A DNA stretch of 64,000 nucleotides from Haliotis rubra (taxonomy: Eukaryota). A model generated the notes under the pieces. It saw nothing but the letters and a program-made list of their open reading frames with translations. It made no database searches and had not been told where the DNA came from. Where the stretch lies: assembly GCF_003918875.1 (NCBI RefSeq), contig NW_025767515.1, positions 62,001 to 126,000 on the forward strand. Direction: 5' to 3'. Below are positions 1 to 64,000 of this stretch, piece by piece (positions within the stretch are counted from its first letter, which is position 1; each line of letters opens with the position of its first letter). Both the position numbers and the translations under genes were made by a program.

Positions 1-290
1 CATAACAACAACATGTAACTGCATAACATAACTGCAACAACATAACTGTAACAACATAACTATAACTGCAACAACATAACTGTAACAACATAACTGTAAC
101 AACATAACTATAACTGCAACAACATAACTGTAACAACATAACTATAACTGCAACAACATAACTGTAACATAACTATAACTGCAACAACATAACTGTAACA
201 ACATAACTAACAACATAACTATAACTGTAGCAACATAACTGTAACAACATAATTATAACTGTAACAACATAACTGTAACAACATAACAGC
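1..290. repeat. Short-unit minisatellite (AACATAACTGTAAC variants)
   Basis: Visible tandem 14/20-bp variants. Confidence 0.9.
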
Positions 291-294
291 CATA

Positions 295-478
295 TGTAAA
301 TAATCTGTCTGGACCAGACAATCCAGTGATCAACATCATGAGCATTGATCTACGTAATCTGGATACAATGACATGTGTCAACCACGTCAGTGAGCCTGAC
401 CACCCGATCCCTCAAGTGGCCTCTTATGACAGGGATGGGTTGCTGAAGACATATTCTAACCTGTATCTTCACGGGTCT
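295..478 (-). mobile_element. SINE-like interspersed repeat, family B
   Basis: CTGGACCAGACAATCCAGTGATCAAC...GTCGCCTCTTA...CTTCACGGG, shared with copies at 26335, 30423 and 63012. Confidence 0.8.
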
Positions 479-551
479 CAGAGGAATGGATTGAAAGTAC
501 ATCATCATATCTGACTTTCATGTAGCACAAAGGTAACAGACAGATTCTTAC

Positions 552-601
552 CTCATTTGACCAGAAGTTGACATCAAGTAGTTTCTTGTGAGGTATCAGA
601 T
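552..601 (-). CDS. NBAS: NBAS exon 12
   Basis: DLIPHKKLLDVNFWSNE, GTAAG donor. Confidence 0.85.
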
Positions 602-3600
602 CTGTATCAGAGAGTACAGTTGTGAGCAGGGGGATCTAACATTGAACAGTTTTTCCATCAGATGTCAGATTATTGTCTGTGTCTCAGGGTTGACACATCC
701 ACAATGTTAATCATACTAATCTGACACAATGCCAATAACATTTGTTAAATGCTTCAGTGTCTTCACTAATACCTAATAAGGGACTTGGTACAGGAATATA
801 GCTAATTCTTACAATACATGGTTACATGACATTTGGTTTCCATGCCAGAGTAAACTAGTCTAGCCATGTCACTGTTCACACAGTCAGACATCCACCAATA
901 AGCATTCAGGACATGTGTTTAACATATTGATAGTCATGTGCAGAGAGATACAGCCATTAAAATGTGTCATACCTTTAATTCTTTTCCTCTTTTGAGGATT
1001 TTCAGCAAGTTTGGGGCAGACCTCATCATACCCAGGCTGCAATGAAATGTCAATATTCAATTCACAAAACCATCACAACACACAACTATTTCATTGTTCA
1101 CAAAGACATTCAATGTTCAGAAGTCAAATCAAGGTATTCATGACTGATATTCCTTTCATAAGTAGGACTGTTCCACATCCCCAGTATCTGACCTGGTCCT
1201 CCAGTGTCCAGGCGACCTTGTGGCGGAGAGATGGCAGGTGCCACACGGACAGCTTGCCCGACAGGTGCAGCGCAACCAGTGTGTCCCCCGCAGGCGACAC
1301 GCACATCTTGTACACGCCATCCTGGAAAGCAGAAACTGACACATCTCCATATCTGTTCATGTTAATCAGTGTTAAAAACAATGGGTATCTATGATCATAT
1401 TTGCTGTGATTTATAGTGCAGTGATTCATTCATTTTATCATTAGTGTTGTCGGACAAGTAACTGTTCTTTATGTTACAATGACTGCTACACAGTTAATGA
1501 GTTCGTTCGTCATCCACATCACTTGCTGTACTGCATCCAAGCCTGGATACAGGACACAGACAGACAATGTCTCACCACAAACCCTCCCTTCCAGGCGGAC
1601 AGTTGAGGCACACGCAGCATGCTCAGTATTGACATTCCCTTGTTGGCCTGAAATAAGTTGTCAAAATGGTAGCAATGAACAAAACCTGGACAGGTTAGCA
1701 ATATTCTATTCCACACACTGCAGACAAACGATAGGTTGATTCTTACAATCACAAGCTACTTTTAACAAAAGGGGCAAAGCTTATTTAAGGGGAGACTGTA
1801 TAAATAATTTTTCACAATTTGGATTAGACTGTTTAGCCAATTAAGCGTAACAAAGAGTAAACCGTCTCTACTTCACCTACACTCGCTGCTCGTACCTGTG
1901 TCATCCCTGTATCATAGTCCGTGATCAGTTTGTAATGAGGTATGTCTGACAGCAACCGCCACGCTGTGATTCCCTCACTGGTTGCCTCAGTTGCCGCTGA
2001 CGACGGCTCCCCGCCCTGGCCACACCCACCAACCAACAACATCTTATGTTCGGAGAGATAGACGGCTGAGCTGATGCCAAGAGGGTAATGTCCACTGAAG
2101 ACGAAGCTGTGGCGAGATTTATAGCCCTTGTCTCGGCTGACATAGTAGCTCTTCAGACGACCATGGTAGTTGATGACCAGTAGTTCTGCTGACCTGGAAG
2201 AGAACAGTATAGTCTACATGGACAGAGTTGTCTCCACCTGACATCTGGACACAGGATATAGGTAGTACCTGCAAACATCAAACTTTAACTAACGATCACT
2301 TGAAGCGATACCAGTGGGCATTCTGGGTAAGATTATAGGTCCCCAGAGTCACCACAGCCTATGATCAGGTGAGGAGTCTTGGCTTCCCTGTCCTCTATGC
2401 CTGTCTCACAAACTCCACACACCACCATCAAAACAGTGTGATAATGGTATTTTATCATCTGTGTCTAATGTTGGATATGTTACCATTTGTTGTCTGGGTG
2501 TTGGTGATCCGTGAAGATGAGGGCAGCCACGGCACAGCTCAGGTCATGGGGGGTGTTCTCTGTCGTTTCCTGTAAGGACATAGGCACCGATCATTTTACA
2601 GATGTTTCACTGCAGCATGTCCTTCATGATGGTTATTTAGATTACTCGGGATTAAACTTCATGCAACAGTCTCCTTCTAGTAAATGTGAGACATGGTTTT
2701 CACTCAATTTTATTGGAATGAACTACATTTCAAGATGAAATGAGGAATATTGTGCCAGATTGTTTCAGTTGATTCATCTTCATTGATTTAAATTATTCTA
2801 CTGTCTTTCCTAGTGAGTAAATAGAAAATTTGTCTCTAAAAATACTCCCTACAAAAGATATAAGGGTACACGTGAAGGTGTGTCTAGAGATTCTCACCCC
2901 AGGGATGGTGAAAAGCAGTGACCCCATGATATCAAACACATCAACGGCTCCACAGCTCCGCGAGCAGGCCAGCATGGTGTTGTCCGGGCTCCATACCACA
3001 CAGCGCCACTGGGGGCACGGGTCACGCTGGAAGGAGCCACGCCCCACTGTGGACTCATATCCATCTCGGTGTGATCTGACAACAGAGGTTGTTGTCATGA
3101 CTACTAATGAGGCTGAAACATTGTTTTGGACTCATCCTTTAAAGCATATTTTGTCACATTAACATCACATAAAGCTAACAATATCAGAGAGCTAAATCAG
3201 CGGATGGACGGATGGAGCCTAATACTATATCCCCAAAAAACGATACCAATACTAAAATCATTTTAGTTTCAGTTTTGATTCGCAAAAGACAATATTACTA
3301 ATGCATGTTCACATCATGAGAATAATCACTGAATGAAAACCACATGTACATTAGCCATGTCAAGTGTTCATCATTGTGTCATGTCACAGATTCATGTCAG
3401 TGTTTGGTCATCATGGTGTCATGTCAATGTTTGTCAGTGTCCATCATAGTGTCATGTCAATGTTTGTCAGTGTTCATCATAGTGTCATGTCAATGTTTGT
3501 CAGTGTTCATCATGGTGTCATGTCAGTGTCCATCATAGTGTCATGTCAATGTTTGTCAGTGTTCATCATGGTGTCATGTCAGTGTCCATCATAGTGTCAT

Positions 3601-6600
3601 GTCAATGTTTGTCAGTGTTCACCATGGTGTCATGTCAGTGTCCATCATAGTGTCATGTCAATGTTTGTCTGTGTTTATCATGGTGTCATGTCAATGTTGT
3701 CAGTGTTCACCATGGTGTCAATGTCAGTGTTCATCATGGTGTCATGTCAATGTTTGTCAGTGTTCATGGTGTCATGTCAATGTTTGTCAGTTCATCATGG
3801 TGTCATGTCAATGTGTGTCAGTGTTCATCATGGTGTCATGTCAATGTTTGTCAGTGTTCATCATGGTGTCATGCCAATTTTTGTTAGTGTTCATCTTTGT
3901 GTGACGACTTGAGCAAGTTGGTACATCCCAACCTACCTGATATCCACACACTGCTCCTGGAGGATGGCAACCACCTTTCCTTCCCTGGAACAGATATATT
4001 CAGGCAACACATGTAACAAGTGGAGATCAAGTGACACTCCCAGGTAAAAATATAATAAAGTAATAATATAGAGTGAGTCAACAAGTGAGTTTGGAGTCAG
4101 CTTGATATGACAGGAAAGTTTAAAGTGATGCCAACAAACATAATTAGAGTGAATTCTGGATTTGTCCCAAAGGTCACAACACTGCACAGCATAAAGCAAA
4201 GCCTTAAATGACTCGACTGCTCATGCCCACTGATAAACTACAAGCATGGGGGATGTGACTAAGGACACCAATACACTACAAACCAGCCTTTAGAAGAGAT
4301 ATCAAACAATTGTATACATAATAATTTACATCTTCAACAGTTGTTTTATCATTAACTTTGAACTTTATTTCACTGGTTAATGACTATAATATTTTTCATT
4401 TTTCTGACTCATAATTAGGTTCTGATGCAGATTGTTTCCAAACAGCATTCTTTATTGATTTAATGTAATTGTCGTTATTAAACGCTTGATTCTACATCTT
4501 GAAACTATCCCCAACCAAAGTTGCAAAAGGTCATGATGATCTGTATGTTTCCATGGTGACCTACCCTCCGACAGCAATGTGCCAGTTTATCTGACTGTTG
4601 ACTAGCTTCACCAAAGCTTCTGGCAACAAACATGGAGTGGCTGTCCTGGAAGAGGAAGATCATCAAATAGAACATATTTCCCACTTAAAATAGGATGGGA
4701 ATTCCCAGAAGTTTCATTCACTAATGTTAAGCCAATCTGATTTCTTCCTATTCTCCCTGACAACTCCTATATATGCTTGGTTGTTTCGTTCCTACCAAGC
4801 ACAATTGAAGTGTTCCTACCAAGCTCAATGAAAGTGTTCCAACCAAGCTCAATGAAAGTGTCCCAACCAAGCTCAATGAAAGTGTCCCAACCAAGCTCAA
4901 TGAAAGTGTTCCTACCGACCTCACTAAAAGTAGTCTTACCAAGCTCAATGAAAGTGTTCCTACCAACCTCACTAAAAGTGTTCCAACCAAGCTCAATGAA
5001 AGTGTTCCAACCAAGCTCAATGAAAGTGTTCCTACCAACTTCACTAAAAGTGTTCCAACCAAGCTCAATGAAAGTGGTCTTACCAAGCTCAATGAAAGTG
5101 TTCCAACCAAGCTCAATGAAAGTGTTCCTACCAACCTCACTAAAAGTGTTCCAACCAAGCTCAATGAAAGTGTTCCTACCGACCTCACTAAAAGTGTTCC
5201 TACCAACTTCACTAAAAGTGTCCCAACCAAGCTCAATGAAAGTGGTCTTACCAAGCTCAATGAAAGTGTTCCAACCAAGCTCAATGAAAGTGTTCCAACC
5301 AAGCTCAATGAAAGTGTTCCTACCAACCTCACTAAAAGTGTTCCAACCAAGCTCAATGAAAGTGTTCCTACCGACCTCACTAAAAGTGTTCCAACCAAGC
5401 TCAATGAAAGTGTCCCAACCAACCTCAGTAAAAGTGTTCCAACCAAGCTCAATGAAAGTGGTCTTACCAAGCTCAATGAAAGTGTTCCTACCAACCTCAG
5501 TAAAAGTGTTCCAACCAAGCTCAATGAAAGTGGTCTTACCAAGCTCAATGAAAGTGTTCCAACCAAGCTCAATGAAAGTGTTCCTACAAAGCTCAATGAA
5601 AGTGTTCCTACCAACCTCACTAAAAGTGTTCCAACCAAGCTCAATGAAAGTGGTCTTACCAAGCTCAATGAAAGTGTTCCAACCAAGCTCAATGAAAGTG
5701 TTCCAACCAAGCTCAATGAAAGTGGTCTTGCCAAGCACTATGAAAGTGTTCCTGCCAAGCTCAATGAAAGTGTTCCAACCAAGCTCAATGAAAGTGTTCC
5801 AACCAAGCTCAGTAAAAGTGTTCCAACCAAGCTCAATGAAAGTGTTCCTACCAACCTCAGTAAAAGTGGTGCTACCAACCTCAGTAAATGGTCCTACCAA
5901 CCTCAGTGAAAGTATTCCTACTAAGCTCAGTGAAAGTGTTCCTACTAAGCTCAGTGAAAGTGTTCTTGCCAACCTCAGTAAAAGTGTTGCTGCTATTAAG
6001 CACTTTGAAAGTGTTCCTGCCAAGCTCAATGAAAGTGTTTTTGCCAAGCTCAATGAAAGTGGTCTTACCAACCTCAGTAAAAGTGTTCCAACCAAGATCA
6101 ATCAAAGTGTTTTTGACAAGCTCAATGAAATTGTTCCTACCGACCTCAGTGAAAGTGTCCCAACCAAGCTCAATGAAAGTGTTCCTACCGACCTCAGTGA
6201 AAGTGGTCCTACCAAGCTCAATGAAAGTGGTCTTACCAAGCTCAATGAAAGTGTTCCTATCAACCTCACTAAAAGTGTTCCAACCAAGCTCAATGAAAGT
6301 GGTCTTACCAAGCTCAATGAAAGTGTTCCAACCAAGCTCAATGAAAGTGTCCCAACCAAGCTCAATGAAAGTGTTCCAACCAAGCTCGAAAGTGTTCCTA
6401 CCAACCTCAATGAAAGTGTTCCTACCAACCTCACTAAAAGTGTTCCAACCAAGCTCAATGAAAGTGGTCTTACCAAGCTCAATGAAAGTGTTCCAACCAA
6501 GCTCAATGAAAGTGTCCCAACCAAGCTCAATGAAAGTGGTCTTACCAAGCTCAATGAAAGTGTTCCAACCAAGCTCAATGAAAGTGTTCCTACCAACCTC

Positions 6601-9600
6601 ACTAAAAGTGTTCCAACCAAGCTCAATGAAAGTGTTCCTACCGACCTCACTAAAAGTGTTCCTACCAACTTCACTAAAAGTGTCCCAACCAAGCTCAATG
6701 AAAGTGGTCTTACCAAGCTCAATGAAAGTGTTCCAACCAAGCTCAATGAAAGTGTTCCAACCAAGCTCAATGAAAGTGTTCCTACCAACCTCACTAAAAG
6801 TGTTCCAACCAAGCTCAATGAAAGTGTTCCTACAGAGCCTCACTAAAAGTGTTCCAACCAAGCTCAATGAAAGTGTCCCAACCAACCTCAGTAAAAGTGT
6901 TCCAACCAAGCTCAATGAAAGTGGTCTTACCAAGCTCAATGAAAGTGTTCCTACCAACCTCAGTAAAAGTGTTCCAACCAAGCTCAATGAAAGTGGTCTT
7001 ACCAAGCTCAATGAAAGTGTTCCAACCAAGCTCAATGAAAGTGTTCCTACAAAGCTCAATGAAAGTGTTCCTACCAACCTCACTAAAAGTGTTCCAACCA
7101 AGCTCAATGAAAGTGGTCTTACCAAGCTCAATGAAAGTGTTCCAACCAAGCTCAATGAAAGTGTTCCAACCAAGCTCAATGAAAGTGGTCTTGCCAAGCA
7201 CTATGAAAGTGTTCCTGCCAAGCTCAATGAAAGTGTTCCAACCAAGCTCAATGAAAGTGTTCCAACCAACCTCAGTAAAAGTGTTCCAACCAAGCTCAAT
7301 GAAAGTGTTCCTACCAACCTCAGTAAAAGTGGTGCTACCAACCTCAGTAAATGGTCCTACCAACCTCAGTGAAAGTATTCCTACTAAGCTCAGTGAAAGT
7401 GTTCCTACTAAGCTCAGTGAAAGTGTTCTTGCCAACCTCAGTAAAAGTGTTGCTGCTATTAAGCACTTTGAAAGTGTTCCTGCCAAGCTCAATGAAAGTG
7501 TTTTGCCAAGCTCAATGAAAGTGGTCTTACCAACCTCAGTAAAAGTGTTCCAACCAAGATCAATCAAAGTGTTTTTTGACAAGCTCAATGAAATTGTTCC
7601 TACCGACCTCAGTGAAAGTGTCCCAACCAAGCTCAAGTAGAAGTGTTCCTACGACCTCAGTGAAAGTGGTCCTACCAAGCTCAATGAAAGTGGTCTTACC
7701 AAGCTCAATGAAAGTGTTCCTATCAACCTCACTAAAAGTGTTCCAACCAAGCTCAATGAAAGTGGTCTTACCAAGCTCAATGAAAGTGTTCAACCAAGCT
7801 CAATGAAAGTGTCCCAACCAAGCTCAATGAAAGTGTTCCAACCAAGCTGAAAGTGTTCCTACCAACCTCAATGAAAGTGTTCCTACCAACCTCACTAAAA
7901 GTGTTCCAACCAAGCTCAATGAAAGTGGTCTTACCAAGCTCAATGAAAGTGTTCCAACCAAGCTCAATGAAAGTGTCCCAGCCAAGCTCAATGAGAGTGT
8001 TCCAGCCAAGCTCGAGAAGTGTTCCTCTGAGACCTCAATGAAAGTGTTCCTACCAACCTCACTAAAAGTGTTCCAACCAAAGCTCAATGAAAGTGGTCTT
8101 ACCAAGCTCAATGAAAGTGTTCCAACCAAGCTCAATGAAAGTGTTCCTACCAAGCTCAATGAAAGTGTTCCTACCAACCTCACTAAAAGTGTTCCAACCA
8201 AGCTCAATGAAAGTGGTCTTTCCAAGCTCAATGAAAGTGTTCCAACCAAGCTCAATGAAAGTGTTCCAACCAAGCTCAATGAAAGTGGTCTTGCCAAGCA
8301 CTATGAAAGTGTTCCTGCCAACCTCAGTAAAAGTGTTCCAACCAAGATCAATCAAAGTGTTTTTGACAAGCTCAATGAAATTGTTCCTACCGACCTCAGT
8401 GAAAGTGGTCCTACCAAGCTCAATGAAAGTGTTCCTACCGACCTCAGTGAAAGTGGTCCTACCAAGCTCAATGAAAGTGTTCCTACCGACCTCAGTGAAA
8501 GTGTTCCAACCAAGCTCAATGAAAGTGGTCTTACCAAGCTCAATGAAAGTGTTCCTACCAACCTCACTAAAAGTGTTCCAACCAAGCTCAATGAAAGTGG
8601 TCTTACCAAGCTCAATGAAAGTGTTCCAACCAAGCTCAATGAAAGTGTCCCAACCAAGCTCAATGAAAGTGTTCCAACCAAGCTCGAAAGTGTTCCTACC
8701 AAGCTCAATGAAAGTGTTCCTACCAACCTCACTAAAAGTGTTCCAACCAAGCTCAATGAAAGTGGTCTTACCAAGCTCAATGAAAGTGTTCCAACCAAGC
8801 TCAATGAAAGTGTTCCTACCAAGCTCAATGAAAGTGTTTCTACCAACCTCACTAAAAGTGTTCCAACCAAGCTCAATGAAAGTGGTCTTTCCAAGCTCAA
8901 TGAAAGTGTTCCAACCAAGCTCAATGAAAGTGTTCCAACCAAGCTCAATGAAAGTGGTCTTGCCAAGCACTATGAAAGTGTTCCTGCCAAGCTCAATGAA
9001 AGTGTTCCAACCAAGCTCAATGAAAGTGTTCCAACCAACCTCAGTAAAAGTGTTCCAACCAAGCTCAATGAAAGTGTTCCTACCAACCTCAGTAAAAGTG
9101 GTGCTACCAACCTCAGTAAGTGGTCCTACCAACCTCAGTGAAAGTATTCCTACTAAGCTCAGTGAAAGTGTTCTTGCCAACCTCAGTAAAAGTGTTGCTG
9201 CTATTAAGCACTATGAAAGTATTCCTGCCAAGCTCAATGAAAGTGTTTTTGCCAAGCTCAATGAAAGTGGTCTTACCAACCTCAGTAAAAGTGTTCCAAC
9301 CAAGATCAATCAAAGTGTTTTTGCCAAGTTCAATGAAAGTGTTCCTACCGACCTCAGTGAAAGTGGTCCTACCAAGCTCAATGAAAGTGTTCCTATCGAC
9401 CTCAGTGAAAGTGGTCCTACCAAGCTCAATGAAAGTGTTCCTACCGACCTCAGTGAAAGTGTTCCTGCCAAGTTCCATGAAAGTGTTCCTACTAAACTTA
9501 ATGAAAGTGTTCATGCCAAGCTCAATGAAAGTTCTTGCCAAGCTCAATGAAAGTGTTCCTACCGACCTCAGTGAAAGTGTTCCTGCCAAGTTCCATGAAA

Positions 9601-12600
9601 GTGTTCCTACTAAACTTAATGAAAGTGGTCCTACCAAGCTCAATGAAAGTGTTCCTACCGACCTCAGTGAAAGTGTTCCAACCAAGCTCAATGAAAGTGG
9701 TCTTACCAAGCTCAATGAAAGTGTTCCTACCAACCTCACTAAAAGTGTTCCAACCAAGCTCAATGAAAGTGGTCTTACCAAGCTCAATGAAAGTGTTCCA
9801 ACCAAGCTCAATGAAAGTGTCCCAACCAAGCTCAATGAAAGTGTTCCAACCAAGCTCAATGAAAGTGTTCCAACCAAGCTCAATGAAAGTGGTCTTACCA
9901 AGCACTATGAAAGTGTTCCTGCTAAGCTCAATGAAAGTGTTCCAACCAAGCTCAATGAAAGTGTTCCAACCAACCTCAGTAAAAGTGTTCCAACCAAGCT
10001 CAATGAAAGTGTTCCTACCAACCTCAGTAAAAGTGGTGCTACCAACCTCAGTAAGTGGTCCTACCAACCTCAGTGAAAGTATTCCTACTAAGCTCAGTGA
10101 AAGTGTTCTTGCCAACCTCAGTAAAAGTGTTGCTGCTATTAAGCACTATGAAAGTGTTCCAACCAAGCTCAATGAAAGTGTTCCAACCAAGCTCAATGAA
10201 AGTGTTTCTACCAACCTCACTAAAAGTGTTCCAACCAAGCTCAATGAAAGTGGTCTTTCCAAGCTCAATGAAAGTGTTCCAACCAAGCTCAATGAAAGTG
10301 TTCCAACCAAGCTCAATGAAAGTGGTCTTACCAAGCACTATGAAAGTATTCCTGCCAAGCTCAATGAAAGTGTTCCAACCAAGCTCAATGAAAGTGTTTT
10401 TGCCAAGCTCAATGAAAGTGGTCTTACCAACCTCAGTAAAAGTGTTCCAACCAAGATCAATCAAAGTGTTTTTGACAAGCTCAATGAAATTGTTCCTACC
10501 GACCTCAGTGAAAGTGGTCCTACCAAGCTCAATGAAAGTGTTCCTACCGACCTCAGTGAAAGTGGTCCTACCAAGCTCAATGAAAGTGTTCCTACCTACC
10601 TCAGTGAAAGTGTTCCTGCCAAGCTCAATGAAAGTGTTTTTGCCAAGCTCAATGAAAGTGGTCTTACCAACCTCAGTAAAAGTGTTCCAACCAAGATCAA
10701 TCAAAGTGTTTTTGACAAGCTCAATGAAATTGTTCCTACCGACCTCAGTGAAAGCGGTCCTACCAAGCTCAATGAAAGTGTTCCTACCAACCTCAGTGAA
10801 AGTGGTCCTACCAAGCTCAATGAAAGTGTTCCTACCGACCTCAGTGAAAGTGTTCCTACCAAGCTCAATGAAAGTGTTCCTACTAAGCTCAATGAAAGTG
10901 TTCATGCCAAGCTCAATGAAAGTTCTTGCCAAGCTCAATGAAAGTGTTCCTACCGACCTCAGTGAAAGTGTTCCTGCCAAGTTCCATGAAAGTGTTCCTA
11001 CTAAACTTAATGAAAGTGTTCCTGCCAAGCTCAATGAAAGTGTTATTGCCAACCTCAGTAAAAGTGTTCCTACCAACCTCAGTAAAAGTGTTCCTACCAA
11101 CCTCAGTGAAAGTGATCCAACCAAGCTCAGTGAGAGTATTTTTGCCAAGCTCAATGAAAGTGTCCCTACCAACCTCAATTAAAGTTTTCATATTTTTCAA
11201 AGTTTACAATATGATGCAAAAACTAGAAACTCAAAACCAAACTTTGCAAAGCCCCATTCTTTAGACAAAGAGGCCTTTTCCAAACTTCAAAACATTAATT
11301 TGAAAAAGTTATTAATTGAACAAACATTTCTAAGTTCATATTTGTAAATTGCTGTAATTCTTGAAAACAATATAATATCAAAATACACCTCTACCAGTAG
11401 ACAAAGAAGGTGGTCCCCAAATGTGAAAACAATCCAAACAAGAGTTTTCCAGTTATTAGTTGAACAAAAATGTCTTTGGACAGACAGATGGACAGGTGGA
11501 ATTTAGTTGGTATAACCTTTCTAGGTTTGGGGGTAAAAACAATCAAACTGTTGACCAGGTACTTAAACTGCTTTCAGACACTGAGTTCAACTATCAGTGT
11601 CCAGGAGAAATGTTTATAATATTCCATAATATCATGTCCACTCCAGTATACAGAGGTCCCACATAAAGTATGTCCTCAAGACACAGTTTTCTGTTTGGTA
11701 TGAGGCAGAAGAAGTTTCTGCTGCAGACTGCCAGATTAATTTGGGCATTATGCCAATTTGTTTTTGTTGATTCTACATCAACAGATGAGGAATGTAAAAA
11801 TAGAAACTCCTGTAGCTGCATGTAACCCAGTATCTGGTTACCATGGCAAATGGCTACACTTGTGGTTTTGTTATACCCGGTAGATACAGAGTATAGATAG
11901 CTCCCCGTACACCATGTTGTACAAAGTGAATCATAATGCTTGGATAACCCTTATAACCCATGTACCATCATTTCAGTCGAACCAATCTTTACTATCACAC
12001 TTTCAAGGGATATTTGGATCTATCCATCATACACAAAACTGATTCCCATAACATGTATCATGAAGATCTGTATAGGCTGACAGTTCTGATTGTCATCATC
12101 AAAAGTCGTGTAGAATATAGTTAGAATGTAACAGAATCTGTCTTCCATTATCATAATTATTTGCAGGCGTTTCCTTCCACCTCATGTCATTACATATATC
12201 ACATTGATGACGTTATAAAAAATATAACTTCCACTGATAAAGTGACCATAGAAAGTCAATTATACCATACAAACAACTGTGAAGATAGGTGTACATGAAT
12301 CATACTTAGAGATACTTTCATCGCTGTTAACAGCGACTTATGCTTCATATTACAATGACTACAGTATTATACATGCACATAACCATGACAACAGTAACAA
12401 TGTGTCATAAACATGATATATGTAGATATAGAATGTACAGCATAATAAATACTATAACAACTTACTGCAAAGGAACCCCAACAGTCCGTAGAAACGTCCA
12501 CACAGATCCTAGAAAACATGCAAAATAGAGCCACTGAGTAATACAAAAAAAAATATACACAGACAATACTATTAATGGCCATAAATATACAATACATAAG

Positions 12601-15600
12601 GATTATACACACACAGTAAAACATACGGTTCCATAATTTCATTTCTGTATTTTCCAGCATATAGATAGATAATCCTGATAATCTATAATCCTGATGATTA
12701 CATAACACTAAAAATATCCTTATCCCAAAAATCCTGGGAATCATCACAACCAAAGTTATGATATCCACTGTTTCAAGCAGCATATCACTATTCATGGTAT
12801 TAGACCATGTTGTTATTGCCTGAAGAAATGCTACGCCCTTACCATGGTATATTCAGTTTGTAAGGTCAACAATGTTGGGTTGAAGTTGAAGGGACCTATG
12901 AAGATACTTCGTGTTATCCAACGCCAAAGGATGACTAAATTAGGAATATGCAGGGACCATGCTTTTACTTCAAGATAACTGTAAGTTCAACAAATCAAAG
13001 TTGGACACAGTGGTGTTTGTCTGTACTAAAGGTTTACTGCATTGTTAATCCATCAGCAACAGTTAATACCACAGACTGACTAACATGTGAATAATGAAAC
13101 AAACTGCTTCCCTAGCCAAGACCACAAGAAATGTTTTTTCAAGTTATTTCTCCAGAGAATCCTATCATACTAAATAGTAAAGTCATGTCAGTCTGTAAAT
13201 TCACTCTCTAGTCCAAACCAATGCGAAACAACACTTAATCTTCAGTCAGATATAATGAATGCATTGAGTACCATCAAGTTAAAGTTAGCCACTAGATTGG
13301 TAGTTCCAACAAGTCATAGACTGTCACAACACACCAAACATGTTTTTTAAAGTTACTTTCCACAACATCCTACAACACAGAGTAAGTGAGTGAGTTTAGT
13401 TTTAAACCGCTTTTGCCGATATTCCAGCAACATCATGCCAGGGGACACCAGAAATGGGCTTCACACATTGTACCCACATGGGGAATTGAACCCATGTCTT
13501 CAGAGTGAACGCTCTAACCACTAGGCTACCCCACTGCTCCCCTACTAGTCAGAACTGTAGTGTACAGACAAGCCATGTTCAGTCTGAGTAATCACCATCT
13601 AGGAGAAACAACCAACATGTAAGCACAATACTCCTTGGCCTGATATAACATTAGCCTGTGTGAGTCAGATCTCATCTATCAAGTACCACTAATGAACGGA
13701 CTCTCGTCAGTCCTAGTAAAATGTTTATGCAAGTTATTTCAACACCAGCTTGAATCAATCAATCATCAATACTAAGATATAAAGCAGTTAACGGTTACCC
13801 TACTGATACAGTGAAATAGCCATTTTGTACATGTAGCAATAAATACTAAGTGTAGACTGAGATGTTTGAAGGGAAGCAGACCATGAAGCATAGTGCCTCT
13901 TTAAGACCAGCCAGATCACAGTTGTAAGTTGGTCAAGTGTTACACATACTGGTATGCTGCAAACACTGAGGTCACATGACCCATCTTAGTTGCCCCTATC
14001 AACAAACATTTGGTAACCGACTTTCTCTGCCACAAACTACTTACATCATGATCCCAAGTCTGTTATCATGTTAACTGTGGCATTAGTTTCATAAGCTTCT
14101 GTTGTCACTGCTGACTAAAAATATTTTCCATTAATGTTCTATCAATTTTTCTGCGATTATCAAACAACAAATGGGAAAATTCTTGATGACTATCTCCTTA
14201 ATGCATGAAAGTTAATACTTGTAAACAATCCAACTCACTTAGAGATGCTGATGCTAACCGTCCAACAATAGAAACCTTGTCTTTGTCCCTTGGACTTCTG
14301 GTCTGGAAATGTAACAGTGAACAAAAGGTCATCAAGGTTAGTAACACAACTCAATACCACATCCCATCTGTGTCATCATCTTACTTAGTCAATTAGTCAA
14401 AAAAGTCAAAAAGGTTAGCACTGGTAAATTATATACTTGGTGCTAAAAAAATGGGCTGGAAAAAAAAAGACAGTACAATTGTGCATATATGATATAGAAC
14501 ATATCATGTATATATGTATGTTTCATGTGCGGTATTATAAGCAGGAGATTTGGAGGGGGAAAGACCTCTGAAATCAAAGAATATAAGAACAGTTAAGAAG
14601 CTTTTGATAAATAGAAATACTCCAATAGAATTATCATTGTTCACAAAGCACACACCGACTTAACAACCAGAACTTGCAGATTTGTACATCCAGCAATTGC
14701 TAATATTGATATAATGATAATATATACTAACAATATTACATACTGATGTTTGAGATTCATCTGGTGGCAGATGAAATGAATACATGCTAGGAAAATCATC
14801 TAGCGAGAAATTATGAACCTGAAAATGAATGTGCTACTGCCAAAATGATACATCTTGTCTCTTCAAAAATACACAGTCCGTTCAAAAGATTTCTCCCTGG
14901 AATCTGACGAATATGCAAGAAGAGAGCAATAATTCCCAACTCAGCAATGGTCAGTAACTGTAAAATGGCATTGAACAATGTTATATTAACTGTAAAATGG
15001 AGTGGAATAACATTACATGAACTTAAAATTGTGAGGAATAATGATATGTTGCCTGTACAAAGTACTAAAATGGCATTGAATAATATTATATCAACTGTAA
15101 ATTGGCATTGAATAATGTTTTCATCAAGCTTATGTTTGTTTGCTAGTTGTTTAACACAGCAGCCAGATATTACAGTTATTTCATGACAATCTGCAAATAA
15201 CCACTCTGGACCAGGCAAACAAAGAACTGAATGTTCTGGAACATCCCACACCTTGAAGGTATGATGACAGGCACTCATGAATGCAACAACAATGTGTATC
15301 CCTGTGCTCTAAAAATTTATATACAGCATTTGAATTTGGTGAGTTAGAACCATACAGATGATAAGTAAAAAGAAGCTAGAGCAACAAAAGTGATAAAACA
15401 AAAATAAACACCTGGTGCTTTACCTTAGAAAAGCGAATTCCTGGCAATCCAGTTATAACAGATGACAGTGAATGAATTGATTTCACATACTTTGAGCTCA
15501 TCATTTTCACAAATATCTGTACTAGACATGAAAAAATCACTCTCATGAAAGCTCATTTTAAAATTCCACTGTACGCCCATGCTTGGTGATGGCAACACGT

Positions 15601-16304
15601 GTGGCTACTTGCCAGAGTCGTAGTAAGCTATTATCACATTTAAGAGGTCAGTTCATGCTCTTACAATATGTAATGGTTGACCTTTGGCTTGGATGAGGAA
15701 GGAAGGAAGGCTGATACATGTGACTGCTGAAGCTTGGCACTTGAAACAATTAGAGTGATAGGCAAACTGCCAACAATGTGGGATGTACTGATATCAGATC
15801 AGTTCAACTTTGTGAACATTATCACCACAGGTTAGTACACCCTCAGATAATCATAACAACTGTTATCAGATAGCAGACTGAAATGATTATAAGTAGTGTG
15901 ATGCTTAACAAGAGTAAAACCTATAGTTACAACAGGTGGCAATGACAAACAATACAACAGAATCAGCGCCAGTTCGTAGTCACTGGACATTCTTTTCTCT
16001 CCATATTGAATTCTTAAACCTGCGAAATTAAGTTAGATATAATAGACAGAAGTTTCAAAATCCAAGAAGTTGTGTTTGGGAGAGGTGATCTGGACACTGT
16101 GAGAACACGAATGGGCTAGTGTGGCATTTTGTGAGGATGTTATTGTAAAAAACGGTTTCATTGGATTTAGAATCCTATTGCATGAATGTAATGGAATGTT
16201 GAACGTACAAATAGTTCGTTGTCAAGGCGCCATTCAGTCTGAACAGACAAATCATATAAAATATTCTCTTCTGCTACATCCACGTCGTCTACTTCTGCCG
16301 CCAT
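552..16304 (-). CDS. NBAS: Neuroblastoma-amplified sequence (NBAS/Sec39 family), first 12 coding exons; gene continues beyond left edge
   Basis: Phase-consistent GT-AG exons: 16209-16304, 14239-14302, 12466-12508, 4565-4645, 3937-3984, 2898-3075, 2484-2569, 1896-2193, 1576-1647, 1193-1321, 973-1036, 552-601. The peptide contains ENILYDL..TEW, LLPEALVKLVNSQINWH, QEQCVDIR, DPCPQWRCVVWS, WSAELLVINYHG, LLVGGC, DGVYKMCVSPAG..LHLSGKLSVW, PGYDE and LLDVNFW, colinear with the NBAS N-terminal beta-propeller as I recall it. Confidence 0.93.
973..1036 (-). CDS. NBAS: NBAS exon 11
   Basis: PGYDEVCPKLAENPQKRKRIK. Confidence 0.88.
1193..1321 (-). CDS. NBAS: NBAS exon 10
   Basis: DGVYKMCVSPAGDTLVALHLSGKLSVWHLPSLRHKVAWTLEDQ. 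Confidence 0.92.
1576..1647 (-). CDS. NBAS: NBAS exon 9
   Basis: ANKGMSILSMLRVPQLSAWKGGFV; tttcag / GTGAG. Confidence 0.8.
1896..2193 (-). CDS. NBAS: NBAS exon 8
   Basis: SAELLVINYHGRLKSY...LLVGGC...GITAWRLLSDIPHYKLITDYDTGMTQ. Confidence 0.93.
2484..2569 (-). CDS. NBAS: NBAS exon 7
   Basis: ETTENTPHDLSCAVAALIFTDHQHPDNKW. Confidence 0.88.
2898..3075 (-). CDS. NBAS: NBAS exon 6
   Basis: SHRDGYESTVGRGSFQRDPCPQWRCVVWSPDNTMLACSRSCGAVDVFDIMGSLLFTIPG. Confidence 0.92.
3350..3898. repeat. Minisatellite, about 33-bp unit GTCATGTCAATGTTTGTCAGTGTTCATCATGGT
   Basis: Tandem copies with deletion variants in NBAS intron 5. Confidence 0.9.
3937..3984 (-). CDS. NBAS: NBAS exon 5
   Basis: EGKVVAILQEQCVDIR. 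Confidence 0.9.
4565..4645 (-). CDS. NBAS: NBAS exon 4
   Basis: TATPCLLPEALVKLVNSQINWHIAVG. Confidence 0.9.
4787..11180. repeat. 6.4-kb satellite, 24-bp unit ACCAAGCTCAATGAAAGTGTTCCA (about 265 units) with higher-order blocks
   Basis: Direct inspection; fills most of NBAS intron 3. Confidence 0.97.
11220..11542. mobile_element. Degenerate Helentron/HINE-like non-autonomous element
   Basis: AACTAG start, GGACAGACAGATGGACAG microsatellite, terminal GGGGGTAAAAA; resembles the element at 30887. Confidence 0.4.
12466..12508 (-). CDS. NBAS: NBAS exon 3
   Basis: ttttctag / GTAAGT; 43 nt restores the phase; RSVWTFLRTVGVPLQ. Confidence 0.7.
13380..13540 (-). mobile_element. tRNA-derived SINE, family A
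   Basis: Head GGGGTAGCCTAGTGGTTA...GGTTCAATTCCC; body TGTGTGAAGCCCATTTCTGGTGTCCCC; tail GCTGGAATAT..(ACTC)n. Confidence 0.88.
14239..14302 (-). CDS. NBAS: NBAS exon 2
   Basis: tttccag acceptor, TRSPRDKDKVSIVGRLASASL, GTGAGT donor; phase fits. Confidence 0.7.
16209..16304 (-). CDS. NBAS: NBAS exon 1 (ATG at 16304)
   Basis: MAAEVDDVDVAEENILYDLSVQTEWRLDNELF, then GTACGT donor. Confidence 0.88.
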
Positions 16305-16780
16305 GTTTAAACCCTCATAAAGTGTTTCATGTATAAATTGCACAATACGTCGTCAATATCTATTCCAAGTCAGAATTCATGTAAATTGTATTTTCATTTA
16401 TCTTAATAAAAGTAATGTTGAACATTATGATCTTGGACAAACTTCTGATCATGACATAAGCGAACAGCGACGTCGGTTAGAGGCTAAAGCTGTGGCGTGT
16501 ACTATTAATTATGTGGAGGAAACAGGTTGTAAATACAAAGTATATGACGCATATTTGATTTATTCAAAGAATAAGTAAAAGAGGAAAGCTATAGGAATTA
16601 CACAGTAAAGTATATCCCTTATTTCCTTTATGTTTTGTGGATTATGATACCTATATTCTGTTGATATAAGTATAAAATCCCCCCTATGACAAATGAGCCA
16701 ATCCGGGGAAATCCCAAACACGGTACACATTTCACTTCTCATCAGAAGTGGGATTCCCTCGTCAATGTGATTTGATCTGG
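16305..16780. promoter_or_regulatory. Putative bidirectional promoter NBAS / PPCDC
   Basis: Divergent start codons at 16304 (-) and 16781 (+), under 500 bp apart; CpG-containing patch near 16460-16500. Confidence 0.6.
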
Positions 16781-16876
16781 ATGGGAGAAAGCAACGTTTT
16801 GGTTGCCTGTACGGGCAGCGTAGCGTCTATCAAAATACCAAAACTGATAGAACACATAACAAATTCAGATGCGAAG
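16781..16876 (+). CDS. PPCDC: PPCDC coding exon 1
   Basis: MGESNVLVACTGSVASIKIPKLIEHITNSDAK. Confidence 0.92.
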
Positions 16877-19740
16877 GTATTTGTTTCATCGTTTGTAATT
16901 TAAGCCAGATTTATCCATGATATTATTACTGTTGTCTCTGGTAAAATCAGATGGTTGTTCTGTTGTTTTTACAATATATGAATTGTTGCAAATTCCATGG
17001 TATTAGAACCTGTTGTTACACTAAATAAGCGTGATTTTTTGCTCTCTCCAGATTGAAGTCAAGTTAGTGACAACACAAAATGCTCAACATTTCTTCAACC
17101 CAGGAGAACTGACTGTTAAAGTTCATACAGATGCTGAGGAATGGGAGGTATATGACCCTAAAAACATTAGAACATTTTTGGAGCTGAATGTTGGTTGCAA
17201 GGTTGCAGCATTAAACTTTATAAGGAAATATGAATATATATAGGTGATAATTACACACAAACAGATTGCTTTTCTTATTAAGTTATAACTAGTCAATATT
17301 AATTAATGATCTCTGATTCTATCAGTTGGTGAAATATTGACAGATGCCAGAAAGAAATAGAAAGAATTTCTCTTAAAAACAGGTTATCCTCACTTGACAA
17401 AAGAGGAGGAGGGGTAGCCTAGTGGTTAAAACGTTCGCTCATCACACCAAAGACCAGGGTTCAATCCCCCACTATGGTTCAATACTAGTATATGAAGCCC
17501 TTTTCTGGTGGCCCCCACTGTGAAATTGCTGGAATATTGCTAAAAGCGGCATAAAACAAAACTCACTTGACAAAAATGATGACATTTTGTTTTTACTGTG
17601 GTCTAACTAGAAACTTGTAGGATCATTATAATCAAAGTCCAAACTTACTATGTTTCTTGCATATGTGTAAATCAAGTATCTAATAATAATACTCTGTTTG
17701 ATATTGCCACAGTTTCAGTGGATCAGCTGTCTTGTATTGTTTCAATGTTTCCAGAGTTGGAAAAGAATTGGAGACCCAGTTCTCCACATTGAACTGAGGA
17801 GATGGGCCGACTTAATGGTCATTGCACCTCTAGATGCAAACACCATGGCAAAGATCTCAAATGGCATTTGTGACAATTTGTTGGTAAGTTGATTGTTACT
17901 TGTTATGTAGGAACAAGTGAGAAACAAAGAGTCTACTCCATCAAGCGGCACAATATCCAGTTGTTTACACACCCTGGCATGTTTTAATAAGCAACAGTTT
18001 TCTTTCACTGGGTCAGAATCGAAAGCACCAATGTCAAGCACTCACTAAAAAAATTGTTCTTGTGTTTCTTATCACATGTACAATCATCAGAAACATGTGT
18101 GTTTGTCACAAGAATTGATTTGATAAATAAGATAATAAGATTCATTGATTTGGTTGATGCGTCATTGTACACAAAGGCATGGTTCATGCTCCTAACATCA
18201 ATAACTGGTGTGTCTCACGTATTTACAGGCTGTCATGTTGAATATGTACAAACATGTTATACAAACTAATAACAAAGACTTGAAAAAACTTAAATTTTGA
18301 ACTTATATCTATAATGTCAGCAGAATATTTCTCATGTGATAAGATGTTGGTATTGAGTAATTGCATATATAATAAATATGATCAGATGATATATGTTGAT
18401 AATTAAAATATTATCCTATATATCATACAATACTTGTATCTGGTGGTATTGGTGGATTCATGACGTGTGTTGGTTTGCTGTTATCTGTTCCCACTTTGAG
18501 CAACACAATAATAATCTCTTGTATTATAATGATGGAAGTGTTTCTACTGTTAGACATGCATTGTCCGGGCATGGGACATGAAGAGCCCTCTACTGTTTGC
18601 TCCTGCAATGAATACCCACATGTGGGAGCACCCACTGACAGCTCAACACCTCTCAACACTGAGGGGCCTGGGCTATAGGGAGATCCCCTGCATCAAGAAG
18701 ACACTGGCATGTGGAGATACAGGTTGAGTTGATAATTTGGGAAGGTGAAATGGGGACAAAGAACATATACTGGGCCACTTATTTGACAATTGTTGAAGAA
18801 ATAAATATTTTCTCAGAAAGAGAAGCCAGAAACATTTATGGGAGACATGCAACAGAGGTATTTCAGGGCATCAAGCCAATCAATTGTTTAATATTTTTAA
18901 CCCTTGAAGAAGTATTCCTTTTACCAATATTACTAAACAATTAAATATCTTCTTTTTTTTTAAATAATTACATAAAACTGATAACTAATGTAAACCTGAG
19001 ACAGAAGGTCAGCATACTTTGGTGGGTGTGGGGAAGGTGGTTGGGAAGGTTATGCACTGTTGACAGATCAGCTGTAGTGTAACCTGTTAGTGCACCATGT
19101 TGACAGATCAGCTGTAGAGTAGGCTGTTAGTGCACCGTGTTGACAGATCAGCTGTAGAGTAGGCTGTTAGTGCACCGTGTTGACAGATCAGCTGTAGAGT
19201 AGGCTGTTAGTGCACCATGTTGACAGATCAGCTGTAGAGTAGGCTGTTAGTGCACCGTGTTGACAGATGAGCTGTAGAGTAGGCTGTTAGTGCACCATGT
19301 TGACAGATCAGCTGTAGAGTAGGCTGTAAGTGACTGACTGAGTTTGGTTTTACGCCGCTTTTAGCAATATTCCAGCAACATCACAGCGGATCACTAATGT
19401 AAACCTGAGACAGAAGGTCAGCATGCATTGGTGGGTGAGGGGAAGGTGGTTGGGAAGGTTATGCACTGTTGACAGATCAGCTGTAGAGTAGGCTGTTAGT
19501 GTTGACAGATCAGCTGTAGTGTAGGCTTTTAGTTGGAAAATGTTAACCAAAATGTTTTTTCATGCATGTATATCTGCTATCATGAAAATGCCAGTTGTTG
19601 TTAGACTGTTGTGCAGTTTAGGTCTGTGTGTTTCAGGGTTTGGAGCAATGGCAGAGGTGGAGACAATTGCAGCACAAGTTATGGCAGCTCTACTGCCTCA
19701 GCAACAACACCCCTCATCAAGTCAACATGAATCAAAATGA
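16781..19740 (+). CDS. PPCDC: Phosphopantothenoylcysteine decarboxylase (HFCD flavoprotein, CoA biosynthesis), complete, 5 coding exons
   Basis: Exons 16781-16876, 17052-17147, 17755-17883, 18554-18722, 19637-19740. Motifs TGSVASIK, VLHIELRRWAD, PLDANTMAK, GICDNLLTCIVRAWD, PAMNTHMW, LACGDTGFGAM. AATAAA near 20102. Confidence 0.96.
17052..17147 (+). CDS. PPCDC: PPCDC coding exon 2
   Basis: IEVKLVTTQNAQHFFNPGELTVKVHTDAEEWE. Confidence 0.92.
17403..17561 (+). mobile_element. tRNA-derived SINE, family A, with 14-bp TSD
   Basis: A/B boxes; TSD CTCACTTGACAAAA at 17389-17402 and 17562-17575. Confidence 0.9.
17755..17883 (+). CDS. PPCDC: PPCDC coding exon 3
   Basis: SWKRIGDPVLHIELRRWADLMVIAPLDANTMAKISNGICDNLL. 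Confidence 0.95.
18554..18722 (+). CDS. PPCDC: PPCDC coding exon 4
   Basis: TCIVRAWDMKSPLLFAPAMNTHMWEHPLT...KKTLACGDT. Confidence 0.95.
19057..19328. repeat. 40-bp minisatellite (about 7 copies)
   Basis: TGTTGACAGATCAGCTGTAGAGTAGGCTGTTAGTGCACC[A/G] in PPCDC intron 4. Confidence 0.92.
19637..19740 (+). CDS. PPCDC: PPCDC last coding exon
   Basis: GFGAMAEVETIAAQVMAALLPQQQHPSSSQHESK*. Confidence 0.92.
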
Positions 19741-20674
19741 TGACCAAAATACCGCCATCTTTACATCAGTTCCTGGTATCAGGGATTCCCTATCTATAAA
19801 GAATACAATTATGCTGGTTGGGGTATCATATATCTTATGAATGAGTGAGTCATTGGGGTTTTACATCCATTTAGCAAGTGTTCCAGAGATACCATAGTGC
19901 GGAACACACTCTCTACACATGTGTATCACTAGATACTTGGTATGGTACATCTCACATGCTGTTTGAACGTATATTGGTCTCGCACCATCAGGCATGTAAT
20001 CAGAGTATATTATACAGATACTAGGAGTCTAAGAGTATCTGTTTGATGTGCACCTGTGGTGGGATACTGTTGTTTTAGTTTTGCAATATTGTTACTTTGG
20101 AAATAAAGTCTATTTCTTCTTTTTTAATTTTATGCTTTGAGTATTATTTGACGTTATTTGTATCCTGGTATTATGATGGGTTTTCCGACACTTAAGAAAC
20201 ATTTGTGGTTTTGTTTCTTATCACATGAACAGCTATAAAACATCTCACTAACTTATAAAAGATAACTTTATCCTGAAGAAACCATCATTCAAGAATTTAC
20301 AATGTCTGTGTGACGCCTCATAGCCCATGTAGGCACTAAAGCACTGTCGGAAATATAAAAAAAATTCACATTTATATGTACAATTTTATGTAGTTAATGT
20401 ATGAAAGTGTGAAATATCTGTTTAACTAAGTTCAGCATAACTACAGTCTCAGTGGTAGGGAGATAGGAAACGTAACAAAAGGACTTTACTGGAGAGAGAT
20501 TAGTGCTGATATGAGCAATGCAGGTTTTTTTCTGAGTTCGAAGAGACTTATTTAGAACAGACCATGGCTTTATGCAAATTAGTGTGCGATGATGTTGTAT
20601 TTCAAAGGACACTTTTAAATGCCTATTTTGAAACTAGACTTAGCTTCATTACAAACGATAGCTGACTTTAAAAA

Positions 20675-20840
20675 TGGGTTTAACGTCGTGCTTTAACGTG
20701 TGTGTGTGTATGTGCGGCTGCTTGTACTAGCCCAGACTTAAGCTGGTTTTATAGTGCTAGCTCACTGAGATACCATGCCGAAGTACGTCTTTTGGTATAC
20801 GCGGTCGGGAAACTATAACCACTACACCACGGAGGCGGGA
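20675..20840 (-). mobile_element. Internally deleted copy of the adjacent SINE
   Basis: Shares the tail block and head (TAACCACTACACCACGGA) with 20860-21245. Confidence 0.75.
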
Positions 20841-20859
20841 TGGAGTAGCTACCATGGAG

Positions 20860-21245
20860 GTGAGGTGAGGTGAAATTGGGTTTAACGTCGTGCTTGAGAA
20901 TATTTCGCTCATATGACGACGTGCATGCGTGTGTATGTGTATGTACGGCTGCTTGTACTAGCCCAGACTTAAGCTGGTTTTATAGTGCTAGCCCACTGAG
21001 ATACCATGCCGCAGTGAAGCATGAATACCCCAGCCTCAGACACAGTATACTGACTCCTAGTGTAAAATTAAAGTATATATTCGAGCCGACCAGTCCTTGT
21101 TGTACCCATTAATGCCGTGCGCCAGGCAGAGACCAACAAGTACCATACTTTAACGTCTTTTGGTATGACGCGGTCGGGGATCGAACCCGCGACCTTCCGC
21201 TCTCCGGGCGGACGTTCTAACCACTACACCACGGAAGCGGCCCCC
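20860..21245 (-). mobile_element. tRNA-derived SINE with Meta/MESC-like core
   Basis: Head GTGGTGTAGTGGTTAG...GGTTCGATCCCC followed by GTCATACCAAAAGACGTTAAAG...GGTACTTGTTGG; (CCTCA)n tail. Confidence 0.85.
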
Positions 21246-21781
21246 AGGGTTAAGGAATCTCAGATTAACGATTATTGAAATTAAGAGGATGCCTGTTGGA
21301 CTGACTATATTCCCATACACAGCTATACACCATATTTCAACAACGGCCTCTTTCAGGATTAGTTGCTAGACACAGGCAATGCATTCCTCTTGGTTGAATA
21401 ACGTGATGGTATGACGCCAGGCAGCTATCGTCCATGTTATCAGCATTCACACAAACATATTAAATATTGTATTATTCCACTTTACTGCACTTCCTCTCCT
21501 AAATCAACATATACATTACTTCAGTCTCTGTAGCTTTGTCTGTGGTTTGTTGAAAGAGCTTCTGGAGCGCAAAGTTCACTCATCTGCAAATACAGCAGGC
21601 TGTTTCCCTTTATAGAGGGTTCACGGAACAACAGAGAGCTATACTGATCTGGTTACAGAGAGAGTGCTTAAAGCAGCAGCACTATCCTTATAATTATTTG
21701 CTGCATAGCTGGCAAAACAAATTAGCAAAGAAGGGAGTCCTGTTAAATAACTAGACTCATGAGAATGTCAGTACAATTACC

Positions 21782-21983
21782 ATAGTCCGTTTGGCTCAAA
21801 ATCGGACCGATGAATTGCAATCTAACTCGAAAACTTCTAACCATATAGTACTCATTGAAACACTGATCATAATAAAAACATCAGACCAACTCTGTGAGGA
21901 ATGTATGCCAGTTGTTTAACGCTATCCGATACAGTTTATTTGAGCCAGGAACGGACGGTCCGATTTTGAGCCAAACGGACTAT
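21782..21983. mobile_element. MITE with 28-bp perfect terminal inverted repeats
   Basis: ATAGTCCGTTTGGCTCAAAATCGGACCG at 21782-21809; reverse complement at 21956-21983. Confidence 0.85.
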
Positions 21984-23426
21984 AGTTAGGCGATTACAAT
22001 GGCGAATGGAAAGTGTAAAGGTATGTGTTATCTGACGTATTACTATTATAATTTGTGAGAATTGTCTGATTCTTTAACAGACCACGGAACATGACAATGA
22101 TGAAGTCGGAGGGGTGTTAATTTATTTCAAAATTCGGTATTCCTGTGACAAAGCAACACTAAAGTGCTTAAAATGTTGTAACATACACCAGCTTCCTACA
22201 TGAGCAAATATCCAAAGTTAAGAGTGAAATAATAAAATCGCACGTCTCCTTTTTAAATTAATAGGCACACCCTCGATATATACTTGAATTTAGAGAGAGA
22301 GTGTGGGTTAAGAAAGACGTACAATTTCACTAATCAGTAAAACGGACTCCTGCACAATATGTAAACCAAAAAATAATTCGCTTTCATCCGTGCTCAGATT
22401 ACATATGTGCTTGTCAATGACTACCAGCTGTTGACCTCGGGATGAATAGATTAGTAAGTCAATCTTTGGGTAGCCATATTCCGAAATTCTGGACCAAATG
22501 AACATCGTTAACTTACACCCACAACTCCGGAAAAACGACAAATATAAATCCATTTTCAAATATAAACCCATCCAAACTCAAATACAAGATTTTCTAGACG
22601 ATAATATCAGGTGTTTACTGACAAGCAGATAATTCAGCCGATATGCTGTTTGATATCGTTTCATATTTAATTTGTAATTTATCCGAAGCTTGTTGTTTTT
22701 TTCCCCGATTAAAATAGATTTCCGTATGTCAGGACAAATGTCGCTGATATGTTGTCGGATGAAGGTGATTGAATGGCATGACGAGTGTCTTCAATGTATT
22801 ATTGTACCTATGTGTGATAACACTTCGCTGCTGTGTACGAAATGTGCGACAGACATTTGAAGAGAAAACTCAAATTGAAAAATGATCAAAGACAAAAAAG
22901 CGACAAAGCCTTTCTGAATACACCGAGGCTTCTCCTTACATTCTCTGACATCAACTTAAAGGATACACGGTGGCCAAAGCACTGCAAGCAGTTATGTTTC
23001 TTGGTGGTGCCAGGATGCTATGATATCAAGGCTTCGGGTCCAAGATTAGTCTAGGCTGGTTATGATTTGTAGCTCTATCAGCACCACAGTGTACTAAGTT
23101 TCATTGAGCTGCATCTCTGGGCACCCTCCCCATCCCTTCCAAGCTGATCGGCTCTACTCCCATACTATTTACTCCCTGAACATGTAAATAAAAGTTTGGA
23201 ACGGAACTTATAAAGTTCAGCTTACTATAACAACTAGTCAAGAAAATACTTCTGCGAGTGTGGTCTCTACATTATATGACAGATATGTACCATGTTGTCT
23301 TGTAAATCATTCGAATGGATTCCTGGCCGCAAAATATGGCCCCTGTTGTCCATACGCGCTAGTTAACAACAGTAAGCGGAGTACCGGCTGGTGACAACGT
23401 GCACCATAAATGATCACGCGAAAGTG

Positions 23427-23483
23427 TGACGTCACAATACTTCTTACGTCATGATGACAGCATGTTTTTCGTCTGTGACGTCA
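23427..23483 (+). promoter_or_regulatory. Cluster of three CRE/ATF sites
   Basis: TGACGTCA 23427-23434, TTACGTCA 23444-23451 and TGACGTCA 23476-23483, 90-150 bp upstream of the ATG at 23573. Confidence 0.7.
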
Positions 23484-23572
23484 CCCCATTGTGGTAGTGT
23501 TCAGCCCAGTTCTGGGGTTGTGATGACATAGGTGTACCTTCTCCGTCTACTCCACCACCCAGAGCTGCCCTG

Positions 23573-25132
23573 ATGGCCGGAACTATTCCAGACATCCATA
23601 TTGATGAGGACTGTGAAGTGGCCATGTCTGAAGCATTCGAGGAATTCTGCCAGAGATGTGATCAGCTTTATAAACGAGTTGCTCATAGCCCTGCGCCACC
23701 GCAGAAAGAATTCAAAAAGGACTCTCGGTACTGGCTGCACAAGAACAGGAACAGACGATCACAGCAGAAATACAGTGACGATGGCGAGCTCACATACGAC
23801 CAAGTCTTCTCTGTCATTGGCAAGAGTGGAAGGCGCTTCAAGAAAGATTCCCGTGTGTGGCTTCACAAGTCATCCGACAGAGCGTACATAACAAGCCAGT
23901 TACAGAAGAACTGCAACTGCAACGGCGTTCCCCGTACCAACGTTGACAAAAGGGTAACCCTTAGGAACAAGGTCACCACTACAAACCCAATATTTCTAAA
24001 TTGTAGTATGAAAGTTCCTGACCAGCTCTGTGAAAAGTTGAGAGATGCTGGATGCGGCCGTAAACGGAAGAGAGGAGAATTTATGTCGTCTGCCCCGTCC
24101 TCCCCTGCAAAGAAAACCGAATCTAATCTTGCTACGCTGTCACGCAGTCTGGACAGGGATGTGGGAATTACAAGATGTGTTAACAGGATGGATGGCGATG
24201 CAATTGGCCTCCTCCGTACCGCCTCAACTGAGACAGTTTATGGCAGCTCATCGGATGAAGTCCAGCAGAAGTCACCATGGCCAGACTTTCAAGCCATGTC
24301 TGATAACACGTCCTCCAACAAGCTGGACGGTGACCACTCGCCAGCTTCGTCGGATGGAAGGTGACACCTTCTGTAGTTTGTGAACGCATTTTTAAGAAAT
24401 ACGAAACATATATACCTCACATTAATTTCTCTTCATGATGGATTTATGCCTGGGCATTGTCCGACCTGTGGTGGAATCTCATTAACACACACACACACAC
24501 CCCTATTAAGTGACCGTTGTTGAAACTCTTGTGATATCAACCGCAATATTTTCTTAGGAACCAAACAAAGTTAATCATAAAGCGTGTCTGTTTGTAATTT
24601 GTGTGCCTATTTCTATTTAAAGTGTTACATATTCGATCTTGAGTAGCTGGACCCCTGCTGGTTTTCTGGGGGTAAGCTTGATATAGATGTTTCTGAAGGG
24701 GCCAGCCAATTGAGTTGTGTTTCTTAGTCCATACACATTGTGATTTTTGGCTAGTTAAAAGACTGTTGGAATTGACCCCAAACGCTGTAAAGATCTCTTA
24801 TTCTTTAGTATGGCCATAGACCATAGAGACCAAAAGGAAAAAACAATCTTAACACTATAGAGAATATTTACGTTATTATTTTCAGCACCCGCTTGATCAA
24901 TGAGCAATGCCATGATTCCGCGCCAAATTCAGACACGTCACGAGGGGATCTGATGGACGACCAGGTGTCACTGCATTTCATAGTAGAGGAGTCGAGGTAC
25001 GACCCCCCGATAACACCCCCCGGAAGTCCCTGGCAAGAGCAATGTGGGGAGATGGACGTGGAAGTAGAAGCTGCCTTCTCCGAGGACAGCAATTCAGAAT
25101 TACACTGGCGAAACTTCAACACCAACAACTAG
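23573..25132 (+). CDS. Uncharacterised two-exon protein (344 aa)
   Basis: Exon 1 is 23573-24360 (long GC-elevated ORF, AG|GTGACA donor). Exon 2 is 24886-25132 (ttttcag acceptor, phase 2, in frame with the 24893-25132 ORF). Internal repeat FKKDSR[Y/V]WLHK with synonymous divergence. Confidence 0.8.
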
Positions 25133-26334
25133 GCAATGTGCTATCTAATTGATGTAATTGAAACTGAATAACAGTGAATGTTCTAAAACACGCACACAAA
25201 CCAAAAGCACAGCGATTACGGTAAATTCAAAAATACTCTCACCACTTTTTAAGAAAATGGTTCAGGTGTATTGCAACATATTTGTATTTGAAAATATATC
25301 ATTAAGTTAATAGATTCAGTCTATGTTGCTACACGTTACTGGTTAATTTTGTATTGTTTTTCTTTATTTCATTGTTGTCCTTTTCCTTATGTTTGTTCCA
25401 TACTGCTAAATGTTTAAATCGGTGAAAGAAAGAATTGAACAGTAATTGTAACACGAATGCCCAGTATGAGACATTTTTCCTGAATCAGTCATATACCTTT
25501 TTGGGCATGTTTGTATTTCAACATTTACAATTCCCGAAAAGAATATTACCGCAAAATATGTACTACTCAACTACACGAAGCAGTTAAGCACCAGCAGAGC
25601 GCATACATGAAAAGCACATTCTAGTTAAGAGTGCCAGTGACAATGTTTGCCCACTAGATTTAAACTTCTTGCAATATTTTAAATAGCACTTTATCAATGT
25701 AATGGTTCAAACATCAACATAATATTTTTATATAAAATATGAAACCATATTGAATCTGTTGTCCTTTATCTTTTTCCCTGTTAGATTATCAGATGTAAAG
25801 GGTCGGGAATCCCATAAGATAGTTACTGTTTCTGTGTTTATAAGTGAAAGTAAAGTTCATACCATAACAATTTGTATGATACAACAGGAAACTGACCAAT
25901 CACACAAGAATGTTGATTGGTGTCAGCATTTGGATTGGTAAATATTTTACGTCTGTTTCAAACACTTTTTCAGTTGTGAGTGAGTGAGTATGGTTTGAAG
26001 CTGCTTTTAGCAATATTCCAGCAATATCACGGTGGGGAAACCAGAATTTTCAGTTGTGAACATTACGTTAATGTAACAGGGTTAAAACCAGACTATTCGC
26101 CTGCAGTGGGATTAATCATACTCATACCCTTCTTGAACAATTTACCATCGGTTTCAGCTATCAGTTCCTGCAGCCCATTCCCCTCCATGCATCCTCCACA
26201 CCACCTGTGATTTAATACTTGTAGAAGCAGCAAACATACTTTCCCATACTTACTCACGGGGAATCTCCATCAGTAAACATCTCAGTAGGAAGAATAGTTT
26301 AACTACTACATGCCACATGTGTACAAAGTTTGTT

Positions 26335-26742
26335 TGATGTTTAAAGCTGCACTCAGCAATATTCCAGCTATATGGCAGAGGTCTGTAAATAATCGAATAT
26401 TCCAGCTATATGGCGGAGGTCTGTAAATAATTGAATATTCCAGCTATATGGCAGAGGTCTGTAAATAATCGAATATTCCAGCTATATGGCGGAGGTCTGT
26501 AAATAATCGAATATTCCAGCTATATGGCAGAGGTCTGTAAATAATCGAATATTCCAGCTATATGGCGGAGGTCTGTAAATAATCGAATCTGGACCAGACA
26601 ATCCAGTGATCAACACCATGAGCATTGGGATATGATGACATGATCAACCAAGTCAGCGAGTCTGACCACCCAATCTCATTAGTCGCATTAGCAGCGAGAA
26701 TGTGTTGCTGAAGACCAATTCTAACCCGGGTCTTCATGGGTG
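26335..26742 (-). mobile_element. Family B SINE-like element containing 6 x 38-bp internal tandem repeat
   Basis: Homology to the copies at 295 and 30423; repeat spans about 26358-26586. Confidence 0.85.
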
Positions 26743-28027
26743 CATATGTGTAAAGACAGCTGTACATCAGGTGCTTGGTCTTGTCATCAAATGTCCAGTA
26801 GTTGAAAGAAATTTAACCACCTACACGGTTGTAGAGTAAAATCATGCCATACCACAGGATTGTAAAGTGTCAAATCAACAACAAAACAACGTGACCAACA
26901 TAAAAACATACTGCTTTATTTGTGTTCAAAATATAGTAGCACTTGTCCCTCGGACTGTGGTATCCTGGGGAAAGATATGTTCACCTTTTGTCTCAAACAC
27001 TTTACAAATCAATCTGAGTGCTACATTAATCACAAGCCTATAGATCATGGGACTGCAGTGCTTTTATAGCTTTGTGCCTGTGAACCATGGAATCTTTACT
27101 ATTACAAAGCAACTGACAAACACATGCTTATGACTTAGTTGGAATCTTATAATGGTCCCTGCTTTTAGGATGGGTTTCTGATCACTATGGCGATGCTTAT
27201 GAGAAGATGAAGCAGGACCAGAATCACAGTGAGCATCATCAAGTGACAATAAGCAACCAGTTCTGTATTTTGGGTTGTGTCACCCATGAAACTCCTGGTA
27301 ATACAATGACATCCTCATCACACATAAATACAAGTCTGTTTCCATGTGGTTCTCCACATGTAGATCTGATGACACCTTCCTCAACGATCCAGTCAGGACA
27401 ACCCGAGGTGAAGATATCACTGCATCCTATATGCCAAGACAATATTACCTATAGTTATACGAAGATCTGGCTCATACTTTGCTGTTTTTCAGTCGTATAA
27501 ATGAACGATGTGGATTCTTGAGCCTATCAAATTGTCAGCTTTCTAAAGTATTTCGGCTTCAATACTTAACTACCATAAATCCCAAAGTAATAAAAAATGA
27601 AAAGCCACAGTGGACACAGCAACTCCTTTGATGGCATTCCCTCTTGAGTGTACATGCCATCATGTTCAGAAACAAAGCATTTAAAATATCCACAACAACA
27701 TAGTTGTGAGGCCGTACTTACATACATGCCGAACATTTGTTTATAGTTCAATATATATACAGATTATATATGCTTCCTTCACTCTCAAACCTCCATACAG
27801 ATTTGCTGAGTCGAAAATTCACCTGACACGACCTCCAAATGACGTTTCATGTGCCCAGGGGGTTGCAAAAACTCTGGATGATGCAGAGACGTTTGTCAAT
27901 AACGTCCCTCCCGACACAACATTGTTACTAACAAGCCTCTCAATACAAAGTACGCATTGTGACTGTTGCATGATGACCAGCTTGTCCAGGTGCAAATGTT
28001 GTTTACACTTTCAGATCTGTCCATCTT

Positions 28028-28097
28028 TCAGTCCTCATTGTACCCATCGATTTCTGGTTCATCATCACTGTCTGTGTCAGTGGCTGGTACACGGTAA
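28028..28097 (-). CDS. POLR2M: POLR2M last coding exon
   Basis: (N)YRVPATDTDSDDEPEIDGYNED*. Confidence 0.85.
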
Positions 28098-31000
28098 CTG
28101 GCAGTGTTGAGGAAATGCTATTTGCTAAAATATACTTGACAACTGAAATATATTACTTTCATTCAAAATATAGAAGTTTATTCTTAAGTTAAGTGCAAAG
28201 TTAAGTCTAGAATATCTGCTGTCTGTTATGAAAACATGCAGTGAACCATATGAGTCTGGTCAGCCAATCCGTTAAGCAACACCTTGCCCTCTTATAACCC
28301 AAATATGTTGCTGGGGGTCTAATCCTACCAGGACAAAGGACTGGGCACTGATAGAAAGGATACTTCATGTTGGTTCCCTCTGGGTTGTAGTCATCCAGGC
28401 GGATGTGGAGTCGGCCTGCCAGCCTCTCCGTTGCCTGCCTCATCATCAGCTCCTGGAGGACAGGAACATTATTCATAAACATCAGTTGTATGCCTCTGTA
28501 CATAAACAGTAGACTGCCTCCAATCAGAGACCATATATGGTATCTGCTCCAATATAACCATTAGTAGAATGCCTCTAACATAAATATCAGTAGAATGCCT
28601 CTAACATAAATATCAGTAGAATGCCTCTAACATAAATATCAGTAGAATGCCTCTAACATAAATATCAGTAGAATGCCTCTAACATAATATCAGTAGAATG
28701 CCTCTAACCAGAGACCATATATGGTCTCTGCTCTAACATAAATATCAGTAGATGCCTCATCACATGAGCATCAGTTGCAGACATGTATAGGTGAATTGTA
28801 TCAGACTTAACAAAGTGGTAACCTGTACATGTGTCCCAATAACCTGTGCAGGTGTGTCCCACAATCCCCATGGGTGTCTGTCTCCATATCCTGTGTATCC
28901 CATTCCACCCCTATGTGCATCACTCCTATTCTGTGGATGTCCCCATAATGCAATGTTTCCCCCACCCCTATCATCCTACCCTGTGTGTGTAGCCTTTACC
29001 CCTTGTGTGCCCCCACCTACCTACCCTGTGTGACCCCACCTACCTACCCTGTGTGACCCCACCTACCTACCCTGTGTGCCCACCAATCCCATGCTTCAAC
29101 CCCCTGTGAGCCGCCCTACCCCATGCTGCTCCCTCTGCTGTGTGACGAGTTGCAGGGACTCCTCCACGGATATCAGCACACTCTTGTCATGCTTGTAGTC
29201 GGGCAGTACCACTGCAGACTCTTCCTTGGGCTTGGGATTTGAGGAGTCCATTGCACTCTCCGTCTTCCTCTCAGTCCTAGCTAACCCTCCTGGTGTAGGA
29301 CTGTCCTTTACGTTGCCCTGTTTTGATCTGAACTTGTACACTTCTGGTAAATCTTCAACCTTTGATATTTTCAAAGTGCTGAAGGTAAGGGTGACCAAAT
29401 TAGCTCTTCAAATATTGACACAAAATATCTTTTTTAACAAATTATTTTGTCTGTATGATGTGTACTTCACAGTATGAAACAATGACAAGTACATCAATAC
29501 CACATGACATGCTTACAGCATATACAAACAGAATCTGAAATATATGCCTGAACAATCCCTTTCAAAATATTAAACTTGAAGATAATACAAATACAGTCAT
29601 GTCTGACAAAATTATTCACAATAATATCTAACATGTCTCGTGTATCAGGTAATGTTTAAAGGCCTTATACAAAAATCAGGTCCATCATTCAGATAACTTT
29701 TCAACAGACAAAAGGATAATTTACTGAACTGTACATCAGAGACATGACTCAACATCTGAACCAGTATCATTACATAGGAGGAATAAATGAGAACCTAAAC
29801 AAAGAATTTACATAACTTTACCTGAACAAAGACAATTTACATAATTTTTCATCTGAGGTATAATTCATTATCTGAATACAGATTTACCTGTTTGGTTTGA
29901 AAGTTTTCTTGTGTGGAGTTTGTTCATTTGCCTTTTTGATGACACGTTCATAACTGTTGACGTATACATCCTCTCTGCCAGATACAGGCTGATCAGTAGA
30001 TATAGTCACTCTCTCCAACACCTCACTCAGTCTCTCACTAACATCCATAGCACTGGAATTATCTCCCGTCAATTCAATGTTCTTCCTTGTGACCAACACT
30101 TCACACAAATCAGCTTCAGTTTTGGAGATGTCTCCCTTTTGATGCACTTGATTCGTCCCAAAAGTTTGCACTTTCTTGTCGCTATGTGTGTTTGTGGTTT
30201 GTTTCTGTACAAGATCTGATATTTTCACACCTTCTAACTTTGAAGCTGCCTGATCCACTTCTTCCCTCTGAGTAATGAGTGTTCTCAAAGTTTCGGCAAA
30301 CATTTTCACTTTGACTCCCTTGTCAGGTAAAGTTTGAAGAAATTTCCTGTAGATCAAACATAATATTTGTGAGAAAAAATCACTGGAACCAAACCTTTTT
30401 CACATGAACACACGAATCTACAGTGAGTGAGTGAGTTTAGTTTTACGCCATACTCAACAATATTCGAGTTATATGGAAGAGGTCTGTAAATAATCAAGTC
30501 TGGACCAGACAATCCAGTGATCAACAGCATGAGCATTGATCTGTCCAATTGGGAACCGATTACATGTGTCAACCAAGTCAGCGAGCATGACCACCCGATC
30601 CCATTAGTCGCCTCTTATGCATGAATCTACAGCAAAATAAACATTGGAACCCAGACATTTGTTTGCATTTTATATAACTTTGAATTTGTTTGCTTATCAA
30701 ATAAACACTAAATTGACAGTGTTTGTTTATCAATATACACTATGTCAACAGTGTTAATAAAATGGTCCCCATGGCAACAGTGGTTAACACACAATCACAA
30801 TGTCAACAATGTATTCACTTTGTTGACAATATTTATCAAATTGTCACCATGTCAACAGTGTTTGTTTATCCCATAATCACAATGTCAACAAGAAGACAAA
30901 GTCATCAATATCCCCCGCAATGGCAAAATACTCTTCATGATTATGTCTACGAGTTATGATTATGTCAAATGTTTAGATGTGTATATAGAAAAGTGGAAGG

Positions 31001-34000
31001 AGAGTATTGAAAGGTTCTTAAAGTTCTGCTCCAGAAAGGAGCACTACCACCAATTTCAGTCTAAGTCAAACTTGTTGCCATGGATATGCCAAAAATATTT
31101 TATTCAGAAATCCAAAACTACCAAAAAGCACCAGTACACCACTAGATGTATGTATGTGCCAAGTTTGGTGAAGAAACATTAAACGGTTTTAGAGTTCAGC
31201 TCCGGAAAAGAGCTCTACCACCAATTTCAGTTTTAGTCAAACTTGTTGCCATGGAAATGCCAAAAATATTATATTCAGAATTCCAAAACTACCAAAAGGC
31301 ACCAGTACACCACCAGATCTATGTATGTGCCAAGTTTGGTGAAGAAATATTGAACGATTTTAGAGTTCTGCTCCGGAAAACACAAATGTGCAAGGATGGA
31401 CGGACAGAGTCCATTTTAATACCCCCCGCAACAGCGTTGCAGGGGATAACAATGTTTATCAAGTATCCACTTTGTTGACAGGATATTTTCAAACATTCAC
31501 TATGCCAACTCTGGTTATAAAATATCCACCATGATAACAGTGTTGGTTTATCAAATATTCTGTTAAGATATCAGTAAAAGGGACGAGGAAGGTGAAGGGC
31601 CCTTTTTGACCTTCAGGATCTGCATAATTAAATAATCAGCAAAATCTTAACAAAGATAACGAAACAATTGAATGTCTTGTACTTACAACAGAAAATACTC
31701 AGATAAAGCTAAAATGTGTTCTAAAGGGATTTTCAGCAAGCATATTCATTTGAACATGACAAAGTTGTTGACCCTAGCTGATTTTCATAGGTGCACATAA
31801 AAAAGTGCAAACACGTGGAAATGGGAAACAACCACGTTGGTGATATGAAATATCGCCTTGACAATCCGAATATCCAACAGAATTTTAGCAAGTCTTTATG
31901 AATTTCAAATTACCTCAGAATAAAGAGATAGCTCTGCATACAGAGAACACTACCAGTTTAATGAAGTATTCCCGACCATTCCTCAGTGTTCGGTATGTGA
32001 GATTATTTACAATCTATACAAACAGTGCATACCCTACACAATGACAGCACAATGATGATAACAGCTTGGCCTAATTAAAATGGCAATCATATTTCCACCA
32101 GTTGCAAGGATGACATGTATCCTCTGTGGTGAAACTAATTCAGTATGAAACATACTATTGCATACTGTCTATAATTTACAGCTCTGTACAATAGTGGAAT
32201 AATAATCCCATAACATTCAAAACCAATAAATATATTCTTTGCCATTCTCTTCCCACAGAGGTTACTTGTCATATCTTCCTATGAACCTCTGTTCTGATAC
32301 TGCCATATTTCCCAGTTCTCGTAAAATCCCCTAGCGGCAAAAAATCGCAACATAAATTAACTCCCTTCTTTCTATCCCATCAGAACACGTTACATCAGAT
32401 TAGATCCAGCTTGACTAATGCAAGCAAAAATGGGGCCACAAGTATCCCTCCTCTGCCGGGGACTTGTGTTGATGTGACACACAAGACATTTAATGGCTAG
32501 AATGTCCGTTGTCAATGAGAGCGATGGAGACGCCATTGATCCGACATTACATGACTTGAGTTCTGTATAGAAGAAATCTTTGCGCATTGAGCAGGGGAAG
32601 AGGTTCTAGTTTTCCCGAAGCATACGTAAATTACTGAGGCCTTGCGAATGATCACATTTGAAACAACGTCGTTGATTAAGTTGAACAACTATTGGCTATT
32701 GGATAAGTTACAGAAGGTGCAGAACACGGCCGCACTTATTATCAGTCGCATTCCCAAACATGGCCACATCACACCTGTTCTTAAACAGTTGCACTGGCTC
32801 CCCATCAAGGCAAGAAGCGACTACAAAATCCTCTGCTTGACCTACATGGCCCGTCACGGACTTGCTCCCCCATATCTCTCTGACCTGCTTACTCCTTACT
32901 CAAACAAGCGCTGCCTTCGATCATCCAATCAAGAGTTTCTGTTCGTGCCAAACTTCAAGCTTAAAACTTTTGGAAACCGGACTTTTTCATATGCAGCCCC
33001 AACCTTGTGGAATTCACTCCCATACAATCTGAAAGTTTCTGATAGTATTGCCACATTCAAGTCAGGACTCAAAACATACCTGTTTTCAATGTATTATTAG
33101 GAACTCTATTTTGGACGTGTACATATTGCTGTATAAATGTGGGAGACTCTTTTAATCTGTCATTGTTGCGCCTTGAGCATATCTGCTGACGTGGAAAAGG
33201 CGCATGAAGAAATCTGCATTTTATTATTTATTATTATTTAACTAAATCTGATTGCAACCAATCACGAATCCTGAACACTCGCACCATGAAAGGGACGTAA
33301 TAGAACAGAGGTTCATAGGAAGATATGACAAGTAACCTCTGTGGGAAGAGAATGATTCTTTGCATGTCTGTAGTTTTATGTCTCAATGAGCAGATTTCCA
33401 GCCATGTAGCAACCAAACGTCTCATGAACCATTGTCTATGTAAGTAACCCTGTGGTTGACATGAGCCCCCAGGGTCTGATGACACACAATCCACCCAGTC
33501 AGCATGCCTCACCACACTACCCAATAAAGTCACTTGTTACATTCCTTGCCACAAGCTAGTGGTGTTCCGATTAATTGAAGATTGGTCGCAGTAACCAAAC
33601 AACCAAGCAACCGATCACATTTTCTCATAATCGAACACAAACGATTTTGGAACTACTGTTTTAGTGTTTGAAACACTTCACGCTGGATCATATCTTAGAA
33701 GTTGTCAGTGTCTGCAAACGTGTTTAATTCTTTGAAAAATCGCTTCCCTTACTGAAATGTCATGACTGAATATTTCTTGAAGACTCCAGGAAGTTTATGT
33801 TCATGATATATTAGTCATCACTTCACTGTTGCAAGTTGCATCATGTTACATTGGATGTGAAATTTGGATTGGGAATGCAATTTGCGCAGTTTCTAAGTAA
33901 AACAAAAAATAACAGAGAACCATGTTTTTTCTTTATATTTATCTGCAATAACAACCTGAACAGGAAAATCTAAAAAAATGATGCAAACCTTTTTTTTCAA

Positions 34001-36229
34001 TGATTGCTCGTTGGTAATGACACATAACACCTGATCCCCAGCACAGGGAGTTCTTGTAGATGTATACTTGATATAGGTGTCATTCAACTGGACGGGACTA
34101 ACTGGACACATTGTTGTACTGTGCTGATGAAGAACACTTGTGCCATCATTTGGCAACAGTAATGCATAAGATTTGTTATGGTCTGATAAATCATTTTACT
34201 TTCAAATCATAGATGAAAGTCTCCAAAGGAAAACCTAGGTGGTAATGTAGTTAAGATTGAATTGTTAGAACTGATACAACTTACATATTTGGAGTTTTTT
34301 GTGGTACAAGTTTGCTTTGTTTATAATGTTTAAATTTCATTTGTGTGGTCCTGTGTCTAGAGCTCAGGTCACGAATCAGTTGAAGGTAAGCAACGTTGAG
34401 CGCGGAGAGGCCTTGGATGGGTGACTGTGTTTGGCAGCTTGACTCCTGAGAGATTCTAAGACTTCAGTCCTGCCCCTCAACAAAACACATGTGATACATG
34501 CGGTCTCATCTTAAACAATTGAGTTTGATCAAAATTGCCTCTGTTCATCCTGCAGAAAATGGGTACCCAGTGGGATAAGTCATGTGACCATAACCTTCTA
34601 GCGCTTCACAGGCAGCTTGGGTTATCTGAGGTAATAATAGTCATATTGTGATTGTGTGCTTTGAGCATGCTCAGGTATGGATATATGAGTGAGTGAGTGA
34701 GTGATGGTTTTACGCCGCTTTTAGCAATATTCCAGCAATATCACCTCAGGGGACACCAGAAATGGGCTTCACATATTGTACCCATGTGGGAAATCGAACC
34801 CGGGTCTTTAGCGTGACAAGCCAACGCTTTAACCACTAGGCTACCCCACTATGGATATATGCATGGTACAAATATGCTATATATATTTGGAACACATATT
34901 TCTGATTGTAGTTATGTCTACATATATGCGAATACAGACATGCTTTCAGTTAAACTCTAACTCACTTCAACAGCAAAGCAATGTCTATCACAGTTAATGT
35001 TTTATTGTATGACTGCCTTCAAATTGGTACCATCAGAAACATTTCAACAAGACTTGACATTTTTACACTCGGTAACCTTCATAGCAGGCCTGTGTAAAGG
35101 TACTGAAATTCAAAACACACATAAAACTTATAACTATGCATCATCTGTTATATTCTCATCTGAAACAGAGCATGCATGCTAGTCATGCTTAACCCAATAC
35201 AAAGACAGTCAGCATTACCCACCCAGCTGTCACAGCTGATCATCATAATCACATGTAACTATGACATCATGACCATCAATACCATACAAACATTATGAAC
35301 AGGACAGATCTGTTAACAAAGAAATACCTGGAAAATCCCTGTAACGTGTTGAGTAGTATTGTCACTAGGGATTTATCTGGACCTGCTCAGAGGCCAATAT
35401 TCAGCTAAAGGTCAGCCACATGACTGTAAAAATTTCAATTTAAATCTAATATTTCTTAATTTCGCAGAATTTACTAAGTAAAAGAACATTAAAACAGTCC
35501 AGTTTGAAATACTATCACAATATTCTTCCCTGTTTGCCTGTCAAAGGCACTTAAAAATGTGCTCGCAATTAGGTGCCTGATTTGAGGGTGTGGGTTCGAA
35601 TCCACTATGGGACTCAACCCAACAAAAGTACTAGAATCTGTACTTTACTGAGAATGTGTAACATATGTTACATTTAACCACTTTCTAAATGTCATTTTCT
35701 ATTCACAAAGGCACTTAGTTTGACAACCTATAACAATCCCTGGCTACAGTTCTGGCTTTCAGCTTGATTGTCCTAATGTAATGATTGAGGTACATAAATG
35801 GTCATTACATGGTCATTCATAACAGGGATATGAATCATCCCAAAGCTATGAATACACAATACCTGTTAGAAAGTGGTCAAATGCAACATGTATATTTGGA
35901 ATTATATTTTTCTCACTTTTGGAGGGTTGAGTTTCATCAGGGTGTGGTTTAATTAAAATCCTGGATTGGACTCAACAAAAAGAAAGTAGAAGAATCTTTA
36001 CTTTTACTGAGAAAGTGTAATCCTAAATATATATAAAAGTATGATGTAATCAAGGGTCTGTTTTGCAAGCAACTATGTGATTATTCTATCTTGCTAGGAT
36101 TGAGCAAACCTACTCTTTCTTCAGCAGCTTGTCCTGTCTGTCAAGCAGCTCCCTGAGTTCTGGCAGAGTCTTCTTGGTCAGGTCCCCTAGCTGCCCCTGC
36201 TTCTCCGAGGGTATCGACATGGACCCCAT
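28028..36229 (-). CDS. POLR2M: RNA polymerase II subunit GRINL1A / Gdown1, complete, 5 coding exons (330 aa)
   Basis: Exons 36114-36229, 29888-30346, 29120-29378, 28364-28452, 28028-28097. N-terminal DLTKKTLPELRELLDRQDKLLKKEKFLQTLPDKG; C-terminal ISVEESLQL...ERLAGRLHIRLDDYNPEG..NYR plus acidic tail. Probable non-coding first exon ending at donor 37508/37507. Minus-strand AATAAA near 26916-26921. Confidence 0.92.
28098..28363 (-). other. U12-type (minor spliceosome) GT-AG intron of POLR2M
   Basis: 5' splice site GTATCCTTT; branch site TTTCCTCAAC ending 8 nt before the end of the intron; no polypyrimidine tract. Confidence 0.85.
28364..28452 (-). CDS. POLR2M: POLR2M coding exon 4
   Basis: ELMMRQATERLAGRLHIRLDDYNPEGTNM; followed by U12-type donor GTATCCTTT. 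Confidence 0.88.
28563..28760. repeat. 26-bp minisatellite AGTAGAATGCCTCTAACATAAATATC
   Basis: About 6 tandem copies in POLR2M intron 3. Confidence 0.9.
29000..29082. repeat. 22-bp repeat CCCCACCTACCTACCCTGTGTG
   Basis: 3-4 tandem copies. Confidence 0.8.
29120..29378 (-). CDS. POLR2M: POLR2M coding exon 3
   Basis: TLKISKVEDLP...EESAVVLPDYKHDKSVLISVEESLQLVTQQREQHG. Confidence 0.88.
29888..30346 (-). CDS. POLR2M: POLR2M coding exon 2
   Basis: KFLQTLPDKGVKVKMFAETLR...SYERVIKKANEQTPHKKTFKPN. Confidence 0.92.
30422..30620 (-). mobile_element. Family B SINE-like element
   Basis: (GAGT)n tail, then GGTCTGTAAATAATC..CTGGACCAGACAATCCAGTG body. Confidence 0.85.
30887..31450. mobile_element. Helentron/HINE (DINE-like) non-autonomous element
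   Basis: AACAAG start, two 171-bp core repeats (31044, 31215), GGATGGACGGACAG microsatellite, terminal hairpin CCCGCAAC-AGC-GTTGCAGGG then ATAA. Confidence 0.75.
32243..33354. mobile_element. Mutator-like non-autonomous DNA transposon carrying an L2 fragment
   Basis: 53-bp perfect TIRs (32243-32295, 33302-33354); 9-bp TSD ATTCTTTGC (32234-32242, 33355-33363). Confidence 0.88.
32698..33240 (+). mobile_element. 5'-truncated L2/CR1-group LINE 3' end
   Basis: ORF2 C-terminal motifs LQKVQNTAA, HITPVLKQLHWLPI, RTFSYAAPTLWNSLP, FKSGLKTYLF; 3' stem GCGCCTT...AAGGCGC and (TTA)n tail. Confidence 0.92.
34360..34890 (+). mobile_element. 5S rRNA-derived SINE (SINE3-like), interrupted by a tRNA-SINE
   Basis: GAAGGTAAGCAACGTTGAGCGCGG...CTTGGATGGGTGAC resembles 5S boxes A/C; CORE-like AAAATGGGTACC; L2-like tail GCTTTGAGCATGC. 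Confidence 0.7.
34688..34849 (-). mobile_element. tRNA-derived SINE, family A, with 12-bp TSD
   Basis: TSD TATGGATATATG at 34676-34687 and 34850-34861. Confidence 0.92.
35570..36025 (+). mobile_element. Two degenerate fragments of a further tRNA-related repeat
   Basis: GGGTGTGGGTTCGAATCC...GGACTCAAC...TACTTTACTGAGAA at about 35570-35665 and 35935-36025; inverted relative at about 39500-39640. Confidence 0.55.
36114..36229 (-). CDS. POLR2M: POLR2M coding exon 1
   Basis: MGSMSIPSEKQGQLGDLTKKTLPELRELLDRQDKLLKK. Confidence 0.9.
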
Positions 36230-37507
36230 CTGTAGACACATTGACATTACTATGAAGCAGAGATGTGACAGACAGTCCAATTATTTTACATCTCTTAACA
36301 ACTCTAAGTCCAATTCTAAACTACATGCTTTAGATGTTTCATAAGTCTTCTGATAAAGCAGGATGACAGAATAAATAATCTTATTTTCAAGAGACTGTAC
36401 TGACTGACAACCCAACACATATTTTACTGAGGGTAATATTGAATACTTTGTGAAAAAACATTCACACAGACACAAAGAGCCAGTCACACACACCAGAGCA
36501 CGTAAGCATGCACGCACTCACATCCATGTTTAAAATTCAAAAACAGGAATGAACTGTTCCATGTACACTCTAACCTGGACTGCTCTGCTAAAAATATTAT
36601 TTATGTTATAATATGCCAAGGGTGTCGTGAGGAATATATTAGACAAACAGAATGCCCATCCATAAACAACAGGGCTCCAAGACAGGTTGCATACCCTTAA
36701 TTGCTCACATTGATAAATGCACAACAGGAATGGAAATAAAATTCAAGATATTTCCTTCCTTCAAAATTAATACAGCTGATACAATGCAGCATAAAGCTTA
36801 GGAAAACTTATTTATTAAATATTTTTATCTATCATTGAATAGAAACATGTATTTTAATATTGTATTTGCCATTGTCATTGTAAGCTACTAATGTGACATC
36901 ATGGCAATGCTGTGTCAGTGTTTGTGAATGTTACATTGTGATATCATCTTTAAGTTAGTCACAGTATAATCTGTAATCACTCCATGAAGATAAAGCTGAA
37001 ATGCATATGAGGGAAAATTGTGTGGTGTGATTATTTTGTGGATTTTTTCTTTCATAGATAAATCTATATTTATATTATAATATATATGTGTGTGTGTGTT
37101 TACCAAGACCTGTTTCAACTTATATTTCACATGAATTAACCTGAGTTAATCTCAATCATCTTTTTTTAATCATATTCCTACGTTTGTTGGAAATGCAGTA
37201 TACAGAAGTGAATATATCTCGTACAATGTATGGTATCTACAGCAGACGTCTATCAAGGACAGCTTAAGTAGTATGTATATTGTTTTATTTGCACCTCTAC
37301 AGTACATATATATCTCAACTTCTCGTTTTATTCCACAACTTAAAGGTCTTTGAAGCGAATTTTCGCCTGTCATCCTAACGAAAACGGGTGACGTCTTGCA
37401 ATAATAGCCGTTAGACAAGTTTTAAAGTTGCTAGTAAAATTAATGTGTGTTGAAATGACAAGCATGACTGTCTCACGCACAGCTAGGCGAAGAAAAGTTG
37501 TATCTAC

Positions 37508-38033
37508 CTTTCCCACTTTGCTACTTATCGCCTTGTGTTCAGACAATTTACAAAGCCATATCTTACTCTGGAGTACCGCAACTGTGCTCGTTATATAGCC
37601 TTCTGGAAACTACGCCATCTACCGGTTGAACTATTCCATTCCATTGCAGGGGATAGGTGGGTTGTTTTCATGGAGATGTTTTTAATGGTAAGACTCAAAT
37701 ATTTAAATGGAACATAAAAGAACAACATCGTCTTGAATATTCTAAGAACAAGTAACAAGCAACACTCGTGCACGGGGTTTTCTTTCAATGTAAAAATAAT
37801 ATTTCAAGTGCACCCCTACATCCAGTACTGAAATGGTATATGAATATCAGCTGCTGGTGACTGGTTCTCCTTTGATACGCCCACCGGCCTTTGCGTTGAT
37901 CTGTGTAGACGATGTCCCAGTCCGCTATAAATAGTCTCTATCCGTCCCACATCTGTCAAACAAGAAGTTGTAGAGTTGACAACGTAGCTGTTGTAACCCA
38001 AGTCGCGCCTTGCTTTCTACAACTTACAACAAA
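37508..38033. promoter_or_regulatory. Putative bidirectional promoter POLR2M / SLC50A1
   Basis: Probable POLR2M 5'UTR exon (donor AG|GTAGAT at 37508/37507, minus) lies about 0.5 kb from the SWEET ATG at 38034; CpG-richer patch. Confidence 0.5.
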
Positions 38034-38101
38034 ATGGATTTTTTTCATATAGTGGAGTGGTCGACAATCATCTTCACCATTCTCATGATGATGTCAGGAA
38101 T
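38034..38101 (+). CDS. SLC50A1: SLC50A1 exon 1
   Basis: MDFFHIVEWSTIIFTILMMMSG, GTAAGT donor. Confidence 0.85.
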
Positions 38102-41100
38102 GTAAGTTTGAAACTTTTTATGAAGTTTATGCCTAAGTAATCTCCTGTTAACCGTTACCCAAGGCATTATGCATGGGGTAATACTGTTTACTATAGGGTA
38201 TGGGTTTTATATTGACCCAAAAACCTCTCTGAAGGTTCTACCAGCCTGACAATAATGTTTATATAAGAGTCCTAGTTACTGGCCTTCTTAAGGGATGTAA
38301 ACATTTATGTCTGTAGATTTAAGAGTGAACCTGTTTGAAAGTGTGGTAATTTGTTATATTTAGTTATGCACACTCAGCTACAGTTATGACATCCAATGGG
38401 AAAGCAATGATTAAATTCTCCAGTCATTGTCTTGGTATATTTGTTCATACATGACAATGACACTGTGGTTAGACTAAATCTGTCTAGAAATGTATCAAAC
38501 CATGGACTTTGTTAATCATCCATGATAAAACAATACAAGTATCTGATATCAATCACAATCAATATTCAGTATCAGCCATGTGGATATTTAGATGTAGTGC
38601 AAAGCACATAGAGATCGTCAAGCTGAACTTTGCAAGGACTATGTTTCATTTTTGATGACACTATATATATATTTGGTGCACATAGTATATTGTTGTACAT
38701 ATAGTCATCAATGTTTGTTTTAGGTTGTTTTCAGCCATTTTGACTCAGTGTATGAAAAGTATGTAAAAGTTGGAACACTAAGGAAGGAGAACAATACACG
38801 GGTGAACAACTTTATTTAAATAGGAGCGACATTTTGGTTTGTATTCCAGCACCATTATCAAGCAAGTGAAGAACAGAGTATGGATTGTGAGGAAATGGTT
38901 TTATAGTTGATTGGATCAGGTGAGATAGCTTCTTTGAGTTTCCAGATTTTGAAGTCTTTCAGGTTGGTTTTTAAAGCTTGGGCTTTGTCCCACAATATGC
39001 TGTGGTCGGGATTGTCTATTAGATATTGTCTGGTAAGGATGATTTAGAGTCAAGTTTAGATACACTGAATTCTAATGATACCCTTTCATTTGGGTTATGA
39101 TTGGTCTGGATGTTTCACCAAATAAAGCACATCCACAATTGCTGTTATTCCTCTTGAAAACAGGCCAGTATAGTTGTAGTTTTCAAGAGGAATGTATCAC
39201 TTGGCAAATACAATTGGCCTAGTTAAGGATGAGGTCAGCACAAAGCTGATAAAATTGCTCTGTGATGCTGTATACAGGTATCTCTTCCATGCCATGTATT
39301 TACATGTGTAAAAGGGCATAAATTCAACTCTTGTTTGTCATCTCTTCTTTCAGTAAACAAATTGGTCCAGGATGCTGGATTTGATAAATACTAAATCTAT
39401 AAACCAGTCTTTGATTTTGCAACACAGATTAAATTGCCTGATGTGTTAAGATGCTGTACAACAGGCCTCTTTACAATACTTTCAGCATTTTCTTGGGTAT
39501 ACACTTTCTATTTTACAAAATCTTAAGTTTTTGAATTTTAAAGATTGAGTCCCATCCTGGATTTGAATCCACACTCTTAGAGTGTGTCACCAAATCACCA
39601 GCATGCAAAGCCAGTGATGTAACCCACTTAGGCACCATCAACAAGAATGGAAGTCTGACACCGACAACTCTACATCACGTAGATAATCATATTTACAATT
39701 TACGAATACGTTGGGGTTCATATTTAATGTAGGCATTGAGTATTTGCTCACACGTTATCATTCACATGGGCTTTTGATGGGTTTCTTTATGTATCCAATA
39801 TATTTATACTAAGTTCAACTCAGGGTCTCGTTTATTGTGGTTTATAACTGATGACTAAGTCTTCTGCTTATATGCTGTTTGTGTTATTTCCAATTGGCAT
39901 AACCTTGTGTGTTGGCTCAAATGAGTTTCATTTTGAATAATAGGTAACAGATATCTGTGTCACAATCAGTCAGATGTTGCACATCTGTGCATTGTTCACC
40001 ACAGTAGAGTTCATACACATCTCTGTAGTGGAAAGAGGAGCAGTGGCTATTATCTGAGAAAAGGTACTCTAGGTGCCTGTTTCTGCATGCTATGCTGTTT
40101 GGGTATCATAATTCTTCATGGAGACTTGTACTCCAGAAAGTCAACTTGATCTGTGATATGGACGAAAGAAATATTTTAGAAATATAAATAATATTAGGAT
40201 GAGTACCAATGGAAGCCAGAATTTAGGTGCCCTTTGTAGAAAAGTTTGGCAAGTGAACTTGGTCCTTAGATTTCAAAATTGTTATTTATACGGAAAAATA
40301 TATGGCCTCTTGTCTCTGGTAACATTTCCTTTGTTAATGTTTGGTAAGTGTTTAGATACCTGTGAAGATACAGCTTGGAGTGGTGAGATCCTCACTGATG
40401 AAATGTACAGAGCTGATGGATTGTTCTTGCACACTTGTTTAAACCAATACCCTGTATATTGTAAAATCACGACAAGAATGCTGATTATGTGTCTGGTGTG
40501 TTGCTGCAGCTGTCAATTCAGAGAGAGGTATACTGCTTACTTTATCCTTATGAAAGTTCTTATGTGCAAAATGAAACTAAACATTAAAAAGTTGATTTAA
40601 TAACTCGAAATATATTACTGATTGTGAAATGTGAAGGTCGAAAACATGTTTTTATCTTAGATAATAACATGGCAGATTAACCTTTTAATACATAGATCAT
40701 CTCTTGAGCTCCTTACATAATTGACTGAAAATGTACCTATTGGTTAATGTGGGTTATATAGTTAAGTATACATCACCCTGGCACAGGAATAACCTGTGTT
40801 CACAAAGTGCAACAGAAACTGTTGTTATGAGATGACAAGTAGTTTACAGTAATAAGCACAGGGCATACTTAGTGTCTTATCAAACAGATAAATGAAATAA
40901 CAGGCTAGCAAGAAACAAGTTCAGTTAAAATTGAGGAAGTGTTTGGCTGGCAAATACACTGCAAAATCTGAACATCATCCCTTTTGTGTGAAACAACACA
41001 AATCTTATATTTACATAAACAATCCCGTGTAACACAGATCCTCATTAAAAGTAGTCATTTAAATAAGTATACCTGTGTTCCACAGTCATGTAGATGTACT

Positions 41101-44100
41101 GCAATATTCACAATCACTGAAAGGTAGTGTGTATATCATAACCATTTGAAGGTAGTGCATGTTCACGGTCATTTGAAGGTAGTATGTGTTCCCCAGTCAT
41201 TTAAAGGTAGTGCATGTTCCACAGTCATTTAAAGGTAGTGCATGTTCCCCAGTCATTTAAGGGTAGTGCATGTTCCACAGTCATTTAAAGGTAGTGCATC
41301 ATTTAAAGGTAGTGCATGTGTTCCTCAGTCACAGTGCATTTCCACAGTCATGTTCCACAGTCATTTAAAGGTAGTGCATGTTCCACAGTCATTTAAAGGT
41401 AGTGCATGTTCCACAGTCATTTAAAGGTAGTGCATGTTCCACAGTCATTTAAAGGTAGTGCATGTTTCACAGTCATTTAAAGGTAGTGCATGTTCCACAG
41501 TCATTTACAGGTAGTGTATGTTCCACAGTCATTTAAAGGTAGTGCATGTTCCACAGTCATTTAAAGGTAGTGCATGTTCCACAGTCATTTAAAGGTAGTG
41601 CATGTTCCACAGTCATTTAAAGGTAGTGCATGTTCCACAGTCATTTAAAGGTAGTGCATGTTCCACAGTCATTTAAAGGAAGTGCATGTTCCACAGTCAT
41701 TTAAAGGTAGTGCATGTTCCACAGTCATTTAAAGGTAGTGCATGTTTCACAGTCATTTAAAGGTAGTGCATGCTCCACAGTCATTTAAAGGTAGTGCATG
41801 TTCCACAGTCATTTAAAGGTAGTGCATGGTCCACAGTCATTTAAAGGTAGTGCATGTTCCACTGTCTGGACATTTGGCAGCTTGGGTGAAGAAGTGGACA
41901 AGACTGTCTTGTGTGAAATGCAGATAGTCTTATCAAGGTATTCCTTGTTAGCCAAGTTAAAACTGAGGATGTGAATCAACTTGCCAGGACAGCTGGTCAG
42001 GCAAAGCCTAGTCACCCTTAACGAAACATATTGAACATTTTCAGCATTCATTCCACTGTAACAATAAACATAGAGTGGGACTTGCATTATAAAACATCCT
42101 CCCAGACCTCCATCCCAGCAATATCAATAATGTGATTTCACCACTGACACTGCTGGTTCTTCTTGCCATGAAACACCACCTTGATACATTCAGTAATGGA
42201 TTATTGATCAATTGATCCATTTCCTGTAGAAACCTTAATAAAACTTTTTGAAAATGTAAGATCAATGTCGTCAATTATCACAGGTACATGAGAGAGTTGC
42301 CTACTGTTACCTTACTATGTAAGCTTAGCATTGGAGAAATAACAGTGCATGTACTTGTAGATATTTAGGACAATACCAAGACACCTATGTTCAATATGAA
42401 AGTGATGTATTGTTTTGATATTGTTGTACATTGACATATTGACTGCTGGTGCCATTATAGACAGATGTATGTGATAGTCCTTTCTTTATTGTCATTATCA
42501 CAAATAATCAATAAGGCCGATTGTTCCAGGATTAATTGATAGTATAACACATTGTGCAAGGCCACCTTTATCTGGCTGACGGTGTGAGGGACAGTGTTGA
42601 TAGGCTATCAAGTGATGTGTCCCGTGCTCCTAATCAATAATGCTGTATTGCTGTAGTGTATATACAAATATGTGATGTGAGTGTGACATGCACAGTACCT
42701 CAGGAGAGAACATTGAATCTCACTTAAGATCACAGAAAGGGTTCCATTTCTGCAACAGGGCAGCTGATCAGCGATGATATTGATTGCCTGACATGGAGAA
42801 CTGAATGACGTCAATATGAATGACTGAATGTTGTAAGGATTTCTACTTGCTGAAAGGTTAAATGTAAATTTTGATTGGAATATTTGATTTTACAGAAACA
42901 TCATAAAACTGTAAAACTTGGAAATTAACAGTATGAGATTTATTTAATAAGGTGAATGCTTCCAATAAATAAATTGACTATTTTGATTTTAACAATAGAA
43001 TTGTCCTCTTTCTGTTGAAAGAATTTGTCTTAGATACTTTTGTGGGACTTAAAAACTGACTGTTTCATGTAGAAGGGGATATATCCATTCACTTTTTATT
43101 CTGAAACAGTGTTTTACGTAATAAATAATGGACAATAAGAATTCATTTGCAGAGAATGATAAATGTTGCCATTTACTTTTTTTTCTTTCAATGTTATCTT
43201 TTAAGTAATAATTTGTGGATGATAAGATTTAAGTCCTTAGATTGACACATGTTTTCATTCACTTCTTTACCATCTGGTCCATGTGTACTTTATCACAGAG
43301 GACCATGACATAGCAATGCTGTTGAAACAAAAGGTCTTATCAGTGTATTGCAAACAATTCATCCCAGTTTAAATATATTTAAACATGATACATTAATACT
43401 GATGTGTGCACACACAACAATCTTGTATTACATTGTGTTACTCAATCACTTATACAGTAATCTCTACATGATGCTTTATCAATCAGTAGCAGAGAAATGT
43501 GCAGAGCTACATGGAATCATTATCTACTGGAACTATTCACACATGCATGCCCAGCAGCCAATCTGTCCACCTTGACAACATGGTTTCCACAACATGTGCT
43601 ATTTGTGTAGACGCTCAGTAACTGTCCTGGTGACAACAGAATGTTGGACAGGACAGAGAAAGTGCTTTAGTATTGATGGAGCCCTAGACATTGTGCTGTA
43701 TAGATCAAGGAGATGTCCACCAGATGTTGAGGATGCTGGCCTTGTATTGATTATCTTATCAAGGACTTCAGTATTAAAATATTGATATATCTTGTTGACC
43801 CAATGTCTCAACAATGTTCAGGATGATATGAGTGGGTATGTATAACAAGATATAAGCACACTGACAAAGTATTGATTTCCAGGGTTTTGAAATCAGTAGT
43901 ATTCATTATTATAGTTACAGAGTCCATTGATTTCAATAAAATATGTAATACACGATTATGATTATGAAGAAAGCCGTGAGTTCAAGTGTTCGGTAGGTGA
44001 ACCATTAAGAGAACAGTTCAAAAGCTCAGTGTAGGATGAAAAACATATTACCTCAAGTTTTGAGACATACCCCCCAAAAACTTAATTCTTAGAATGCAAT

Positions 44101-47100
44101 GAATCCTTGTATGGCTCAAAGACATACTGTTATGAAAAATGACAAATGAAATTGAAATGTTCACAGTTTAGATAAGAATCTGGTGGTAACTTTAGGATCT
44201 GTGAAATGCGATGGAAGTTTTGTTCTTATTTTAGTAAATGATGTGAAAAAATAAGTGGATCTATTTTATGCCTCTACCACTCCACCCACCCAAAAACATA
44301 GGGGATTAACAGTGTTTCCGTTATCCGGTATATACCTGAAAATCGCCGGTAAAATTTGTTGGGGACCGGTAAATTGAAAGCCAGCAGTATACCGTGTCCG
44401 GTGAATAATCATGTATGAAAATAAAAACATCATGGGTAAGCGAAATGACAGTCTTGGCTGTGCTTTCATGGTCACAAAAACTGTTATGCTTTGGAAATAT
44501 CCAGGCTAAAAATAACTTTAAAATGAGTACTTACAGTATGGTAATAGGATATGACCGGCAAATTTCATTCATGACCGGTAAAAGTTTAGGTCACCAGACA
44601 CAGTGTCCGATAAATAATGAAGTCAGCGGAAACACTGGGATTAAGATATAACTTCCAGTATAACTTTGAACTGGTCCCAAACACGTTTACTGGACATGTT
44701 CTGACTGACCATTCTCTTGGTTTCAGACCACCATGTGTATCTATGTACAAGACTCAGGAGACTAAGAATATACCATTCTTCTTCTTCCTCATCTGCCTTA
44801 TGAAGTAAGTCAATCGGTCTCAACATGAGAATCCATTCATTTCGTACTCCACCTACATACAGTGCATAGTTTGCTATATTCTTATATGTCTTTTTTTTCT
44901 AACATGCAAATCATATTCAGCATTTTATTTTTTTACACTCTTTAAACATATTACAGGACCATGAAATACACAGTTTAATAAAACAAGTTGAGTGTTGGCG
45001 GAGCAATGTCAGAGACATGACAGACAGGCTGATTAAAGGGTGCATGGAAGAAAAGGTCTATTCAGTCGGACCTATTTAGCAGGTGGGTTAGGTCCCTGGT
45101 GAAGCAAAGGCTTTCTTTGGTGGCCAAATGGTCAGAGATAATGGAGGTTGACAACTAAACACTCCTTCTGATAATCTAGTATTGTTGTTTCAACATATGT
45201 ATCAAGATTTGTGACCACTGGGATGTATTTCCCGTGACAGTTGTGTTGTGCCCCCAGCTGTATCCCCTGTGATGTATTGTGTTGCAGTAGCATGATCGGA
45301 CTCTACTATGGCGTGCTCATCGACAATGGCATGCTGAAGATGCTCAACATTTTAGGCACGGCATTGTGGGGCATCTACATATTTGTATACATCTTGGTGG
45401 CACAAGTCAAGGTACTGCCTTCCTATGACAGTGGTCTCTTGCCACATGTTTGTTGTAAATTGTTGTACAGATCTTTTACACAATCAAATTGTTGTTTCTC
45501 TGCTGTAGAGTGAAAATGTGTATATGTTAGATTCAGAGGTTACTGTCTCATAAATCAAATACATAAATCATTACACAGCCTTACATGGAATGTTATTATT
45601 TTTAGCCAAAAGTTTGCAATAAACACATTATGACATTAGCAAACATTTTGTGATGTTTGATTGTCCATGTTTGTTGTCGAACTAGTATTAACTAGTACTT
45701 CTGCACAGTGAGGCTGCCAACCTAGGTTGTACCACTTAATTTCTTCTGGCATCCAATTTAAGACCTTTTGAGTCCTGTCAGTGGACACGCCTGGAATAAG
45801 TAAACTAGACTGGGATTTCACGAACATTAATCAATGCAGTCGGGATAGAATGACATGCATCAGTCCAGTTCAAGGCTGACCAGCTCATTAAGGGTGACTA
45901 GGTTAGGGGGTAGTTGAATGAGGTCAGGGGGTAGTTGAATGAGGTTAAGGGGTAGTTGAACAAGGTTAGAGGGTAGTTGAATGAGGTCAGGGGGTAGTTG
46001 AACAAGGTTAGGGGTTAGTTGAACAAGGTTAAGGGGTAGTTGAACAAGGTTAGAGGGTAGTTGAACAAGATTACAGGGTAGTTGAATGAGGTTAGTAGGT
46101 AGTTGAACAAGGTTAGAGGGTAGTTGAATGAGGTTAGGGGGTAGTTGAACAAGGTTAGGGGTTAGTTGAACAAGGTTAAGGGGTAGTTGAACAAGGTTAA
46201 GGGGTAGTTGAATGAGGTTAAGGGGTAGTTGAATGAGGTTAGGGGTAGTTGAATGAGGTTAAGGGGTAGTTGAACAAGGTTAAGGGGTAGTTGAATGAGG
46301 TTAAGGGGTAGTTGAACAAGGTTAAGGGGTAGTTGAATGAGGTTAGTAGGTAGTTGAACAAGGTTAGAGGGTAGTTGAACAAGATTAGAGGGTAGTTGAA
46401 TGAGGTTAGGGTGGTTGAACAAGGTTAGAGGGTAGTTGAATGAGGTTAGTAGGTAGTTGAACAAGGTTAGAGGGTAGTTGAACAAGATTAGAGGGTAGTT
46501 GAATGAGGTTAGGGGTGGTTGAACAAGGTTAGAGGGTAGTTGAATGAGGTGAGTAGGTAGTTGAACAAGATTAGAGGGTAGATGAACAAGATTAGAGGGT
46601 AGTTGAATGAGGTTAGGGGTGGTTTAATGAGGTTAAGGGGTAGCTTAATGAGGTTAGCAGGTAGTTGAACAAGGTTAAGGGGAAGTTGAATGAGGTTAAG
46701 GGGTAGTTGAATAAGGTTACAGGGTAGTTGAACAAGGTTAGAGGGTAGTTGAACAAGGTTACAGGGTAGTTGAACGAGGTTAAGGGGTAGTTGAATGAGG
46801 TTAAGGGGTAGTTGAATGAGGTTAAGGGGTAGTTGAACGAGGTTAAGGGGTAGTTGAACGAGGTTAAGGGGTAGTTGAACAAGGTTAAGGGTAGTTGAAT
46901 GAGGTTAGCGGGCAGATGAACAAGGTTAAGGGGTAGTTGAACAAGGTTAAGGGTAGTTGAACAAGGTTAAGGGGGTAGTTGAACAAGGTTAAGGGTAGTT
47001 GAATGAGGTTAAGGGGTAGTTGAATGAGGTTAGGGAGTAGTTGAATGAGGTCAGGGAATAGTTGAATGAGGTTAAGGGGTAGTTGAACAAGGTTAAAGGG

Positions 47101-50100
47101 TAGTTGAACAAGGGTAAGGGGTAGTTGAATGAGGTTAGCGGGATAGTTGAAGTTGAGGTTAGGGGGTAGTTGAATGAGGTTAGGGAGTAGTTGAACAAGG
47201 TTAAGGGGTAGTTGAACATGAGAATAAGGGGTAGTTGAACAAGGTTAAAGGAGAGTTGTATGAGGTTAGCGGGTAGTTGAACAAAGGTTAAGGGGTAGTT
47301 GAATGAGGTTAAGGGGTAGTTGAATGAGGTTAAGGGGTAGTTGAACGAGGTTAAGGGGTAGTTGAACAAGGTTAAGGGTAGTTGAATGAGGTTAGCGGGT
47401 AGATGAACAAGGTTAAGGGGTAGTTGAACAAGGTTAAGGGGTAGTTGAACAAGGTTAAGGGGTAGTTGAACAAGGTTAAGGGATAGTTGAACAAGGTTAA
47501 GGGTAGTTGAATGAGGTTAAGGGGTAGTTGAATGAGGTTAGGGAGTAGTTGAATGAGGTCAGGGAGTAGTTGAATGAGGTTAAGGGGTAGTTGAACAAGA
47601 TTAAAGGGTAGTTGAACAAGGGTAAGGGGTAGTTGAATGAGGTTAGCAGGAAGTTGAATGAGGTTAGGGGGTAGTTGAATGAGGTTAGGGAGTAGTTGAA
47701 CAAGGTTAAGGGTAGTTGAATGAGGTTAAGGGTAGTTGAATGAGGTTAAAGGTAGTTGAACAAGGTTAAAGGGTAGTTGAACAAGGTTTAAGGTAGTTAG
47801 TTGAGAGAGTTAAGGGTAGTTGAATGAGGTTAGGGTAGTTGAATGAGGTTAAGGGTAGTTGAATGAGGTTGAATGAGGTTAAGGGGTAGTTGAATGAGGT
47901 TAAGGGGTAGTTGAACAAGGTTAAAGGGTAGTTGAACAAGGTTAAGGGGTAGTTGAATGAGGTTAGCGGGAAGTTGAATGAGGTTAGAGGGTAGTTGAAT
48001 GAGGTTAGGGAGTAGTTGAACAAGGTTAAGGGGTAGTTGAATGAGAATAAGGGGTAGTTGAACAAGGGTAAAGGAGAGTTGTATGAGGTTAGCGGGTAGT
48101 TGAACAAGGTTAAGGGGTAGTTGAATGAGGTTAAGGGGTAGTTGAATAAGGTTAGGGAGTAGTTGAATAAGGTTTGGGAGTAGTTGGTAGTTGAATAAGG
48201 TTAAGGAGTAGTTGAATAAGGTTAGGGAGTAGTTAAGGAGGTTAGCAGGTAGTTGAACAAGGTTAAGGGGTAGTTGAATGAGGTTAGGGAGTAGTTGAAT
48301 AAGGTTAGGGAGTAGTTGAATAAGGTTAGGGTGTAGTTGAATAAGGTTAGGGGTAGTTGAACAAGGTTAAGGGGTAGTTGAATGAGGTTAGGGAGTAGTT
48401 GAATAAGGTTAGGGAGTAGTTGAATAAGGTTAGGGAGTAGTTGAATAAGGTTAGGGAGTAGTTGAATGAGGTTAGCAGGTAGTTGAACAAGGTTAAGGGG
48501 TAGTTGAATGAGGTTAGAGAGTAGTTGAATAAGGTTAGGGAGTAGTTGAATAAGGTTAGGGGGTAGTTGAATGAGGTCAGGGGGTAGTTGAATGTAGTAA
48601 GGGGGTCGTGGAACTGGAAGAAAAAAGTTATTCTTGCTTTTACACAGGACACATGTTTAGAAAAGCATAGGAATGTTCTATCTGAATTATGTACAGATTT
48701 GAAGATCCATATACCTTGAGAATGATCGGCTAAAACTATCATCAGAGGTATGAATGAAGAATCTTAACTGTTGTGCTAAACACGTTCATGCTAACTGACA
48801 TTTGATTCGTTTATATTCCAGAGTGATGCTGTATCCAAGGTAACAGGAATGTTTGCCCTGTTCCTGTCCCACGTGGTATATCTTGTCTACATTGTACAGC
48901 GACATGACGAGATGGTGGCCTGGCTGGGCAGCATGCTGTTCGTGTGGACCAATGTGCTGGTGATTGTACCAGCGTGGGACATAGTGAGTTGGGAGAATGA
49001 GTCAATGATTCTAGGGAACTGACGTGATGTTGCTCTAATGGTTGCTGCCTTATGTAGCAACATACATACAAATAAGTGTGTGTGAAGCTGCTTGTATTGA
49101 AGTACTGTCGGAAATAGAAAAAAACTGTTTTTAGGCTGTTACTCTGTATCCCTAAAATTGACAAATTTACAAAAGGCATATATTGAAATAACCCACATCG
49201 GCCTAACTGGCGTTCAGTGGGATGCGTAATACGATATCCAGAAAAGCATGTTTACTCATAAAATCGGGCAAAACTTAGAAAATACGAATACCTGCTCAAA
49301 ACAATAGATCGGACTATAGATGGCAATTAGGTCGCACAGCTAGGTATGACGACGGACCGTCGACTCACCTGGCATGAAATGCACGTCCTACCTACAAGCA
49401 CAAGGGGTCATCTCAAAGATATTTGGGCGGTGGGGTAGCCAAGTGGTTAAAGCGTTGGCTCGTCACGCCGAAGACCCGGGTTAGAATCCCCACATGGGTA
49501 CAATGTGTGAAGCCCATTTCTGGTGTTCCCCGCCGTGATGTTGCTGGAATATTGCTAAAAGCAGCGTAAAACCAAACTCAGTCAGTCAGTCAGTCAAAGA
49601 TATTTTATGCTTTTTCATGTGTGTTGAATATGTCTCATCTATTGATTAATATCTAACGTGTCTTTCTTTCGTAACGTTTATGTTGACATATGTAAAAGGG
49701 TATGATACCCATGGAAAAGCTTAAATCAGCCATCGTATTAAATGTCTCAAAATATATAGGTGGCATGACCACCCAAAGATCGACAGGACTGGATATTATT
49801 TGTAAATTGTTATCACATGCCGTTTGCTTCCCAGTATAATTCCCCTAAAGGAATTTCTTATCTCAGCTTGTATCTCTATCCCCCATCCCGACCCCAACCA
49901 CCGTCTGCGACACCCGTCTTGGATTTGCTTTTGAGATGACCCCTCCTACCTGTTTCTTTGTATAGTGATAGTGAGACTCCATCGCATGACATGCCGTTTG
50001 CTTCCCAGTTTAATTCCCCTAAAGGAATTTCTTATCTCATCTTGTATCTCTATCCCCAATGCTGACCCCAACCACCATCTGCGACACCCATCCTGGATTT

Positions 50101-53100
50101 GCTTTTGAGACGACCCCTCCTACCTGTTTCTTCTTATAGTGATAGTGAGACTCCATCGCATGACATGCCGTTTGCTTCCCAGTTTAATTCCCCTAAAGGA
50201 ATTTCTTATCTCAGCTTGTATCTCTATCCCCAATGCTGACCCCAACCACCGTCTGCGACACCCATCCTGGATTTGCTTTTGAGACGACCCCTCCTACCTG
50301 TTTCTTCTTATAGTGATAGTGAGACTCCATCGCATGACATGCCGTTTGCTTCCCAGTTTAATTCCCCTAAAGGAATTTCTTATCTCAGCTTGTATCTCTA
50401 TCCCCAATGCTGACCCCAACCACCGTCTGCGACACCCATCCTGTATTTGCTTTTGAGACGACCCCTCCTACCTGTTTCTTCTTATAGTGATAGTGAGACT
50501 CCATCGCATGACATGCCGTTTGCTTCCCAGTTTAATTCCCCTAAAGGAATTTCTTATCTCAGCTTGTATCTCTATCCCCAATGCTGACCCCAACCACCGT
50601 CTGCGACACCCATCCTGTATTTGCTTTTGAGACGACCCCTCCTACCTGTTTCTTCTTATAGTGATAGTGAGACTCCATAGTAGCTGCATCCTTCATAGTT
50701 TCAGTTTTATAGTTTTTATTTTTTACGTCAGCTATCGTTTATGATAAAGCTAAGTTTAATTTCAAAATGGACATATAAAAATTGTCCTTTGTAATATAAT
50801 ATCATCGCACACTAATTTGCGTAAAGACATGGTCTGTTCCAAATAAGTCCCTTTGGCTTAGAAAAACCCCGCATTGCACTAATCTCTCCTCAGTAAAGTC
50901 ATTTAGACTGTAGTTAGGCCAAACTTAGTTTAACAGATATTTCACACTTACACATATCAACTACATAAATTGTAGATATCAATGCGAAAAAACAGTTTAT
51001 TTCTATTTCCGACAGTACTTTAGTGAGGACTACAGTTCTCCAGGGGTGGGGTGGGATGTTCTCCAGTGGGGTGTTCTCCCACTGAGATACCAGGCCTCTG
51101 TTTAACATGGAATCATAGCTGTCCAGTCCCTGTTTCGTCCCCTTAATTCCAAGCATCAGACGCCATGTTGTATTACATGACGGTATTGAACCATTGACCA
51201 TCAGCTCTCCGAGTCGATGTTGTATCCACTAGAACCTGATGAGGGTTTAACAGGCGTTATAGGTAGAAGGGTATTCAGCAGGTTGTACACAATACAAATA
51301 ATCTTTGTTTTTAGGGGAAAGGTTATGGTCTTCACTGATATTTTTGATTGACTGAATTTAGCTGGGATATTAGACTAATGGCTAGTTTCTGAAATGAACA
51401 TATTTTACAGAAAATAGAAGTTCTTAAATTAAAATTATAAATACATTAAAAAGTAGCCCAGAGACTTTCTTCATTTTCAGAAACTGCGGTAATGTAGACT
51501 TGCCACACATTATAGACTTACTTGGGCTGCATTGGGTATATTTGTTTCTGGGTCTGTATGACAGACTACTGGGATATAAACTACATTTACAACAGTTTGT
51601 AGAAGAATTACCCAACTGGGGTACATTATACTGGCTCCCAGCCAGCCAGCCCTTATTCATCCCCTTAATGCCAAGCACCAGGCAGGGTGACAACAATCAT
51701 CTTTCAAAGTCTCTTGCTATGATGCAGCCAATGGTGAACAAACATTTTCATCAACTAAAGTAGACAATGGAAGTGTTCTGCATGGAGATGGTCCATGTTT
51801 AAACTATCTAGGTGGTCTGCAGGTAGATGATCATCTCCAGACAGATGTTCTATCCACTAGACCTAGTCTCCAGGCAGGAGATCTATCTGTAGATCACAGA
51901 AGCGGTCTCTAGGCAGATGTTCTCAGATCCACTAGTCCATAGGGGTGGTCTCCAGGCAGATGATCTAATAACTTGAAAACATGACCGTCTACAGAAAACG
52001 AAGACTTGACTTGAACGGTCTGCGATGTCTGCTTGATGAGGGGGCATGGTGGGCGAACTGGCTAAAGCGCCAGGCTAGTGATCTAGCAAGCTTGAGGTGA
52101 CGGGATCGAGCCCACCTGTGACGGGGTGTAAAAACCTTGGAGTCAACTTTGTGTGCAGACTCTTTCAGTGTTGTCACAACCCCTAGTGTACAGTACACAA
52201 CCCTGTGCACTTAAAAGAACCCACGAATCCGTTGGTATATGACCAGATGGTGGCCACATGAATATGTGCAAACACCAAGTTGCGGGTACAGCAACGTGCA
52301 GTAAACTTGGACAAAGTACTGTGACTATGTGTCCCAGTCCACCAAGCTGTGAATGGGTACCTCGTAAGGATGGGAATGCCACAATAACTCGGTGCACCTA
52401 GTGGCTGCAAGAGTTTTATGCTCCCCAGGGAGTTGAGATTGACAATACGATGTGCTGTTGAGATTGACATCCAGTGAACAAGGGAAAAGCAAAGCGCCTT
52501 TGAGCAGCTGAGCTGAGCTGGATATCGGCGCTATACAAATGTTATTATGTATGTATGTATGTATGTATGATGAATAATGTGTTGTTTCAGGTGGAAGTTG
52601 TGAGGAGAAAGAGCTCAGAAGGTGTGTCTGTCTCAGTGCTGATGGGGGGCCTCATGTGCTCCTTCGTCTGGCTCCTCTATGGGTATCTGCTGAATGACTT
52701 CAACATCTATGTGAGTACTTGCAAGGGACAGGGAGATGTTTGTAGTCCAAAGAAAGGTTGAAATTAAGTGGAGTAAGTATATGTAAATAGTCAAGTCTGA
52801 ACCAGACACATCACCTAAAGTCAGCATGATGATAGCCTGATGTCTCATGATGATAGCCTGATGTCTCATGATGATAGCCTGATGTCTCATGATGATAGCC
52901 TGATGTCTCATGATGATAGCCTGATGTCTCATGATGATGAAGCCAGATGGGTGTCTCATCATGGTGTAGCTGAGCGTCTCATCATGGTGTAGCTGAGCAT
53001 CTCATCATGGTGTAGCTGAGCGTCTCATCATGGTGTAGCTGAGCATCTCATCATGGTGTAGCTGAGCGTCTCATCATGGTGTAGCTGGTTGTCTCATCAT

Positions 53101-54742
53101 GGTGTAGCTGGTTGTCTCATCATGGTGTAGCTGAGCGTCTCATCATGGTGTAGCTGAGCGTCTCATCATGGTGTAGCTGAGCGTCTCATCATGGTGTAGC
53201 TGGTTGTCTCATCATGGTGTAGCTGGTTGTCTCATCATGGTAGCTGGCGTCTCATCATGGTGTAGCTGAGCGTCTCATGGTGTAGCTGGGTGTCTCATCA
53301 TGGTGTAGCTCATGGTGTAGCTGGGTGTCTCATCATGGTGTAGCTATATCATGGGTAGCTCTTGTCATGGTGTAGCTGAGGCGTCTCATCATGGTGTAGC
53401 TGGGTGTCTCATCATGGTGTAGCTGGTTGTCTCATCATGGTGTAGCTGAGCGTCTCATCATGGTGTAGCTGGGTGTCTCATCATGGTTTAGCTGGGTGTC
53501 TCATCATGGTATAGCTGGGTGTCTCGTCATGGTGTAGCTGGGTGTCTCGTCATGGTGTAGCTGGTTGTCTCATCATGGTGTAGCTGGGTGTCTCATCATG
53601 GTATAGCTGGGTGTCTCGTCATGGTGTAGCTGGGTGTCTAGTCATGGTGTAGCTAGGTGTCTAATCATGGTGTAGCTGGTTGTCTCATCATGGTGTGGCT
53701 GGGTGTCTCATCATGGTATAGCTGGGTGTCTCGTCATGGTGTAGCTGGGTGTCTCATCATGGTGTAGCTGGTTGTCTCGTCATGGTGTAGCTGGGTGTCT
53801 CATGGTATAGCTGGGTGTCTAATCATGGTGTAGCTGGGTGTTGCATCATGGTGTAGCTAGGTGTCTCATCATGGTGTAGCTGGGTGTCTCATGTTGTAGC
53901 TAGGTGTCTCATCATGGTGTAGCTGGGTGTCTCATCATGGTGTAGCTGGGTGTCTCGTCATGGTGTAGCTGGTTGTCTCATGGTGTAGCTGGGTGTCTCA
54001 TTATGAAGTAGCTGAGTGTCTCATCATGGTGTAGCTGAGCGTCTCATTATGATGTAGCTGGGTGTCTCATCATGGTGTAGCTGGGCGTCTCATCATGGTG
54101 TAGCTCTGTGTCTCATCATGGTGTAGCTGGGTGTCTCATGGTGGTGTAGGTGGGTGTTTCGTCATGGTGTAGCTGGGTGTCTCATCATGGTGTAGCTGGG
54201 TGTCTCATGGTGTAGCTGGGTGTCTCATGGTGTAGTTGGGTGTCTCATCATGGTGTAGCTGGGTGTCTCATCATGGTGTAGCTGGGTGTCTCATGGTGTA
54301 GCTGGGTGTCTCATGGTGGCTTGGGTGTCTCATCATGGTGTAGCTGAGTGTCTCGTCATATTGTAGCTGGGTGTCTCATCATGGTGTAGCTGGGTGTCTC
54401 ATCATGGTGCAGCTGAGTGTCTCATCATGGTGTAGCTGGGTGTCTCATGGTGTAGCTGGGTTTGTAATCATGGTGTAGCTGGGTGTCTCATCATGGTGTA
54501 GCTGGGTGTCTCATGATGTAGCTGAGTGTGTCATCATGGTGTAGCTGAGAGTCTCATTATGGTGTAGCTGGGTGTCTCATTATGATGTAGCTGGGTGTAT
54601 CATCATAGTGTGGCTTCATGTACCGTGTCTGACATGTTGCGATGTGTTTCAGGCGCCCAACATCCCCGGGGTAATTATCAACGTCACCCGCCTCGTCTTG
54701 TTGATAGCATACCGAGGTGGAGGCAAGGCCAAGGTGGAGTAA
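38034..54742 (+). CDS. SLC50A1: Sugar transporter SWEET1 (MtN3/saliva family), complete, 6 coding exons (213 aa)
   Basis: Exons 38034-38101, 44727-44804, 45288-45411, 48822-48983, 52591-52710, 54653-54742. Two MtN3 repeats: TKNIPFFFF..YYG...LNILG and EVVRRKSSEGVS...WLLYGYLLNDFNIYAPNIPG. About seven hydrophobic segments. Confidence 0.93.
38775..39145 (-). mobile_element. Penelope-like retroelement remnant (GIY-YIG end)
   Basis: Minus strand encodes degenerate CGCALFGETSRP and LIDNPDHSILWDKA; ends in CTTGATAATGG...AAATGTCG...AATAAAGTTG typical of PLE 3' ends. Confidence 0.6.
41070..41865. repeat. 28-bp minisatellite CATGTTCCACAGTCATTTAAAGGTAGTG
   Basis: Over 20 tandem copies, degenerate at the left end; SLC50A1 intron 1. 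Confidence 0.95.
44310..44637. mobile_element. hAT-like MITE
   Basis: TIR CAGTGTTTCCG / CGGAAACACTG; flanking duplication GGATTAA (44303-44309, 44638-44644); repeated subterminal CCGG motifs. Confidence 0.8.
44727..44804 (+). CDS. SLC50A1: SLC50A1 exon 2
   Basis: PPCVSMYKTQETKNIPFFFFLICLM. Confidence 0.9.
45288..45411 (+). CDS. SLC50A1: SLC50A1 exon 3
   Basis: SMIGLYYGVLIDNGMLKMLNILGTALWGIYIFVYILVAQVK; CAGTAG tandem acceptor. Confidence 0.9.
45897..48605. repeat. 2.7-kb G-rich 21-bp minisatellite AGGTTAAGGGGTAGTTGAA(CA/TG)
   Basis: Direct inspection; SLC50A1 intron 3. Confidence 0.97.
48822..48983 (+). CDS. SLC50A1: SLC50A1 exon 4
   Basis: SDAVSKVTGMFALFLSHVVYLVYIVQRHDEMVAWLGSMLFVWTNVLVIVPAWDI. 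Confidence 0.88.
49425..49593 (+). mobile_element. tRNA-derived SINE, family A, with 12-bp TSD
   Basis: TSD TCAAAGATATTT at 49413-49424 and 49594-49605; (CAGT)n tail. Confidence 0.92.
49815..50678. repeat. 174-bp tandem repeat, 5 copies
   Basis: Units start at 49815, 49989, 50163, 50337 and 50511. Confidence 0.95.
52040..52567 (+). mobile_element. Composite tRNA-derived SINE (Nin/Deu-like + CORE-like + L2-type tail)
   Basis: tRNA-like head; GAGTCAACTTTGTGTGCAGACTC...TGCACTTAAAAGAACCC; CCACCAAGCTGTGAATGGGTACC; AAAGCGCCTTTGAG...GGCGCTATACAAAT; (TATG)n. Confidence 0.8.
52591..52710 (+). CDS. SLC50A1: SLC50A1 exon 5
   Basis: VEVVRRKSSEGVSVSVLMGGLMCSFVWLLYGYLLNDFNIY. Confidence 0.93.
52824..54612. 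repeat. Compound minisatellite: 21-bp x about 5, then 23-bp TCTCATCATGGTGTAGCTGGGTG array
   Basis: Direct inspection; fills SLC50A1 intron 5. Confidence 0.95.
54653..54742 (+). CDS. SLC50A1: SLC50A1 last coding exon
   Basis: APNIPGVIINVTRLVLLIAYRGGGKAKVE*. Confidence 0.9.
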   Translation, partial: APNIPGVIINVTRLVLLIAYRGGGKAKVE

Positions 54743-55357
54743 CAGCCTCCCCATCACCCTCCATCTTCTGCATAATACAGAAGTGCATAATATGTGGCTA
54801 TCCATGCAACAAAGTTTAAACCATTTCATAATGTATGTATGAATACCCATATGGTATGGTGCATCATTAAGTGTGGACAGAACGTGAATGCGTGTCTGAG
54901 TATGAAATGCATGGCGATGTACGTTTGCACTGATTACTGCTCACACCGACTTGCTACAGATGTTCATTTACCAGTGAGGTATATGAGACTCTTTATGAAA
55001 GAATGAGATTTGTAGATACATTCATCAATACTCTAGTGAATTTTAAAATAACCCAGGATGATCCATGAATATTGAAGTTGGTTTTAACTGTCTGTTTTTC
55101 CATTTTTAACACTTTCAAGTTTCATCAATCTTTTCGATGAAATCTTTTTTTATACACTGGTAATCAAATATTGTTTTTTATACACATATATGTGTTCGAT
55201 ATTTTAATTCCATATTTGTTTTAGATGTCTTTGGTTAACCCAAGAATTCGAATATAACAGCAATCGGTGATAAAATATCCAAGCAGACATATGTATTAAC
55301 AACTTTATTGATATGATAGTTGTGACTGGTTTTACCTCATTATGTCTCTCTTTATTT

Positions 55358-56251
55358 AAGAAATAGAGTTCGCTCTACCACCATGTATAGTGTAATAAAA
55401 CACACTTTCCCCCTGAACTATTATAGTTAAAGTACGAGGACGCTTGCATCCGAGTGCTTTAACGTTATAATAGTTCAGGGCGAAAGTGTGCTTTATTACA
55501 CTATACATAGTGGTAGAGCGAACTGTATTTCTTTTCTAAGATGCCAAATTTAATACTTTCTAAGGATAATGACGATAATTAATTTAAGGCAGAACACAAA
55601 CGATGGTGTGGGTGACCTAAATTAAGAATCCTCGCACAGGGCTAACTGGCTCGCTGTTCTATTGATGTGTATGCCCCCCCTACCTTAAGACGAACGTTAC
55701 CAGGAAAAAACAAATGATAACAGTTTGATGACGGTTTACATTCGGATTAAATATCTTCTCTGAATTATTTTAATTACATCTGTCATTAACGTAAACCATA
55801 TGGGGCAATATGAACGTCGCATTTCTACTACCAGCGTAAGTTTAGATCAGTTCATCCAGACGAAGCTGAGTAGTCTAGTGAAATTCCACGATTGCATTGT
55901 GGGAATGTAAACATTGCGAGCGTTACCGTGTCGCTGAAAACTTGTGAGTCGAATTGACACATTTTAACTGTCGTAAAACATAAACGTAATGTTTCCACCA
56001 GTGATGTTAGCTGCGTGAAGCAACTGCAAACCAAGAAACGGGATGCAACGGAGTAGTTTACTGTAGGAGGCCATATGAGGCGATGACAACTGACATGCAT
56101 CGTGACGTCGCTTACATTGTGACATAATGTAAAATGGTTCGATTACGAGGGGGCACACTAGAATGACGCAGTGACGGGATAACGCCATTCAATTGTTACG
56201 TCATCAAAAAACTATACCTTTATTGTCTGATAATCTTAGGCATCTTAGAAA
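55358..56251. mobile_element. Crypton-like non-autonomous element with long terminal hairpin
   Basis: About 176-bp imperfect palindrome at 55358-55533 with CGAGG...CCGAG centre; separate 13-bp IR TTTCTAAGATGCC (55533-55545) / GGCATCTTAGAAA (56239-56251). Confidence 0.6.
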
Positions 56252-57174
56252 TCCTCATATATACACAGATTGTTGTAGCTGGATGTTCCCAGGTTGATGA
56301 CAGTGTTTTAGATCTGTGTTAAGGAGAGGGCACCTGTTTCTTGTCAGGTGAGAGGTTTATCCCTTCATTGGGGAAATAGTTTTGTCAGTCTGTCATATTT
56401 CAATACTAGGGCCACATTAATGTGATAGTCTTTGTTATTGTTGTGTATTCTTTGAAAATGATCAATATATTTGTTTGTTTTGTTGCAAGAACAAATATTA
56501 TTTAACCAAACATTATTGCTGTTACCTCCATCTATATTTGTGCCAAAGTGTCATATGAAGTTTGTTACATGACTTGCAGATTGAAACAATATGTCAAGCC
56601 TGAAATCTATATGCAAAAGAAATCAGTGTGAAACCAACAAATAACAAAGCAATGTTATAAATTAACAATTTTATTAGAGAATTTACCAGATTTACTAGTC
56701 AGTACAAATTACTAAAGTTTTTCAATGTCAGTAAACAATGGAGTGCCAATACAAAATTTAGTAACAGTACGATTACAATAGCAGTATAAAATACTATAGC
56801 AGTGCTACTAGCTCTAAAGTCAGTTATTGACAGAAACAGAACAATGTAAAACAAACTAGAATTTTTAACAATAAATCACACCGCCATAAAAAAACTTGTA
56901 ACATATGTTCTTATACTTGTTATTTTAGTAAACCTCTGACACAGTGCCTCAGATTCCAGTGTGTGGTGTATATGTGTCTGAATCACGCATGTTCAAACAG
57001 AATTGTACCAGTATGTCTGACATTTGTTACTCAGAGAATCCATTTATTTTGTATTAAACACTTGAAGCAGTTTTTATTTCTTTGATATTTATATGTTCAT
57101 GTCAAAGTGTAATTTTGTTGTATATCTTATTAAGCTTTTATTGTAAGCATAAACAATTCGACCTTTTGGACAAT

Positions 57175-60100
57175 AGCCAAGTGGGCCCTATCCAGCATCT
57201 ACCTACAGTAGACCAACCTAGAACCCAATCGACCAATGGTGAAATTGGCCCCTTTCTAGCGTCTACCTACAGTAGACCTTCTCCTTTCAACCCAATCGAC
57301 CAGTGGAGAAGTGGGACGTATCTAGCATCTACCTACAGTAGACCTACCTAGAGCCCTGTCCACCAATGGTGAATTGAGCCCCTATCCAGCATCTACCTGC
57401 AGCAGACCATGTCCTTAGAACCCAGTAGACCAATGGTGAAGTGGACTTCTGTCTAGCATCTACCTAAAGTAGACCTTCTCCTTAGAATCCAATCGACCAA
57501 TGGTGAAGTGGGCCCCTATCTTGCATCTCCCTGCAGTAGACCTTCTCCTAAGAACCAAGTAGACTGATGGTGAAGTGGGCCCCTATCCACCATCTACCTA
57601 CAGTAGAGCAACATAGAACCCAATCGATCAATGGTGAAGTGAGCCCCTATCCACCATCTACCTACAGTAAAGCAACATAGAACCCAATCGATCAATGGTG
57701 AAGTCAGCCCCTATCCACCATCTACCTACAGTAGAGCAACATAGAACCCAATCGATCAATGGTGAAGTGAGCCCCTATCCACCATCTACCTACAGTAGAG
57801 CAACATAGAACCCAATCGATCAATGGTGAAGTCAGCCCTATCCACCATCTACCTACAGTAGAGCAACATAGAACCCAATCGATCAATTGTGAAGTCAGCC
57901 CCTATCCACCATCTACCTACAGTAGAGCAACATAGAACCCAATCGATCAATGGTGAAGTCAGCCCTATCCACCATCTACCTACAGTAGAGCAACATAGAA
58001 CCCAATCGATCAATGGTGAAGTCAGCCCCCTATCCACCATCTACCTACAGTAGAGCAACATAGAACCCAATCGATCAATGGTGAAGTCAGCCCCTATCCA
58101 CCAATCTACCTACAGTAGAGCAACATAGAACCCAATCGATCAATGGTGAAGTGAGCCCCTATCCACAATCTACCTACAGTAAAGCAACATATAACCCAAT
58201 CGATCAATGGTGAAGTGAGCCCCTATCCACCATCTACCTACAGTAGAGCAACATAGAACCCAATCGATCAATGGTGAAGTCAGCCCCTATCCACAATCTA
58301 CCTACAGTAGAGCAACATATAACCCAATCGATCAATGGTGAAGTGAGCCCCTATCCACCATCTACCTACAGTAGAGCAACATAGAACCCAATCGATCAAT
58401 GGTGAAGTGAGCCCCTATCCACCATCTACCTACAGTAGAGCAACATAGAACCCTGTCCACCAATGGTGAATTGAGCCCCTATCCAGCATCTACCTGCAGC
58501 AGACCATGTCCTTAGAACCCAGTAGACCAATGGTGAAGTGGACTTCTGTCTAGCATCTACCTAAAGTAGACCTTCTCCTTAGAATCCAATCGACCAATGG
58601 TGAAGTGGGCCCCTATCTTGCATCTCCCTGCAGTAGACCTTCTCCTAAGAACCAAGTAGACTGATGGTGAAGTGGGCCCCTATCCACCATCTACCTACAG
58701 TAGAGCAACATAGAACCCAATCGATCAATGGTGAAGTGAGCTCCCTATCCACCATCTACCTACAGTAGAGCAACATAGAACCCAATCGATCAATGGTGAA
58801 GTCAGCCCTATCCACCATCTACCTACAGTAGAGCAACATAGAACCCAATCGATCAATGGTGAAGTCAGCCCTATCCACCATCTACCTACAGTAGAGCAAC
58901 ATAGAACCCAATCGATCAATGGTGAAGTCAGCCCTATCCACCATCTACCTACAGTAGAGCAACATAGAACCCAATCGATCAATTGTGAAGTCAGCCCCTA
59001 TCCACCATCTACCTACAGTAGAGCAACATAGAACCCAATCGATCAATGGTGAAGTCAGCCCTATCCACCATCTACCTACAGTAGAGCAACATAGAACCCA
59101 ATCGATCAATGGTGAAGTCAGCCCCTATCCACCATCTACCTACAGTAGAGCAACATAGAACCCAATCGATCAATGGTGAAGTCAGCCCCCTATCCACAAT
59201 CTACCTACAGTAGAGCAACATAGAACCCAATCGATCAATGGTGAAGTGAGCCCCTATCCACAATCTACCTACAGTAAAGCAACATATAACCCAATCGATC
59301 AATGGTGAAGTGAGCCCCTATCCACCATCTACCTACAGTAGAGCAACATAGAACCCAATCGATCAATGGTGAAGTCAGCCCCTATCCACAATCTACCTAC
59401 AGTAGAGCAACATATAACCCAATCGATCAATGGTGAAGTGAGCTCCCTATCCACCATCTACCTACAGTAGAGCAACATAGAACCCAATCGATCAATGGTG
59501 AAGTGAGCCCTATCCACCATCTACCTACAGTAGAGCAACATAGAACCCTGTCCACCAATGGTGAATTGAGCCCCTATCCAGCATCTACCTGCAGCAGACC
59601 ATGTCCTTAGAACCCAGTAGACCAATGGTGAAGTGGACTTCTGTCTAGCATCTACCTAAAGTAGACCTTCTCCTTAGAATCCAATCGACCAATGGTGAAG
59701 TGGGCCCCTATCTTGCATCTCCCTGCAGTAGACCTTCTCCTAAGAACCAAGTAGACTGATGGTGAAGTGGGCCCCTATCCACCATCTACCTACAGTAGAG
59801 CAACATAGAACCCAATCGATCAATGGTGAAGTGAGCCCCTATCCACCATCTACCTACAGTAGAGCAACATAGAACCCAATCGATCAATGGTGAAGTCAGC
59901 CCCTATCCACCATCTACCTACAGTAGAGCAACATAGAACCCAATCGATCAATGGTGAAGTCAGCCCTATCCACCATCTACCTACAGTAGAGCAACATAGA
60001 ACCCAATCGATCAATGGTGAAGTCAGCCCCTATCCACCATCTACCTACAGTAGAGCAACATAGAACCCAATCGATCAATGGTGAAGTCAGCCCCTATCCA

Positions 60101-60958
60101 CCATCTACCTACAGTAGAGCAACATAGAACCCAATCGATCAATGGTGAAGTGAGCCCCTATCCACCATCTACCTACAGTAGAGCAACATAGAACCCAATC
60201 GATCAATGGTGAAGTCAGCCCCTATCCACCATCTACCTACAGTAGAGCAACATAGAACCCAATCGATCAATGGTGAAGTCAGCCCCTATCCACAATCTAC
60301 CTACAGTAGAGCAACATAGAACCCAATCGATCAATGGTGAAGTGAGCCCCTATCCACAATCTACCTACAGTAAAGCAACATATAACCCAATCGATCAATG
60401 GTGAAGTGAGCCCCTATCCACCATCTACCTACAGTAGAGCAACATAGAACCCAATCGATCAATGGTGAAGTCAGCCCCTATCCACAATCTACCTACAGTA
60501 GAGCAACATATAACCCAATCGATCAATGGTGAAGTGAGCCCTATCCACCATCTACCTACAGTAGAGCAACATAGAACCCAATCGATCAATGGTGAAGTCA
60601 GCCCCTATCCACCATCTACCTACAGTAGAGCAACATAGAACCCAATCGATCAATGGTGAAGTGAGCCCCTATCCACAATCTACCTACAGTAGAGCAACAT
60701 AGAACCCAATCGATCAATGGTGAAGTCAGCCCCTATCCACCATCTACCTACAGTAGAGCAACATAGAACCCAATCGATCAATGGTGAAGTGAGCCCCTAT
60801 CCACCATCTACCTACAGTAGAGCAACATAGAACCCAATCGATCAATGGTGAAGTCAGCCCCTATCCACCATCTACCTACAGTAGAGCAACATAGAACCCA
60901 ATCGATCAATGGTGAAGTCAGCCCCTATCCACCATCTACAGTAGACTTTCTCCTTAGA
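57175..60958. repeat. 3.8-kb satellite, 63-64-bp unit, with about 1.1-kb higher-order repeat
   Basis: CCCTATCCACCATCTACCTACAGTAGAGCAACATAGAACCCAATCGATCAATGGTGAAGT[C/G]AGC; variant block recurs at 57354, 58451 and 59546. Confidence 0.97.
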
Positions 60959-63011
60959 CATGTTGATCATAGGTCAAATCATAGGTACTAATACCAAACC
61001 TCTTGTTGGGAGGAATAGGATAACTCATCTACTGAAAGGAATAGCTAAATCTTCAAGTGATCTACATTCAACATGTTGTGCGGAACTGCCATTAAGTGTA
61101 CTGAGTGCTGGTGCACTCATCTGACCACAATGTGCACTGATTGACCCTGATGCCCTGTGACCTGACCAATCACCTGCGTCAAACCATGCAGCAGAATCAT
61201 GGAGGCATTCCCAAACAGGTCCATCACATGTGTTGCTCTCCTTGAATTAACACCACAGTGGCAACAGGGTGTGATCAGATGTTGTTTGACGGACATGCCC
61301 CAGTTCCCTACTACTGCTACTACTACATGTATAGGTGTATCGGGATCGTTATCTCCCGGTCATGAATAAACCAGGATCTTAACCTAATGGGAATAACTCT
61401 GCCAATCTCGAAAACAGAGCTAAAAAATTCCACAAGCTCTGATGGCTTGTCCTGAAAACAGCGTGATTTGTAGATCCAACAAATGCAAAATCTATTGTCA
61501 TGAGTTATTGAACACACACGCTCTGGTGACTAGAATCGGTTCGATTGGTACCTGCAGCAATTGCATAATCTGCTGCCGTGGGTGACTCAACACACGAGAT
61601 CTGGAAGCTGGTCCTGGAATCAGCTTATTGTACATGCAATCGCTTCATGATGTACTGTCGTCAGTTATACAACCCGTGTGCATACAACTGGTTAGTATGG
61701 GATACATACCGTACAGAGTGACATGAATAGGTAATTTACAGGATCACCTGTTTACTGACATCAGATTGGTATTCAGACAAGACCTAACGACATGCTTTCA
61801 ACTCCGTGATTACACTAAACTATTAACTAATGCGCCGTGTTACCCTGGTAGCCATATATTATATACTTTATTTGGTTCATCGATAACATAAACCTCTGCT
61901 TGACTGAATGAGTGTGGTTTTACGCCGCTTCTTGGAATGTTCCAGCGTGACCACAGGCACCACAAGAACTGGGCCTCGCACGCACAGGGTTTGGGAATCG
62001 GAGAGGGCCTTCTGCGCAAACGCTTTAGTAGGCTCACGGACGACTGAGCAGATAAACAGGTGGTTTACACTGCCGACTTCACCTATAATTTGATTTTCCT
62101 TCATGGGAACTTCCAACAGTTGACAACGTAAGAAAATCCCAGACATTTGTCGAAAAGCTTGCTTGATCTGATGACACATGTCTATAGTGTGTCTCTGTGG
62201 TCTTGAAGGAACCCGTGAAGCACATCTGTGTGGAGCAAACATCATGCCAGCCTGCTGTCAGCGGGATACCAAGAGAAGTAAACTAAGGTATTCCCCTCCC
62301 TTTCCGCGTGGTTGAAGTTCAAAGCAGACCCGTATATAAACCTAAACCGAAAATCAGCAAATCAATAGTACACCAAACAATGAAATATTTCTGAAATTAT
62401 GGAAGTTCAATATACGATATTTTTGGCATACCAACAATGGGTAACCAGCTGGTTCCATGTCTCCCTCCGCCATGGTGCCTGAACTGTCATCTCATGGCGG
62501 AGATAGATTCGTTTCATGATGTGGGGCTTAACATGTGTGCCACAACATATGAAAGCCGAATGTAAAATGACATAAATAATTGTTGCCTCACTGTTTATTT
62601 CAAATAAACGCTTTCTCAAGAAGAAGCCTATTTATATCGATGTCCGAATATGTACGTAACATGGAACGCGATCTACTTGACAGGAACATTTACTTTCCAC
62701 TTTCATACAGCACCAAATGCCACCAAAGATATCCTCACCATCTTGCATGGAATATCACACCAGCTGTTGTTCCAGAAGAACGCAGGTCAACCTTTTCGAT
62801 TACATGTCTCATTCAATGTTACAATGTTACATTTGCTGTGTATACACCACTGAGGGGTATCCATAGTTTGAGAAAACACCGATATTATACGATATAATAA
62901 GGTGTTGTGTTGACAAAGGGCGTTAGACGTTAGATTGTGGACGCCGAGTTGAACGCTGTATCACTTTGGTAAGTATACGATTTGCCAGGTAAGTACAACC
63001 AGGTACCTACC

Positions 63012-63190
63012 AACCTGTCGTAAGAGGCGACAGAATGGGTCAGGTGATCGAGTTCGCTGACTGGTTTAATTGCATAGAGTTTTGCTCGTGATGTCTATCA
63101 CTGGATTGTCTAGCCCAGACACGATTCCTAACAGACCATCCTAAAAGCAGCAGGAAAGTTGCTTGCAGAGTTTTAAATCAAACAACTCAT
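63012..63190 (+). mobile_element. Degenerate family B SINE-like element
   Basis: TGTCGTAAGAGGCGAC...ATCACTGGATTGTCTAGCCCAGAC. Confidence 0.7.
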
Positions 63191-63228
63191 TAACAGCTAT
63201 ATATTTCGTGTTAATATAAAACACTCAC

Positions 63229-63814
63229 CTCAGTCTACACACGCACGTGTCGAACCTGATTCGTTTTCTGGATGATAAGATATGAACGATAACTCCTGGC
63301 CTGGTCATGTGATCAACATCAGTGAAAATACATCGGATCATTCTAAATAATATTAGTATTTATTGAGTGTTAGTATTTCCTTAATCTAACTTTGACATGT
63401 GCAGTTGAAATGTCTGAGATCAACTTGTAATAATATCAACATCATTTGAGAAAACAAGTTCCATACTATATACTTGTTGATACAAGTTGATCACAATATT
63501 TGCAACTAAATATGAATATAGACGATTTTTGTCTGCTTATAAACCTGATTTTGGAACGCCCTATCGCTGGCGCCCAGTCAAGTGAGAACCATACATACAG
63601 TATTTCCTCTATTGGACGCCCTGGTGGGTTTTTCCCTCATGTACCCTTTACCTCGACCTTTAATCGCAAAGATAATAATGAGTAAAATGACCTTGAAATA
63701 AAACCTACCTGGCGAATAATCGAGGGAAAACGATACATCATGAAGTTGCACTGATTTTGCAACCAGTGTGTGTACTAGAGCCATTGTGAATTGTCCCAGG
63801 TATGATGCAGGTAT
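63229..63814 (-). CDS. Two candidate 3' exons of an unidentified gene entering from the right edge
   Basis: 63709-63814 (ctgacag / GTAGGT; IPASYLGQFTMALVHTLVAKSVQLHDVSFSLDYSP) and 63229-63300 (ccag / GTGAGT; GQELSFISYHPENESGSTRACVD*). Phases are compatible, but no homology recognised. Confidence 0.3.
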
Positions 63815-64000
63815 CTGTCAGCAAAACAACGCTTTTCTTGTAATATCTATAATCTACTGATGTAGAAATTGAATTTCTTCCAAATTCAGCGCAATTTTGG
63901 CCTTTAAGTAATCCCCTGATGGTATAACACCACACAGAACTTACTACAGAGAGAATATCATTTGTTTTCGGGGAGTATTAATTCAAAACATTTTTTCTCC

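What the first reader, a model, noticed from the sequence alone, without database searches (positions are those of the whole stretch)
23573..25132. Orphan two-exon gene with a duplicated FKKDSRxWLHK motif under apparent protein-level constraint
Seen: a 344-aa spliced ORF matching no family I recognise. An 11-aa motif occurs twice (23711-23743 FKKDSRYWLHK; 23837-23869 FKKDSRVWLHK). Ten of 11 residues are identical, yet 6 of those 10 codons differ synonymously (aaa/aag, aag/aaa, gac/gat, tct/tcc, cgg/cgt, ctg/ctt). Inference: this is an old duplication kept by selection on the peptide, so the protein is probably real and carries a possibly undescribed binding motif. The rest looks mostly disordered, with a basic RKRKR stretch (about 24059-24073) and an acidic C-terminus.
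Basis: partly seen in the sequence, partly recalled or inferred. Interest (0 to 1): 0.8.

Follow-up and report, generated by a model that had tools for sequence, protein, structure and literature searches.

The report
Mollusc-wide disordered protein, invariant FKKDSRxWLHK motif
This is a real two-exon abalone gene from an undescribed protein family found across snails and mussels: floppy, probably nuclear proteins whose only unchanging part is one or two copies of a short FKKDSRxWLHK peptide that most likely docks onto an unknown conserved partner.

Summary
The ORF, the GT-AG intron (24361-24885), both motif copies and the six synonymous codon differences are all as described.

**The gene is real.**
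- The spliced product equals RefSeq "uncharacterized protein LOC124261253" of Haliotis rubra.
- Orthologues exist in three other Haliotis species. For two of these the loci were examined, and they show the same phase-2 intron and dN/dS 0.33-0.37 (about 0.15 around the motifs).
- Lottia has the same intron position and phase. It also has the same neighbours: a PPCDC-like flavoprotein gene and a POLR2M/GCOM2-like gene.

**It is not a species orphan.** About 60 proteins carry [FY]KKD[S]RxWLHK[S/N]:
- two copies in every named gastropod lineage found;
- one copy in Mytilus and unionid mussels;
- one or two copies in unlabelled contigs.

The rest of the protein diverges to about 20% identity.

**No known family fits.** There was no consistent Pfam match, no NCBIfam match, only chance-level PDB and Atlas hits, and no paper naming the motif or the gene ids.

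**Structure and function.** AlphaFold models the protein as disordered except for an N-terminal helix. The isolated motif unit folds as a short β-hairpin followed by coil. A conserved basic cluster, a TPxxSP motif shared with Mytilus and a conserved CRE cluster suggest an inducible nuclear regulator. Function remains inferred.

A spliced Mytilus transcript contig exists.

The parts
23427..23483 (+). Promoter-proximal CRE cluster: TGACGTCA at 23427 and 23476, and TTACGTCA at about 23447. It lies 90-146 nt upstream of the ATG.
   Evidence: Two of the only three perfect TGACGTCA sites in the 64-kb window are here. The proximal site is invariant in three Haliotis species. The other two sites are kept as full or near sites. 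Detectable conservation with H. cracherodii begins at 23461.
23573..24360 (+). Coding exon 1 (residues 1-262 plus two bases of codon 263).
   Evidence: It is identical to the first part of P0001. dN/dS is below 1 in all segments.
23609..23683 (+). N-terminal amphipathic acidic helix (residues 13-37). It was seen only in the two closest lineages, Haliotis and Gigantopelta.
   Evidence: It is the only segment with pLDDT above 90 in the AlphaFold model. It aligns with Gigantopelta and with P0004.
23711..23743 (+). Motif copy 1, FKKDSRYWLHK (residues 47-57).
   Evidence: It keeps its own codon pattern in three Haliotis species.
23801..23875 (+). Motif unit 2 (residues 77-101): the hairpin-forming lead-in QVFSVIGKSGRR, then FKKDSRVWLHK (23837-23869), then SS.
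   Evidence: Single-copy bivalve proteins resemble this extended unit. AlphaFold on the isolated unit gives strands at unit residues 4-6 and 12-14, with pLDDT about 80 over the first 20 residues.
24059..24073 (+). Basic cluster RKRKR (residues 163-167), a candidate classical nuclear localisation signal.
   Evidence: It is invariant in Haliotis. An equivalent K/R cluster lies at the aligned place in most members.
24361..24885 (+). Phase-2 GT-AG intron.
   Evidence: The same position and phase occur in H. asinina, H. cracherodii and Lottia gigantea.
24886..25132 (+). Coding exon 2 (residues 263-344 plus the stop codon); acidic tail.
   Evidence: For this segment dN is 0.08-0.21 and dS is 0.16-0.63.
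25010..25033 (+). ITPPGSPW (residues 305-312), a TPxxSP motif that fits the FBW7/Cdc4 phosphodegron pattern.
   Evidence: It is invariant in the three aligned Haliotis sequences and also present in H. rufescens. Mytilus has ITPCGSPW at the same relative position. It is absent from most other members.
25133..25549 (+). Conserved 3' flank, probably 3' UTR.
   Evidence: The blastn match to H. cracherodii continues to 25549 and then stops. No canonical AATAAA occurs on the + strand before 27589.

Best explanation
**Shown.** Positions 23573-25132 (+) hold a real, selectively maintained, two-exon protein-coding gene. It is the Haliotis rubra orthologue of an undescribed family found in gastropods and bivalves. 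Members have no signal peptide and no transmembrane segment, and they are predicted to be almost wholly disordered. They diverge quickly everywhere except in one or two copies of a unit of about 25 residues. That unit is a short lead-in (consensus Y-x-I-I-D-x-x-G-R-x), then the near-invariant [FY]KKDSRxWLHK[S/N][S/T], then a basic tail.

**Inferred mechanism.**
- The protein is a nuclear regulator or adaptor, because of the conserved RKRKR-type cluster.
- The invariant unit is a docking module that folds on binding to a deeply conserved partner. Two copies in gastropods would give bivalent binding.
- The near-invariant Ser sits in a basophilic-kinase context (K-K-x-S), so phosphorylation may switch docking.
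- In Haliotis, three conserved CRE-type sites just upstream of the start suggest cAMP/CREB-driven induction.
- The C-terminal I-T-P-P-G-S-P-W suggests phosphorylation-dependent turnover.

The partner is unknown.
For: **Gene reality**
- The product is identical to a RefSeq model. Orthologues are 89% (over exon 1; 87% over the full length) and 74% identical.
- The intron is the same in three Haliotis species and in Lottia.
- Nei-Gojobori dN/dS is 0.33-0.37 overall. In the motif segment dN is 0.015-0.039 against dS 0.10-0.34.
- The microsynteny flavoprotein(PF02441) - gene - GCOM2(PF15328) holds in H. cracherodii, in Lottia and in the window. In H. asinina only the GCOM2 side was in view.

**Family**
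- An exhaustive HMMER search and two word searches give about 60 proteins, all unnamed or 'uncharacterized'.
- Invariant columns in 38 full-length members are K, K, D, W, L, K only, with mean column identity 16%.

**Expression in relatives**
- A Mytilus Logan contig carries the uninterrupted 311-aa ORF. The same ORF lies in three blocks over 5.6 kb of the genome.

**Cell location and structure**
- No member has an N-terminal or internal hydrophobic segment.
- The full-length AlphaFold model has mean pLDDT 55.6 and the motifs are coil. The isolated unit is a β-hairpin plus coil with pLDDT 73.

**Other motifs**
- Basic cluster and TPxxSP.
- CREs.
Against:
- Nuclear location, docking, phosphorylation, CREB control and degron function are all inferred from short patterns that also arise by chance.
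- The TPxxSP motif is shared only by Haliotis and Mytilus.
- Full CREs were found only in Haliotis. Mytilus and Lottia have only half-sites near the start, at chance-level counts.
- Ten near-invariant residues are more than a typical linear motif needs. The unit may instead bind nucleic acid or a metal, or form a mini-domain.
- No annotated oyster, scallop, cephalopod or non-mollusc member was found. The partner therefore need not be universal.
Confidence: 0.7

Rival explanations
1. The invariant unit is a nucleic-acid-binding (DNA or RNA) or nucleosome-binding basic-aromatic peptide, not a protein-docking motif. Lys and Arg would contact phosphates, and Phe, Trp and His would stack on or insert between bases.
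For: The unit is strongly basic with three aromatic or imidazole residues, and it is followed by a K/R-rich tail. The proteins look nuclear. Ten near-invariant residues suit a chemically fixed ligand.
Against: An invariant Asp and a near-invariant Ser sit in the middle of the motif, which is unusual for a pure nucleic-acid binder. No similarity to any solved nucleic-acid-binding chain was found. No fold is predicted for the WLHK part.
Confidence: 0.2
2. It is a very diverged member of a family already described in other animals (for example under a vertebrate or fly gene name), missed because only a short motif survives.
For: Disordered regulators often escape sequence searches. The word search covers only a limited range of protein lengths. 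The exhaustive search used a profile of three Haliotis sequences only. Several family members come from unlabelled contigs of unknown taxon.
Against: Both exons gave no Pfam hit at E up to 10. Across 38 members no Pfam family recurred at E up to 1. NCBIfam gave nothing. PDB profile searches gave only chance hits. No paper contains the motif strings or the gene ids. All about 25 named relatives are molluscs.
Confidence: 0.12
3. The xWLH[K]-S-S-basic part mimics the tryptophan (hexapeptide/'ANW') motif by which posterior Hox proteins insert a Trp into the PBX/Exd pocket. The family would then be homeodomain-less PBX partners or competitors.
For: This rests on resemblance only, recalled from memory: a Trp followed by Leu-His and, a few residues on, a basic run, as in paralogue-group 9/10 Hox proteins. 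The motif is near-invariant in proteins that look nuclear.
Against: A profile of 31 motif units against all PDB chains returned only a chance hit to a trypanosome ribosomal protein. As far as I recall, those chains include a Hox-PBX-DNA complex. The invariant FKKDSR half has no Hox counterpart. No homeodomain is present. I could not confirm the Hox sequence from a paper.
Confidence: 0.06
4. It is a prohormone or neuropeptide precursor. The repeated conserved peptide is flanked by Gly plus dibasic sites (G-R-R, K-K), as in molluscan multi-copy peptide precursors.
For: G-R-R immediately precedes copy 2, and K/R pairs are frequent.
Against: No member has a signal peptide. The maximum 10-residue Kyte-Doolittle mean in the first 40 residues is at most 0.78, and no segment is of transmembrane grade. 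The N-terminus is acidic, or is the motif itself (MLPGGFKKDSR...). Dibasic pairs lie inside the conserved peptide, which cleavage would destroy.
Confidence: 0.02
5. It is a spurious ORF, pseudogene or repeat-derived sequence wrongly modelled as a gene.
For: No canonical poly(A) signal lies close to the stop.
Against: The open frame, the intron, dN/dS far below 1, the synteny and the motif are conserved from Haliotis to Lottia and Mytilus. The Mytilus orthologue has a spliced transcript contig. The motif occurs only in this gene in the window.
Confidence: 0.01

Closest known systems
Hox hexapeptide / paralogue-group 9-10 'ANW' tryptophan motif (PBX-docking short linear motif)
   Same: A short, deeply conserved Trp-centred peptide in a disordered region. 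The Trp is followed by Leu-His and then basic residues. This description of the Hox motif is from memory.
   Different: There is no homeodomain. The invariant FKKDSR half is unmatched. The profile search of solved structures gave no Hox hit. Membership fails; a functional analogy is untested.
Small inducible nuclear disordered proteins driven by CRE promoters (immediate-early-type genes such as the IER family)
   Same: A compact gene with few introns, CREs next to the start, a disordered product with a basic nuclear-localisation-type cluster, and a proline-directed phospho-motif.
   Different: No sequence similarity to any Pfam family, IER included, at E up to 10. Inducibility is not tested. 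Full CREs were seen only in Haliotis.
FBW7/Cdc4 phosphodegron of c-Myc, c-Jun and cyclin E (pattern [LIVMP]x0-2-T-P-x-x-[ST])
   Same: The C-terminal P-P-I-T-P-P-G-S-P-W fits the pattern. It is invariant in Haliotis and shared with Mytilus.
   Different: This is only a pattern match. The motif is absent from most family members. No evidence of phosphorylation or turnover was obtained.
Basic-aromatic effector segments regulated by basophilic kinases (MARCKS-type F-x-K-K-S-F clusters)
   Same: A Phe-Lys-Lys-x-Ser core within a highly basic stretch. The Ser lies in a K-K-x-S context.
   Different: There is no myristoylation site or membrane context. The invariant D, W, L, H have no counterpart. 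The comparison is from memory and was not tested.

Membership tests
Any Pfam-A / NCBIfam family | Score above (or near) the family threshold in hmmscan | tested here: not met
   Both exons gave 0 families at E up to 10 in Pfam and NCBIfam. Across 38 family members, no Pfam family recurred in more than 2 members, and the best E-value was 0.0078.
Any protein with a solved structure | Sequence or profile match to a PDB chain | tested here: not met
   The full-length profile gave E 1.1 to a phage portal protein. The motif-unit profile gave E 0.44 to trypanosome mS69 over 13 residues. Both are chance-level.
New FKKDSRxWLHK family (as defined here) | At least one copy of [FY]KKD-x-[RN]-x-WLHK in a soluble protein of about 100-450 aa with low complexity or disorder | tested here: met
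   There are two copies, at residues 47-57 and 89-99. The profile E-value to gastropod relatives ranges from 2e-17 to 5e-4 in a search of 1.8 billion proteins.
New FKKDSRxWLHK family (as defined here) | Orthology shown by gene structure and neighbours | tested here: met
   The phase-2 intron lies after ...SS(D)G in both Haliotis and Lottia. The flanking flavoprotein and GCOM2 genes are the same in both.
Neuropeptide / prohormone precursor | N-terminal signal peptide | tested here: not met
   Kyte-Doolittle scan of 14 members: the N-terminal maximum is at most 0.78 (10-residue window) and the whole-protein maximum is at most 1.14 (19-residue window).
Hox/PBX hexapeptide-bearing homeodomain proteins | Homeodomain C-terminal to the Trp motif | tested here: not met
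   No Homeobox hit in any member.
Hox/PBX hexapeptide-bearing homeodomain proteins | Trp motif binds the PBX/Exd pocket | not testable with these tools
   No complex prediction or binding assay is available here. The profile search of PDB gave no Hox chain.
Classical monopartite NLS | K-[KR]-x-[KR] cluster, conserved in position | tested here: met
   RKRKR lies at residues 163-167 and is invariant in Haliotis. K/R clusters lie at the aligned place in most members. Function is not tested.
FBW7 phosphodegron | [LIVMP]x0-2-T-P-x-x-[STE], conserved | tested here: inconclusive
   The pattern is present in Haliotis (residue 303) and Mytilus (residue 272) at the same relative place. It is absent from the aligned place in most other members.
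CREB-target (CRE-driven) promoter | Full palindromic TGACGTCA sites close to the start, conserved | tested here: inconclusive
   Met within Haliotis: two perfect sites plus one near site, with the proximal site invariant in three species. Not met in Mytilus or Lottia, which have half-sites only at chance-level counts. The Aplysia full sites are inside a coding exon.

The most novel reading that the evidence does not exclude
The 25-residue unit (β-hairpin lead-in plus FKKDSRxWLHKSS plus basic tail) is a previously unrecognised docking module, kept unchanged since before gastropods and bivalves split. It would tether an inducible, short-lived nuclear protein to a core conserved machine. One possibility is that its Trp enters the PBX/Exd pocket as posterior Hox proteins do, making these proteins homeodomain-less modulators of Hox-PBX complexes. 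Docking would be gated by phosphorylation of the invariant Ser.
Probability: 0.08. Interest if true: 0.8.

Novelty: categorically new. Interest (0 to 1): 0.55.

Why it matters
A peptide of about 11 residues has stayed essentially unchanged in every named gastropod lineage found and in mussels, while the surrounding protein has diverged to about 20% identity. That pattern is a strong sign of a specific, conserved molecular interaction, and no database or paper describes this one.

The motif gives a defined, synthesisable handle for finding the partner. A peptide and its W, S or D mutants could be used as bait, opening a mollusc-wide regulatory module to study.

In abalone the gene also has a conserved CRE cluster. 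That makes it a candidate cAMP-responsive gene in a group where CREB-dependent plasticity is classically studied.

The claim of novelty applies to the sequence family and the motif. It does not apply to any demonstrated new mechanism.

Tried and rejected
**Searches that returned nothing useful**
- Pfam and NCBIfam on each exon.
- Pfam on 38 family members: only scattered chance hits.
- PDB sequence and profile searches: chance hits.
- ESM Atlas by features on the whole protein and on the Lottia motif region: no usable hit. Structure rows had TM at most 0.43 to unrelated bacterial clusters.
- Papers. The six RefSeq/JGI gene ids gave 0 papers. The motif strings gave only the unrelated pentamer KKDSR in influenza and other papers. 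A search for the Hox 'ANWL' strings gave only noise.
- The second family-profile word search added only one new unlabelled member, P0072.

**Ideas tested and dropped**
- CREs as a family-wide feature: not supported outside Haliotis.
- Poly(A) signal: no AATAAA or ATTAAA between the stop and 27589.
- Fold searches were not run, because both models are too disordered or too short to give meaningful matches.
- The prohormone reading was rejected for lack of a signal peptide.
- The repeat or pseudogene reading was rejected on the comparative evidence.

**Procedural note**
- No typed joined sequence was sent to any search tool. The exons were searched separately by reference, and the full-length protein was used only through the database id P0001.
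- I did join the window's exons inside scripts, to check the frame, find the junctions and compute dN/dS.
Full report
**1. The observation**

- An ATG at 23573 opens a 263-codon frame that runs into a GT donor at 24361 (AG|GTGACA).
- A pyrimidine-rich acceptor (TTTTCAG|C) precedes 24886, and the frame closes with TAG at 25130-25132.
- Joined in a script only to check the frame, the two exons give 1035 nt and 344 aa.
- The two motif copies sit at 23711-23743 (FKKDSRYWLHK) and 23837-23869 (FKKDSRVWLHK). Ten of eleven residues are identical, and six of those ten codons differ synonymously.

This is far beyond chance. In 300 shuffles of the protein, the best 11-mer pair reached at most 7 identities. 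If codons are drawn independently from this gene's own usage, 5.2 +/- 1.4 of the ten should differ. Six do. The DNA copies therefore retain nothing beyond what the peptide demands.

**2. The gene is real**

- The first word search returned the spliced product letter for letter as RefSeq "uncharacterized protein LOC124261253 [Haliotis rubra]" (P0001). The window is therefore blacklip abalone.
- The same search gave orthologues in H. asinina (P0002, 89% over exon 1; 87% over the full length) and H. cracherodii (P0003, 74%). H. rufescens has one too.
- In both fetched loci, the only GT-AG model that reproduces the database protein has the intron at the same codon and phase.
- Nei-Gojobori estimates on the codon alignment give dN/dS of 0.33-0.37 for the three pairs. 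The segment holding the motifs has dN 0.015-0.039 against dS 0.10-0.34.
- Each motif copy keeps its own synonymous codon choices in all three species. The duplication therefore predates the genus.
- The neighbours are conserved. A flavoprotein (PF02441, PPCDC-like) gene lies upstream on the same strand, and a GCOM2/POLR2M-like gene (PF15328) lies downstream on the opposite strand. This was seen in H. cracherodii; for H. asinina only the GCOM2 side was in view.
- tblastx places the same two genes in the window at about 17049-19737 (+) and 28357-30351 (-).

**3. It is not an orphan: a mollusc-wide family**

An exhaustive HMMER search of 1.84 billion representative proteins, using the three-Haliotis profile, found eight hits at E of 0.001 or better. 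One of the eight is a Haliotis sequence (P0002). All the others carry two copies of the same motif. Cluster look-ups and two profile word searches raised this to about 60 proteins.

| Group | Named members | Motif copies |
|---|---|---|
| Patellogastropoda | Lottia | 2 |
| Vetigastropoda / Neomphalina | four Haliotis species, Gigantopelta | 2 |
| Caenogastropoda | Pomacea, Nucella, Batillaria; Littorina | 2; 1 in the Littorina model |
| Heterobranchia | Aplysia, three Elysia species, Plakobranchus, two Biomphalaria species, Physella, Lymnaea, Candidula, Bradybaena; Bulinus | 2; 1 in the Bulinus model |
| Bivalvia | four Mytilus species, Potamilus, Sinanodonta | 1 |
| Unlabelled ENA and Logan contigs | taxon not determined | 1 or 2 |

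Every name given by a source is "uncharacterized", "hypothetical" or "unnamed".

Lottia shares with Haliotis both the flanking genes and the intron. The intron is phase 2 and lies after ...HSPLSSGA in Lottia and ...HSPASSDG in Haliotis. Orthology therefore rests on more than the motif.

Haliotis and Mytilus also share I-T-P-x-G-S-P-W at the same relative position near the C-terminus.

**4. Anatomy of the conserved unit**

- In 31 non-redundant units, K, K, D, W, L, H, K are invariant and R is nearly so. Position 1 is F, Y or once H. The Ser is replaced (by G, C or H) only in a few first copies. The residue before W is free.
- The second gastropod copy and the single bivalve copy share a longer unit: Y-x-[IV]-[IV]-x-[DN]-x-x-G-[RK]-x-FKKDSRxWLHKS[ST]-x-K/R-rich.
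- In caenogastropods and heterobranchs, copy 1 sits at the extreme N-terminus (M-L-P-x-G-FKKDSR...).
- Spacing between copies varies from 27 to 75 residues.
- Outside the unit, the 38-member alignment has 16% mean column identity, and the invariant columns are the motif only.
- Other features that recur: a basic cluster (RKRKR in Haliotis, KKKKR in heterobranchs, RKNKRR in Mytilus) and a Ser/Thr/Asp/Glu-rich remainder.

**5. No known relative**

- Pfam and NCBIfam give nothing for either exon at E up to 10.
- Pfam on 38 members gives only scattered single hits.
- PDB profile searches give chance-level hits.
- The ESM Atlas gives no usable neighbour.
- The paper library holds none of six gene identifiers. 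It holds none of the motif strings except the unrelated pentamer KKDSR.

**6. Structure**

- With the 38-sequence alignment, AlphaFold2 gives mean pLDDT 55.6 and pTM 0.26. The only confident element is a helix at residues 13-37, a region alignable only with Gigantopelta and P0004. Both motifs are coil at pLDDT 55-66.
- Folded alone with 31 unit sequences, unit 2 gives two short strands (SVI and RFK, a β-hairpin closed by the G-x-x-G-R turn) at pLDDT about 80. The DSRVWLHK part is coil.
- No member has a signal peptide or a transmembrane-grade segment.
- I ran no fold search, because such models give meaningless matches.

**7. Expression**

No reads could therefore be laid on the abalone junction, and this remains the main gap.
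- Indirect evidence comes from Mytilus. A 1048-bp Logan contig (run SRR26849174) carries the uninterrupted 311-aa ORF. The M. galloprovincialis genome has it in three blocks separated by 3.4 kb and 1.3 kb, with GT-AG borders. That contig is a spliced transcript.
- A 1538-bp Logan contig likewise carries an uninterrupted 398-aa Elysia-like ORF. The Aplysia gene has seven coding exons over 10 kb. This is suggestive, but the two are not from the same species.

**8. Promoter**

- Two of the only three perfect TGACGTCA sites in 64 kb lie at 23427 and 23476, with TTACGTCA between them.
- The proximal site is invariant in three Haliotis species, and the others are kept as full or one-off sites.
- Similarity to H. 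cracherodii begins at 23461 and ends near 25549. This probably brackets the transcription unit.
- The feature does not extend across the family. Mytilus and Lottia have only half-sites near the start, at chance-level counts. The Aplysia full sites lie in a coding exon.

**9. How it most likely works**

*Shown:* a conserved, selected, intracellular, largely disordered protein whose invariant part is the unit described above.

*Inferred, in decreasing order of confidence:*
1. Nuclear location, from the conserved K/R cluster.
2. The unit is a docking module that orders on binding, with two copies giving avidity. It has a β-hairpin lead-in and an extended or induced WLHK segment.
3. The near-invariant Ser in a K-K-x-S context is a basophilic-kinase site that could gate binding.
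4. In Haliotis, expression responds to cAMP/CREB.
5. The T-P-P-G-S-P motif is a GSK3/FBW7-type degron that gives a short half-life.

The partner is unknown. A nucleic-acid or nucleosome ligand is a serious alternative, given the charge and aromatics. A resemblance of xWLH-x-S-basic to the Trp motif of posterior Hox proteins is only a lead from memory. The one test available (motif profile against all solved chains) gave it no support.

**10. Verdict**

One correction: the gene is not an orphan but the abalone member of an undescribed family found across gastropods and bivalves.
- The novelty is at the level of the family and the motif. The mechanism is untested.
- No typed joined sequence was sent to any search tool. 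The exons were joined only inside scripts, for frame, junction and dN/dS checks.

Noticed in passing
window 17049-19737 (+), 23573-25132 (+), 28357-30351 (-); L008 (Lottia) 1-1563, 3001-4586, 5482-7586; L001 (H. cracherodii): The gene order PPCDC-like flavoprotein / FKKDSRxWLHK gene / POLR2M (GCOM2)-like is conserved between Haliotis and Lottia gigantea. These are two deeply separated gastropod lineages.
   Followed up: partly
L009 (Aplysia californica) 3001-12946; P0028 vs P0035: In Aplysia the gene has seven coding exons, and one intron falls right after ...SRTWLH|KSS, inside motif copy 2. Isoform X2 (P0035) joins WLHK to a later exon, so alternative splicing changes the residues that follow the motif.
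   Followed up: partly
window 4788-11189: A very large tandem array: a 24-bp unit in about 267 copies with 82% matches. It lies upstream of the PPCDC-like gene.
   Followed up: no
window 45900-48614: A G-rich minisatellite (21-bp unit AGGTTAAGGGGTAGTTGAACG, about 128 copies, with higher-order 42- and 63-bp periods). It produces a GC skew of +0.85 in the 46-48 kb bin.
   Followed up: no
window 57179-60939, 52948-54615, 41076-41866, 49815-50678: Further long tandem arrays: 64 bp x 58 copies, 23 bp x 74, 28 bp x 28 and 174 bp x 5. The window is unusually rich in satellites.
   Followed up: no
window 26329-26741 (includes the 38-bp x 6 tandem repeat at 26358-26588): This stretch matches several separate places, on both strands, in the H. 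cracherodii and H. asinina loci. It is probably a dispersed repeat carrying an internal tandem array.
   Followed up: no
P0060 (Logan contig, Haliotis sp. close to H. cracherodii/rufescens): This 267-aa product is exon 1 read through into the intron. It ends ...SSDGR, like the 263-aa ORF in the window. The contig is therefore genomic or unspliced, not evidence of splicing.
   Followed up: partly
P0046, P0048, P0050, P0051, P0054, P0057, P0072 (unlabelled ENA/Logan contigs): A subgroup of single-motif proteins shares a second conserved acidic motif downstream, roughly S-[LV]-G-D-S-D-A-D-L-[SA]-Y-S-E-E. Their taxon could not be determined.
   Followed up: no
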